Below are positions 1-64,000 of a stretch of DNA of 64,000 nt, one piece after another. The stretch is taken from assembly GCA_010909165.1 (NCBI GenBank), contig MU008234.1:1-64000 (forward strand), in the 5' to 3' direction. The stretch's first letter is position 1, and every line of letters starts with the position of its first letter. This stretch comes from Anthoceros angustus (lineage: Eukaryota > Plantae > Anthocerotophyta). Position numbers and translations under genes: made by a program. The notes under the pieces were generated by a model. That model was given only the letters and a program-made list of their open reading frames with translations, did no database searches and was not told the origin of the DNA.

Positions 1-658
1 GGAACCACAATTTCCATGCACGGCACCCTGCCCTGGCACCGATTTCAAGCACTTTCCTTACGTGAATCCCGATGTGAAGGGCGGCAAGATCGCCTATGGG
101 GTGGTTGGCACTTTCAATTCGCTCAACCCGTTCATCATCAAAGGCTTTCGTACGACGGCACGTGGCATGTGGGATCCCGAATACGGCAATTTTGTTATCG
201 AGCCGCTGATGATGCGCTCAAGGACGAGCCCTTCACCATGTACGGCCTGATCGCCGAGACTGCCGAGTGGGATGAGGCAAGGACATTCATTCAATTCAAT
301 CTCAATCCCAAGGCGCACTGGTCCGATGGCAAGCCGGTCACGCCGGAGGACGTGATGTTCTCCTTCGAACTCATGCGCGATAAGGGCCGGCCGCCATTTT
401 CGACCCGGCTCGACAAGGTTGCCAGGATGGAGAAGGTCGGCGAACGCTCGGTGAAGCTCACCTTCACCAAGGATGCCGACCGCGAGTTTCCGCTTCTGCT
501 CGCGTTGTCGCCTGTATTTCCCAAGCATGCGACAAAGGTCGAGGGTTTTGACCAGACCTCGCTGGTGCCGCCGGTCGGATCCGGTCCCTATCTCGTCAAG
601 CAGATCCGGCCAGGGAAAAGATCGTCTATAACCGCGATCCGAACTATTGGGCAAAGAA
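1..658 (+). CDS. yejA: Bacterial (alphaproteobacteria-like) peptide/microcin C ABC transporter substrate-binding protein, YejA-like; internal fragment with frameshifts
   Basis: Joining frames across indels near 215 and 615 gives GGKIAYGVVGTFNSLNPFIIKG...EPLMMRS / KDEPFTMYGLIAETAEW...FNLNPKAHWSDGKPVTPEDVMFSFELMRDKGRP...PPVGSGPY...KIVYNRDPNYWAK. These are family-5 extracellular solute-binding motifs. The sequence is GC-rich, intronless and stops abruptly at 658. Confidence 0.8.
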
Positions 659-861
659 TTTTATAGACCACTTATTGTTTGATAGATGTTCAATTTTTGA
701 CCACTTATTGTTTGATAGATGTTCAATTTCAGCACTTATTGTTTGATAGATGTTCAATTTTATAGACCACTTATTGTTTGATAGATGTTCAATTTTACCG
801 AGCACTTATTGTTTGATAGATGTTCAATTTTATACACCACTTATTGTTTGATAGATGTTCA
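659..861. repeat. Tandem array: 6 copies of cacttattgtttgatagatgttc(aatttt), period 31-35 bp
   Basis: Unit starts at 669, 702, 733, 768, 803 and 838, with only a few variable bases between cores. Confidence 0.95.
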
Positions 862-991
862 CGAGGTGGAGCGTGGCGAGGATGAGCAACTTAACAAACC
901 ACTTCTTGTTAGGCTTTCCTAAGGTGCAAGCGTTGAAGGTGGGCAACTCAACCAACCACTTAGATGATGGCTCCTTTATAGATGACCTTGA

Positions 992-1225
992 ATACTAGAT
1001 ACTATAGGATATTTGATATTTCCTTTCTAGCATCTTCAAATTGTTTTCTTGTGATAGGTACTATAAATGGATATTTGATATTTCCTTTATGGCACGCTCA
1101 AGTTGTTTTCTTGTAATACATACTATTAATGGATATATGATATTTCCTTTCCAGATGTTCTAATTGTTTTCTTGTGGTAGCGATATTATATTTATATTTG
1201 GTATTTTCTTTTGTGGTATCTTTGA
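992..1225. repeat. Degenerate AT-rich tandem repeat, ~60-bp unit, 3-4 copies
   Basis: The motif tacta..atggatatttgatatttccttt...ttgttttcttgt recurs at about 1000, 1060 and 1120. Confidence 0.7.
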
Positions 1226-2726
1226 ATTTCTTTCACGCTTTCGTATTGGTCCATCTTAGTAACAAAATGGCATGGTTGTGCAACTTAATAATTAAGTCTC
1301 CTCACTTGCCTTCTTAATGTACAACATGTCAATTGGAGAACTAAACTACACCAAATGTCAGTAGGAATAGAAGTTGATGTGGAATAGTTACCACACGTGA
1401 TTAGACAAAGGCATTTGTTTCGTTCCTTGATGAACTTTGTGACGTGAACTAAGCAATGTCATGCCTAACACTTCAGCCCAAATGTGGTAACATGGTCATA
1501 GTTTTAACCTTATTAATGTTATGAATTGCGTGCTAAACTTACGTCAACTTAAGGCTGGCCTTGATTGCCACGAACCTCTTATGTTGAAGCTCACGATGGC
1601 CTCCCAAAACTGCTTCTTACTAAGGGCTGTCCATGGCATTCAAACCTTCATCAAAAGGAGCCATTCGTATATCTAGTTTGGCACCGAAATCTTTATCAAG
1701 GTGCCCAATATTGCAAGGTGCAAGCGGCAATTAGGAGACCCCAATACTTTAGTGTAGATGAGACCATCCAATTTGTACACCTTTGACATAAAGAACTACT
1801 CATCATATTATGATTTCAAGGATGATTTCAAGGACTATCAAACTACGTAGGGCAGAAAACAAACCTAGACTTGTAGGATAAGAGGTTAGTCGAGAGAGAC
1901 TTTGCGTTGTGGAATAGTGGTTTGACCTACTTTGGGCTTTTCTTGTGAATACATAAGCATTGGGATTCTCATCTTATCTCCATTTTCAAATTTCATGGCC
2001 AAACGGAAAAAACATTACTACAATAATATAAATTAAACCACTAGCACAACAAAAATTAAGGCATAATAAAAAAAAAAAGAATAAAACATAAAACATAAAA
2101 CAAAACAAAACCTCAAACAACGTGCAAAACAAGAGAGAACCTTGTGCATCTTTTGAATCTTTAGACATTTGGCTTGGGCTCGATATCGATCCCCCGCTCC
2201 TTCTTGTCCCGGTGGTAACACATATCAAGGCGGTTTCGCCGTGCATTGAACTTGAGAATTTATGGTCTTGGTAATGACATTGTTGCACCAGGCTGCAAAG
2301 GAGTTTCTCAATAGGCTAGAGGTCGATGGTCGCTGTTCGAGCCTTCCGGCTTGGAAAGGATCTGGTAGAGACCGCATATTGATTATGACTTTTCACTCCA
2401 TGGATGATCGCCTCAGTTATGAAGGCTAGGTCTATGTTACGGATTTACCTTATATATCAATCGATCTTACACCATTGCAATGGAAGATTAAGAAGGAGAA
2501 GTTACGCTTTGAGCTGCTCGTCTGCAAGTCAACGGCTTTCATGGGGATGAATTTGTGGTGTTTAGCCCTCGTTCATGCATTTCATTAACATTATTGATTG
2601 ATTGAAGATTATTTGTCTTGTTTGAATTTTACCTTTGCATTCGTCTAGACCATTTTACCGCAATCTATGTAGTTGCCATATTTCAATCCTATGATTTAAG
2701 ATCCGTCCTTAGTGGACTTGAATAAA

Positions 2727-2876
2727 TTTCTTCTTCTTCCTCTTCATCTTCTTCATTTGTTCTTCTTGTTCTTCTTGTTCTTCTTGTTCTTCTTCTTCCT
2801 CTTCATCTTCTTCATTTGTTCTTCTTGTTCTTCTTGTTCTTCTTCTTCCTCTCTTCATCTTCTTCGCATCTTCTTC
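2727..2876. repeat. (TTC/TTG)n pyrimidine-rich microsatellite
   Basis: Run of ttcttcttc/ttcttgttc; it produces the spurious F/L/S-rich ORF 2712-2909. Confidence 0.9.
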
Positions 2877-3715
2877 TTACAGTTATTAATTGTATTTAGA
2901 AAACTATGAAACTTCTTCACCTCTAGGTATTGTATGTATACATGTTTAGTATAGTGATTATTTTCACTAGCATAGTAAATAAAAATTATTTATTTAATTA
3001 TTTATGTATGCTATTCTTTGCAACAACAAAGAAACATACAACCATATTACATACATATCAGGCCCTTCTTGTTTCCACCTTTAAATTTGCATACCTAAAT
3101 TGTGCTAACATGAAGTCTTGCGCAATCTCGCATCACTTGACCATGGTACACATCTAGCTCCGCATCCAAGACCTCTGCACTTTTGACTATGGGGAGGTCG
3201 TTGGCTACCTCTCCTCTTCCTATAACATGTGCCACACTCCCATTTGGGGGTCGTTGGTTTGCCGCTTGTATTATCATTCGCATATCAATTGCCTCAATGG
3301 TCATTGGTTTGCCATCAAGATCAAGTGGTTGTTTGGCTTAGTGGTTCGACGAGCGCAGAAGAGAACCACAATAGTAGGGTTGCAACAAAGTCGGGCTCAA
3401 GTATCACAAAGTTAGAGACTTCAACTTAAAGCGTGAGACAAGATCAAACAACAAAATCCAAATGTAAAATTGAAGTTCAAAACCGCCCAATCATATATCG
3501 ACAAGCTAGGGCACAAGTAACACTAAATATGCACAAGTTCCACTAAGTACTTAAGCATCTAACTGCACACCAAAGTGTGTAGTTACAAACCTTGGAGGTT
3601 AAGTAGGGTGCGATTCGTCTTGCTACACGCTCAGAAGTCGTGTGTCAACACCTCGAGCCCCGCCTCGAGAACCTCGTCCTTGGCAGCGCCCCGCATTGGA
3701 TGAGAAACACGCTTT

Positions 3716-3977
3716 TCTTTTTATTGAGCTTGATCAAGTCATCAAGACTCAATTTGCCTTCCTTAGCGCGGTTCCATACATATGGTGACCGCCACCGTCC
3801 TTTGCCTTAAGCTTGATCAAGTCATGCTTATTCTTTTATTGAGCTTGATCAAGTCATCAAGACTCAATTTGCCTTCCTTAGCGCAGCGGTTTCATGCATG
3901 TGGTGACCGCCGCCTTGCCTTAAGCTTGATCAAGTCATCCACATTCTTTTATTGAGCTTGATCAAGTCATCAAGACT
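3716..3977. repeat. ~115-bp tandem repeat (about 2.3 copies) with palindromic core agcttgatcaagtcat
   Basis: ttttattgagcttgatcaagtcatcaagact occurs at about 3718, 3834 and 3946. The core occurs five times. Confidence 0.85.
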
Positions 3978-4031
3978 TAGATGACCACAACGTTGTCTTA
4001 GGTCCTCGAGCAACTCATAATTATTGCTTGG

Positions 4032-7000
4032 TGTGGAACGAAGAATTTGTCACCCAAGACGCGGGCAGGGAGACCGACGCCAAGGATGAATAGTGGGTTC
4101 AAAGTGTAGGTAGGTAGGTCGATAGAAACAGGTAGGAAGATGGTAGGACGTCCGAGGAGTTCGGGACTTAATCAATCGGCCTGTAGGAGGTTCGATCGGG
4201 TAAGTATGGGTAGATAGCATATATAGGCATGATAGGTTCTAAAGTTCCTTGGACCATGGGGAGTAGGAATATTTGGGGATAGGAAGTTCCTTGGCCTTCA
4301 ATTATTTAGGTTCGCATGGCTATATGCCAAAAGGGCTAGTTAAGTTGTAGATGGAAAATGGCTGTGGAGTTTTGAACCGGACACGTGGCGCCCATCGTGA
4401 GGAGCGCATTAAGGCAGCGGTATGTACCGCAAACTCGTTAGCTGTGGTTTTGAACGGGGCGCCTTCAGCAAACCCGCAGTCGGGGCGCCGAGGGAGTAAG
4501 TGGAGTTGCGCTCAAGAAGGAAGGCAGAAGTGAGCGGGCGCCTTCACCGATTGCAAGCGCTGCAGCCGAGGAGCGCGAACCTCAAGGCGCGAGGAGCGCG
4601 AGGCATCGGAGGAGCTAGGGGCATGAGCGCGGAAGGAGTTCTGAGGGGGGATCCGCAAGGCGCTGAAGTGGAGGTGCTCGAGGAGGCGATTGTGTAGAGG
4701 CGCCGAGGGGTGAGCTTAAGGCTACCGACGCCAAAAGGCGAGCAAGGTGGAGAAGTTGCTGGAGGGGAGATTGAAGGGGCCAAGGCCACCTCTTAGTGGT
4801 TGCGTTGAGGCGACTGCCGAGGAGCGCGGAACTCCCCTTGCTGTGCTGTCTCACCCAAACCACCACCTCTTTGCTCTCCACTCTCTAGCCCCGATAGATT
4901 ACTCCAATCTCTCCAATTTTGCTATCCTTGTGTGTGCTCCCTGCGATGGTAAAGATAGTGAGGACGGGAACGGGTACTCACGGGAGGAAACCTCCGCCGC
5001 CACACCGCAAAGGGAAAAGGTAAGAAACACCCACCCCGAGTTCGAGTGTAGGCCGCCCAAATTTCACCTCGAGATTTGAGGCGTCGAGCGCGCCCGAGAT
5101 GAAGATGGAATGGCTGTACTTGGTACCGGGTGGCACTTTGCAGCCCCGCCTTGGTTCAGAGTGTGCGCTTTAATGAGAGTGACCAAGGACGGCCGCCGGA
5201 GGATGCGACAATCAAGTCATCCCGGGATGTGGAAGGTACGCATTTCCGTGATACGATTTGATACCGGAAGCCCACAAGGGAGGGATCCCGCGGCCTCCAA
5301 GAATCGATCCCGAGGAGGTTATGAGTATGTTCCGACCAAAGGAGGAAGTATGGTCGCAAGGCAATGGCTGGAGGATCTCTTTGTTCAAGGAGCGGAAGTG
5401 GAATTTATTCGCCAAGATATGGCGACTAACGGCGCTGCGAGGAAGACGACTGGAAATTCCCATTTAATGATGATGTATGAGATGTCTGTGGAAGTTGGTG
5501 GATTGGGCCACCATTCAGATGAACAAAGGTTGCGCACAAACCATTTGGTGATGGAGGGAGCAAGAATCGCTTTGTCTCTACCTTCCTCGACACCTATATC
5601 GAGGGAGGAGGTTCTTACACCGACGAGTGGAAGAAGCCAAGATAGAAGCTACTCCGTGAGGGTAGCGGAAGGAGAGCCACCGGCCCTGAGGATGAAGAGA
5701 CAGAGAGGCCCCGGGCAAGAGACCGCCACGCCGCAACCAACATGAGGCCTCGGGATCGTGAACCCAACAAGAGAAAGGGAAGAAGGCCATAGAAGCACCT
5801 CCTACGGAGGAAGGAGGAAAGGATACGAGACCACCTACCAGGGGTTGAGGATTGAAGGCCGACAACACCGTGGTAGGAGTGAACCCCTACGAGGGACCTG
5901 TGGAGGATGAGGACCTACGAGGAGCTTTACCTCCCACCAAGAAGTAGTAACAAGACTTGAGTGTGACGGAGAAGAAGAGGAACGCGGTGACCCACGCACC
6001 AACGGAGGAGCGAGGAAGTGGAGAATGCATCCTGAGGGTAGTTCCGAGTCAAGGAAGTGGGCGCAGGATCTATGGACGCCCTAGTGGACCGTGTCGGAGG
6101 TGGCCAAGTTCGTCCGAACTCGAGACCTACGAAAGGAGCCGGAGGATGCCGAGAAGAAATTGAGAGGAGCTCAAAACCACCTCCGAGAAGCAACACTGCG
6201 TGCTAGATCCGCCAAAGAGCGCGACAGATGACCACCAAGTTGGTGAATGTGTGGAAATGATTGACCGTGTCTTAGGGGAGGCAAAATCAGCCAAGAGGCC
6301 GAGGAGTTGGAAGCCAGAAGGAGGAAGTTGGAAGCTACCCTAGCAAGGGTAGGACACATCGAACGCAGCAAGGAGGAGGCAAGATTCATAGCAAGCGGGA
6401 CCTTGAAGACGAAGGACCTCCTACGAAGAAGTTAGTTGCCATGGAGCAACGGAAGGAGCATTACAAGGAAAATACGACGCTTGGTGAAGGAACGACAAGG
6501 ATGGGACAATGTGACTAAGGGTCACAAAGAGGAGCTTCAGACACGAGAGAACTTTTGGAGCAAAGAAGAAGAACGACCTTACCCACGCCTATGAGACGGA
6601 GGCAAGGAACTCGAAGGAAGTTTTGATGGCCCAACGATCTTTGGAGGGTCTTGTCATTCGAGGAGGCGAGGCGATCACGCCATAGTGAAACGCATGGCGA
6701 TGGAAGCCATGGAGAAAGATAAGGAGATTGGGAGGCTTGCCCGGAGTTGGAGGAGCGAGTGGAGAAAGAGGCCGCATTGGTAGGAGTGACAAATCAGCCG
6801 GTGGGACGAAAAGGCCATCCCACTAAGGGTCCGCATCATGGACGACAAAAGAAGGAGAGTGGTAGGGTGGCGACCTACTACAACAACCTCCTAGAAGCGA
6901 TTGAGGAACGCCATGGAGGAAGACGAAGAAACAGACCTCACTGCTCGACGCAAGTGGAATGGCACGGAGGTAAACTTTGAGTTGGTACAAGGAAAGCCAG

Positions 7001-8410
7001 TGGGCTAGACATAGCCGAGCAAGCGAGTCAAGAAGCACCTACGGCGAGAGAACCTCCCGAGACGGTGGAGCTATGCCGGGAGGAAGAGCCGATGGTAGGA
7101 TGGTACCAAAGTTCCTACTGTAGGAACTGTGAAGAGGAGGAGGTGACCCGAAGGAAGGGTACCTCCGTCACGAAACAGCCGTGAGGGAAGGTACCCCATA
7201 GCAAGATCCGAAACAGAGTAGGAGACGAACCGCCTACCAAGAAGACGAGAACAGAGGGGAGGAACCCATCGAGGATGAACGAGTAGGAGGAATGGAACCT
7301 CCTACCACTGGAAGACCTACCATGAGGGGGCCGACGAGGCTACTGTGCATAGTCCCGAGAAGACTCGGAGGTGGGCAAGGCTAAGACCCATCAAGGGGAA
7401 GACATTGAAGCTGCGAGGCTAACAAAAAGCCGAACGAGGATGTCAGGACCTTTTCGAGGACGTTTTGTCCCAAGTGGTACACCTTGGGAAGTGTGAGTAT
7501 TTAAGAGTGGCGATAGACAGATAGGATATTCGGTCAAGGTGAGGATCGAGCCGAGAGGACGAACTGTAAGGGGCCGACAAGAGTCCTATTGTTGGACTTG
7601 GCAAGTCGCCTAGCATTAAACTAGCACGAGTGGCCGACTCCCCACCTATAAAAGGGAGGGTGGAAGAATGAATAAACACCGACCTTGCTTTGTCATGCAT
7701 TCTTCGCCTCCCGCATCCCTTTGTGTGTGTGTGCTGACCGCCGTCGCCAAGCGACGAGAAGGCGAAGGGTGGGGTTCGTCGAGGCCCCTCGGTGGGGTTC
7801 GCCAACGCAGCTCCTCCTCGTGAAAGATTGTTGTTGGATGTGCTTTGTGTTCTGGGTGGCCTCGAGGATCGGCCGACTACGCCGCTGTGTGTTCGTACAC
7901 GCAATCGCCCGAGAGAAATACCCAGCTAGCCGTCACCCTGTGCCAGCAAGGGAGGCGCGCAACCGCGAACGCTACGGTAGAGTTAGATTTGGGGATCGAA
8001 TGAAGTGAGTCTATGTGGTGGTCTGTGAGCTATGTTTCTTTTGAGAATGGTGAAGAGGTTGGCTATGGGTGTGTCGTAGAGTGAATTGATTGTAGTTGGC
8101 GGAGAGTGTTGAGGTGGAGGGAATCCGAAGGCGTGGAGCGCTGGGCCGAATAACCCAAACGCATAACACCGCTTTGTTGCCCACACGAGGACAAGTAGAC
8201 GTAATGACGAGAGTGAGAGAGTGAGAGGAACGACTCAAAACAATCCGAACCAAATCTCTTGGGATCGAACCTACGATTCAACGACGTGGATAAGTGTGGC
8301 CACCGAGGCGAGCTCCGTGACCGAGGCAAACCTACCACATTTTTGGCGCGCTGTCGGGATTTCGTTTGAGGATTGTGTGAGTGAATGATGATAGAGGGAG
8401 TAAACGGGAC
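4032..8410 (+). repeat. 5' LTR of Gypsy family 1 (~4.4 kb)
   Basis: Starts with TGTGG at 4032 and ends ...aaacgggaCA at 8410, about 100 bp before gag. TATA-like boxes lie at ~4219 and 7647. The 3' end is inferred because the partner LTR is truncated. Confidence 0.75.
4946..7400 (+). pseudogene. Long frameshifted ORF inside the U3 region of the family 1 LTR: conserved N-terminal domain plus E/K/R-rich coiled-coil-like C-terminus; unknown function
   Basis: Pieces include MVKIVRTG, ISPRDL, EMKMEWLYLVPGG, SQGNGWRISLFKERKWNLFAKIW and (in the 3' LTR copy) VDWATIL...REEVLTADELEE. It is repeated from 15465 and is homologous to the ORF at 50869. The end is approximate. Confidence 0.7.
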
Positions 8411-8517
8411 ATTGCGAGTCGTCATCCCCCTTTCAACTCGTGCGAAAGGGCGCCGAAGGGATGAGTATCGACGGATAGAGGCAATCCCGGAGAGGTTAGC
8501 CGAGCCATCGCGCCAGA

Positions 8518-10560
8518 GTGGAGGTAAGCGAAGCGGTGAAGCGGAAGCTCGCTGAGGAAGAAAGTACGGTACAACGCATCGCCACCACGGTTGTCTCGAT
8601 TGTTTTGCGGGAGAAAGGTCCGACAGCGCCTACTCCACGGACGGGAGCCGTGGTACTTTGGAACATCAAGAAGGAGCGAACCGAACGAGGCCGAGCTCAT
8701 TTCTTTGCGAACCGAGAGTCACGACTGGAGTTAGTATCACCCACGAACGGTGTGAAGGACTCGAGGGGAAGTAGGTGGTCCCCGCCACCACGTCCGAACG
8801 CACTGCATCCTCTTCGACACCGACACCTTAGAAGATTTTTCGACTCGAGCGACGAAAACGCCTTGTTTGATGAGATCATCTCGGAGGGGAGTCAACGAGC
8901 GACACGCTGAATTTGTTACCGAGAGGGCTCGGAGGCAGCCATACGGGCGGCGTTGATCGCATCACAGGGAGCAAGGATTGGGACACTTACAATCGATAAT
9001 ATCTCGATCATTTGGCTCGACAGGAAGTTGCAATGTATGCACGAGGCGCGAGAAGAAGCAAGAATTGTGGGAGGAGCGAAGACACAATCAAGTCCACAAC
9101 CCACGAGCAAGAGCTGCCCGAGTTTCTCACTTACTCGGTGTGACGACCGGTTCGCGACGACACACTTGCCCATAGCCATGAGCGGAGCGGAGGAGCGACC
9201 GAGGAGCAAGCCCCATCACCCGCACACAAGGCCATATCCCAAATTTGGATCCAAGGAGGACGACATCGATGCCGAAAGTTTTGTAAAACTTTTGAATCCA
9301 TCTCGAGGGCTAACATCGAGGATTCCTCGATGATCGGGTAATGGATTTTTCCGGATCTATGCAGGACGCGCAACAATGGTATGCCGAAGTTCTCTACCCC
9401 ACCCACCTTGGCCGTGTTGAGCTGATTTTTATTCGTTTCGTGGTTTGAGCCACACTACCCATGTGTTAACAAAACTTCGCACTCTGAAGCGAAAGAAGAA
9501 AGAATCCTTGCTCGATTATGTGGAACGGTTTTACAGCTTTCTGGAGAAGATACCTCCGAGAGTGGACAACACGGGAGGAGAATCACAAGCGTATTCGGAA
9601 GAACAAGCGTTGGATTGGTTCGTCTGTGGACTACCACGAAAGATGGAGATTCACTGCCGCAGGGGCAATGATACCTTGGAGGAAGGCATTCGAGCAGCCG
9701 AAGCATGGGAGGCCGCTCTACTGGGGAGGAGAAGACGGAAGAAAACGAGTGACAAGAGGAAGAAAGGGAAGAGACATCAGTCTTCAAGTTCGTCAGAAGA
9801 ATCGACGACCGAGGACACTCAGTCGGAACCATCATCAAGAGAATTCAACATCCGGGACGGATGATAGCGAATCGAAGAACATCATAAGCGAGTGAAAAAG
9901 ACTTGGAACATTTGTCAAGAAGAAGGAGAGAGACAAGAGAAACGCCACGAAGGTTGAGAAGGGAAAAGGGAACGAATGGAAGGTCGTCCACCAAGACACC
10001 AATTTGGAAGATGTGATGAAACGGCCGCGACATCGAGATCAAATTAGTCAAGAATCGACCGACGACGATCTCCTTCCCTACCCGGCAGAAGTCTTTTGTA
10101 GCAATTGTCATCGCCGCCATACGTGAATGCCGCCTCAAGACACGATGGGTCAATCGTGGAGTACGATCTAGACCCATACTATTCGGGAGAGGAGGTGTAT
10201 GATGCGTGCCGTGACAGAGCTCGACCTCAATCCATGAGAGCCACCTATCAACCCAAGATCACCCAAAGGGATGAGGTATGGTCCAAGGCAATCGCGAATC
10301 AATGGCGACGAATCCTCTCAACGACCCTGAATGTACCGTCGGCCATTGTTACAACTGTGCGATCATTATGCATGTCCGTAACCAAGGCGATTGGGTACAC
10401 CCTTCTCAGTTTGCAAGGCGCCAGTCATATAGCGGAGATGCAAGATGTACGGGCCCAAGACCATTCTCGCTGCACTGTGGGTACGATTCGCTAACCTGGG
10501 TGACAGAGGAGATTCCACCAAACCCAGAGCCTCTCGTGCCCACCCCTCGGTATTGACAGG
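8518..10560 (+). CDS. gag: Gypsy Gag (retrotransposon gag domain plus Cys/His knuckle region), frameshifted
   Basis: LRTLKRKKKESLLDYVERFYSFLEKIP...EEQALDWFVCGLP...TLEEGIRAAEAWE; degenerate CCHC knuckles at about 10340-10480. Confidence 0.8.
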
Positions 10561-11089
10561 AAGTAGAAGACGGCGAACGAGAGGAGCAAGAAGGCAATGG
10601 TTGGAAGTGCAGGAAGTGGACTCGGGTATATCTCCGGAGAAGACGAGTTAGTCGCACGCGCCACTGGCCAAGACGGAAGGAGGGACGACACTCGACAAGG
10701 GAATGCTCGAAATTGGAAGTTCGGCGGAGATGGGCGAATCCGAGCGAAAGAAAAGAAGAAGAATGCCGAGGAAGCATCGAGAGATGAAGAAACGGCCGAG
10801 ACCGGGGCCCGAGGAGGGCGGTCCGGCTTCAAATTGCACCGACATCGCCGAGGTGGCATGCTCGCCAATTACGGAAACTCACTCAGCGAAGAAACATGCA
10901 CCCCGTAAACCATGGGTCCAGAGGGGAGTGATGAAAAGATGGAGGGTTACCGCTCAAGAAGAAGTAATCGCGAGGAAAAGAAGACCCTCTCAAGAAAGGT
11001 CACCGCTTTGCGACTCGTTGGATCAAGAATTCCTTGTGACATTTCGACAACTCTTGTCCGACAACCCCAAGTATCGACGATGATGCGAG

Positions 11090-14000
11090 AAGCGGCGAAA
11101 GGGACTCACGATGAAAACCGAAACGAATTACGGATGTACGAGTTGTGGAACTCATGGATTTGGGTGCCGTGAAATATCTAAGTGAACGGATGCTTGATAA
11201 GGCGTGTACCATCGACTCCGCTCGGGGTTAACGATGATGGAAGAAACGCCAGCAAACTAGGATACACCAAGTTCGAGAGGACACGCACCATTCTACGAAT
11301 GGCGGATCAGACGCGGCGGCGACCGCTGGGGGTACTTCGGCGGATACCCACTAACATTGGAGGCATTGTTTTCCCTTTGACCTATGTGGTCATGCGACCA
11401 GCGTCCGACCTGGGGTATCAAGTGTTGATAGGGAGGCCATGGCTATACGGCAGCAAAAGCCAACTTGATTGGGGGAAGAAGGAAATTAATTTCAGATCGC
11501 TCAAGGGCATGCCGTTGGCTCATGCCTCTGTGAGCTGGAGCAAGGAAACCTATGAAGGGGAAACGGAATCCCTCACCGAGGAGTACACCTCCGAGGGTGG
11601 GGAGGAGACAGAGGAGAGGAAAATTCTTCGATCGATGATCAAACATATTGTCCTGACAAGCTTGTCGACGGCTTTCAGGTTGAGATAGAGGAAGAATCGG
11701 AGAACAATGGAGGAGTGGACGGAGGACCGCATCCTTGGATAAGGAAGGTCGACAATGAAGGTTTCCCGGATGAAGGAACGGGCCACTAGGGAAGTTGTCC
11801 GGACGGACGTGGATCCGAGCCAGAGGAAATGGAGCTGGCCTCGGAAGAAAGTCATGGTATGCGTGCATCCGCGAACAAAGAGAAGAAACAACTCCATCTG
11901 TTGTTGGAATACATAGATTGTTTCGCGCTCAAGGTAACCAAATGACCGTATACAGAGGAGTTGGGAGTGCACCGAATCGACTTGAAGGAAGGAGCGACTC
12001 GGTGAGGATCAAGCAAGACGACTCAATCCAAAGTATTCTCTAGTGGTGAAGGAGCAATTGGATCGATTCCGGAGGCGGAGTAATCTATCCACTCACAAGC
12101 GAATGGGTGGCACCTGTGATTGTGCCTAAGAAGCAACAGGGAAAGTTCGGTTTGTGATTTCGTGAAGTTGAATGAGGCAACTAAGAAAGACCATCACCCT
12201 TGCCGCTTATGGATAGTGTATTGGACACGGTCAGGGCATGAGATGCAGCTTAGACGGGTATTCGTGATACAATCGATCACTCGAGAAAGGAAGATCGTGA
12301 CAAAACAACGCTTACCATCGATTGGGGACGTTTGCATATGCCAAATTACCCTTTGGTCTTTGCAATGCCCCGCCACCTTCGAGAGTAGTGAATACCATTT
12401 TCCGAGAGTACCGAGGAAATTCATGGAAGTATTTCGGATGACTTTTGTGTGTTTGGGAAGAGAGCGCACTTGGGACATCTTCGCCAAAGGTTTACTGTAT
12501 GTAGAGAAACCAATTTGAAGTTGCACCCAAGCAAATGTTATTTGGAATGATGAAGGAATCACGGCACATCGTGTTTCAAGCGAGGTTTGGAGGTGGATAG
12601 GAAAAGGTCGTCATCAGAGATGGATGCTCAAACGGTAAGGCAAGTTCGAGCCTTCATCGGCTTAGTGGGATACTAGAGATTCATCATTGATTTTGCAAAG
12701 AAGACCTCTCACGCAACCATCAAGAAAGATGTTCCTTTTGATCGGACGGCCGAGCGCGTGCGCTCTAAGTTTGAAAAGAGCTTGGCGCACTGTTGCAACC
12801 CCCAACTGGAAGAACCTTTTCATGTCTTTGTGGATGTATCGCCATGCCATAGGGGCCATCCCGAGTCAACGTGATGGAAAGAAGCATGATAGGCCGATCT
12901 TCTATGCGCCAACTTTCGGATGCGTAACGGAACTACGATCGAAAGAGAAGCTCTTGGCATCATCTATTCTGCAAGAAATTTCGACACTATCTGGCTTGCA
13001 AAGTTGTGTTCCATGTGGACCATTTCGATCAAGTACTTGGTAAACAAACCCGATCTATCCGGACGAATCGCGATGGATATCACTACAGGAATTATGAGGT
13101 GAGAAACACGGGAAGCAACATACGACTTCATTTCGACTACGAATGAAGGGAAGCGCCACCACCGAACGATAAGTTCCCGATGAGGAGTTAGTAGCCGTAC
13201 GAAAGCATGATCGAAAGACGCAGAGGCACCGCAGGAAGGACCGAGAAACGGCGAGCTGGGACTCCGGACATCGCGAAATGAGAACCGGAGGGGACGCCAG
13301 ACCAAGGACTACGCAACCGCACGAAACCCCGCACCGTAAGAGAAGGAGGGCGTGTCCACGACACTTAATCCGCCGAGGTCGAGGTATTTAGAGCATGGGG
13401 AGTTGCCGTGGATTTATCAAAGGAAGGAGTTGTCATTCATACGTATGGCACCATATTGCATCAGCAAAGGAGTGTTGTACAAACTGGGAGCTGATGAGGT
13501 AATTCGAAGATGTCTTGAGGGGAATGAGAAAGCCATGGTGACAGAGGCCTTGCACACCAAGGAAGCGGGAGGACACTATTCCGCCTCGATCACAACGAAG
13601 AAGATTCTAACCACAGGGTTTTGGTGGGCTACGATGTATAGAGACGTAGCATTATTCATCAAAAGTTGCGATGCTTGTCAGCGAACAGGGAGGCCCACGC
13701 CGACGACCCAGTGGCCTCTAACGTACATCCTACCACTGGCACCTTTTGAGAAATGGGGAATTGATTTTGTAGGACCTATTCGACCACCAACCGGACCAGC
13801 GACAAGATTTCGTTGCATGACATCGCACAAAGATGGTAGAGGCAGAAGCGACAAGGAAGGATGATGCGCCCACCGTCGCCAAGTTTTTGTTTGAACGGAT
13901 TATCACAAGGTATGGATGCCCATTGGAACTTGTTAGCGATCGAGGGACGCATTTCCTCAACAGCATAATCGAGTCTGTGACTGCCTATTTCAACATTCGA

Positions 14001-14560
14001 CACAGGAAGACTACGCCTTACAATCCGAAAGCCAACGGACTCACGGAGAAGACAAATGGGTTACTATGCAACATTTTGACAAAGTGACCTCCCCATATGT
14101 ATGATGGGATACCAAGCTACACTGCTATGGGCTTGGATCATGGAGAAGGTGACCAAAGAAGACAGACTCTCGATATACGATGTCACCCGTAATGCCACCG
14201 AATTTGAGGTACCAACGATAGAATTATGGAAGATGAGCGAATGACGGTGGAAGATAGTGAACAAGCGGTTGGAAGAATTTAAGGCATGAGGAAACAGAGA
14301 CGATGCCTTAGAGGAGACACACATGCAGTGAAGAGGAAGGAGAGGCACGATGGGAGGCTTCACGTGACCCTATAGTAGCGGAGACTTGGTGCTTTACGAT
14401 AGTAGGTATTTAGATTTTCCCGGGAAGCTACGAGATGGATGGGGCCTATGGGTTGTAGTCTATGAAAATGGGTCGGGCTTGGAAAGTTTCTGGGGAACTA
14501 CTTCCTACCAGAGTGAATGGGTGGAAGATCAAGAAGTACTTTACACTGAGGATGTTTGCG
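11090..14560 (+). CDS. pol: Gypsy Pol: aspartic protease, reverse transcriptase, RNase H, integrase (frameshifted)
   Basis: AP: LRMADQT...LIGRPWL. RT: KLNEATKKDHHP, LPFGLCNAPATF and a degenerate YxDD region near 12430. RH: PNW..PFHVFVD and TIEREALGIIYS. INT: HTKEAGGH...CDACQR, PFEKWGIDFVGP, LVSDRGTHF, TTPYNPKANGLTEKTN, FPGKL. Confidence 0.93.
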
Positions 14561-14567
14561 GGCGCAA

Positions 14568-14586
14568 ACAAATGGGGAGAGGAGCA
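14568..14586 (+). promoter_or_regulatory. Polypurine tract of Gypsy family 1
   Basis: aaatggggagaggagca lies immediately before the TGTGG LTR start at 14587. Confidence 0.8.
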
Positions 14587-17058
14587 TGTGGAACGAAGAA
14601 TTTTGGTCACCCAAGAGGCAGGAGACTGACGAAGGATGAATAGTGGTTCGTGCAGGTAGTAGGTAGGTCGATAGAAACAGTAGGAAGATGGTAGGACGTC
14701 CGAGGGAGTTCGGGACTTAAGAATCGCGTGTAGTGAGGAGGTTCGATCGGGTAGAAAGTATGGGTAGATAGAAGCATATAGGCATGATAGGTTCCAAAGT
14801 TCCTTGGACCATGGGAGTAGGAATATTCGGGATAAGAAGTTCCTTGGCCTTCAATTATTTAGGTTCCGCATGGCTATATATGCCAAAAGGGCTAGTTGTT
14901 GTAGATGGAAAATGGCTATGGAGTTTTGAACCCGACACGTGGCACCATCGTGGGAGGAGCGCAACAGATTTGCATGCACCGTTAGCCGTTAGTGGTTTTG
15001 AACGGGCGCCTTCAGCGAACCGCAGCGGCACCGAGGGAGTAAGTGGAGTTGCGCTCAAGAAGGAAGGCGCAGTGAGCGGGCGCCTCACCGATTGCGGGCG
15101 CAGCCGGAGGGAGCGAAGGCCGAGGCGCCGAGGCTAAGAGCGAGCTAAGGGCATGAGCGATTGCGGAAAGGAGTTCGAGGGGGATCCGCAAGGCGCGAGT
15201 GGAGGTGCTCGAGCGGAGGCGATTGTGAGAGGCGCCGAGGTGAGCTGGAAGACGCCAAAAGGCGAGCAAGGTGGAGAAGTTGCTGGAGGGGAGATTGAAG
15301 GGGCCAAGGCCACCTCTTAGTGGTTGCGTTGAGGCCGACTGCCGAGGAGCGGAAGAACTCCCCTGTTGCTCTCACCCAAACCACCACCTCTTTGCTCTCC
15401 ACTCTCTTAGCCCGATAGATTACTCCAATCTCTCCAATTTTGCTATCCTTGTGTGTGCTCTGCGATGGTAAAGATAGTGAGGACGGAACGGGGTACTCCC
15501 ACGGGAGGAAACCTCCGCCGCCACACCGCCCACAAAGGGAAAAGGTAAGAAACACCCACCCCGAGTTCGAGTAGTAGGCCTCCAATTTCACCTCGAGATT
15601 TGAGGCGCTCGAGCGCCCCGAGATGAAGATGGAATGGCTGTACTTGGTACCTGGTGGCACTTTGCGAGCCCCGCCTTGGTTCGTGGAGTGTGCGCGACGA
15701 ATGAGAGTGACCAAGGCACGCCCCTGGAGGATGCGACATCAAGTCATCCCGGGATGTGGAAGGTACGCATTTCCGTGGATACGATTTGATACCGAAGCCC
15801 ACAAGGGAGGGATCCCGGCAGGTTCTCCAAGAATCGATCCCGGAGGAGGTTATGAGTCATGTTCCTACGACCAAAGGAGGAAGTATGGTCGCAAGGCAAT
15901 GGTGGAGGATCTTTGTTCAAGGAGCGGAAGTGGAATTTATTCGCCAAGATATGGCTGACTAACGCGCTGCGAGGAAGACGACTGGAAATTCCATTTAATG
16001 ATGATGTATGAGATGTCTGGAAGTTGGTGGATTGGGCCACCATTCTCAGTATGAACAAAGCGGTTGACCGAAACCATTTGGTGATGGAGGGAGCAAGAAT
16101 CGCTTTGTCTCTACCTTCCTCGACACCTATATCGAGGGAGGAGGTTCTTACAGCTGACGAGCTGGAAGAAGCCAAGATAGAAGCTACTCTGGTGAGGGTA
16201 GCGGAAGGGGAGCCATCGCCCCTGGAGGATGAAGAGAGGAGAGGCCCCGGGCAAGAGACCGCCACGCCCATGAACCAACATGAGGCCTCGTGGATCGAGA
16301 ACCCAACAAGAGAAAGGGAAGAAGGCCATAGAAGCACCTCCTACGGAGGAAGGAGGAAAGGATACGAGACCACCTACCGGAGGGTTGAGGATTGGAAGGC
16401 CGACAACACCTGGTAGGGAGTGAACCTCTACAGAGGACCTGTGGAGGACGGAGGACCTACGGTAGGAGCTTTACCTCCTACCAAGAAGTAGTAACAAGAG
16501 GCGTGGAGAAGAACGCCGAGGAGCTGGTGACCCACGCACCAACGGGAGGAGCGAGGGAAGTGTTTGAGAACCGGCATCCTCTGAGGGTAGTTGGCCGAAG
16601 GAAGTGGGCGCAGGATCTATGGACGCCCTAGTGGACCGTGTCGGAGGTGACCAAGTTCGTGGCCGAACTCGAGACCTACGAAAGGAGCCGGAGGATGCCG
16701 AGAAGAAATTGAGAGGAGCTCAAAACCACCTCAGAAGCAACACTCCGTGCTAGATCCGCCAAAGAGCGCGACAGATGACCACCAAGTTGGTGAATGTGTG
16801 GAAATGATTGACCGTGTCTTAGGACAGAGGCAAAATCAGCCAAGAGGGCCGAGTTGGCCAGAAGGAGGCGTAAGAAAGTTGGAAGCTACCTAGCAAGGGT
16901 AGGACACATCGAGCAAGGAGGAGGCAAGATTCTGGCAAGGCCCGTGGGACCTTGAAGACGAGAAGGACCTCCTACGAAGAAGTTAGTTGCCATGGAGCAA
17001 CGGAAGGAGCATTACAAGGGAAAATACGACTCTTGGTGAACGACAAGGATGGGACAAT
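14587..17058 (+). repeat. 3' LTR of Gypsy family 1 (partial; ends at the N)
   Basis: Colinear with 4032-~6530; the differences are largely small indels. Confidence 0.9.
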
Positions 17059-17059
17059 N

Positions 17060-17537
17060 CGCATGTGGCCAAACTCGTCACTTCGCACACCCTAATCCTC
17101 TCCATCACAATCGAGGTGCACCTATACGAGAGGAGAGAGTTTTCCATAGCAGTTCCCAAACCAATGACTCTGGTGTCCTGTTTGAGGCTACCTCTCGGGA
17201 ACTTTGATGGGAACAAGAGGCCTCTGCTCGCCTTCTCCCACATCGCGATTGGACCCAAGTCGGTGAAAGCAGGGAAGCTTATGTTTGTCGGTCGTTGCTT
17301 GCAGCCCACGTGTTGCGGTCGGTGAAGGACGCGCGGCTCCCATATTCTCAGATCCCTATCTTCACGGTAGGGGTGTTGAAGGAGTCTCTTGGGCTGTGGT
17401 CTTCTTTAGGGGCGGAGCTTGCGCCAAGACGGCCTTTCCGCCAAAGCTTGAGGCGGTTGTCCTCGGGCTCACGCCGCAGCGCCCAAGGTATCCCTCACAT
17501 AGCGGCGAGCCGCCTTTGAATCCTCAGAAGACGACAT
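17060..17537 (-). pseudogene. Antisense accessory ORF of the Copia element (homolog of 47629-48577), truncated at the N
   Basis: MSSSEDSKAARRYVRDTLG...FPSKFPRGSLKQDTRVIGLGT...SYR(V)H...RIRV aligns by eye with PSFPKPTDLFKETQIVSYGT...WYRVHV...RRIKV. Confidence 0.6.
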
Positions 17538-18035
17538 CTTGGTCAGGTGGCTCTCCAGCTGCTCTTTCAAAATGATGCTAAGAGTGAACAAGGCGAGAAT
17601 GAGTATCGCACACCTGGTTTCAAGAGGTTTCTCTTGAGCACGCTCCAACAAGCACCGCACTATGGAGTTTTGGGGCGTAGAGCAGGAGGAGACCAAGCAC
17701 TCGCAATTCATGGCTGGAGTCTCAGCTGGTTCTCGCACGTAAGGACTGATACTAGCGAAGCAGGACTGTGAATTCATTGCTCGATATCATCAACAAGTGG
17801 GAGTGTTAAGGGATAGTGTTGATAACATCTCTTTATTAGAGGTGCATATATAGTGATATATAGGGGTACATAGAATAATAATTATAAGTACCCGTTCGTT
17901 AGGGTTGTGACTTATGGTGAACCGTTATGGCGTTTAAGTTTAGAATAATAGTGTCTTTTCAGCATAAGCATTTAAAGTCTTTCTTGATACACAATGATCT
18001 ATGTAATTGAACAATTTTTATTTGATATAAAACAA
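17060..18035 (+). mobile_element. 3' end of a Ty1/Copia element: 3' region, PPT (17795-17803) and 3' LTR (from 17804; end approximate)
   Basis: caacaagtgggag|TGTTAAGG junction. The LTR shares tgtcttttca(t)gcataagca...tctttcttgat..acaatg with the Copia LTR at 47085-47344 (reverse strand). Confidence 0.75.
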
Positions 18036-19333
18036 GTCTATTTGTTAAATAAGCGAACGTCAGAGTGTGGATGACATGTTGGAAACAAGCTGCATGTAGA
18101 AGGAAAAGGGGCGAGAAACAAAATTCCAGGTTGGCAAGGCGGGGAACGCCTAGCGTAAGCCTCTGATTCCTGCATTACGCCCCAGTTCGAACTTCAAAGT
18201 GTACTTGCTTCCGCCGTCAACGGCGCGAGCTCGTCCTTTCACTGTTCGCAGGAGACTGTCCACGGCTGGTTACTTGGCTTGGCCGTGACGGTAGCCGGGG
18301 CCGAGTTCCCACTGTGACCCCTTGCTGACGCACATTCCGCCTCGGCAGACTCCCATATCCATGCTCTGCAAAAAAATCAAGCACTTCTTCCATTGCTGAG
18401 GTTGGAGAAGTCTTTGCACTTGGTGGTGCGCCACCCTCCTTTGTACAACGTGTTCTAATACAACATTGCTTTCCCACATCGTTCCGTCGAAGCCCAAAAG
18501 ACAGCTGCTTGGATATGGAAGCGGGGGTCTTTTCGCAGTCTTGGAGAGACAAAGCTCCGTAGTAGCTTCCCTTCTCTCCAGCTCTTTAGTGCCATCTTTG
18601 GAAAATCCACAATCCTCCATGATGAGGGCTATCGCGGCTGCAAGGTCCCCTTCTTCAAGATTCCCCATATTCATCGGCCAACAATGAGATCTTGCGTTTG
18701 GCCAAGAGGAGGACATTGGGTCCTCATGACGATGACCGAATCCTGGAAACATGGCATGCGGGCATAGCGCATGCCCCGGGTGTGACGCGCCATTGTAGGC
18801 TTCCAGAGATTCCTATGTTTTCATTGGCCAGAACGTACATACTAGAAGAAGCACCCGATCGTGAACGCAAACGTACTGGACACCATCTCAAGAAACGTCC
18901 TTGCAGTCAGGCATGCTGTAATAGGCACATCTCATCGTCTTGTACAGTATTGATCACTTCACAACTCATAGGGAACAGTGTTGGGTCGTAATTCTTCTCC
19001 CTTTCTCCACTCCCCAAGACGGGGAAATTCTCGCACAATCCTTATCGCCTGTAATGGGAGACACTACTGGAGATGGTGTGGCTTAGTATATGCCATCAAT
19101 TCTGGCCAATTTCGGTGCATCGTCAGATGGAGATAAAGGAGCGGGAAGATTCCTCTGATGATAGTGCAGTATGGAGGCTCAACAAGCGCTGGAGGGACAT
19201 CAGCGACGCGTGGCCAGGCGTGAAGCCTATTTGGCAGTGGGATCACGAGACTGTGTTCACGGATGGAGACTATGTTTGTGCCCAGGCTTTTGAGGAGTCC
19301 GCAGTGGAGTGCCCTGCAGTCTGGATACCTAGT

Positions 19334-22005
19334 TGTGGGAGGGAAAACCCCGGGGCTTCCCCCTCTAGCGGCCACACTTATCCCACTGTCGTTTCGTACG
19401 TTGGGTTTTGTCCCATGAGACTTGTGTGAACGATCGGGTTCTAGGGAAACAATCGCTACCTGCAGTGACACACTATCTCAGCCTTCTAAACAAGCAAGGC
19501 GCCCTCTACTCTCCCCCTTACAGTAGCTGCGCCACTTGCACTGCTCCTAAAAATTCCCAATCCTCGGCCTACAACGACACGACACAGTTGCGGGTCCTGC
19601 CTTAGCAGCAAGGAGTCTATCACGGGCACCTGTGGGACCCGATCACACCGCACTGTCCCTTCTACTAAGACCAATCTTCTCCACTGTGGAGCCCTCTTAA
19701 TTGTGCATTTGGGATTCGTCCCTTAGGCTCTCACTGTGGCCTTCCACACCACGCCTCCCCTACACTCTAATCCTCTACTCATCTCCTCATCCTCCTCCTA
19801 TTCTAACCTCGTAGGGCTTCATCGGCCGGCTCGCCCCTCACGACAACCTCTGGGTCCGCCTACACACCAAGAAGTTCTTCCTTGGGCGGTTGCTATGAGT
19901 TTGACACGACAATGAGAACCTGGAGTCTTTCCTGTAGTCTACCCTCAAGCCGAGAGTTCCTTGGGCATTGCCACACACCAAAGCAAAGCAATTTCACAAA
20001 GAACCATTCACAAGGGAGCAACTCGTCGAGGCGCTCGCAGGAAGCAAGCCCTCTATCAAGCACTCCGACCACCGCAACTTCCTCTCTACCAGACACTGCG
20101 TTGGCTCATAGCCGGCACGAAATTTCTTTACAAGGGCAAAGGACTCGCAAGTATGGAAGTGCAAGACGTGATACTTTACTTTGTGAAATCCTCCTCCTCT
20201 TATGGGAGGCCTTCCACATACAACCTCCCTTGGGTGACCCTGCTGCAGGCCACCTTTCCCAATATTTTATTCCTACACGCCCATTTAAGTCCACAGCATC
20301 TAAGTCTACTGTCTGATCCTAGGTAAATTCTAATCTAGCAATTTCACCTAAGATCATTCTTAAAGGATGTCAGGCTACATCACCTATCCTTCCCATTCTC
20401 CAAAGCTCATTTATGGTCCTTGACCATTCCTAGTCCTCATCTTGCTGGGGTGGTGACGCGTCTCCTACGGGTTGGCTCCCTCGCCCTCTTTTTGCTCCTG
20501 TCCCCTCCCCGGATCTTGTCTTCTTCCTAGCTTGTGGGGCAAGTACCATTACGCCTTCCTTCTGCTCATGACGCCCGATTCCTTCACCCTCGAGGCGCGC
20601 CCCTTCCATGCCAGCGGCCCATCTTCCGGCCTCGCCGCTTGGCGCGCTCCTTCAAGCACCCTACGCGGTGATGCGAACTACAGGGGTGCGACTTCTACCA
20701 TGGTAGGTTGATCCCTTTCCCTTGTTCATCTCCTTCCTTCTTCGCATCGGCGAGGGCTTCCTGGGTCAAGATCTCCATTGCTCTTTTGCCTGCTTGTTTG
20801 ATTTGTCCATACCTATCATAGAGCATCTTCAAAGATCCTTCATCTCCATTCGCCGAACCATGCCGGTCTCCTTACTGATTCCTCCGGGCCTTTTTCGTGC
20901 TGGACTCCTCTCCAGGCCCCGGTTCCTCTCTATTTGTGGGGTGAGGGAACTTCTCACCCCTTCCTGTCCTCCGACGGGTCGGACCCCGTCCTTGATCTCC
21001 TCCGGTGGGGCTGCTCCCTCCACCGCCCTGTCTCCTCCTCCTGGGGGGTGTGTCGGACCCCGGCTCCATCCTCAGCACCATGGCTAGCTCCTCGGGACCT
21101 CGCGGTAGGTCCTACCTTCTGCGGTGATGCGGGACTACAGGGGCGTAGGTCTACCACCAGTGAGGGCGCCTCTTGGTGGTGGTGATCTCAAGTAGTGGGG
21201 TGACCCCACACACCTGCTCGCCTCTCGGCGCCATCTTCCCCTCGGCGCGGTCTCCTCTTTTGTTTCCCGGACTCACCGAGGTCCATGTCACTGTGGCCTC
21301 ATCAAAATCCAGGCCTCGGCTGCACTTTGGCGATCCTACGATCATCATCATGAGGACCCAATGTCCTCCTCTTGGCCAGCGCAACACCTGTTGGCCTTCA
21401 ATATCGGTTGTGGAGATGGGCCCCAAGCTATGATATTGCATTTGGAGTCATCGAGCTCACGTAGGCCATTCTCCATCTTCACACCTACCCTTGTAGGCGT
21501 CTCCTTGGTGGTCAATTCGCCCACCTTCACATGGAGGTCACATTCTCCTCCTTGCTTCCCCTCATTGGCTGGCCAACTTGAAGGGCATAATCCACTTAAA
21601 ATCGTCTCTTCCTCACCACCAGCATCCTATGCACCACCTTCTTATGGTGCTCCTCCTCCCGGACCTCCTCCGCTCCAAGTCCGCTAGTTCTTTGGGCAAG
21701 TCTCTCCCTCTCCTCGGCAAGCAACCTCTCGCTCGACTCTTGCACCGGTCTTGAAACCTAACCCGGCAGCTTCTCTCAAATTGAACCGGGTCCTTCGTAA
21801 TTCCTCTTCCATGTCCCGGATTTTGATGGCTTGAGTGGCCATCACCTGCTCCTGCGCCTCCACCTGTTGGACCGCCCGCTTCTCTCTCCCTAGAGCCTCG
21901 GTCTTGCTTCTTCGCTCTTGCTCTAGTTGGGCAAAATGCTCCTCCGCCTTTTGCCTCCATGTGTCCCGTTGGGTTGTTGCCCGGACCGCTCTTTCCTCTG
22001 TCCCA
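19334..22005 (-). mobile_element. 3' part of a Gypsy family 2 LTR (reverse strand), including the C-terminal half of its LTR-encoded ORF
   Basis: Reverse-complement match to about 52450-55288. It terminates in ...CCACA at 19334. The other end is an abrupt junction into Copia gag. Confidence 0.85.
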
Positions 22006-22009
22006 GACA

Positions 22010-24285
22010 TCTTCTCTGAAGTTGTAGGAGCTTTACTTGAGGAGGAATCAAGCCGTGGCTCCAATCCACAAACTGGCCAAGGTAGCACCAACCACGCACT
22101 CTTCACCTCTCGAGGCCGAGGTGGTAGAAGAGGTAGAGGACGCGGTGACTTCTCCAACCGTCGACCCTTCGACTCGCGACCTTATCACATGGAGGCTACA
22201 ACAAGCACGCCGGAGATGGTCCAGAAAGAACTGACAAAGGACCCGCAGGCGGTGCGATCCCGCCGAGCACAAGTGCAAAAAGAAGCAATCGGGAGAACCA
22301 CGGCATGACTCACCTAGAAATGAGTTGAACTTGTTGATGATTCCCAAGTAACCACCAGCAAATTCTATCCTAGCTGTATGTTTCATGCTAACAAGGACTA
22401 ACAACTGTCGATGGTTTCTGGACTCAGGGGCAACCACCCATATGTGCAGCAGCAAGGAAATGTTCACATCCTATCACCACGTGCTATTTAATCAAGACAT
22501 CTTTGTAGCGATGACGACCACTCCATCCACCATACATTACAGGCGAGGTTGCATAAGGCCCATCAGCAGGGAATCCCTCATTATCAATGGCGTGCTCCAC
22601 GTACTTGCAATGACCAAAAACCTCTTGTCAGTGAGGAAGTTGGCCACAGAGCACGACCTCACCATTATATTCACCATTATATTCCAAGGAAATCACTGCA
22701 CAATCTATCGCTCGAAGGACAAGCAGCAGAAAGCACTAGCTCATGGACTTCCCTACAACGATTTGTACTTGTTGAACATACAGTCTTCTTCATCACTCAT
22801 GGCGGACAGCTCTTCACCAGCCTCTCACAGCAACACCTTGCTATGGCACTGCCGGGCCGGCCATATCAATCCTCGTTCCCTGGACGCCTTCGCCAACCCT
22901 GCCATGTACAAAGACCCGTCAACGTTAAGTCCACCAAGAGTTTTTTCTGTGAGATCTGCCAGTATTCCAAGTTGATTCAACTTCCCTTTAAAGATGCTTC
23001 ACCAACAAGAGCTCGACGACTCTTGGAGACTATACATTCCGACATCTGCAGCCCAATGAGCACATATAGCTTCGGAGGCCACTCCTACTTCCTTACCTTC
23101 ATGGACGAGTGGAGCAGGTATTGCCACATTTATTTCCTTCGCCACAAGGATGAGGCCCTCACCTGTTTTCAAGAGTTTGTGCTAGCGGCAGAACAACAAA
23201 CAGAATTTCAAGTCCTGCCTCAGCGTGATAACGGGCGGAGAATATGCTAAACAAAAGCATTCCACGAGTTCTTAGATCTAAGGATCCTCCGCCCATTACT
23301 GTACCACACACTCCATTTCCCGAACCCTTTTTAGCGCCTCACAGATCCTTCTCGATTTCTGCTCCATCCTGAAGCTATCCTATCTCTCTCAATGCTACTG
23401 GGTTGAGGCCGTAGCTACAGCCAACTACCTCAAAAATAGGCTTCCTACCAAAGAGCTGCCAGGTACCACAGCTTTCGAGTGCTGGACAGGTAACAAACCC
23501 AGGATCTCCCACCTCCGCATTTTTGGCGGTCCTGCCTTTGCCCATGTCCGAGACGCTACTCGTGGCAAATGGGATGACAAGAGCCGCAAGCTCCTCCTCA
23601 TTGGCTACTCAGATCAGGTCAAAGCCTACCGCCTTTTCGATCCTGCCACCAGAGAGGTAATCCTTTCCCGTAGTGTTCATTTCCATGAATCCCTCGTTCT
23701 TCACACTTACCTTGCCTCTCTCACCTCTCTCCCTACTCCTGGCATTTCAGGCCTCCTACCTTCCGGTCATTCCCCCCTTGACCTTGAGGGGGCCACATCT
23801 TACTACGAAGAAGATGACATGCAAGCTCAAGAGGAGAACCAGATTATCTACCCTGCTCCAGGGCCTGTACCTCCTCAGGCACAACCACTCCAGGTACCCC
23901 TACCCTTGCCTATTCAACCTGCTCCACCAGACAACCACCTGGAACACCCTCCTATCCCAAACCAGCAGGACCACGAGGTAAATATCCCTGAACCCGAACC
24001 ACCACCTCTCGGCAATCTACTCGCCATAGGCCACCTAACCATCAATGGAGGATTGCTAACAAGACCTGGAAGCTCACTGACCTGCCTGCTGGGCGGAAAC
24101 CAATCTCTTGTAAATGGACTTTTAGAAGGAAACTCAATCTGAGTGGAATTTGTCTCAAGAGTACAAGTCGGGCATCGGGTAGCCCGTGGTTTCACGGTGC
24201 GGCTTGACTACGAGGAGAGCAGGACCTTCTGACCCAGTCGTCAAGGCCACATCCATTCGAATCCTCTTAAACGTGATAATCCTGG
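22010..24285 (+). mobile_element. pol: Ty1/Copia internal fragment: Gag C-terminus, protease, GAG-pre-integrase, integrase and start of RT
   Basis: SEVVGALLEEESSR; WFLDSGATTHM; LLWHCRAGHIN; LLETIHSDICSPM...GGHSYFLTFMDEWSRYCHIYFL; RT start near 24140-24270 (RLVARGF/LDYEETF-like). No LTRs were seen. Confidence 0.9.
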
Positions 24286-24528
24286 AAGGGGGTTAATATA
24301 CGAACCCCCTTCCACACTAACCAAACCCCCTTCACAAAAAAGACACTGTTCCGGAAATGCGCAATGTGGCGAATCCACCGTCACCAGCACCATGCTAAAT
24401 ACCATTTGCCTCGGAAAACTTGAGATTCAACAATTCTTAAAACAGATAGGGCTTTGTTGGCGCGGCCACAAATCTAAAACTCTTCCCTTGCCTACTGACT
24501 ATGGTTAGAAACAAGTAATGAAAGGAAA

Positions 24529-27500
24529 TCAAGATATCACAGTTTCAAAACCTCTTCCTCCTCTCCAAAATAAGTCGCCTCCTGCAGATCTCGGAGGACT
24601 GATCTGAGACTCATACTGTGCTTGGGTGTCTTCTGAATCTAAAACAACTGCCAGGTTGCGCATGCGTTCCAATTCTACTACGTCGAAGCTGTCAGTTTCT
24701 GCCAGGGCTTTCGCTTCATCATCTTCTTCGTTGTCTCCTTCCTCCTTGTCGCCACCACTCCCAGACTGCCATACAATATCCAGGGTTTGTTGTCCTTCCT
24801 CTAGCAAGTCCCCTGTTTGCGTTTTCATCCTCCTTGCACTAAGTGGAACAACCTGAGCCTTCAAACAATTTTTTTCGCTGATACAAACTTCTTTAGCCCA
24901 GAACTGTGCTGCTCCTCTCCGGTGGGCATCGAATGTGAGCTCCTCTTTCCAGTCTAGCAAAACCTCGAAACCATGTATGCGTTGTGGGATATAACCAGCA
25001 TAGCGGAGGTCAACTTCTATGGCAATAGAATTGCGTCGAGCAATCTTGCCGTGTTGTTGTCCCACTTCTGCGCAACCATCCGTCAATCTCCTTCTTTGAG
25101 AATGTTTTGATGAATTTCATCATCAACCCGAGAGGTCTTTAGTACACCACCACTTGTCTTGAGACATGTACACGCTTCTTCACCTATCATGTGCAATCAC
25201 GGATCGTCCATTGTTAAAAGTCCCTGCGTAATATTGGGCGTCATAGCCGCCTTGTCTTGAGCCTTCCTTCACACAACCCCTTATGTACTCCTTTTCCAAA
25301 TCCACCTGTCATTACTCATGTTTGTTTTGTCCCAAACGAAGGACACCATTCCACCCTTGCCACATAATCACGCATGCACTCTCTCAAGGTGAGCTTCTTC
25401 CACTCCGTGCATGACAATGAGCACGAATTCTTCCATGGTCGTCTTCTCGAAGCTTTGGAAAAGCGTTCATCATGCACGCATCCACCGACTATCCATAGGA
25501 CCAATGTCAAAGCCTCTTGGGACATCCATAACGAGAAGGGTATAAGCCCGCAGAAGGAATCCCGCATCTCCATAATGTTTCTTTTTCCACTTGATAGTAA
25601 CTCTTTCCCCACGGAGCAGTGAACAAGTGCGATCTTTCAAATCCTTGTCGATTGCATGCTCATCCTCAAGACTCTTCCGGTTGTTAATCTCAAATATAAA
25701 GTTCTTGAAATCCTCCGGCAGCTTTTGCAAATTCTCCACATCCTTTATTTCTTTGAGCAGAAAGAAAAACGTTAGGCGAGGACACCACATTCCTATTGTA
25801 TTCAAACAAACAAGCGATGGCGAAGGAGGTGTGAAAGGCGCGGCGCGGCGCCTTCACCACCTCCATCCTCATTGGTTTGCACCATGCCCGCAGGCGGCGG
25901 CGGCCTTGAGCTACCACGGCGCCCATGGGCGCCAGCGGCGCGGCGCGCGCCGGGCGCGCGAGGCCGCGCGTGTGGCGCCGCCGGGGCGGCGCGCTGGGCC
26001 GCCCGCCCCTCCCCGTGCCATTCTCGAGGGCAGCGGGCGCGCCAGCCGGCGCCATGCAAAAAAACCAAAGCGACTCATTATCGTGGTTCGGATCTCACCT
26101 TCCCAAAGAAAAGCCGTTTGAAAGCAGCAATCATGTCGTCCGTTGAGTGTAGGATATTCCTTCCTCACTTCCTCGAAAGATGAGCACTCCAGATGTTTAG
26201 CCATGGCCACTTGAATAACATGCAGTTTCTTTCTTGAAGTAATTTCGTCCTCCATTCCTTTGAGATCGAGGATGCCTGTCAGTACCTTCCCTGTTGCCGT
26301 GACAAGAATCTGCTGCCCACATTCACCCGCTGGTATACCCTGGAATGATTTCCAGGGTTTCGCGAGCATGTCTTTCGGCTTGAAATACACTGTTTCCACG
26401 TGCTTGGGATCATCTGTGACTTTCCTTTTTCCCTTCCCTTTTTTGTTGGTGCCAGCAGGTATGTGCTTCTTCTGCTCAGGTAACTTGCCTGCTTCCCACT
26501 TGGAAAAGATCTTATCAATATTATCCCATTCCTTGCCCTCCTGCTTTGAGATGCACAATATGTGTTCTCTGTTATCCACTTTGTTCTGCTTGTAGACGTC
26601 ATCTTTGCGCCCTTCATCATCTTCAATTAATCCAAGAACCTTATAGAAATTGAACTTCCAGGACATGGTCATCTGCACTCCATCACAACGCGCAATAAGA
26701 AGCTCATCCCGTAAATATCTAACCTGTTCAATAGAAGACATTTTCTTCCGCTTATCGGACATTGTGTTATGGTCGGTTGCAAGAACTCTCATCTCGTGCA
26801 CCGTAAGCCCACGGTATACATGCGCTTCAACATATTGAAAGCAGGACTTCCGAGCAATATCAAGTGCTTCATAGCAGACATATGTGTGGTTCCCCAAGTA
26901 CACCCATAATATATTTCTTGGCCGAATTTACTTGTCCAACTTGCTAATATCGTTGCACTCCCGGTCAATCATGCACTGGGCGAACCCTTCTTCAATCCTT
27001 CCCTTCGAAATAACTCGGGCTAGGTAGTTTGACCATGCCTCGTCCACCCTCCTGATTTGGGCATCTGGTGTAATATAAGATGCTGGCTTCAAATTCTCAA
27101 GCTTTACCAGTATTGTCTCCGGAACAACTTTCTTTGCATAGCGAGTCACGATTATTGTCAATGGGTCTGATTCCCGGATGGCATCTTCAAGTCTTTCCTC
27201 ATCTGTCACGACATGGATCGCTATATATCTGGTGGGCTTCACTCACGGTTTCCTTCCAGGATTTCTTCTTTCTCTTCCCCGGTGGAGCCTCGCTATGTGT
27301 GGTATGCTGTTGCGTGTGCCCACCATGCCTTGCTCTCCCACTCGAGTCCCTGTCTCCATACTCTCGGATCGGGCGGACACAGGTGCCTCAATAGAAGCTG
27401 CCTCGCCCGCCCACCGCTCACACCGTCTCTTCCCGCAACAATGGCAGGGCGTGCGCAGTTGATCGGCGGGCGCCCGGGGCCTGGGATACCAGGTTGGGTA

Positions 27501-27745
27501 CCTCCATGGAGGAGCCGGGAAAGGAATGTCCAACAGCGGAGCATCCCTTCCATCCTCCGCCTCCGAAAGTCGTCATCGTCGGAGTGGCCAAGGGCGTCGG
27601 GTATACACCCATCCTCCTCATCGGATGGGCCGAGCTCACTACTTCTGCGCTCGGCCGGGTGAGCCCATGCACACATCGGCGGGCTCGACTCGTCGTTGTG
27701 ACATTTCCCTCCTATCTTTGGATGACGGATTCGGTAATCTTCCAT
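24529..27745 (-). CDS. ParB-like domain fused to a beta-class amino (N4-cytosine/N6-adenine) DNA methyltransferase-like domain; frameshifted in this assembly
   Basis: ParB-like N-terminal part: AQIRRVDEAW...GNHTY...VYRGLTVHEMRVLATDHN (27060-26766). MTase motif IV region: YTLLVMDVPRG (DVPR at 25526-25515). C-terminal part: RPLGLMMKFIKTFSK, EGD, DGCA[G]SGTT (one G restored, 25081-25054) and RNSIAIEVD (25036-25010). This matches the N6_N4_Mtase consensus KP..L...I...S..GD.VLDPF.GSGTT...R.FIGIE.D in beta order (IV before I). Confidence 0.8.
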
Positions 27746-27859
27746 ATGTAATTAGTGCTCTAGCTTTGAGCATCCGCAAAACAGAAAAGGATTGAGGAAA
27801 GGCAAGATAGAAGCACAAGTCATGAAACCAACATACCAGATTTGCATCAAGCGCCTTGA

Positions 27860-30750
27860 AAACCTTATTCCAAAGTTTTACTTACGGTTGGGCACTAGCA
27901 TTTAAATCCTCCACGAGTTTGAAGGATGCACTTCTTGCTTTGGAAGCCATGTAGGTGACCTCATAAGCCTTGTACATGGTTTCATCTTCGCTTATCCGAT
28001 CAAATACCAAAGGCTTTGTTGTGCACAGAAAACAGCTCTCGTCCATCCATATCCACGATCGCCCATAGAACCCGGCCACCTTGCTCTGGTTTGGCAAGGC
28101 CCCTTGAACCCTCGACCCACAATTTGATAGAGTCCAAAATTGTTCTCCTCAAGGCTCCTCATCTGTGTCAACATCCGGTCCTTCTCGAGCAGTGGCCTCC
28201 ACCTTGCTCCCCAACCGCGTATAGCAGTATCCTCATAGTTAAATGGCGTTGGAATAGGCGCGATTGCTGTGGGGTCTCTTCCTCGGTCTCCTCCTGCGTG
28301 CCTTCTCCTTCGTTGTCTTGGCCTTCCCGGATGTTAGGATTTCCCATGCTTGCCCCTTGACAAATTACCTCGGGGCTGGTGCTTGATGGCTGGGTTGTAT
28401 CGCCTCCACAGGAGGTGCCGCGCCTTCTCCAACATCCACACCATTCACCGCATCCTTCCTTCTTCTTTGGGCGGGATTTCTTGGTTTTGGGCATCGGGTC
28501 GATGTGCCTCAGTTCTCCACGTTCCTTCCTACTTGTCTTCCGCTTGCCATCCTCAAGAGATTAGATACAATCCATAGGAAGCACAATTCAAAGAAGGAAT
28601 CGGTCGCACAAAAGAGGAAATTTGCGAGGAAGGGAGGGGCCATCATGAGACTATGGTGTGCGAAGAGGAAATGGCGGAGGATCGCGGTAGCGTGGAGAAG
28701 TCGCGTCTTTGGGAGGCAGTGCCAAAGTCCTTCTGCTTGAGGAGCTTACGGCGCCGCCGTTCTGGCTGGAAGAACTCTCTCTCGGGTTACTCTCCACTTG
28801 ACGAAAGTATGGCCCGTTCGGTCATACACAGTCATGTCTTGGCAACCTAACCATAAATGTCAATTAAGGTAATGATTACATGGAAAACCATTTATAGGAC
28901 CCTAAGTCAAAAGCCGTACATGAACCCCAATGCCAGAAAACAATGAAGAGGCGGTGTGCCTCAGCCAAGATCTACCGGTGAAGATCTTTCGGTTTATTTG
29001 CTCATAATGGCATTTCCACCTTACCTTGGTGCCTACTATGTCATACCACGCTGTGAAGAGAGGACCATATTTCGAGAGGTTAGAGGTGCGGAGTCCTCGC
29101 GGCGACAATGTTGCGCGCCACACACACATCGATGTCGAAGAGGTCGAGTTTTTCCACAAAGTTCATTCCTACGTTTGTATGCGATCAAGGAACATGTACT
29201 TGAGAACAAGTGTTGGGTTTGCATCGATCTCCGTCTCATCCATGTAATGACGACATTGATGTTGTCGCGGAGGAGCAGTGTGAGGAAGAGGGGTCTTTGA
29301 TTTCGGATGGTAGGTGACTCTCTTGTGAGCCGGATGGTCAGTTGAAGGGGCCCCAGCGGCCTTCCGATCATGAGCAGCGAGTCCGAACTCAGGTTAGTTT
29401 GCCTTCAACAAGAAAGCGACTTGTTGCGGTCAATTGTGGCGAATAGTCCCACGGCGTCCGATTCCATCTCACCGCATGCACAGTGGTATTGCGGTAATGC
29501 TCGTCGCCATAGCGTCCTCTCCGGCATTCGCGTGGGGTGCCCATGACCCCGAACTTGAACTTATATCGCCATTGATGGGAATCACGCATCAGCGAAGACA
29601 CGGGAAGGAAGGGGATGGGGTGCGAATCCGTCGTGGTTTGTTCCGCCAAGGAGCGATGTGATGACCGCAGGGGGTCTTCCACAAGCAAATGATCCGTGGG
29701 TGAGGATGGGGATGATGACTTTGTTCACCCTCCTCCTGGTGCATCTGGAACATTCCATCCCAAGCCTTTAAGTGAGACATTGATGACAACAAAGCTTTCG
29801 GCGGACAAGCGCTGAGCGAGGCAGGTGTCTTTGCAAAAATGTGGAGAAGGTGACGGCGGACTTTCTTAAACCGTGTTGCAACCAAATGTGCATGCGAGGT
29901 TGACCAAGCAAGGCCTTGAGAACGATATAGGTTCCTCACAATGTGCGAGGCAAGAGCGAGACATTTCTTCAAAGCCTCGTACATCGGGACCGGAGTCAAA
30001 CTAACAAAGAAAGAGTTTTTACGCATGTTATGGGATCGGTTCCTCTGCTGTTTGTTGCGTGAAGGCCTTGAGAAGAGTATATTGTATGGGGCTGATACGA
30101 GGCGAAAGGGAGGGTCATGAGGAATGCCCGTGGGATAGTGTTCGAACCAACCCAATTCATAAGTCCGTCATGCACTTGGTGCTCTAAGCGTGGATGGATA
30201 ATGCTTTTGTTCATGGTGAAAGACTTCGTGCGTGGTGTATAACTTTGCACGACACCTATACAAAGTTGGAGATATGGTCATTGTACAAGCGGTGTCAAAG
30301 CTCTAGTGCGGTTTGTGACGTCTGGTTTTGAAGTTATGGAAATCTAACTTGTAGTGAAGATTCCCAAATCCAACGGGTTCTCGACACACTCAATATGTCT
30401 TGAGGTTAAAGACCACCATTGAATACAACTCAGAAGGTTGATCAAGGTAGATATCTACCACTAGTACAACCATGTGAGGTGGGAGGAGTTTTGAGTTCAT
30501 CCCATAGTTCGCGAATGAGCGGTGGTATGTGTAGATGGTTTGCAAACTTTGTGTCGGTCAGGGTGGGCCGGCCCAGCGCCCACCTCAGATGTTGATGGTT
30601 TTTGAGTTGCGAACCATGATTGAAACTTGCATGTCACTGTTCATGGATGGCCCCTGGGTTGTAGGTTGGTTGGGGCGAGTTTGTAGGTTCCCCGGGCCCC
30701 GCACCCGAACCCATCACCTTCAAACTGCTCATAATACATGACCTAGAAGC
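27860..30750 (-). CDS. Unknown, probably spliced gene co-oriented with and directly upstream of the methyltransferase gene
   Basis: Protein-like segments in several frames (NLSKYGPLFTAWYDIVGTKVRW; acidic linker EGEGTQEETEEET; FYGRSWIWMDESCFLCTTKPLVFDRISEDETMYKAYEV). AG acceptor-like sites at about 28846 and 28556. Boundaries are approximate. Confidence 0.45.
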
Positions 30751-33700
30751 TGAGGTTTTGTATATTTTGGATTATGGAAGATGGTAAAGGTTTGTGTGAA
30801 GAGGTGCTAGTCCACGGCATCAGTTTGTTGTATGCGGTGGTTTTCATGGATTCTGTCTTCGCTTGTGGTATGGCAGAAGCGTGCCCTACTAGAAAAGGCA
30901 GCCTATGTTACACTTTATGTTAAGATTTGGACCCCCGGATGTAACACTTATGTTGCAATTTTGGGGTCATGTAACACTTTTTGGGCCGCTTGTTACACTT
31001 TGGCTTGGAAACCAAACCGGAGTGTTTGTTGCAACCATGTTGCAAGTGTTGCAATTTTGTTGAGATGAAGTGAGAGGCGCTTTTGTCCTCTCTCAAGATT
31101 GCAACAGTTGCAACATATAAAGTGTTACAAGAAAAGTCTTGTAACACTTTTGGAGGCTCCGAACCTCCTCCCCATCTACCTTCCTCCTTTACTACATTTA
31201 CCATATAGAATACTTGGTTTCCTTATTACCTCGTATGAATACATATAAATAAATACATGTATGCATACCCTCATAGAATCGGTATTGGTAATATGCCATA
31301 TCGATAATTTCGTGACATACGGTTATATTTCATTTTGTATAAAACACGCTTATACGACAATCGCTGCATAAATTGTACACGTCCGAGGATACTATACTTT
31401 GTATTCATCATTCACGAAAACTGCGGATACATACATCCCACATTTCACCCCGCCTATTTTTGTGTATCCGTCGCGCAACCTACCTTCTAGCGGGCGTTAC
31501 GTGCGGCTTGTCCCCATGCCCATCGGCTTCTTGCCATGGCTCGCCCACCCTTCTTATCGCATTTACTACTTTGTCCTTCCGCCTAGGAGTTTGCTTTACC
31601 GTGGGTTCTTTCGCTCCATACATGCCTTCATTTCTAATTTCCTACTCCTCATCGTATGCATGAGAAGGAAACCTCCTACAACCCCTGCTTTTGCGATTTT
31701 CTTCCTCCCTTCCTCTTGCGTCGTCTCATGACCAGCTTTCCCTTTCCATCGCATCCACCTCCCTTCCACTCCTGACGCACCACGGTACAAACATCGCAGC
31801 ATGCCCTTCAAGACATGTGCAGATATAGTGGTGTGCACAACGACCTTCAATTGCTTACCTTCCCGACCCCATCTTTTCTTATGTACCTCTTGCCCACAAT
31901 CCGCTCCTTCCATCCTCGCTGTGGCGCCCGTGCCTGTCACACGGCCCCGCCGATGCCTCCAGCACCTCCCCGCTTTCCTCTTTCGGCCTCCACCTTTTGT
32001 CATGTGGCGTAGCCTCCAATGGGGCCCAGTGGAGGTCCATGCGATCGGAGTGCGCTGTATGTGTCTGCACGGTTAGGCACGCCCTCAATGTCGCCCCTTC
32101 CTCATACTCGCGCCATCTGTTGTTCGCCATCAATGTACCCCTTTGCTGCCCCGCCTTTCTCCCTCCCCTCGAAAATTCCCTCATGGCTGCCACTCGCCTT
32201 TTGGCCCCACCACGACCATGGCTTGCCATGGACCCGCCTCCATTCGCCACCGCCTCCCTCTCCCACCCCATTTGTTCAGCACGCTGACCATGCCTGCCCT
32301 TCCGGACGACAATTGCCTCCCCGCAGCGAATTCTCATCCGCCCGATTCCATCCCTCATGTCTTTCACGGCCCCTCGTCACTCCTCGACCCCATCTCCGTC
32401 CACAATGTGCACATTACTGGCGGACGGCACCTCCCAACACACGCCCTTTACCGGCTGCCCTCTTGACACACCCTCCTTCCGTGAACCGGCATGGCCTCTG
32501 GTGATTCCAAGTCCCTCCCCTCCTCTCCCACGCCATGGCAGAACTTGACGGTGACGGGCACACCTTCGGTCCGCCATGGCCGCCGCCTCTCCTACACATC
32601 TTCTCACACTCGGCATTCACACTATCACCGGCATGGCGTTCCATCACCTGGGTGATCGTGGCGTTCGCCACGATCACATTGCCATAGCCTCATCCGCACC
32701 TTCATGTTTTGTCTCCCTCCTCTCTCCCAATGCATTCTACTCCCACCGTCCTCCTACTTATCCCCCCACATCCACACCACCACCTCCTGCGGTGCCCTCT
32801 TCCATCCTTCGTCTCGGAAATGCCACGATCTGGATCCATCTCCAATTCCATGTCGTTCAACAAAATTGTCATCTCCCTTGTCCTCCTGGCCAACCTCCGG
32901 GTGGTTCGGTTATTCCATGTCTTACCTGTATGAACTGGGAGACCGCATCGCAACCGCCCAGAGGTTGCATGGAGATCGTCCTCGCCTCCCAAATTCAGCC
33001 TCCTCTTGATTTGGGTACCTACCATGCTTCTTCTCAAACCGAAGCACCCATCCAAGACGCCTCCCTTGCCCCAAGGGTTTGGCCCCAGCTTTTGCCTCTC
33101 TTGCTGCAAGTTCATACTTGATGGCTCGAACTTCCTGCTTCAGCTCCATCCGAGCCTGTGCAAGGGCATCTTCCACTCCTCCTCGTCCACCATGCTCGGC
33201 TTACCCGCTCCTCCCCTCCTCTCCCCTCTCCCCTCTCCTCTAATGCCGCGCCTTTGCGGCCTCCACATCGAGAATTGCGTGCGAGTCATCGAGAAGTGTC
33301 GGCTTATCTTGGACTTCACCACCGGTCGGGAAGGCTTGACACCGATTTCACTAACCGTCCCTTCTCCCCTAACGCCGCGCGCCATCTTGCCATGTTCCCA
33401 GTTCATTCACAACCTTTGTCCTCACGGCCAACAGCCGTGCCTTTTCGCTCGAACAACATCGGATTCCCTTCCCTTCCTGTCCTTTGCTTTTGCATTGCCT
33501 CCTTCACCATTTCACGCCATTCCTTTTATCAAGGTCACCGTGCATCGTTGTCCACCTCACACCACTCCATCGCATCCGGTGCACACCCTCCTCTTGTCAT
33601 CACACCTCCCCTTGGCCGCCCGCCATTCCTCATCCGCTTCAGGCGCGGTCGGCGCCACGGGACCCGCCCCCACGGGTTGCCCCGCCTGCCTGCTTTTGCC

Positions 33701-34649
33701 TTCTCTCCCCAACCACCTCCCGTGTTGCCATGGGCTGCCTCCACATGTCTGCCGCATGAACACCGCCAAGATGCACAAGCTCGCGAACCGCATCAACGTG
33801 TGTACAAATTGAACAAGACGTTCTTGTCAATCCGTCTCGAAACACCCACCTCATCGATAGCAAAGCATCGTCACCATCGCTGCGAACGCAATGCTCCAAG
33901 TCCGCGTCGGGGCTGGGATATTCCACGTCTCCATGTCCTCAACCGCCATTGGTTGGCTGCCATGTTCCCTTGTCCTCACAACTCTCCGTGTGTCTATGTA
34001 GGCGGTGGCACGGTGGTAGCGCTGGATCGGAGAGGTGTTAGGTGGCTGGGGTGGATGGCGGTAGCTCGAGACGAGCTTGCCCTCTCATCCTCCCCACCCA
34101 CCTACGGATAGGCGTCGGCGGGCGACGCCGATGTGCTTCTAGCGGGGTATCGATGTCTGCAAACTCGCCCACGCCTTCCTTCCGTCCATTGCCCGGACGC
34201 CACCGCGCCATCTTGAAGGCATTGGCTTGCCCTTCCGATAGTTGCCAAGCCAAGGGTCGCCACGCCAAAATTCAAAGCTCTTCATATGGAAAGCCTTTGT
34301 TTGCAAACTCGTCGGCGGTCATTAAGCTTCGGAACCGTCCTCACTGCCCTTTCTCCTTCGCCATAATGACTAGTGTTTTATATTACGACAACTTGTAGTC
34401 CCTTGCCCACAATTGAGTGATCTAGAAGAGGTCATCATTGCATATTGCCGATAATCGGTCCATGTGAACACCGCCATCAAGACCACGGTATTTAGTAGTG
34501 TCACGTTGGTTCTGTCTTCCATTGGAGCCACATTACGTCAAGAGTCGGGAGGTTCGCCCCATCGTAGTGTCACGTTGGTTCTGTCTTCCAATGGAGCCAC
34601 ATTACTCCGTCCGGAGGTTCGCCCCATCCTCGACGTCCATAGGCCACAT

Positions 34650-37380
34650 GCCATGCGCTATATGGCTCCGTCCACTCGCTCCGCGTCCCTCCATCCCTCG
34701 CCGGGTGGGTACGCGGGCCCAGCCTATGTCATCCGCCTCCGGATGCAGATGCATCACTGCGATGGCCACACAAACGGACCATCTATTGAGCGCACCCTGT
34801 AGACGCAAACTTTCTCCGTATTTACAATGTCAAATCCGGTGTACGACTTTCGCAGCGATGGCCTTGTCCCTCCTGGCTGACACTCGTACCATCTAACCTT
34901 CAACAGAATTGGCTTAAACTCCTGCGAGAACTGCAAGCGGAGTATTTGCTCTATGTGCCCGTAGAACGGGCGCTCCTCTTCAATGTCGCCGCCACCGCCT
35001 GTCCATCATGATAAACTTTGCGCTCACCGCACTATCCTTTGTACTCCGGCGACGCTTTGTCCGCCTCGCTCGAGGTGGCGCCTTTGTTCCACATGTGGCT
35101 ATATGCCACCGCTGCAACGCAGCCCATCCATGATTGCGGTCACTTCGTGGGTCATGCAAGGATGCCCATCCCATGCGTTCGAGCCCTTCTTCCATATATC
35201 ATCTCGAAAGTCCGACCATCCTGCACCGTTTGTCCTAACTTCTTCCTCGTACATGTCCAAGAACCGCAGCACCTCCGTGATACAGCACATATGTGTGCGC
35301 CTGTCGTGCCTCCACGGCATCCATTATGTACGCACGGCCGACACCCAGCACCTTCTCCCCCATACGTTCATCTGCAGTCCATGCTTCTCCCACGTGAGCG
35401 TAATAACGGCGGAGAAATGTCATGCCGAAATGCAAACTCTCCTCACGCATGTACCCCACCGCTATACTGGACTCGGGTCTCGCGCGCTGTCGCACTGTCC
35501 GCTTCCTGGATCCTAAATATCTCTCCACCGGGTACATCCACCTAGTGTGAACTGGGCCCAAAGCGGCCACCTCGTCCACTAAGTGTAGTATGAGGTGGGT
35601 TGATATATCAAACATCTTAGGGGGAAATTGCTTTTCCAGAGAGCACATTACCCTCACTGCCTCTTCGCGCTGTGCTTGGATGTCCCGACTCGGTATCGTC
35701 ACCGGCAAATCCATAAGGCGTCCTAGCTTTACAACCGCCTTGTACACCTCGGCTCTATGCACCCCGGAGGACGATGGGGAATATGATTTCCAACATAATG
35801 TGCCGATCATGGCATTTGTTCGCTTTCCGCTTTCCACCTTAGGCTATGTTGGACCCATAGCTGTGCTTGATGCGTTTAATGCCCTCAATCACGGTCTTCA
35901 AGTCGATTTGGACAAACGACGGCGCTGCGGTATTGGCCATCGTCACTGTGCCACAACCATCTTTTCCTCCGCTTGCTTCCATGTCCATGCGAAGCAATGT
36001 CATCTCGCTCTCCGTGCCATATGGCCTCTGCATTGTTTTTCCACGTGCATCACATCCTTTGGCGCCCACACAAGCATGTGACGCCAATATGGCGGTGACT
36101 ACGAACAAGGGCGACATTCTCCACGGTTCCAAAGTTGCCCGACGGACGTCTGCAGTGTCGCTTTCTCTGCGTGCCATATCCGTCACAATATCATCGAGCG
36201 TTGGCGGCTTTGGTTTGGTCGGAGGTCCGCGATCCATCAAACCAATCGCATCCTCCCACCGCCCATCACATTAGCCGGTAGCCACCGCGATCCGACATAA
36301 ACGGGCTTTTCAAATCTGGAATAGCGAGAATCAAGGTCCACAAGAATCGACACACGCCGCTTCCTCTCACTTGCAATCCGGTGAGGGTACCCAACCCGGG
36401 TAATCGGCAATGATGCGAATCACGCGTAACTTGAAATGCCTCTTAGGATGGTTTCGGCATTGAGAAATCTTCCATGTCCACCCCTCCATAACTCTTGAGT
36501 TCATCTACCGGTGCCATGTACACATCGAAATTTTAACCATCCCGGCCCGGCACAATCGGAGGCATGATGACATGCGCGTCCTTTGTCTGGCCCAAGGTGG
36601 CATGTTGTGCACAAATACCAAAACCGCCATATGGACGTGTTTGAGTACCAAACGGGTTGAACCGTCTGGATAATGCTAACCTCAAGTTCCTCGGCTCATC
36701 GCCGAAACCATCAATCGCATCTAGTGCTCTCCATGCCGGGTATCCGCCATCATGGACATGTCCCCATTCTCGCTTTGCCTCCCGACATACCAAGTCATCA
36801 ATGCTTATTTCCGCCATTGAAACATGCGTTTGATCGCGGTTTCAAGGAAAATGCCGGAGGACCTTCCGAGGACTCCCCGGCTCATCAAACCCATCCCCGA
36901 ACGGCACACACTTTGGGCAATGGTTGCCCCCGACAATGTAACGCATTTTTCTCACAAGCATGGATTTTCTCATATCGGGGCCAAATAGGTGATGACTTGG
37001 CCTCGTACATGTCCTTGTAACTCGTCGAATCGGCAAAAATCCACACTTAAGATCTTTAAGAGGGTCTGCGACGCCATGATGTCAAACATGGTTTGCCAAG
37101 ACAACAACAGCGCGCTTAGCCGCTTTCGCCACTGCTCACTTGGTATAAAGGCGTCTGCCAGCGCGGCGCGTGCTGCGGCGCGGTTCCCTCCGTGCCAAGT
37201 GCATGATCGTTGCTTCGCAAGTCGTCCACAGTGCATATGAGGTACATCTTCACATCCGTTCCTCGTCCATGCTCTCATCGGAGCCGCCACTTTGGTCGCC
37301 CCCATTGCCTTGTCTCGCATTTCATACTCCTCGAGCCCTCGATCCGTCTGCGGTGGAGGCGCCTTCAAGGCCTCCGCCAC
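34650..37380 (-). CDS. tnpD: CACTA/En-Spm transposase TnpD (Transposase_21, DUF4218, DUF4216), frameshifted
   Basis: YEKIHAC; GFGDEPRNLRLAL...FNPFG; MCSLEKQFPPKMFDISTHLILHLVDEVAALGPVHTRWMYPVERYLG...RARPESSI; ILLKVRWY...TGFDIVN...PFVWPSQ. Confidence 0.93.
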
Positions 37381-40300
37381 CGCTGTCCAAACTTGGCTCC
37401 ACTGCGGATAAACCTCGAATGCAAATTAGAGAGCAATGGTGCAGGTGCACGCAACAGCTTACCGCCGCCCGGAGCCCGTACCGCAAACAAGCAGCCTTGA
37501 GATGTGTGCTGGAATCCGCCCACAGGAGGTCGCCACACACTGACGGCATGGACAAAACATGTAAACCTCATTTGCAAATCGGGGCATCTTGCTCGTGGTC
37601 CCGACCCGTCGACAAAGAATCGCGCACGCAAGACAGCAACCTATGAATGCCGCAGACTCGCCGTAATTCATGTCCAATTCACAACGACCCATCACGCCCG
37701 CTGTAGGTGCGGGCATCACGCCGCAGCGACGCCACCTCAAATCGAGAACCGGTCCTTCAACATTAGAGCACCTCGGACGATGAGTCGTCGATGGCACGAG
37801 AGAAGGGGTACTTGTGGATTCACGCCATGTTCATCCCGGTGAGAGCGACCGGATGGGATGAATCATTGCATTGGCGGGATGTCCGGGCACGAATAAACAC
37901 TCCCGACATTGAGCGCACGCCGATAGGTGGTGAGGCGGCTATTGAAAGGGAGGAGATGAGCAACGCTAGCGGTGGGCAGAACGGACATCGTACATGATCG
38001 TGAGTCATTGCACTTGCAAACATGTGTTCGGCTACCAGATGCCCCACCTCCTTCACAATTTTACATTCAAACCCGACGGAAGCGGTTGCATTGAAAGGAA
38101 GCGGAAGATGCTCGACGAGGCGCCCATCCTTGCGTAGCCACCTCCTTGATTTGCACTTCGTCCATAGCGAGGATAGTGTTGAGCTCATGCTCTCAAAGTC
38201 TCTATACAACTCCCATGTTGCGTGCGCCATTGCGGTGAAGGCGGTGCACCCGGGGCCGCGTGTTCCATGCTCTTCCGCCGCCCCCAAGTCCATTCTTGAG
38301 GTGTGTAGCTTCACCATAGTGGCGGCTCATGTGAAGCCCCACGCAGCTTTGTTCTATCCGAAACAATCGACTCAAGTTCGCAGAAATCCTCCGGATCGTG
38401 GCCTGCAAAAGTGTAGCTCGATGCGACTTGCCTCTTCCTCCCATTGGGAAATTGCTGCGGTTCGGCGGCCGGGCGGACGGCCCCGCCGTCCCAAAGCTGG
38501 AATCCTCCCCGCCTTCCTCTCAGACGAATGGTCGGTGAAGGCGGGGAGTGTTGTGTGCCTTCCCTTCCTCTCAACCTCCCTTTCGCCTTCAACTTTCGAG
38601 GCTTGCGAAAGTCCCCGCTGCTTCCACCTCGATCCATCACGGTTTGGAGGAGACATAGTTTGTACCGCAGCCACTATCCGGAGGAGGGCAACGCCGCGAT
38701 GGCAAAGGATCCCAAAGTTTGTGAATCCATATGGCATCCATCACACTGCACGATTGACACGCCCAAACATAAGTGGCGTGGGTGGCGGTGACATGTCATG
38801 TCGCTCCACGGTATGGATGGGCACCAACCCCTATCCATCCATTCCGAAGTGGACATGACAGTCATCGACTTTTATTGCGGTGTTGATGAGTAGTACACGT
38901 GGTACAAATGGAGGAATCACATTTCCCACCGCCTTTAAGAATGGTGAAAGTATACCCGAATGTGAGGTATAACTGGCCCCGAACACGACGCCATGCCCAA
39001 GAGACGGCAAAAGCCGTGGCCGACGCTGCCGCCGTCCTTCGTGGCTGGGAGAGAGCAACCTCCGTCCATCGCCGATGGCCATCGCCGTGAATGTGGAACC
39101 CCTCTTCCTCGATGGCCATCGTCCGCGCAGGACGACAATATCCACACAATCACCGCAATGTTGCAAGCAACATCAAGGTGAGGAAATGAACGCTTTGCAC
39201 ATATAAAGAGAAATCCAAACATCCACGAGGTTGAAAGAAATGATCGCCCACAGTCACGGCTTGTGAAACGAGGTGTGACAATCGCGATTTGTGCCGACAC
39301 CTTCCATGCCACATGAGGTTGGATACCATCGCCACCGTGACCATTGAGACTTCCACATTGCCACCCCAATGGCGGATTCCCAGTTGCATGCACACGAAGA
39401 CACGCCCCACTAAGATGGGCGAGCTCAACGCCTCCAGTGCGCTTGGGGTCCTTGATGGCCATCGAGGGGCGGTGCACCGGAGATGGAGAGAACAACAAAC
39501 CAATGGTGGTTCTCCCACCACCGAGGGGCGCCCAACGTGAAGTTGGTTTCCTACACATGCCCATGGCAATTGCAGACGGATGAAGAGAGGAGGAGAGGGC
39601 AAGGGTTGGGAGTGTGCAACCTCCTCGACTATTCCACAAGGCGACCGCATCGCTTGGAGGAGCAACAGATCGCCACAACCATGAAGCGGAGGCCTGGCAA
39701 GGTCATTTAAACCGTGCATGCGATGAGGGCCGGTCAACCACTTGCGTCATGGCGAATGGAGGAACGGGTAGGAATCTTTCATGTCGACTGCCTAAAGGAA
39801 AACGCAGCATGGCGGGCTTTCCGGCTATCGATTTCCATGAATGACCACTATTGCAAGTTGCAATGAGGATGGCGGTGTGCGGGCATAGAGTGGCGGATTC
39901 CAATGCCGCGTTTCTCCGATAAAAAAGGCCACAAACGTCCGTTCCCGACGTGAGGGTTGTGCCATTGCGCCACAATTTCAGCCATGTGTCATCCACCGCC
40001 ATGTCTCCTAGTTGATGGTCAGCGCCCGCTCCGAGACATTATGCCGAGCTGCCACGCAGTTGATGGCGCGGGATCTTATTTGCATATCTACTAGGTTCGC
40101 ATCTCTCTTAGGCTGGTCAAAGAGGAGCAGATCGAAGTGCCATGCCCGTGTGCGAAATGATGATCACGGTCTTCCTTACATCACGGGACATGGCCGCCAA
40201 ATGCTACCGTCACCATCACTTATTGGCAATGGCGCACGGTGACATTAGCGGTATCTTCACTTTGATGAAGGCAACCAAGTCAAGTGGGTTTCAAGTAGGA

Positions 40301-40524
40301 TACATCATAGGGTTCGACCTACCACTTGTCCTTTTGTCATGGCATATTGTATGCGGGCCATGTACTTGCAAGGATCATAATAGATAATGGGCGATGTTTA
40401 TTGCCATTGTGGTTATAATGTCCGCCCGCAAAGGGAAGGGAAAACGAATGTAGGTGGCTGGATGATCTCCGCCCCACTCTTCCCTCCTCCACCACCACAA
40501 GGTTACGACGGGAGTGAAATAACT

Positions 40525-41140
40525 ACTTGGACCATGGTCATTTTGCATTGAACAATGGTCCTTGGTAGTATTCGTGAACAATGCATTAACCATCCTTGGA
40601 CCATGGTCATTCGATTGCATTGAACAATGGTCGATGATATTCATGACCACATATGCATTAACCATGGACCATGGTCATTCGATTGCATTGAACAATGGTC
40701 CTTGGATCTCGAAAAGTATTCAACATGTCGACACATATGCATTAACCATCCTTGGACCATGGTCATTGATTGCATAACAATGGTCCTTGGATCTCGAAAA
40801 GTATTCAACATGCTCAACACATATGCATTAACCATCCTTGGACCATGGTCATTCCGATTGCATTGCGAACAATGGTCCTTGGATCTCGAAAAAGTATTCA
40901 ACACTGTTCGGACACATATGCATTAACCATCCTTGGACCATGGTCATTCCGATTGCATTGCAAACAATGGTCCTTGGATCTCGAAAAAGTATTCAACGCT
41001 GTTCCACCACATATGCAGTAACCATCCTTGGACCATGGTCATTCCGATTGCATTGCGAACAATGGTCCTTGGATCTCGAAAAAGTAGTCAACGTTGTTCC
41101 ACCACATATGCAGTAACCATCCTTGGACCATGGTCTTTTC
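40525..41140. repeat. Tandem array, ~85-95-bp unit, about 7 copies
   Basis: Unit acatatgcattaaccatccttggaccatggtcattccgattgcattg..aacaatggtccttggatctcgaaaaagtattcaac starts at about 40650, 40733, 40819, 40913, 41008 and 41103, with partial copies upstream. Confidence 0.95.
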
Positions 41141-41164
41141 AACTCACAAACCAACAACATCCAT

Positions 41165-41690
41165 GGCCCATGGGCATCCGAGCATTGTTACCAATTTCGT
41201 CCTTGGGTCACGATTATCGCATAACCGCCTTACTATGGGGACATGCCAACGAACAAAAGACGAGGTGTGTGCGCCAAAAGAGCATGGCTAGGTGCGAGCC
41301 ATGAGGCCGACACACCGACAACACCATTCACCCATGGGCATCCAAGCATGCGCCAAATTCCTTGGGTCACGAAGGCGTTCAAATCTGCCGGCTATATATG
41401 TGAAGCACGGGACATGGCGCTTGGAACAGGTGACGGGTGTGCGACGCAAGGACGCTGCATCGAGGCCGGAGGTGTTATGGCTCGCACGAGAAGGTAAAAC
41501 CACCGATTCGGACGTGTTGTTGTCCGGTGGCATGCATGTTGAACGCGGGCCATGGGCGAATGACCATACAACATCCTTGGCACATGGGCATCCGAGCATT
41601 GTTACCAATTTCGTCCTTGGGTCACGAAATATTGTACAAAATTGCCGGGCTATATATGTGAAGCATGGGGACATGGAGCTTCGACAAATA
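41165..41690. repeat. Dispersed direct repeat (3 copies) catgggcatccgagcattgttaccaatttcgtccttgggtcacga
   Basis: Copies at about 41170, 41333 (diverged) and 41583. Confidence 0.75.
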
Positions 41691-42299
41691 GGTGACGGTG
41701 TCCGAAAAAGACGGCATGGGGCATGCCATAAGCGGACACATGGGTATTCGGAGAACGATGGAGGTGCGTGCGGAAACATGGCATCTTGTGGCAAGGAGCC
41801 GTGGCATGTCCTTTCGCCACGCCTCCCTCCCTCCGTCACCACAAGGTTACCACCTTCGGAAAACCCATATCGTCCGCACTCCGGCTTGTCGCGCGTTGGT
41901 TAGGCGCCGCAGCTTGGCGTGGTTCGCTATGGTTTGGGACGTGGACTTCAAGATTTGAGGCGGCTTAAGCCTACAACCCGCTACCATAACCCGTGACTTG
42001 GATGGCGGGAGGGTCCTTCCGTGGAGCCGAATGGAGGCATGGAGGGCCGCATGCTTTGCCGGCGCTGGAGAGGGCAAAGGTTTGGAAAATGGAGAGGACG
42101 CCAGCAGCCGCTGCATGGTCAAGTGGAATTGCACAACGGCCCTGGACGGGTGCCAAAGCCGAGGAACCGAGGCGTGGCGATCCGCCGCCTCTGCAGCGGC
42201 GGAGTGGATGCCGGGAGGGTCCTTCCGTGGAGCCGAATGGAGGCATGGAGGGAGGGGAGGAGGTGCACGAATACCGTGGAAGGTGTTGCCGATGAGGAG

Positions 42300-43500
42300 G
42301 AGGCAGCGGCAACAAATCCTCCTCATTCCGACGTGCTGTCTCCAAGAGGTGGGCAGCTAACGGTGGAGCTTGTGGGTGCAGGGGACGACCTGCCTGACGC
42401 AGACGCGGACTTTGAAAGGGCCCTCCACGCCGTTGAAGAGTACGAAATTGCCCGAGGTGCAGACGCGGCGGACCGCTGTGGGCATGTGGAGGACGACGGA
42501 GGTCTTGCCGAGGACGCACCTGGATGGCGGGAGGGAGAATAGGGCTCTTCTAGAAGAGCTTATTTTGGTGACCATGGAGACTCAAGGAGCGGCGGAGGGT
42601 CTCTCAAGGGCAGTGCGGCCTTTGGAGTTGATATTGCTTGCAGGAGGAAGAGGAGGAGGCCACGAAACACGCACATGGGTCGAGAGGCAGTCGACGAGGA
42701 CACCACCAGGATGAAAGCGGGAGGGAGGGGAGTGGAAAATGGTGGTGAAGAGGTGGACGAGGACCTACCGACAACATTGCGAGGAGAGATAGGGGAGCCG
42801 ATGTAAAAGTTGGCGGTAAGCCACTTGACGACATCATTGCCGTGTTGTGCTGCCGCATGTGGGGGGTTTACATGGTGTGAGCCTACTGTGTGATGGAGGG
42901 TGGGTGGAGAATGAAGATGAGGAGGAAGAGCCCACCGACGAGGAGGGAGGTCCGGAAGGCCTTCCAGCGTGTTGGAGCTAGTGTGCGAAGATGCGATTGA
43001 TGGTACCATGGTCCAGACGACGAGACTTTGAGGGATGAGAGGAAGGTAGAGTACGAGTTCCCTAGTGTAGATCGCGAGGATATCGTGTCCGGTTTTGCAG
43101 GCTTCATGGACAAGAAACCTAGCGTTGGCAAGAAGGTGCGACAGCGTTATTTGGAGGAGAAGGGAAAGATGCGAAATGGCTGCACCCTCCGAACGCCGAC
43201 CAAGGCGTGGAGACGGGCCGTGGAGCAAGCGGTAACGTTGCACAAGCACGGTGGTGTGTGGCCAACCCACAACAAGCAAGCAACTTTCGACTTGCAAAGC
43301 ACGAGCATGGGACCAATCCATTTGGTCCCATGGGAGCAAAAGAGTTCGAGAGAAGGTATGTTCAGGTGGGGAAGGAGCAACAGACAAGAGTTGAAATGGG
43401 CTGCGAAACATGGATTGGAGAGCATGCCGAACTACTGGAGTGGTATGGCGATAGATCGGGGCCTTGGTTGAATAGCTATGTGGTCAAAAAGTGCGCATGT
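42300..43500 (+). pseudogene. Possible CACTA TnpA-like (Ptta/En/Spm) ORF, frameshifted
   Basis: Acidic N-terminal part followed by EYEFPSVDREDIVSGFAGFMDKK...KAWRRAVEQA...WEQKSSREGMFRWGRS. The call rests on location near TnpD and loose resemblance only. Confidence 0.35.
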
Positions 43501-44569
43501 AGGACATGAAGGCGTGAACGAATCGATGTGCATGGCTGCAGTCGAAGGAGAAGGAAAATAATGTGCGGTGAAGGGCACGAAAAGATGGAAGGAACCATAG
43601 CATGTCCCGAGGGGAAGGGAAGGGAAGGTGGAACGAGGAGGGCATCACACTCGGTGATGTCGGAGGCGGTGGGGATGGTGTGGAAGGTGGAGGCGTGAGT
43701 GTGTTGCCACCCACAAGGCGAATCACAAGATCTCTCCAAAAGTGTGAGTTTGGTGGCAATGGCGGGGATGAATTGAATGCGATCATTTTGCCTAACGTAA
43801 CTTGCACAAGCACGGTGAATATGCAGCCTATGGGGCCGGAGTGCAAGGCCCGAAGCGTGGAGGTTAGTGGCTCGAATGCCGCTCAAAGGGTCGACATGAG
43901 CGGGAGAAACGCAGGCCGCTAGCTGGGTGCAAAAGACGGCGTGAAGATGCAGGAGGAGTCGACTCGGATGACGTCAAGAGTCAGAAGCTGCCGCCACAGT
44001 GTGGTATGTGCAAGTCCATGTCAGGCAATAAGCCTGGATTGATTTGTGCTGTGGACGCTGGTAGATTTTGATGCCGCCTTTCTTGCGTTGTGCAAAGCGG
44101 GAGCAACGGCAAATGAAACACGCACCGCAAGCGCATGAGGACATTCACAACCGCCATCGCAGTAACGCGTGGTTGGTGGAGGGGAGAGTGTGAATAAGAA
44201 CTTGCACACGCTTTTGGAGGGCCGAGGACGGTGATGGTCACGAGCAGATGAAGGGAGATCGGCCTCATAGCACGCCACACATGTAGCGGGCATTCCATAG
44301 TTCGTTTACATTGTCCTTCGATATGTTTTAGCGGTTGTGGAATGAACCCGAAAACTATGGCATATGTCTTGCAAGCCGCACATGTTCGTATAAGGGAAGT
44401 CTAGATAGGGAAAACGCACAAATGGGGCGTTTGAAGAAAGCGTAATGCATGTGTCGCATTTGGTGGTAAATGTGATGAGGTATTTATTAATCTATGAGGT
44501 GTATACTTATAACTATGGCATGGTTAGATATCTATGAATTTGTACCTATACATAAAGAGTATGTATTCA

Positions 44570-44594
44570 ATATATATATATATATATATATATA
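44570..44594. repeat. (TA)n microsatellite
   Basis: About 12 TA units. Confidence 0.95.
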
Positions 44595-44674
44595 CGTGTC
44601 ATGTATGTAGGATTAAATACATCGGCCAACCGTATATATAAATGGACATATAATGTAGAATCCTACTATACATA

Positions 44675-46905
44675 ATTAGGCAATAACAAGGGTTTCAGCT
44701 GTGTATATGGGGCTTGAAAAGAAAACCAGGTGTGGACATAAGGGTGCATTGAAGAGGGAAGATGGAAAGAGAATGATACCTACAGGGGGAGAGATAGAGT
44801 TACTGGTAATTGCTATGTAGGAAAAGCAAGAAGGGAAGAATAAAATACCGGTGGGAGAGGGGAGCTCATTGTCACAATCATATTGCAACACAAAGAGGGA
44901 AACAATAAAGAAATGGGTGTCATCCTGGAGCATTAACTAGGAGTGTGAGGTGAAAGGAGAGACCAGGAGCATGTTGTTAAGATGGTAAGAGAAAGTGGAA
45001 AACAAAATCACAAACTTAACACCAAACCAACAAACTTGATGATAAGCTCTTAATGGCGAGGTGTAAGGTCAGGAGACCGCTTGCATGTTGTTAAGATGGT
45101 GAGAGAAGGTGGAGGAGAAAATCACAAACTTAACACCAAGCCACCTAACTTTTTGGGTGTTCCACATGGAAAGTGTTACATGAAATTGTAACAAAGGACT
45201 ATAACATAAGCAAGTTTTCATTGTATATGTTTGAAATCATAAACAATGCTAGCGAGAGGGATGTTGTACTTAGGAGGGTGAGGTGATGAGAGAGAGCCGG
45301 TTCATGTTAAGATGGTGGACATGAAGGGAATAGTGTCAATCTTAATACCAAGCCTAAATAGCATGTTGCAATTTGGAAGTGTTACATGAAATTGCAACAA
45401 CGAAGTAACATAGGCTGCCTTTTCTAGTAGGGGTGTTTGTATGTGTGAAACTAGGAACGTGTTAAATCGGAAGCATGTGAAACTTGGAACGTGGTTTGGG
45501 CATGGGCGATGAAATATCGAGCCGCGTTGGAGTCACACCGTGTGCCTCAGGAGCGGAAAAAATGGCAAATAATCGTGAAAAGAGTTACAGGAACCCATAA
45601 GTACATGCTCCTAGCTATAGACTAATGGACCAGAAGAATGGACCGAGATTCCACACTTTCTGCGTTGGCCAAGAATCTAGATGAGGACCGTGTATCTATG
45701 CACGTAGTGGGTTGCATGATCCACAATTATAATGTGACGCAGCAAGAGTGTTTTTGCATGCCAAATCTCATGGAAATCCATGCGAATCCCATAATTAGGC
45801 AATAAGGGTTTTGTGTATATGGGGCTTGAAAAGAAAACCGGTGTGGACATAGGGTGCATTGAAGAGGGAAGATGGAAAGAGAATGATACCTACAGGAGAG
45901 ATAGAGTTCTGTAATTGCTATGTAGGAAAAGCAAGAGGGGAAGAATAAAATACTGGTGGGAGAGGGGAGCTCATTGTCACAGTCATGTTGCAACACAAAG
46001 AGGGAAACAAAAAAAAAATGGGTGTCATACTGGAGCATTAACTAGGAGTGTGAGGTGAAAGGAGAGACCAAAAGCATGTTGTTAAGATGGTAAGAGAAAG
46101 TGGAGAAGAAAATCACAAACTTAACACCAAACCAACAAACTTAATGATAAGCTCTTAATGGTGAGGTATAAGGTCAGGAGACCACTTGCATGTTGTTAAG
46201 ATGGTGAGAGAAGGTGGAGGGAAAATCACAAACTTAACACCAAGCCACCTAACTTTTGGGTGTACCACATGGAAAGTGTTACATGAAATTGTAACAAAGG
46301 ACTATAACATAAGCAAGTTTTCATTGTATATGTTTGAAATCATAAACAATGCTAGCGAGAGGGATGTTGTACTTAGGAGGGTGAGGTGATGAGAGAGAGC
46401 CCGGGTTCATGTTAAGATGGTGACAGAGAGGGAATAGTGTCAATCTTAATACCATGCCTAAATAGCATGTTGCAATTTGGAAGTGTTACATGAAATTGCA
46501 ATAACGACTGTAACATAGGCTGCCTTTTCTAGTAGGGGTGTTTGTATGTGTGAAACTAGGAACGTGTTAAACTTGGAAGCATGTGAAACTTGGAACGTGT
46601 TTGGCTGTGGACAGAAAAATATCAGGCCGCGTTGGAGTCACACCGCGTGCAGCTCCAGGAGGAGCGGAAAAAAATGGCAAAACACCGTGAAAAGAGTTAC
46701 AGGGAACCGGATAAGTACATGCTCCTAGCTATAGACTAATGGACCGGAAGGCGAGATTCCACACTTTCTGCGTTGGCCAAAGAATCTAGATGAGGACTGC
46801 CGTGTATCTATGCACGTAGTGGGTTGCATGATCCACAATTATACGTACGCAGCAAGAGTGTTTTTGCATTATGCCAACTTGCGGAACGATGCGAATCTGA
46901 CAATT
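44675..46905 (+). repeat. Tandem duplication of a ~1.12-kb unit (44675-45790 / 45795-46905) that includes the 5' coding part of the DUF7869-like transposase
   Basis: Both copies start aattaggcaataa...gtgtatatggggcttgaaaagaaaacc and end ...gcaagagtgtttttgcat...tgcgaatc. Confidence 0.9.
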
Positions 46906-47084
46906 AGGATTATAAAAGATGTTGTTCTTAATTATAAAGGAGTGCTACCCAAAGTGCTCTATTTGCAGCTTGACAACACTTGCTGAGAAAACAAGAACCA
47001 GCTGTTGTTTGCGTATTTGAACATGCTAGTTGATATGGGAACTTTTCAGAAGGTGAAGGTTGGGTTCCTCCTGGTTGGGCACAC
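46540..47084 (+). pseudogene. DUF7869-type (Sola-like) DDE DNA transposase, 5' part, interrupted by the Copia insertion
   Basis: AID.MD..K.EIPHFLRWPKNLDEDCRVSMHVVGCMIHN...DANLTI...LPKVLYLQLDNTC*ENKNQLLFAYLNMLVDMGTFQKVKVGFLLVGHT. The stop is a TGA where CGA (Arg) is expected. The superfamily assignment is tentative. Confidence 0.8.
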
Positions 47085-47628
47085 TGAAGATTTTATGGAC
47101 TAATGTAGATCAATTAAACATTATAGAATAATTACATTGTTGGATCAAGAAAGAAGTAAGTTGCTTATGCATGAAAAGACAACTAAAACTAAATTTAATG
47201 AAACGTTGTATCTATAAACTTAGAGACGTAACCCTAATGAAACGACACCATATCTAGTAAACCCTAGCTTATCATATCTTGGTAATATATGGATAACTTA
47301 AACCCCTAAACCCTAACTATGATATCAACATTGTATATCATTACTCCCACTTGTTGTAAATAGTTAGGTACAGTCCCTTCAGCTGTGAATTGCTCGTGAG
47401 ACTGCGGAGTTGAGCTCCGGGTTTGCCAATCTTCTGGTTTTGCCATCTTGTGGTGGTAGAGCTTTACGCCCCATCTTCATGTCTTTTACGGACACTATGG
47501 AGTGCTGTTGTACTAGTGTGAAGCCAGCTGAGTACAGGTTGGCTCCCTTTATAATTCTCCTTTACGCTCTCTGCCTCATATGCATCGATCGCCTTGAGAG
47601 AAGGTTTGCAGTCCTGAGCCATATCGAG

Positions 47629-48577
47629 ATGGCGTCACTGTCTTCAGAGTCTGAGGGTACTTTGCCCAAGAAACCGCAGCAGCCCAGAAATGCTCTAGGC
47701 CAGTTTGCTAGAGCAGCTGCCTGCGACCAAGAGGAGACTTCTGAACTTCCTGCAGCGGTTAAAGGGGGCGTGAAGAGAGAACGTGGGCGCCCCAAAGGAA
47801 CCACCAAGGAGTTTCTGCAGCGACGAGAGGCTGCAGCTAAACAAGAAAACATGGGCGGCCCTTCTTCATCGCGTGTCACTCCTTCTGGGCCAAGAGCGGC
47901 AACAAGAGTAAAAGCAAATCCTCCACATGTTCACCCTGATTTTGGCTTTTCTGAGAACGAAGCTAACCCTTGTGAGGACCCAAGCTTTCCCAAGCCTACA
48001 GACCTGTTCAAGGAAACCCAAATTGTCTCCTACGGCACCATGAAGCACCCTCGCACCCCTATGTGGTATAGGGTTCATGTGGGCAGTACTAAAACTGTGA
48101 TGCGCCGTATCAAAGTTGAAGATTGCTGGGCGTATCCTCACCATGTTGTTAGCACGTATAGTAAGTCCCAAATTCCATTCCTGTTGCAGCATTTTTCCTG
48201 TTTTGTGTGTGTGTGAGGCTAACCTAGCTCCCACTGTTTGTGCAGGATCTAACATACGCATCGAAGAAGAGTCGACCTCGATCAAGACAATCTCAAGGCA
48301 AGAAGGCGTGGAGAAGACCCACCGTTCCTTGAAGTCCGATCCTTCCAAGAGGAGGAAGATGAGAGTCAAAGCCTGCCTGGGTGAGTCACCTGTGGGGACT
48401 CATACTCTCGTGTCTCGTGATGAGACTCTTTTAATGACTACAGATGATGAACACTCTTCCTTGGGTGTAGTTAGAGTTACGCAGCATGGATTTTACTTTG
48501 TCGCATCTGCCAAGGAACTCCGAGGAGTCTCCAAGGCCAAGACTTTTAACATGTTTCTCGTGAAGCTCTTTTCCTAG
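47629..48577 (+). CDS. Antisense accessory ORF in the Copia 3' region: RxxxGxF motif, AT-hook and chromo/chromoshadow-like segment
   Basis: MASLSSESEG...RNALGQF; KRERGRPKG (47773-47799); FKETQIVSYGT...WYRVHV...YPHHVVSTYSKSQI (48001-48180). It continues after a slip in a (TG)n run at ~48210 to the stop at 48577. Confidence 0.65.
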
Positions 48578-49886
48578 AGCCTTAGTCAATATGTCTGGAT
48601 TGTCTTGCGTTGCCACATACTCGAGGTTGATTTTACCCGCCTTGATTAGGTCTCGATAAAATGATACTCAACCTCGATATGCTTTGTCCTTGCATGAAAT
48701 ACGGGTTCGAGCAAGTGACATGGAGCCTGTCGGTCCTTATGAGCGTATGTAGGTAATGGTATACCCATTTCGCTAAGGAGTAGCTTGCACCAAATGATCT
48801 CTTTGCAAGCTGTAAGGACTCTATATTCCTCGACGCTCGAGAGCAACTGTTCGCTTGCTCATCCAAAGAATCGGTCCACCGCTATGCTCACAACGTAACG
48901 AACAGATCTCTGTTGTCCACGTTTCCAACATAGTCGAATCGGTGAAGACCTCGAGTTCAAGTTGCATCTGTGTGTGGCAATATTTTATCCTCGATGTGGT
49001 GTCCCTTCAAGTATCTAAAGACTCTTTTAATGCTTGTCCGGTGCTCTCGGGTTCTCCGAACTGTGAGAGAGCGCTAGTAGCAAAGGCAACTTCCATACGA
49101 GTAGTGTTTCGCATATATGAGCTTTCCAATGACTGCCTATAAGGTACTAACATCCTTTCCTTCTCTACATGTTTGTGGGGACATTTCGCACTTAGCTTGA
49201 TTCCACTTGGTAGGGGTGTAGCAGCTGGCTTTGCATCCTTCAAACCTAGCTGTTCTGCACTTTCAAGTATGTATCTTGGTTGTGAGAGTGTGATAACCCT
49301 GCGTTTCCTGTTCCGCTGAACATGTATACCAAGACAACTCTGAAGATCACCAAGGCTGGACATCTTAAACTTAGTTGCAAGCAGGTCAGTAATCTTTTGA
49401 TAAAACCTGCATCGTTACTTGACAAGATCAGTCATCTACATAGACTGCTAGGTAACAGACGATGTCACCTTTCTTGTAGATGTACAGGCTACCATCTGCT
49501 CGGCTTTTGGTGAAACCTAATACTAAAAGCTCAGCATCAAGTTCTGCGTTCCAAGCCATTGCAGACTGCTTCAACCCGTACAGAGTCTTGATAAGTTTAC
49601 ATACATAATCCTCCTTTCCTTTGACTACATAGCCAGGAGGCTGCTGCATATATATTTCTGTGTCAAGCTTGCCATTCAAGAATGCTGTTTTGACATCAAA
49701 CATTTGCAGTTCATAGTCCTTATAGGCTGATATTGCACATAATGCTCGTATGGTTGGCAGTTTCACAACTGGAGCGAATGTCTCCAAATAGTCCAAGCCT
49801 GGAACTTGTGAAAATCCACGAGCCACTAGTCTTGCCTTGTACCTATCGAAGGTACCATCAGCCTTGACTTTCAATTTGAAGACCCA
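48431..49886 (-). CDS. pol: Copia reverse transcriptase and RNase H
   Basis: WVFKLKVKADGTFDRYKARLVARGFSQVPGLDYLETFAPV...FDVKTAFLNG...LYGLKQS...YLAVYVDD; PVFHARTKHIEVEYHF; DILTKAL. Confidence 0.95.
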
Positions 49887-50868
49887 TGTGGAACATAAAA
49901 GTTTGGGCAACCAGCCCAAAAGAGCCCGAAGACGAACAAGTTTGATTTTTTTTGGCTAAGAACGATCGAAGAGGAGCATGCCGAAAACTTCCGAGAATCT
50001 TAAAGGAGTTGTAAGATTGTTAGGAAGGCAAAAGGATATCCCAAGGAAGAATGGGTCGAAATGACCCCAGACGAGGCGGGTGAGGGCAAAGAAGGTCGGT
50101 ATCACTCCGAGGTCGCCACACCACGCCGGTATGAGAAAAGAAGGGACCATCATGTAAGTCGCGTATCATCATGTAGGTCGACAATCTCCAAAAGCAATGA
50201 ATATAAGGGGATATCCACTATATATGCTCATCAATAGGGAATAAATATTAAGTGATTAGCAAGCGATTAATTAGGAATAGCGGTAGGATAGGAAAATAGG
50301 TAGAATTAGGATTTTGGAATGATGAATCCAATCTAGGGTTGTGCGCCTGTGGCGACATCCAAAGAGGCAAAAGCTTTGGCGCCAACTTCCTTCGAATCGA
50401 GGTAAACTCACTGAGGAGCCGGAGCGGAGCGCAAGAGAAGGGAGAGAAAAGCCGCCACCACCCCAGCACCGAGTCGAGGCGAGGAGAGCGGCGCATCGAG
50501 CAAGGAGAAAACCCTAGGCGAGAAGAAAAGGGCGGCCAGCATCGAGAATCCTGAATCTGTGAAAAGAGACACATTTAGAGGAGCTGTCAAGGCGAGGCGC
50601 GAGGTTGGCGCCGGGAGCGTACAAAGTTGAAGAAATTGAGAGTAAAAGAGGAAGGATCACGACCACCCACCGGCGGCGCCCTGCCCTGAAGAGATTGCGA
50701 GGGAATTGGCGACAACGGAGGCGCACCGAGCCTAACGTTGGAATTGTGGATTGGAAGTGGTTTTGTTTTCGGTCTCTAGAAGAAGGAGTGTTGGGAGCGA
50801 GGCCTCGAGACTGTCAAATTGGAGAGTAATTTCCTTCCTTGTAAGCGTTTGGGAAGCAGAACGCCACC

Positions 50869-53800
50869 ATGCCTCGAGCTGGGAAAGGCAAGGGGAAGGA
50901 GCCACCTGCCAAGGGCTCTTCCTCGCGAGGAGGAAAGGAAAAGAAAGCGGAGCCTGCGCCACCAGGAGGGGGTGAGGTCGAGATGCCTCAATTCACTTGC
51001 TTTGCTGGACAGCTCAACCCCCGAGATTTAGTGGATTTCAGGCAGTGGGCAGAGGAAGACAACATACAATTGGGTTGGGTGTATGGCCGCCAATGGGCCT
51101 ACACCAATTTGGAATTGATTGAGGAGTGTTACATCAACCTCCATCAATCGGAAGCCGCCGCCGCTAATGGAGAGGAATGCTAGGGCGGATCCGTTGGGCC
51201 GGTCAAGTATTCGACAGGTGTATGGAAGACCGGAGGAAGAAAGCTCCGGAATTGCTCTCCTCGAAAGGTTGAATGGGGGGAAGAGGACAGCCCTCGCTGA
51301 CATCCCGCAGGAGTTCCTTGACATGATGGATGGAGGAGTGAAGGCCCACGCCAAGAATGGCTGGAAGACCGAGAGCATCAAGGAGCTGAAGTGGAGGCTC
51401 TTCGCAAAGATTGTGCTGGGGTTGGTAAATTACCAACGCACCTCTTATTTCAGCACCAACTTCCTCCAATTTGGAAGATTTCCATGGGAGCCAAGCCGGA
51501 TTGGGGGACTATCATGTATGAAGCGTACATACACCATCGAGAGAAGCTCCTCAAGCCAAATTCGGTGGATGAGGAAGGACCAAGGCCCTGCTATCTTAGC
51601 ACCTATTTGGTGCATTTATGGGAAACCGAGGGACTCCTCACAAGCAAGGAGCTTGAAGATGCATGGCATCCCTTTGAGGTCATCCATCTCCAGCCGAGGT
51701 TGGAAAGGCCTTTGCCTTTTGCATTGCGAAAGACGGTGGGAGGTCAGACCTCCACAAAAATGCTAGAGGCAAGAGGAGAAGGTTCGGAGGCAACAAAGTT
51801 GCCGGAGTGGGAATCCTTTCCCCAGAGCAAGCAAGGGAAGAAGAGCAAGAAGCGGCCGAAGAAGGCCGGATGGTGGTCTATGAGAGAAGGACCACGGGAG
51901 GGGTGACAGCCCCGAGAGTGAGGGGAGTCCCCACCATCTCCTTTGTGCCTACGAGAGAGGCACCCCGACAGACTACCCCGGTAGGGAGGCAGTCTACCCA
52001 AGGGGGTGGGCAGCCTACCGTGGTAGGCAGTCAGCCTACCATGGTAGGCGACCACTGGGGAGCACACCCCAGAGGCGGGCACCCCACGCCGCCAGCAAAC
52101 ACTGGTGGAAGGGAAGGAGAAGCGGCGAGGTGCGCCGCCACCATCTTCCGCGGTGGGAGGCGGATGGAGGAGTGAAGGGGCCCGCACCCGATGGCCCGAG
52201 AGGTGAGAGCTGGAGATTTCCAGCAAGAAGAAAGAAGGGGTGGAATTAGGACCCCTAGGAGAATTCTTTGGGTGTGAAGCACTCACCGTGTGGATTTGAA
52301 AGGCTAGAGCTAGCCTCCTTGTGGGCATGCCAAGAGGAAGTGAAATCTCAAGACATGGCCGGGAGGAAGGCAGGACCAAATGGCAATTGGAGGCCATGGA
52401 GTCCGACGAAAAGGCAGCCAAAAGGAAAAAGGCTGTGGAAGCTCCAGCGACCTTATGGATCGGGCGCGGAGAAGGTCTTGGAGGGAGGTTGGCTCAAACC
52501 AAGAAAGAGCCATCCGAGCAACCACCCAACGAGACTCATGGAGATGTATATGGAGGAGCATTTTGCCCAATTAGAGCAAGAGCGAAGGGCAAAAGCAGAG
52601 GCTCTCGGAAGGAGAAGGTAGCGGTCCGGCAAATGGGCCAGCAGTGATGGCTACGCAAGCCATCCGGATCCGGACATGAAGGAAGAGTTGAGAAGAGCCC
52701 GGTTTAGTTTGGAAGAGAAGCGCCCTGGAAATTCAAAACCAAGACTGTGAGCCGGAGCGAGAAAGATGCTTGGCAAGCGAGAGGAAGGGCTTGCTCAACG
52801 AATAGAGGACTTGGAAGGAAAAAGGTCCAGGGAGGAGTACCACAAGAAAGTGGTACATAGAATCGGTAGTAAGGAAGCGAAGGTTTTGGGCGATTATGCC
52901 CTTCAGCAAAATTGGCCACCAAATAAGGAAGCAAGGGAGGAGAATGTGACCCTCCATGTCAAGGTGGGGGAATTGACCACCTCAAGGGACGCCTACAAAG
53001 GTAGGTGTGAAGATGGAGAGTGGCCCACGGAGATTGATGATCTCCAAATGCAATATCATAGCTTGGGGGCTCACCTCCACAATAGAATTTTGAAGGCCAA
53101 CAATGAGATCTTGCGTTTGGCCAAGAGGAGGACATTGGGTCCTCATGATGATGACAGAAAGGAGCTGCAACAGGTGCAGCCAGAGGCCTCCGATTTTGAT
53201 GAGGCCATCAGCGAAATGGACTCCGAGGAATCTGAGGAGTCAGGAGACGAAGGAGCGGCCGTAGCGCCAAAGGTAGAAGGTGGCGCAAAGAGCAAGGAGG
53301 GGGGAAAGCCCACCCTCTTGGGGGGTCAACCTACCACGGTGGGTGACCAGCCTACCACGGTGGGTGACCACCTACCACGGTGGGTGACCACCTACCACGG
53401 TAGTCCGGACTACCGGTAGGGCAGTGCCGTGGGCGGAGATCGAGAGCCGCCGCGAGGCCCGGCCGAGGATGAAGGAGCCGGGGTCCAGAGTATGGAGGAG
53501 CAGTTGAGGTGGTGGGGGAGACAACCCCACCGGAGGAGACCAAGGACGGGGTCCGACCCGTCGAGGAAGGGGGAGGGGTGAGAAGTTCCCTCGCCCCACG
53601 GATAAGGGAGGAGCCAGGGCCAGGAGAGGAGACCAACGCGAAGAAGGCCCGAAGGAGTTAGTAGCAACATTGGTCAGCGAATGGGGGAAGATTCTTTGAA
53701 GACATGCTCCATGATAGGTATGGACAAACCAAACAGCAAGGAAGGAGCAAAAGGAACTCACCCCCAGGAGACATCACCGATGGAGAGGAAGGAGAAGAAG

Positions 53801-54050
53801 GAGATAGGTACCAGACTACCATGGTAGGTAGTCAGCCTACCCCGGTAGTCTGCCAGACTACCGCGGTAGGGTGCGATGAACGGGGCGACCCACCAAGGCG
53901 GAGAAAAGGCGCCTAGGTGCGCGGGAGGCGCGATGGAAGATAACAGACTTTAGGCGCCGCCTGGAGATGGAGGAAGGGCAGATGGTACTTGCCCCACACA
54001 TTAAGGCGACAAGATCCGGGAAGGGACAGAGCAAAAGGAGGCGAGGGAGC
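50869..54050 (+). pseudogene. Long frameshifted ORF inside the family 2 LTR, homologous to the family 1 LTR ORF
   Basis: MPRAGKGKGK...GQLNPRDL...LGWVYGRQW...AKNGWKTESIKELKWRLFAKIVL...PDWGTIMY...CYLSTYLVHLWETEGLLTSKELE, followed by a charged, coiled-coil-like region (52766-53419). The end is approximate. Confidence 0.72.
53330..53402. repeat. 20-21-bp tandem repeat cctaccacggtgggtgacca(g), 3-4 copies
   Basis: Directly visible; related single copies occur near 52015 and 53815. Confidence 0.85.
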
Positions 54051-55288
54051 CAATCCCCAAGGGCCATGTCACCACCCCAAATGAGATAAGACTAAGAATG
54101 GTCAATGACCATAAATGAGCTTGGGGAACGGGGAAGGATAGGTGGTGTAGATCGACATCCTTCAAGGATGGTCTTAGGTGAAGTTACTAGAATAGAATTT
54201 ACCAAGGATCGCATAATAGACTTAGGTGCCGTATATTAAATGTCAAGTAGGAAATAATAGAAAATTGGAAAAGGTGACTGCAGAGGGTCACCTAAGGGAG
54301 GTTGTATGTGGAAGGCCTCCTATAAGAGGAGGAGGATTTCACAAAGTAAAGTATCATGTCTTGCGCTTCCACCCTCATCGAGTCCTTTGCCATTACAGAG
54401 GAATTTCGTGCATGTGAGCCAACACAGTGCAGAGAGGAAGTCGCGGTGGTCGGAGTGCTTGGTGGAGGACTTGCTCGCAAGTGCCTAAACGAGTTGCTCC
54501 TTGTGAATGGTTGCCGTGAAATTGCTTTGCTTTGGGTGTGTGGCAAATGCCTGAGAACTCGGCTTGAGGGTAGACTACAGGAAAGACTCCTGGAGGTTCT
54601 CTCGTGTCAAACTCATAGCAACCGCCCAAGGAAGAACTTGCTGGTGGAGGCGGACCCTGTGCCAGAAGGGCGAGTCGAAACCAAGAAGCCCGAATCGAGG
54701 TTAGACTAGGAGGAAGAGGATGAGGAGATGAGAAGATGAGTAGAGGATTAGAGGTGTAGGTGTTAGTGGAAGGCCACAGGCAGAGCCTAAGGGACGAATC
54801 CCAAATCTGCAAGTAAACGAGCGCTCCCCGAGTGGAGAAGTTTGGTCTTAGAAGTAGGGACGAAATCGCGGTGTGAACTGGGGGTCCACAGGCGCCGTGG
54901 TAGGCCTTGTCACCGAGGTGACTCGCAATTGTGTTGTGTCGTTGTAGGTCAAGTTTGGTCTTAGAAGTAGGGACGAAATCGCGGTGTGAACTGGGGGTCC
55001 ACAGGCGCCGTGGTAGGCTCCGCCGAGGCGTGACCCGCAATTGTTTTGTGTCGTGGGTCGAGGGTTGGCGATTTTTCAAGCAAAAGGTGCGGTGCACTGA
55101 AGAGGGAGAGTAGAGGTGCCTTGCTTGTTTAGAAGGTGAGAAGTGTGTAGCAGTAGCGACGGCATCACAAGACCTCGAACTTTCACACAAGTCTCATGGG
55201 ACGAAACCCAACGTATTTAAGCGACAAGGATAAGTGTGGCCGCTTATAGTGGGAGGACCCGGGAGTGCCCGGATTCTCCCTTACCACA

Positions 55289-58050
55289 ACCCACTTACAA
55301 GACACCATTTTTCCGCCAGAGGTAATTTTGACAACTCCCATGTGCCGCTCTCAATCAATGAGTCATATTCGATTTTATAGCTTTCTCCACTCCTTGTGAT
55401 CAGTGTCCGCTCAAAGCCTCGCATAAGACCGTGGTTCTACAGGTGGTCGAGGTTAGTAGCAAGATATGCTTTCACATGTGAAGAGGAAATACGATAATCG
55501 GGGCACGATAATCGTGGAGGTCGACGCTCGAGTAGGGTAACGTCGAGCAAGCTCGCTCGTTCTTGTTCAAGTTGAGGGTCTAGATCTTGTTCAAGTTCAG
55601 TTCAAACATAATCTTCTTCCTCGCTGCATTCTCGATCACCTTCATCGTTGCATCGCAAGTGCTTGATCCGTTGAGGAATGTGATCCTACATCCGGCGCTT
55701 GGAATTTCGTTCGTGTTCTTCTTCAAACACGCCGATTTTCCCTCCGCAGAACATTTTCATCAACAGAGCTCGAGTACCATGATCCGTCGATCATAATGAG
55801 AAAGCTCAAGACTATCCTCGCCATCGAGCATGAACATGTGCTCCCACCAAGCCCAAGTCTTTGTTTCATCAAGGTAACACTTGAGCATAAATGACCTTGT
55901 TAGAAGGAACATCATATAGTTTATATGCTTTTATCCCTTCCGTATCCCAACATGAGCAGCTCAAGGGGCCTTAGCCGAAAGCTTGGTTCGCTTCGTCTGT
56001 ATGGCATATGCAAGGCGCCCAAACGCCTCAAGTGCCGGATGGATGGCCACTCGGAAAGCTTCATAAGGAGTTTTGCCTTCGATCTGTGGTGGGTAACTGC
56101 CCAAGAAAGGTTGAGGTCATCAAAGCCTCCGAAGGTAAGGGCGCTTGAGCATCATGCAAAGAATGAGGAGACCATCTCCTGCAGCAGTGTGAGATTCAAA
56201 CGCCACTCCATTCTGTGGGAGTGTATACCACCGTGAGTTGACGTCCAATGCCTTCATCTTTACGTAATCGCTGGAATTCATTAGAGGTGAATTTCGCCAT
56301 TGTCGATCTTAGTGTCTTGAGCTGCTTTCTGTCCAACGCTCAATGAACTTGATGTATTCCTTGAAATAGGAGAAACATTCGCTCTTGTTCTTGAGGATGT
56401 AGGTGGTGACAAATGCTTTTGTCATCAGAACGTTAAGAAATAACGCCCACCACCAATGGACGCTTGAGATAAGGGTCCACACAAATCGATATGTACAAGC
56501 TCAAGTACATCAAGCACGGTGAGGTGCTTTGTTCTTGAAGGCCTTGGTGTTTCTTCGACAAAACACAAGCCTCACATAAGGGTATAGGAGTCAAGGGCCA
56601 ATAGGTCCATCTTGATACTCAGCCCAATTTTGTAGCTTTGCCATGTGAGGATGACCTAGGCGTGCATGCCACAACCGAGCCTTTGCCGCTTGTTGTGCGA
56701 TGCAGACGCTCTTGTGTCGTGGGACTGCTACTCCAGTGCAAATGGAGACGGAGACGGATCATGGTCCAAGACCCATGCGCAAGTACCTTTCTAGGGTCAA
56801 ATGCATCTATGATTCGCAACTGCTTGTGAACACGACATGATTATTGCTCGGCATTCAATCTTCTAAGAGATCGTTTCTAGTCATCTCGGGCACATGGTAG
56901 ACATCTTCTAACTTGAGTGTGTTTCCGAGGAACTATTAACTCAATGCGACACAGTGAGACTAGAGACCTATCGTCCCAAGGTAAACATATTGATCCGATC
57001 AGATGTTTTAAATTCATTCCTATCAAAGCAAATATGTGCAGCACCAGATTCTAAGAACCATTCTGTTGGTTTGATTCACTTTGGAGGAAAGACAAGTGGG
57101 AAGCGACAATGGACTAGCAAACTCCCTAGTCCCAATGAAGAGCTGGGGTATTAACCTTTTACCACAACATTTGAGCTGGTTCCCTCCTTGCGAGGAACTC
57201 CGCTATGCACTCTTTTTCCCAATGGCTCCTTGCACGCCAGGTGTTCCTGCTTTGTTTCTTCCGGTGAGGATCCGCCAGCTACCCGAAGAGTTTCCACCAC
57301 CTCCTTTGGAGAAGGGCTTCTTCCTCCTCGTCCTTGTTGTGAGGTGCTGTTTCCCGCTTTCTTATGGTTGGTCCTGCTGGCTTCTTCAAAGATGGAACTC
57401 ACGAGCTGTGAGAAGCTCATTTCGAGCATCTCTATGCCTTGCTTTTTAGCTAACAACGTAGCTTGTGTTTGAGCAACAGATGAGAAGTCACGAAATGTGA
57501 CCATGACTGAAGCGAAAGAAGGAGCCTCATCACCATCTCATCATCTCCAATGGCAACTTTGGAGGCACCGGGCCGTGAGGCTAGGGTCCTGAAGGTACTC
57601 CATCCTCACCGTCCTTCATCCTTAGGTTCAAAATTCCTTAGAGAGCCATTACCATGTTCGGCTGAGAGTTCCTTTAGGCGATTCATGATTTCGGCCAAGT
57701 ATTCACCTGCTCGCCTCAACATCTCGGTTGTCGCCCGCTGCGTATGAGGTATTTGGCTCCGTCCTTAGCTAACCATTCTTCCTCTCCAAGATCCTCGTCT
57801 GGTTTCACTACTTTTCCAAGAGCATGTTTGAGGAGGCCTCTCATTTCGAGAACGCCTCCATTCTTATAAGCCGGATGTCAAAGTCATTTCATGGAACTGT
57901 CCTTCTCCTTGAAGGACTCGCTTCCAAAATTATGTGTAGAGGATGTCACCCATTTTGGGTTCTGAACTCCTAAGAGTTTGTCCTCTGATTGAAGAAGCTT
58001 TCTAATGTGTCTTCTTCCGGTCACTAGCATGAACACTATCATGGGCACTG
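55289..58050 (-). CDS. gag-pol: Copia Gag, protease, GAG-pre-integrase, integrase and RT N-terminus (frameshifted)
   Basis: Gag start region near 58050-57850; WFLESGAAHIC at 57061-57030; integrase YILKNKSECFSYFKEYIK...YTP.QNGVA at 56420-56200; WELSKLP...VSCKWV at 55340-55289. Confidence 0.85.
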
Positions 58051-59336
58051 TAGCCACTATTCTCACCATCCATACATTCTACTTACAATGCGTGTTGGTT
58101 TTGTGGTTGCTCCTGTGCATCGGCCTATGGTTTGTTCCCAAAGCGCTATGCGACTATCTTAGAGTTTCTCATCTCAAACTTATTGAATCGTAAGTGGAGC
58201 ATGAAGGGCAAGAGTTAGGTGTATCAAACTTCCTTTCATGCTTAGTTTTACTTACGTGCTTGCATCTTGTGCCTCACGAATCTTTGGGTTGGCCAACAAC
58301 TCGGTTTTGACAACATTACAAGCTTGTAATCTAAGTGTGTTAGCTCTTTCAAATCCTGCATCAATGCACGACATGACAAATCAGACATCTCGCTTTCAAC
58401 ATTCCTATTGTTAGCCTCAAGACTGAACAATTGTGTTTACACCTACATTGTACAACTTGTTGTGAGGAAGCAGCGTTGGTGTATGTTCTCAAGTGGGGAT
58501 GTTGCACCGCTACCGTCAATTGTGAATGTCAAGTCAAGCTCTGGGCAATTCGAGAAGTGTGTTGAAGGCTCCTGCAATGTGTCTCCTTGTGCTTGATCGG
58601 GCAAGTTGCTCCACCTAGGATGCGCCCATGTAATTGATGTGCTGTGGTTTTGTCTCGGCATTTCGCGTCGATCCCGCCTTGGATTTGATTGTTCCTCCTA
58701 GGATTCACCGGGATTATGGTAGATATAATTTTCCATGGCTATGTGCCACGATTGTATATACAATGCAATTCGCATTTTTCTGTTTTCTTTATATGATTTT
58801 TACATATACTCACCACCAGTTTAGTGTGCCTCCATTGAATTGCTCAAGTAGCAACTCAACTGAAGTGCGCTAGACTATCTGCTCGATCTTGCGTAATCTA
58901 TATGAATTCATCAAAATAAAAATAGAAATAAAAACAAGAATGCACCCATTCTTTTCTATCTTATGTTTCTTGATTTTAACTTATTTATAAAACAAGAAAA
59001 CAATCAAAGAAAGCATTGTATTATCATGCATTTCAATGTGCATTCATTTGAATGCAACCTACACTAGGTTAGCTCGATACCATGAAGATTTTATGGACTA
59101 ATGTAGATCAATTAAACATTATAGAATAATTACATTGTTGGATCAAGAAAGAAGTAAGTTGCTTATGCATGAAAAGACAACTAAAACTAAATTTAATGAA
59201 ACGTTGTATCTATTAGAGACGTAACCCTAATGAAACGACACCATATCTAGTAAACCCTAGCTTATCATATCTTGGTAATATGGATAACTTAAACCCCTAA
59301 ACCCTAACTATGATATCAACATTGTATATCATTACA

Positions 59337-60400
59337 CACTCCATTGTCCGACTGTGATGTTCTCCTGCTTCCAAAAGCTTGAAGCACAAGGAGGCACACA
59401 CACTCTTCCGTTGCCGGACATACGGGTTCATGCGCCTGCGCCTATACCGGAGATCAAAGTTTTGAAGGAGGTCCCGGACTTCCGGTCATATGTATGGCCG
59501 ATTAGATACATGATGGTCGCGCATATTCATCCGGTGAAAATTGAACAACTTATCATTCCGACCGGCTTAAAATCACCGAAGAGAGAACGCGGGGGATGCA
59601 TTAGCAAGCAATATTCACATTCGACATCGATGTACTAAGAAACCGCCGGTTGGGTTTTTAAATCTGTCCCTCCAACGATATAATAACAAGACGGTATCCA
59701 CGAGAGAAAGAAAGGGACGTCATGTGTTATTCCGACGGAAGGGAGTAGCACATTTGAAAGCGTGACCTGCCTCGAGCCTTAGCCGCGCCATATGAACTGG
59801 AAAGATTATGGATGGTGGGAAGCATTCGGTGGACCAAGAAGAAAATTGCGCTTATCGTGGAGAACAATATTGGGCTCGCACTAGAAGAGCCGTGGAAATG
59901 GTTCTCTCGGGCACCCAGAGACACAAAAGACAACCACTCCAAGTTCCCGATGAAGCTATCCTTGAGGAGGCGTTGCCTATAAGAGAACTCCCCAATCGGA
60001 TATGTACTTGGGGGCTTACCGATAGTTGGAAGGCAAAGCACAGGAAATGGCGCGTTTTGAATGGAGATGTAAAAGACATAAAGGAAGGGATGTTTCGCCA
60101 AAGACCGAAGACCAAATGCGCACTCCGCCGATACATAATCGGCCTTTCCAGGTTGGAAAGTTAATCAGTGAGGTTGGATGTGGAAGAGCCTCGCTCGTTC
60201 ATCAAGGTTCACCTGTACAAGATCCCGAAAGCACATAGATGGCGTATGACAAGGCATACGTGGAAGAATATGTGATTCAGTCCCATCCTGAGACAGCTAT
60301 TTGGGATTGGAAGGAAAAAGGGTGGGAAGGCGAATTTCCAAGAGAATATTCAAGAAGTCTTCATCAATAAAACTGCCATCACGTCAGACAGGTCTGGAGT
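59337..60400 (+). pseudogene. DUF7869-type transposase, 3' part
   Basis: Resumes after the LTR as ..MFSCFQKLE...EVPDFRSYVWP, completing the GHTH-x-x-D-x-MFS motif. The distal segment is DIKEGMF...PFQVGKLISEV. Confidence 0.7.
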
Positions 60401-60417
60401 TCAGCTTTGAATTCCGT

Positions 60418-63400
60418 TGTTGGATTAATAACCACGACGGTTAAATATCCCACTTACTTTTAGGTTATGCTATTTAGGTTATTAGGCTACTTTTGTATAT
60501 AACATTTTTCTGCTCATTATTAAATACACATCGTTTTATTTCCATTGCTCTCGCATGCCTGCATCTTGGCCTTTCTTGCTAGATGCATGAGGTATCTCCA
60601 CATGGTATCGAGCACCTTGATGGTGTCAGATCCTTTGTATCTTGCAATGCCTCGTGGTCGTGTGAGAGCGTGTGTTCTCGTGGTGAATTTCCTTCAAGGC
60701 ACCGGCGTGGACCACTAATCTCTCCACCCACTCCCAAGGCTGCCACTGGATTGCATTTTCTCGATAATTATCGAGAAATAATCCAGCGATGTCGGAAGAA
60801 GAGGCGATCGCAAGAGCAAAGAAGGCTCCATAATTTTAAAGCGAGCAAAGATTAAATAGACATCAAGAAGTTCAGCTTGTGGAAGTCACTCCAAACAAGT
60901 GACCAAGAATCGACAATTTAAAACACAATCTAAATATCAGCATTTAGACAATAAAAGGCTGCGATCTAATTTGGAGTTTCTTGATGATGCTATAGAAGGC
61001 GAAGATTTTGATTGAAAATCACGCACATGAGGATATCCATTCTCTTGTAGAATCTCATTGTAATCGGATTGAAAATGTGTGGCTCAATTGCGTGCAAGAC
61101 AGACATTTTTCTAGAGGCTTTGCATGAGCAAGAGCGCGTGCACTTAATTGCACCGCAAGAAGTGTTTTCGTTATTTGCAATTGACAATCATTCATTCTTC
61201 TTGGGGTTTCTAATTTGCCTTCCCTTGAGAAAATGACAGACAAGCCATCCATTGCAGGAGAATCTAAATCTTCAGGGCATTGTTGCCCACCTATCACGAT
61301 CCTGTGATTTGTTTCCGCTGCACAAGGAGAGGAGTTGCAATTAGGGATTTGTTCTTTGGATTCTTTGTGTCGCTCAATTGCTCCGACCCGCAGTTGCGAT
61401 ATGAAGAGACGGTTAGGGTTACCTGAGTATGTCACCTGCAGGCTTCCCTTCATGTTCTGCTGAATCCCAACTGCTTTCCTCCCTTTAGCCCTAGTTTATA
61501 TTTATTTTTAGGGCACGTTTATTATCTTGATAGTTACACACTAAGATTTGAATGGTTACTATTCATTTACGCATTAGTTACTTCCTTGTTAGTTAGTCTT
61601 TGCTTTGCCTCCATCTTTTACATTGTAGGTAGCTACACGCATGATCATGTCATACTTTTACCTCCGATCTCAAGAGCACGAGATAGATTTAATGGCACGC
61701 GTTTTGATATTTGGAGTGTCGGGATGAAATCCACTTTACTTGCTCGTGGAGTCCGGGATGTAGTTGATGGGACAAACCCGGATCCGGCACTCCTTCTAAT
61801 CCTACAAGCAGGAGCTACCGTTACTCAAAAGCAGAAGATGCATGGGATAACAGCGATTCTGTAGCCCTCCTAGTCAATGGGCTTGAGTCGATCTTGTCCC
61901 ACATTGAGTTCCTTACCAATGCAAAAGCAATTTGGGATCACGAGGAACTTACAAAGTTGAAACAATGATGAGCTTATGCGATCGAGCGGCAATTTTATAC
62001 CTTGCGCATGAAGGAAGGAGATTACATTGCGGCATTCACTAGTCGGTTTAGGCACTTGCGTGCTCAAATGGTCTCTTGGCACAACTATGCAAGAGGTGGA
62101 TGCGGTAGCACTGACTTCTCACCACCGCCTCCCGATTACGGACATTTGTCACCACACAAAATGGTCCCATTCGAGCTGCCGGCCAGAGTGTCAAGCTCAC
62201 ATATGTTATTGGGGCTCTATATCAAGAGGAAATGAGCCGCCAAATGTCATCAAGGGACAACACCGTTCTAAAGCGACAAAGTTTTTTCGACAAGAGGAGG
62301 TCGATTCAACATGAGGCGGAGGAGAGGTCAACCACCCTTTCGGCAAGCTCAACCATACGCATCAAAGACAAGGTGGCGCAATTGGTGTGGGACTCACGGG
62401 CCTTGGGCGAGAGTGCGAAGAAAAAGGCCGGGAGCCTCTGGGCAACACCTCGACCTCACTGCACACCACATCACAATCAAAGAGAAGGTTTCGAACCTCG
62501 GTCAAGCAAACCGGTTGTGAAAATATTAGATGCACGAGCACTCAAGCGAGTGGGGTGAGCGGTTGGTACCTTGATAGCGGTGCCACCGCTCACATATGTC
62601 GTGATGAGCTTCAATTCACTAGCTTGACTCTTACCACTATTTACGAACGAGTGTTTTAGGTGATGAATCCCCCAGCGATGCACATACATGGTAAAGGCAT
62701 CCGTAAGTTCCCACTTCATGATGATACCGCCTTAGTTCTACCGGATGTTCTTTATGTTCCTAAGATGGCTAAAAATTTAATGTCACTTAGTAAGATAATG
62801 CGATGAAGGACCTCATACTTACGCCTCGAAACCACATGTTGCTTTGCTCGTCGTAGCTCACCTTCTCGCTGTATTTTCAAAAGTCCTAGATTCGAATTGT
62901 ATCGTCTGGATATCTCTTGTATCCGTGAACAAGCAAATTCCACATTGTTGGTCCCTTGACAACAAGAAGTCAGATTTGGCATGCCCGCCTTGGGCATGCA
63001 AACCGTTCTAAACTTGTTGACTTATCAAAGCGGATCATAGAGCCCTTCCTCCTGCTTCAAAGATCTCATATGCGAAGTTTGTGCTTTGGCAAAACGAGAC
63101 TCCTTTTCCTACCTCGTGATTTCGATCCACGGCAGCTCGAGTTAGTACATGCGACATCGTGGGAGACTTCAAGAACAATCCCTTGGTGGAGCATTATATT
63201 ATTTTACTCTCACCGATGACTATAGCGGATATACATGGACCTACCCTATGGAGCATAAGAGTGACACCTTTCGGATATTTCAAGACCGGCCGTTGGTTGT
63301 TCAAAGGCAACTGGTCGATGTCAAGATGTTCCGCACCGACAACGGAGGGAATTTACAAGCTCGCCTTTGAGCATCGAAACACAAGGCATTATTCATCACC

Positions 63401-64000
63401 GATAGTTCCATACACGCAGCAGCGTAACGGCGGAAAGAAGAAACCAGACTGATGGGGATGACGCGCTCCATGCTTTTATGGTCTCCCAATCCTTTTAATG
63501 AGGTCATGTCACAAAGAACCTACATTTTGAACCGCCTTACCTCTCGCTCGCTTCTGGTGGCACACCTTTTCAGCTCTTTTGGAATAGAAAGCCAAGTCTT
63601 TTACATCTTCGCATATTTGGTTCTCGGGCCTTTGCTTATGTGCTGCAGAGAAGAGACGCGTAAGCTTGACAATCGCCGAGACAACTTGTATTTGTAGGCT
63701 TGAAGTGACTAAGGGCTACAAGCTTCTTGATATGCAAAATATGCAGCCCGTAGTGTTACCTTTATTGAGCATTTGGTTCCATCATCACCGATTCTCCTTA
63801 TTTTACTGTGCACTTTTGGGGTTCCGCCACCAATTGTATTCGAAAATTCGGTGAGTATCCAGATGATGTTGACGGTGAGGCCGATGGTGTCATCTCCCAC
63901 CGCTCCTGATACTCCACTAGATGCAGAGCCCGATGCGAACTCCGCATGACAATGCTGAAAATTCGGATCATGAGCCTCCCACAATCCGTTAACAAGAATC
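60418..64000 (+). mobile_element. Ty1/Copia element, 5' part (runs off the window): 5' LTR 60418-60602, PBS 60603-60613, gag from ~61620, protease, integrase
   Basis: TGTTGG...CTCCACA then TGGTATCGAGC; DRFNGTRFDIWSVGMKSTLLARG; WYLDSGATAHIC; QIWHARLGHAN; GGALYYFTLTDDYSGYTWTY; VPYTQQRNG. Confidence 0.9.

Follow-up and report, generated by a model that had tools for sequence, protein, structure and literature searches.

A decayed ParB-methyltransferase gene of Anthoceros angustus is probably the accessory gene of a DNA transposon with a DUF7869 transposase-like gene

The window analyzed here is a stretch of 64,000 nucleotides from Anthoceros angustus (contig MU008234.1, assembly GCA_010909165.1). 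On its minus strand, between 27419 and 24529, it contains a gene that joins a ParB/sulfiredoxin (Srx)-like domain and an HTH/middle domain to a beta-class amino-methyltransferase and is interrupted by one GT-AG intron. The first part of the ParB/Srx-like domain (27419-26931) was delimited by tblastn of relatives, with matches reaching 27419 (P0016), 27068 (P0017), and 26975 (P0031), and by tblastx to L004, the closest relative, which covered 27107-27021. Its open frame extends over 27242-26931 and includes the motif QIRRVDE (27059-27039). The best-preserved part of the gene is exon 1 (26903-26099), recognized by phmmer and in the family alignment; it contains the GNH(T) motif, read in the window as LGNHT (26897-26883), the HTH (GLT..E.R.LATDHN, with LATDHN at 26783-26766), and the conserved middle domain. 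The intron of 306 nt (26098-25793) was placed from its splice sites and frame continuity. It is followed by a linker with the methylase motif IV region (LLVMDVPRGF; 25792-25473, tblastn and family HMM), in which DVPRGF occupies 25526-25509, and by a decayed methylase core (25472-25087) that retains FVWDKTN, EYIRGCVKEG, and Y-stop-RPLGLMMKFIKTFSK, the latter motif lying at 25138-25094 and running into EGD (25094-25086). The final part (25086-24529), supported by tblastn and the family HMM, holds the motif I remnants DGCA (25080-25069) and SGTTT (25066-25052), then RNSIAIEVD (25035-25009) and an acidic C-terminal tail with a stop at 24531-24529. All the motifs quoted in the initial annotation were found on the minus strand, with coordinates read motif by motif. 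The gene extent that it gave, 24529-27745, is too long at the 5′ end, where homology support begins at about 27419, and the intron had been missed.

A second, DUF7869 transposase-like gene lies on the plus strand, in head-to-head orientation to the methylase gene. Its core (46587-47100) contains IDGMDQ, LDN..RENKN, and the start of GHTH, and it was detected both by tblastn (52-54% identity over 115 aa, E 1e-35 to 3e-38) and by HMM (E 2e-30, 3e-19, and 4e-10). The 5′ part (29787-30883) shows weak, collinear HMM matches at 29787-29900 (E 4) and 30348-30419 (E 0.27) and is truncated at 30883/30884 by the insertion of a CACTA element. We infer this part because the insertion is precise, with a target site duplication (TSD), and DUF7869 coding DNA lies to the right of it. 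A weak continuation, collinear with the other pieces, was found at 59288-59635 (tblastn E 0.003; HMM 393-442, E 0.6), beyond the insertion of an LTR retrotransposon.

The CACTA/EnSpm-type element (30884-45432, minus strand) is bounded by a perfect 28-bp TIR (30884-30911 and 45405-45432) and a 3-bp GTG duplication, and it carries the subterminal repeats TGTTACAC/TGTTGCAA. A third TIR copy at 46518-46537, which gives a duplicated right end at 46537, derives from a tandem duplication (44671-45799 / 45790-46908). Remnants of TnpD are present as DUF4218 at 35235-35837 (E 5.8e-26) and a weak Transposase_21 match at 36533-36817. The LTR retrotransposon (47085-59335, unassigned strand, 260-bp LTRs with 97% identity) splits the DUF7869 gene inside the GHTH motif. 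The CACTA element was inserted first and the retrotransposon second. With the CACTA element removed, about 3.5 kb lies between the point where the strong DUF7869 coding match begins, directly right of that element, and the 5′ end of the methylase gene. A comparison of 22.8-24.6 kb with 59.5-64 kb revealed no TIRs of a DUF7869-type element in the window, and no TSD of such an element was found there.

The presence of a ParB-like domain, proposed initially from short motifs, was borne out by structure: a ParB fold with an HTH was found in the modelled relative P0031, to which the window piece is homologous (tblastn E 4.6e-17). The AlphaFold (AF2) model of P0031:280-579 has a pLDDT of 82. In a Foldseek search of the PDB, its top 18 matches were ParB, Noc, or KorB, with 7BNR among the top ones, and the next were sulfiredoxin and PadC (E from 5.4e-5, probability 1.0). 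Neither the window pieces searched against Pfam ParBc nor the family profile searched against the PDB gave a sequence-profile match to ParB, so the fold is visible solely by structure comparison; in a member-by-member Pfam scan, one member matched DUF6551 (4.7e-3). The arginines of the Box II/P-motif GERRxRA, which serve CTP binding, are replaced across the family. At this site the family has GGNH(S/T)xxA(R/K), Ginkgo has GGCHS, and the window has LGNHT, and judging by these residues the site appears closer to the sulfiredoxin type (GGCHR).

The assignment of the C-terminal domain to N6_N4_Mtase (PF01555) also stood. The relatives exceed the Pfam gathering cutoff of 26.7, with scores of 65.7 bits for P0006 and 42.3 for P0023, and of 48, 37.6, and 27.7 for the ORFs that follow the ParB part in L006, L007, and L004, respectively. 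The seven pieces of the window copy, which are short and broken, matched no Pfam family at E≤1; this copy is assigned to the family through its homology to the relatives that pass. The order of motifs is that of the beta class, with DVPRGF upstream of SGTTT on the coding strand, and the intact relatives are alike in this. The catalytic tetrapeptide (D/N/S)-P-P-(Y/F/W) is absent from the window, which has D-V-P-R, and from the relatives compared: L004 has D-L-P-R, Riccia and L006 have DIPY, L007 has DVPY, Adiantum has DAPY, and Ginkgo has DIPH. The first proline is replaced in every member, and the subfamily of the window copy and L004 also lacks the aromatic residue. Such a non-canonical motif IV makes the activity uncertain, above all in this subfamily. 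The SAM-binding loop is intact in the relatives, as DLFSGSGTT or DLCAGSGTT; the window has no intact FxGxG loop in an open frame, and stops interrupt the domain. N6A enzymes typically have an aspartate in this motif. In a sequence search of the PDB, the best matches were the N6A enzymes M.RsrI, MboIIA, and CcrM (E 2e-6 to 5e-6), and the N4C enzymes followed at 0.35-0.9. By these comparisons the methylase looks more like N6-adenine than N4-cytosine enzymes.

The relatives of the gene are rare and emerged only by exhaustive search. A word-index protein search with the 268-aa piece 26903-26099 gave 0 matches; phmmer with the same piece found 23 among 1.84 billion representatives, and its plant relatives were matched at E values of 1.8e-37 to 1e-8, which places the homology far above chance at the sequence level. 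All the named relatives are land plants (Riccia, Adiantum, and Ginkgo); the closest ones are Logan contigs with 35% identity. The methylase part is linked to the family by tblastn of the motif IV stretch (L004, E 5e-6; L007, E 8.6e-5) and of the stretch after motif I (P0006 219-253, E 1.8e-4). The family methylase HMM gave four collinear minus-strand fragments in the right order between 25853 and 24532. These include the two best matches of the whole window (E 0.0075 in the motif IV region and E 0.008 in the 25086-24529 part); the remaining two are weak (E 1.4 and 7.7), and unrelated matches rank in between.

The same pair of genes was found outside the window. DUF7869 lies head-to-head with the ParB-methylase gene in six loci of other species (L001, L002, L003, L005, L008, and L011), that is, in every relative locus with enough flank. 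Two Riccia copies on different chromosomes (L008 and L002) have about 11 kb in common at 72-88% identity, and the homology stops exactly at a perfect 21-bp TIR (21/21). A third Riccia family (L011) has a 23/25 TIR. In Riccia the TIRs surround both genes. The TSD is clear in one case (4-bp TAGA, L002), and a TSD search at L011 gave none that was convincing. Multiple copies of DUF7869 occur in plants, in Chara, and in marine invertebrates, and Riccia alone has 18 gene models. The domain has the invariant motifs IDGMDQ / LDN..RENKN / GHTH..ID, including invariant acidic motifs. Its AF2 model (pLDDT 82) shows an RNase H-like fold with moderate structural matches (E 1e-3 to 1e-2) to integrase, RNase H, terminase nuclease, and TnsB. 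On the basis of this model, DUF7869 may be a transposase-like protein, putatively of the DDE/D type. Its TIR begins with CA and the TSD may be 4 bp long, and from these features we considered a superfamily of the Chapaev or Sola type. No ParB-methylase gene was present within 10 kb of the DUF7869 loci in Chara (L009), oyster (L014), and the Riccia family L010, which means that this cargo is not universal to DUF7869 elements.

Taken together, the locus in the window is probably a decayed accessory gene of a DNA transposon with a DUF7869 transposase-like gene, whose TIRs in intact relatives enclose both genes. The general idea of the initial annotation, a transposon-borne gene, thus holds, with a DUF7869 element as the carrier in place of CACTA. 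The gene belongs to a little-known family of DNA transposons in liverworts, ferns, and probably Ginkgo.

A pseudogene of a host (domesticated) methylase that merely lies among transposons, for example an enzyme like Marchantia DN4MT1 that writes 4mC in sperm, is an unlikely alternative. Horizontally acquired N4C methylases with host roles do exist in Marchantia (10.1101/2021.02.12.428880), the intron of the gene is conserved, and Riccia is itself a liverwort. The DN4MT1 kind is, however, ruled out by motif IV, which is DxP(Y/H/R) and not TSPPY, and the similarity to PDB entries is on the side of N6A enzymes. The gene is also multicopy, with three Riccia loci of different families and at least five paralogous Ginkgo models of 69-95% identity, and it is enclosed together with DUF7869 between TIRs.

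The copy in the window is a pseudogene. Its reading frame is broken by no fewer than four in-frame stops and five changes of frame, most of them within the methylase part. A TAA (26930-26928) stands just ahead of the Y.LGNH motif, and in L004 a stop occupies the equivalent site, with a frame change after it. The methylase core contains TGA TGA (25472-25467), TGA (25370-25368), and TAA (25141-25139), the last in place of the Q in the conserved YQKP. Between 25320 and 25035 the frame changes at least five times, near 25320-25290, 25261-25150, and 25097. The letters of DGCAGSGTT, reported previously as a motif, are present, but they do not form a continuous reading, as each of DGCA, SGTTT, and RNSIAIEVD is read in a different frame. 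One intact gene of about 1000 aa, expected after the correction of single-base indels, could not be confirmed in the face of these stops and frame changes.

It is very unlikely that the breaks are assembly errors and that the organism carries an intact gene. Several frame changes within 300 nt could resemble indel errors; at least four of the breaks, however, are stop codons of the substitution type, one of them replacing the conserved Q of YQKP. Moreover, the upstream 1.1 kb of the gene (27245-26099) contains 0 frameshifts, so indel errors are not widespread in the assembly and the lesions reflect genuine decay. Two nested transposons interrupt the partner transposase gene, which indicates that the element is old and dead. 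A decayed copy writes nothing, and the epigenetic writer that had been proposed for the present locus is not to be found there.

The proximity of the CACTA element is a coincidence of nesting. The ParB-methylase gene (24529-27419) lies 3 kb outside this element, whose TIR and TSD bounds (30884-45432) exclude it, and a scan for CACT[AG]-type TIR pairs, together with a general inverted-repeat scan around the gene, gave no pair that encloses it. The element is inserted within the DUF7869 gene. That the methylase gene is a cargo of CACTA is therefore most unlikely. This reading draws on a TnpD located about 7 kb upstream in the same orientation, confirmed as a CACTA TnpD remnant by the DUF4218 and weak Transposase_21 matches at 35.2-36.8 kb, and on red-algal elements of the CACTA superfamily (Plavaka) that bear methylase and ParB-like accessory genes (10.1101/2025.02.11.637652). 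Against it are the position of the gene outside the perfect 28-bp TIR pair with its GTG duplication (30884 and 45432/46537), the lack of any other CACTA-type pair around the gene, and the flanks of the relatives, in which a CACTA transposase stands beside the gene at 0/6 loci and DUF7869 at 6/6. For the window, the outcome is a corrected annotation, in which the gene is a dead relic and its association with CACTA a nesting artefact.

Contamination by bacterial or phage DNA, or a recent, unmodified fragment from horizontal transfer, is hardly credible: fusions of ParB with an N6_N4 methylase are enriched in phages and prophages (PMC12704722) and the methylase domain of a relative matches 1100 phage records at 25-27% identity, but phage enzymes are no more than about 26% identical, the two top phage matches examined are stand-alone methylases of ~240-260 aa without a ParB fusion, the gene shares the position of its GT-AG intron with Riccia, plant retrotransposons and a CACTA element flank it, and its closest relatives are intron-bearing plant genes.

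The liverwort and fern elements also contain palindromes. Palindrome arrays are specific to each element lineage and were found only inside elements, with many copies between genes, in introns, and near element ends; an example is TGTATGCGCGCATACA, named with the Riccia sorocarpa L008 element. In the window, a search for recurrent palindromes (7-nt arms, at least three occurrences) gave none. The window intron has a very high GC content and includes three GC palindromes at 25918-25992; the L008 intron, which occupies the same position, also has palindromes inside. Palindrome arrays are present as well in L010, a DUF7869 element without the ParB-methylase gene, so the palindromes may be transposase sites rather than ParB sites.

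For the accessory gene of a DUF7869 element, the following mechanism can be proposed. In intact liverwort and fern elements, where the pair of genes stands head-to-head, a few kb apart, between the TIRs, the gene encodes one protein with a ParB/sulfiredoxin-fold domain and an HTH, a conserved middle domain, and then a beta-class SAM-dependent amino-methyltransferase. The ParB/HTH part may recognize the DNA of the element, probably palindromes, and its binding would bring the methylase to the element, which would then be marked with 6mA. Such a mark could help the divergent promoter to stay active despite silencing by the host. Alternatively, it could link transposition with replication, the role that Dam methylation plays for IS10 and Tn5. 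Self-marking of the element with 6mA or 4mC is purely conjectural. In its fullest form, the proposal is that land plants hold an undescribed lineage of TIR transposons with a DUF7869 transposase, which captured a phage-type ParB-methyltransferase fusion and parS-like palindrome arrays, with ParB loading on the palindromes and the enzyme writing 6mA over the element. We regard this form as tentative and rather doubtful.

If true, it would describe a self-addressed epigenetic writer, used by a transposon to escape silencing or to time transposition. Few transposons bring along enzymes that modify chromatin or DNA, and those that do illustrate the ways in which mobile DNA manipulates the epigenetics of its host. 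In this family, four linked parts are joined in one compact unit: a ParB DNA-targeting module, a DNA methylase, candidate binding sites in the palindrome arrays, and a putative transposase. The gene-pair unit is kept from liverworts to ferns, and the fused gene is also present in Ginkgo. Some Riccia copies are apparently intact, which makes a direct test of the self-marking idea possible. For the Pfam domain DUF7869, a putative transposase role would be the first functional context.

The combination of ParB and a methylase on a transposon is a variation on a known kind, as a comparison with the accessory genes of red-algal Plavaka elements and with methylase-carrying retrotransposons indicates. 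In Bostrychia moritziana, PAG2 and PAG3 are accessory genes on Plavaka (EnSpm/CACTA-superfamily), Mutator, and Zisupton elements (10.1101/2025.02.11.637652). Like the plant family, they are borne by DNA transposons and combine a PF01555 methylase with a ParB-like DNA-binding domain, for which the best HHpred match is PDB 7BNR, also among the top Foldseek matches of the plant family; inverted-repeat arrays lie beside the ParB-like gene, and the copies are mostly degenerate (10.1101/2025.02.11.637652). The red-algal domains are, however, in separate proteins (methylase with SET; ParB-like with 2OG oxygenase), accompanied by a third gene (10.1101/2025.02.11.637652), whereas the plant family is a single fused protein in which no SET or 2OG domain was detected. 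In this comparison, made by description only, the plant transposase is DUF7869, not Plavaka, and the hosts are land plants. The phage and prophage fusions of a ParB-CTPase fold with N6_N4 methylases (PMC12704722; ParB-Tls loci, PMC4738411) agree with the plant family in domain order, in both folds, and in having a mobile carrier. The plant family differs from them by its introns, its long extra middle domain and N-terminal extension, the loss of the ParB P-motif arginines, and a motif IV of the DxPY type instead of DPPY. Retrotransposons with prokaryote-like adenine methyltransferases, proposed to exploit or shape host chromatin marks, likewise carry their own amino-methyltransferase (10.64898/2026.05.21.726589). 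They are found mainly in unicellular eukaryotes and the text of that paper nowhere mentions ParB (10.64898/2026.05.21.726589), whereas the plant carrier is a TIR DNA transposon with a ParB fusion.

Marchantia MpDN4MT1a/b and the bdelloid rotifer N4CMT, N4-cytosine methylases gained by horizontal transfer, are also bacterial-type beta-class amino-methyltransferases in a eukaryote, in one case a liverwort. They are host genes with S-P-P-Y catalytic motifs and demonstrated 4mC activity, in contrast to the plant family, which has D-x-P-Y/H/R, is transposon-borne and multicopy, and matches N6A structures better than N4C ones. In the case of the VANDAL (Mutator) anti-silencing factor VANC, a transposon protein binds its own repeats and alters the epigenetic state, and in the Dam control of IS10/Tn5, adenine methylation gates transposase expression and the activity of the ends. 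Both resemble the proposed plant system by functional analogy only and have no sequence relationship with it.

The minus strand of 27900-24400 was read in three frames for the motifs of the initial annotation, which had described one ParB plus N4C/N6A methyltransferase gene, whole after indel correction. All of the quoted motifs were found, and this reading, together with the homology of the relatives, showed that the motifs and domains are real. The gene itself (27419-24529, minus strand) is not intact. A single frame spans ~27245 to 25473, contains QIRRVDE, LGNHT, LATDHN and, after an intron, LLVMDVPRGF, and is broken by an in-frame TAA (26930-26928) and by a 306-nt GT-AG intron absent from the initial annotation (26098-25793; split codon g|ga, giving ...FLWE-G-MWCP...). 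Downstream of LLVMDVPRGF there are stops at 25472-25467 (TGA TGA) and 25370-25368 (TGA). EYIRGCVKEG can be read only after a frame change, and a further change precedes Y*RPLGLMMKFIKTFSK, in which TAA occupies the Q position of YQKP, a motif of the family. EGD, DGCA, SGTTT and RNSIAIEVD alternate between frames, DGCA and SGTTT being in different ones; therefore, the continuous DGCAGSGTT is a reconstruction rather than a reading. The terminal ORF has 185 codons and stops at 24529. Since frameshifts are absent from the 1.1 kb upstream of the broken methylase part, its damage reflects decay and not assembly noise. The window copy is a dead pseudogene with an intron. A Pfam search with its individual pieces gave zero matches. 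The TAA at 26930-26928 lies just 5′ of Y.LGGNH, where the closest relative, the short contig L004, also has a stop and shifts frame (1497-1503); this may reflect common descent of two dead copies, the loss of a small intron, or coincidence.

An exhaustive phmmer search with a 268-aa window piece matched 23 proteins among 1.84 billion representatives. The named matches came from three land plants, Ginkgo biloba, the fern Adiantum nelumboides and the liverwort Riccia sorocarpa; the best match was a Logan contig with 35% identity. The methylase call was upheld in the relatives, where Pfam N6_N4_Mtase was passed by the Ginkgo protein P0006 (7.6e-18) and its threshold exceeded by the ORF following the ParB-like ORF in all three short contigs (L004, L006 and L007). 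As to the modified base, the PDB ranking favours N6-adenine over N4-cytosine enzymes: P0006 matched the beta-class N6-adenine enzymes M.RsrI, M.MboIIA and CcrM at 2e-6 to 5e-6, whereas PvuII and rotifer N4CMT scored only 0.35-0.9. Among phage genomes, the methylase domain of a relative matched 1100 records at ~26% identity. Motif IV is DIPY in Riccia and L006, DVPY in L007, DAPY in Adiantum, DIPH in Ginkgo, and D(V/L)PR in the window and L004. The arginine is common to the last two and thus characterises their subfamily rather than being a random lesion. Identity with Marchantia DN4MT1 was ruled out, as that enzyme is of the TSPPY type.

The ParB domain of the family was undetected by sequence profiles. 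The AlphaFold model of a relative (P0031:280-579, pLDDT 82) had ParB, Noc, KorB, sulfiredoxin and PadC as top PDB structural matches (E from 5e-5), spanning the N-domain and the HTH. The ParB arginine motif GERR is replaced by GGNH(S/T), or GGCHS in Ginkgo, which looks more sulfiredoxin-like. Two Logan contig proteins of 533-549 aa (P0007 and P0025) have an N-terminal SAM_1 (sterile alpha motif, E 4e-8) followed by a degenerate GHHT and the conserved middle domain. A methylase was not detected in either, and they may represent a different, perhaps domesticated, architecture.

The initial annotation had placed the gene on a CACTA element with TnpD. The TnpD remnants (DUF4218 at 5.8e-26, a weak Transposase_21 match) are real and belong to a bounded CACTA-type element. 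Its perfect 28-bp terminal inverted repeat (TIR) occupies 30884-30911 and 45405-45432, each end is flanked by a GTG target duplication, and the short subterminal repeats are typical. Carriage on CACTA was excluded by these bounds, as the gene lies 3 kb outside them. Directly right of the CACTA end, a strong DUF7869 coding sequence was found at 46587-47100 on the plus strand (HMM E 2e-30); it shares 52-54% identity with proteins of ferns and liverworts. A 1.1-kb tandem duplication with 91% identity (44671-45799 and 45790-46908) spans the CACTA right end and the adjoining DUF7869 sequence and created a third TIR at 46518-46537; this copy and that at 45413-45432 are each followed by GTG. An LTR retrotransposon (47085-59335; 260-bp LTRs, 97% identical) splits DUF7869 within its GHTH motif, and a weak continuation was detected beyond it (59288-59635, plus strand). 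On the left side of the CACTA insertion, DUF7869 gave only weak collinear matches, at 30348-30419 (E 0.27) and 29787-29900 (E 4); from the precision of the insertion it follows that the upstream part of this gene lies here. Once the nested CACTA is taken out, DUF7869 (plus) and the ParB-methylase gene (minus) stand head-to-head, with ~3.5 kb from DUF7869 codon ~228 to the methylase gene 5′ end, in agreement with the order in other species.

In those species, a divergent DUF7869 gene was found upstream at every relative locus with enough flank: Riccia L002, the ENA contig L005 and Adiantum L001 and L003. A reverse search from DUF7869 proteins recovered the pair at two more Riccia loci, L008 and L011. 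The L008 and L002 copies come from different chromosomes and have ~11 kb in common at 72-88% identity, and the homology stops exactly at a perfect 21-bp TIR, CATCCGCTACTTTAAAGCGGG, present on 4/4 ends; in L011, a third family, a 23/25 TIR surrounds both genes. The pair is carried on a transposon, and to this extent the earlier claim of a transposon-borne gene was correct. The ParB-methylase gene was absent at DUF7869 loci of Chara, an oyster and one Riccia family (L010). The 11-kb L008 element (Riccia sorocarpa CM100794.1) is flanked by two gene models (1-3804 and 24013-24286), both Ion_trans/EF-hand/Ion_trans and two-pore-channel-like; the insertion site may have lain between tandem duplicates or within one such gene. 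Its left flank is N-masked, which makes the target site duplication unreadable.

DUF7869 is multicopy (18 gene models in Riccia), was also matched in Ceratopteris, Adiantum, Chara, sea urchin and bivalves, and has the invariant motifs IDGMDQ, LDN..RENKN and GHTH..ID. The modelled structure (pLDDT 82) shows an RNase H-like fold and matches RNase HI, the foamy-virus integrase core, terminase nuclease, PIWI and TnsB at moderate E values (1e-3 to 1e-2). Copy number, motifs and modelled fold are evidence for a predicted transposase. DUF7869 was not mentioned in the literature searched. Additional domains are annotated on two such proteins, OTU (PF02338) in P0110 of the oyster Saccostrea cucullata and rve integrase in Adiantum P0077; these could reflect genuine fusions or chimeras in the gene models.

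Every element lineage bears many copies of a palindrome of its own: 7 of TGTATGCRYGCATACA in L008, only within the element; 14 of GTCGATGC/GCATCGAC between the two genes in L005; 5 and 11 with TGTATTC arms between the genes of Adiantum L003 and L001; and 12 with TCCATGA arms in L011. In intact elements, the ParB/HTH part would target element DNA, the palindromes being the obvious candidate sites, and the fused methylase would then modify it, most likely at adenine N6, to which both the motif IV Asp and the ranking of PDB matches point. Such inferred self-targeted methylation could keep the divergent promoter active or gate transposition. Against it stand the non-canonical motif IV and the missing ParB P-motif arginines. 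As for the palindromes, L010 (Riccia sorocarpa CM100796.1), which has no ParB-methylase gene, contains 10 copies of its own, CCCATGCG..CGCATGGG, upstream of, within and downstream of DUF7869. The palindromes may thus be sites for the putative transposase rather than for ParB. The outer TGTAT...ATACA bases are common to the Riccia L002/L008 palindrome (TGTATGCG/CGCATACA) and the Adiantum L001/L003 arms, across the liverwort-fern distance. Three GC-rich palindromes (GGCGCCCATGGGCGCC, CGCGCGCCGGGCGCGCG and GCGCCGCCGGGGCGGCGC) lie at 25918-25992 within the window intron; the equivalently placed intron of the L008 gene likewise has 2.5 copies of the L008 element's own palindrome, so intron palindromes may be a conserved feature.

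Among described systems, the nearest is a cassette of accessory genes in the Plavaka, Mutator and Zisupton elements of red algae (10.1101/2025.02.11.637652). One of its proteins joins a PF01555 methylase to SET, another joins a ParB-like domain to a 2OG oxygenase, and arrays of inverted repeats lie alongside. There, the methylase and ParB-like domains are in separate proteins with other partners, whereas they are fused in the plant family, and the transposases differ from DUF7869. ParB + N6_N4 methylase fusions are a hallmark of phages and prophages (PMC12704722), and adenine-methylase-carrying retrotransposons were reported in 2026 (bioRxiv 10.64898/2026.05.21.726589). The concept of a transposon-borne methylase is thus already known. 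A 2015 survey of eukaryotic adenine methylases has no land-plant ParB + beta-class enzyme among its entries, and our literature searches found no description of the plant family; its fused architecture, DUF7869 partnership and land-plant distribution appear undescribed so far. The significance lies at the level of this family and little in the dead window copy.

TIRs and palindromes of the old DUF7869-type element were not found within the window. A weak rve integrase match at 22549-23250 suggests that a retroelement fragment borders the methylase gene's 3′ side, and it may have removed the end of that element. Another LTR retrotransposon occupies 4032-17058 (2.5-kb LTRs at 4032-6510 and 14587-17058, 88% identical), and the sole N of the window, at 17059, directly follows its right LTR. 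Within CACTA, 4.3 kb from the right end, lies a tandem array (40520-41135) of ~5 units of 95 bp with 92% matches and GGACCATGGTC-type palindromic cores. A 2.5-kb repeat occurs in two opposite copies, 74-75% identical, at 19349-21995 and 52503-55263, one inside the nested LTR element.
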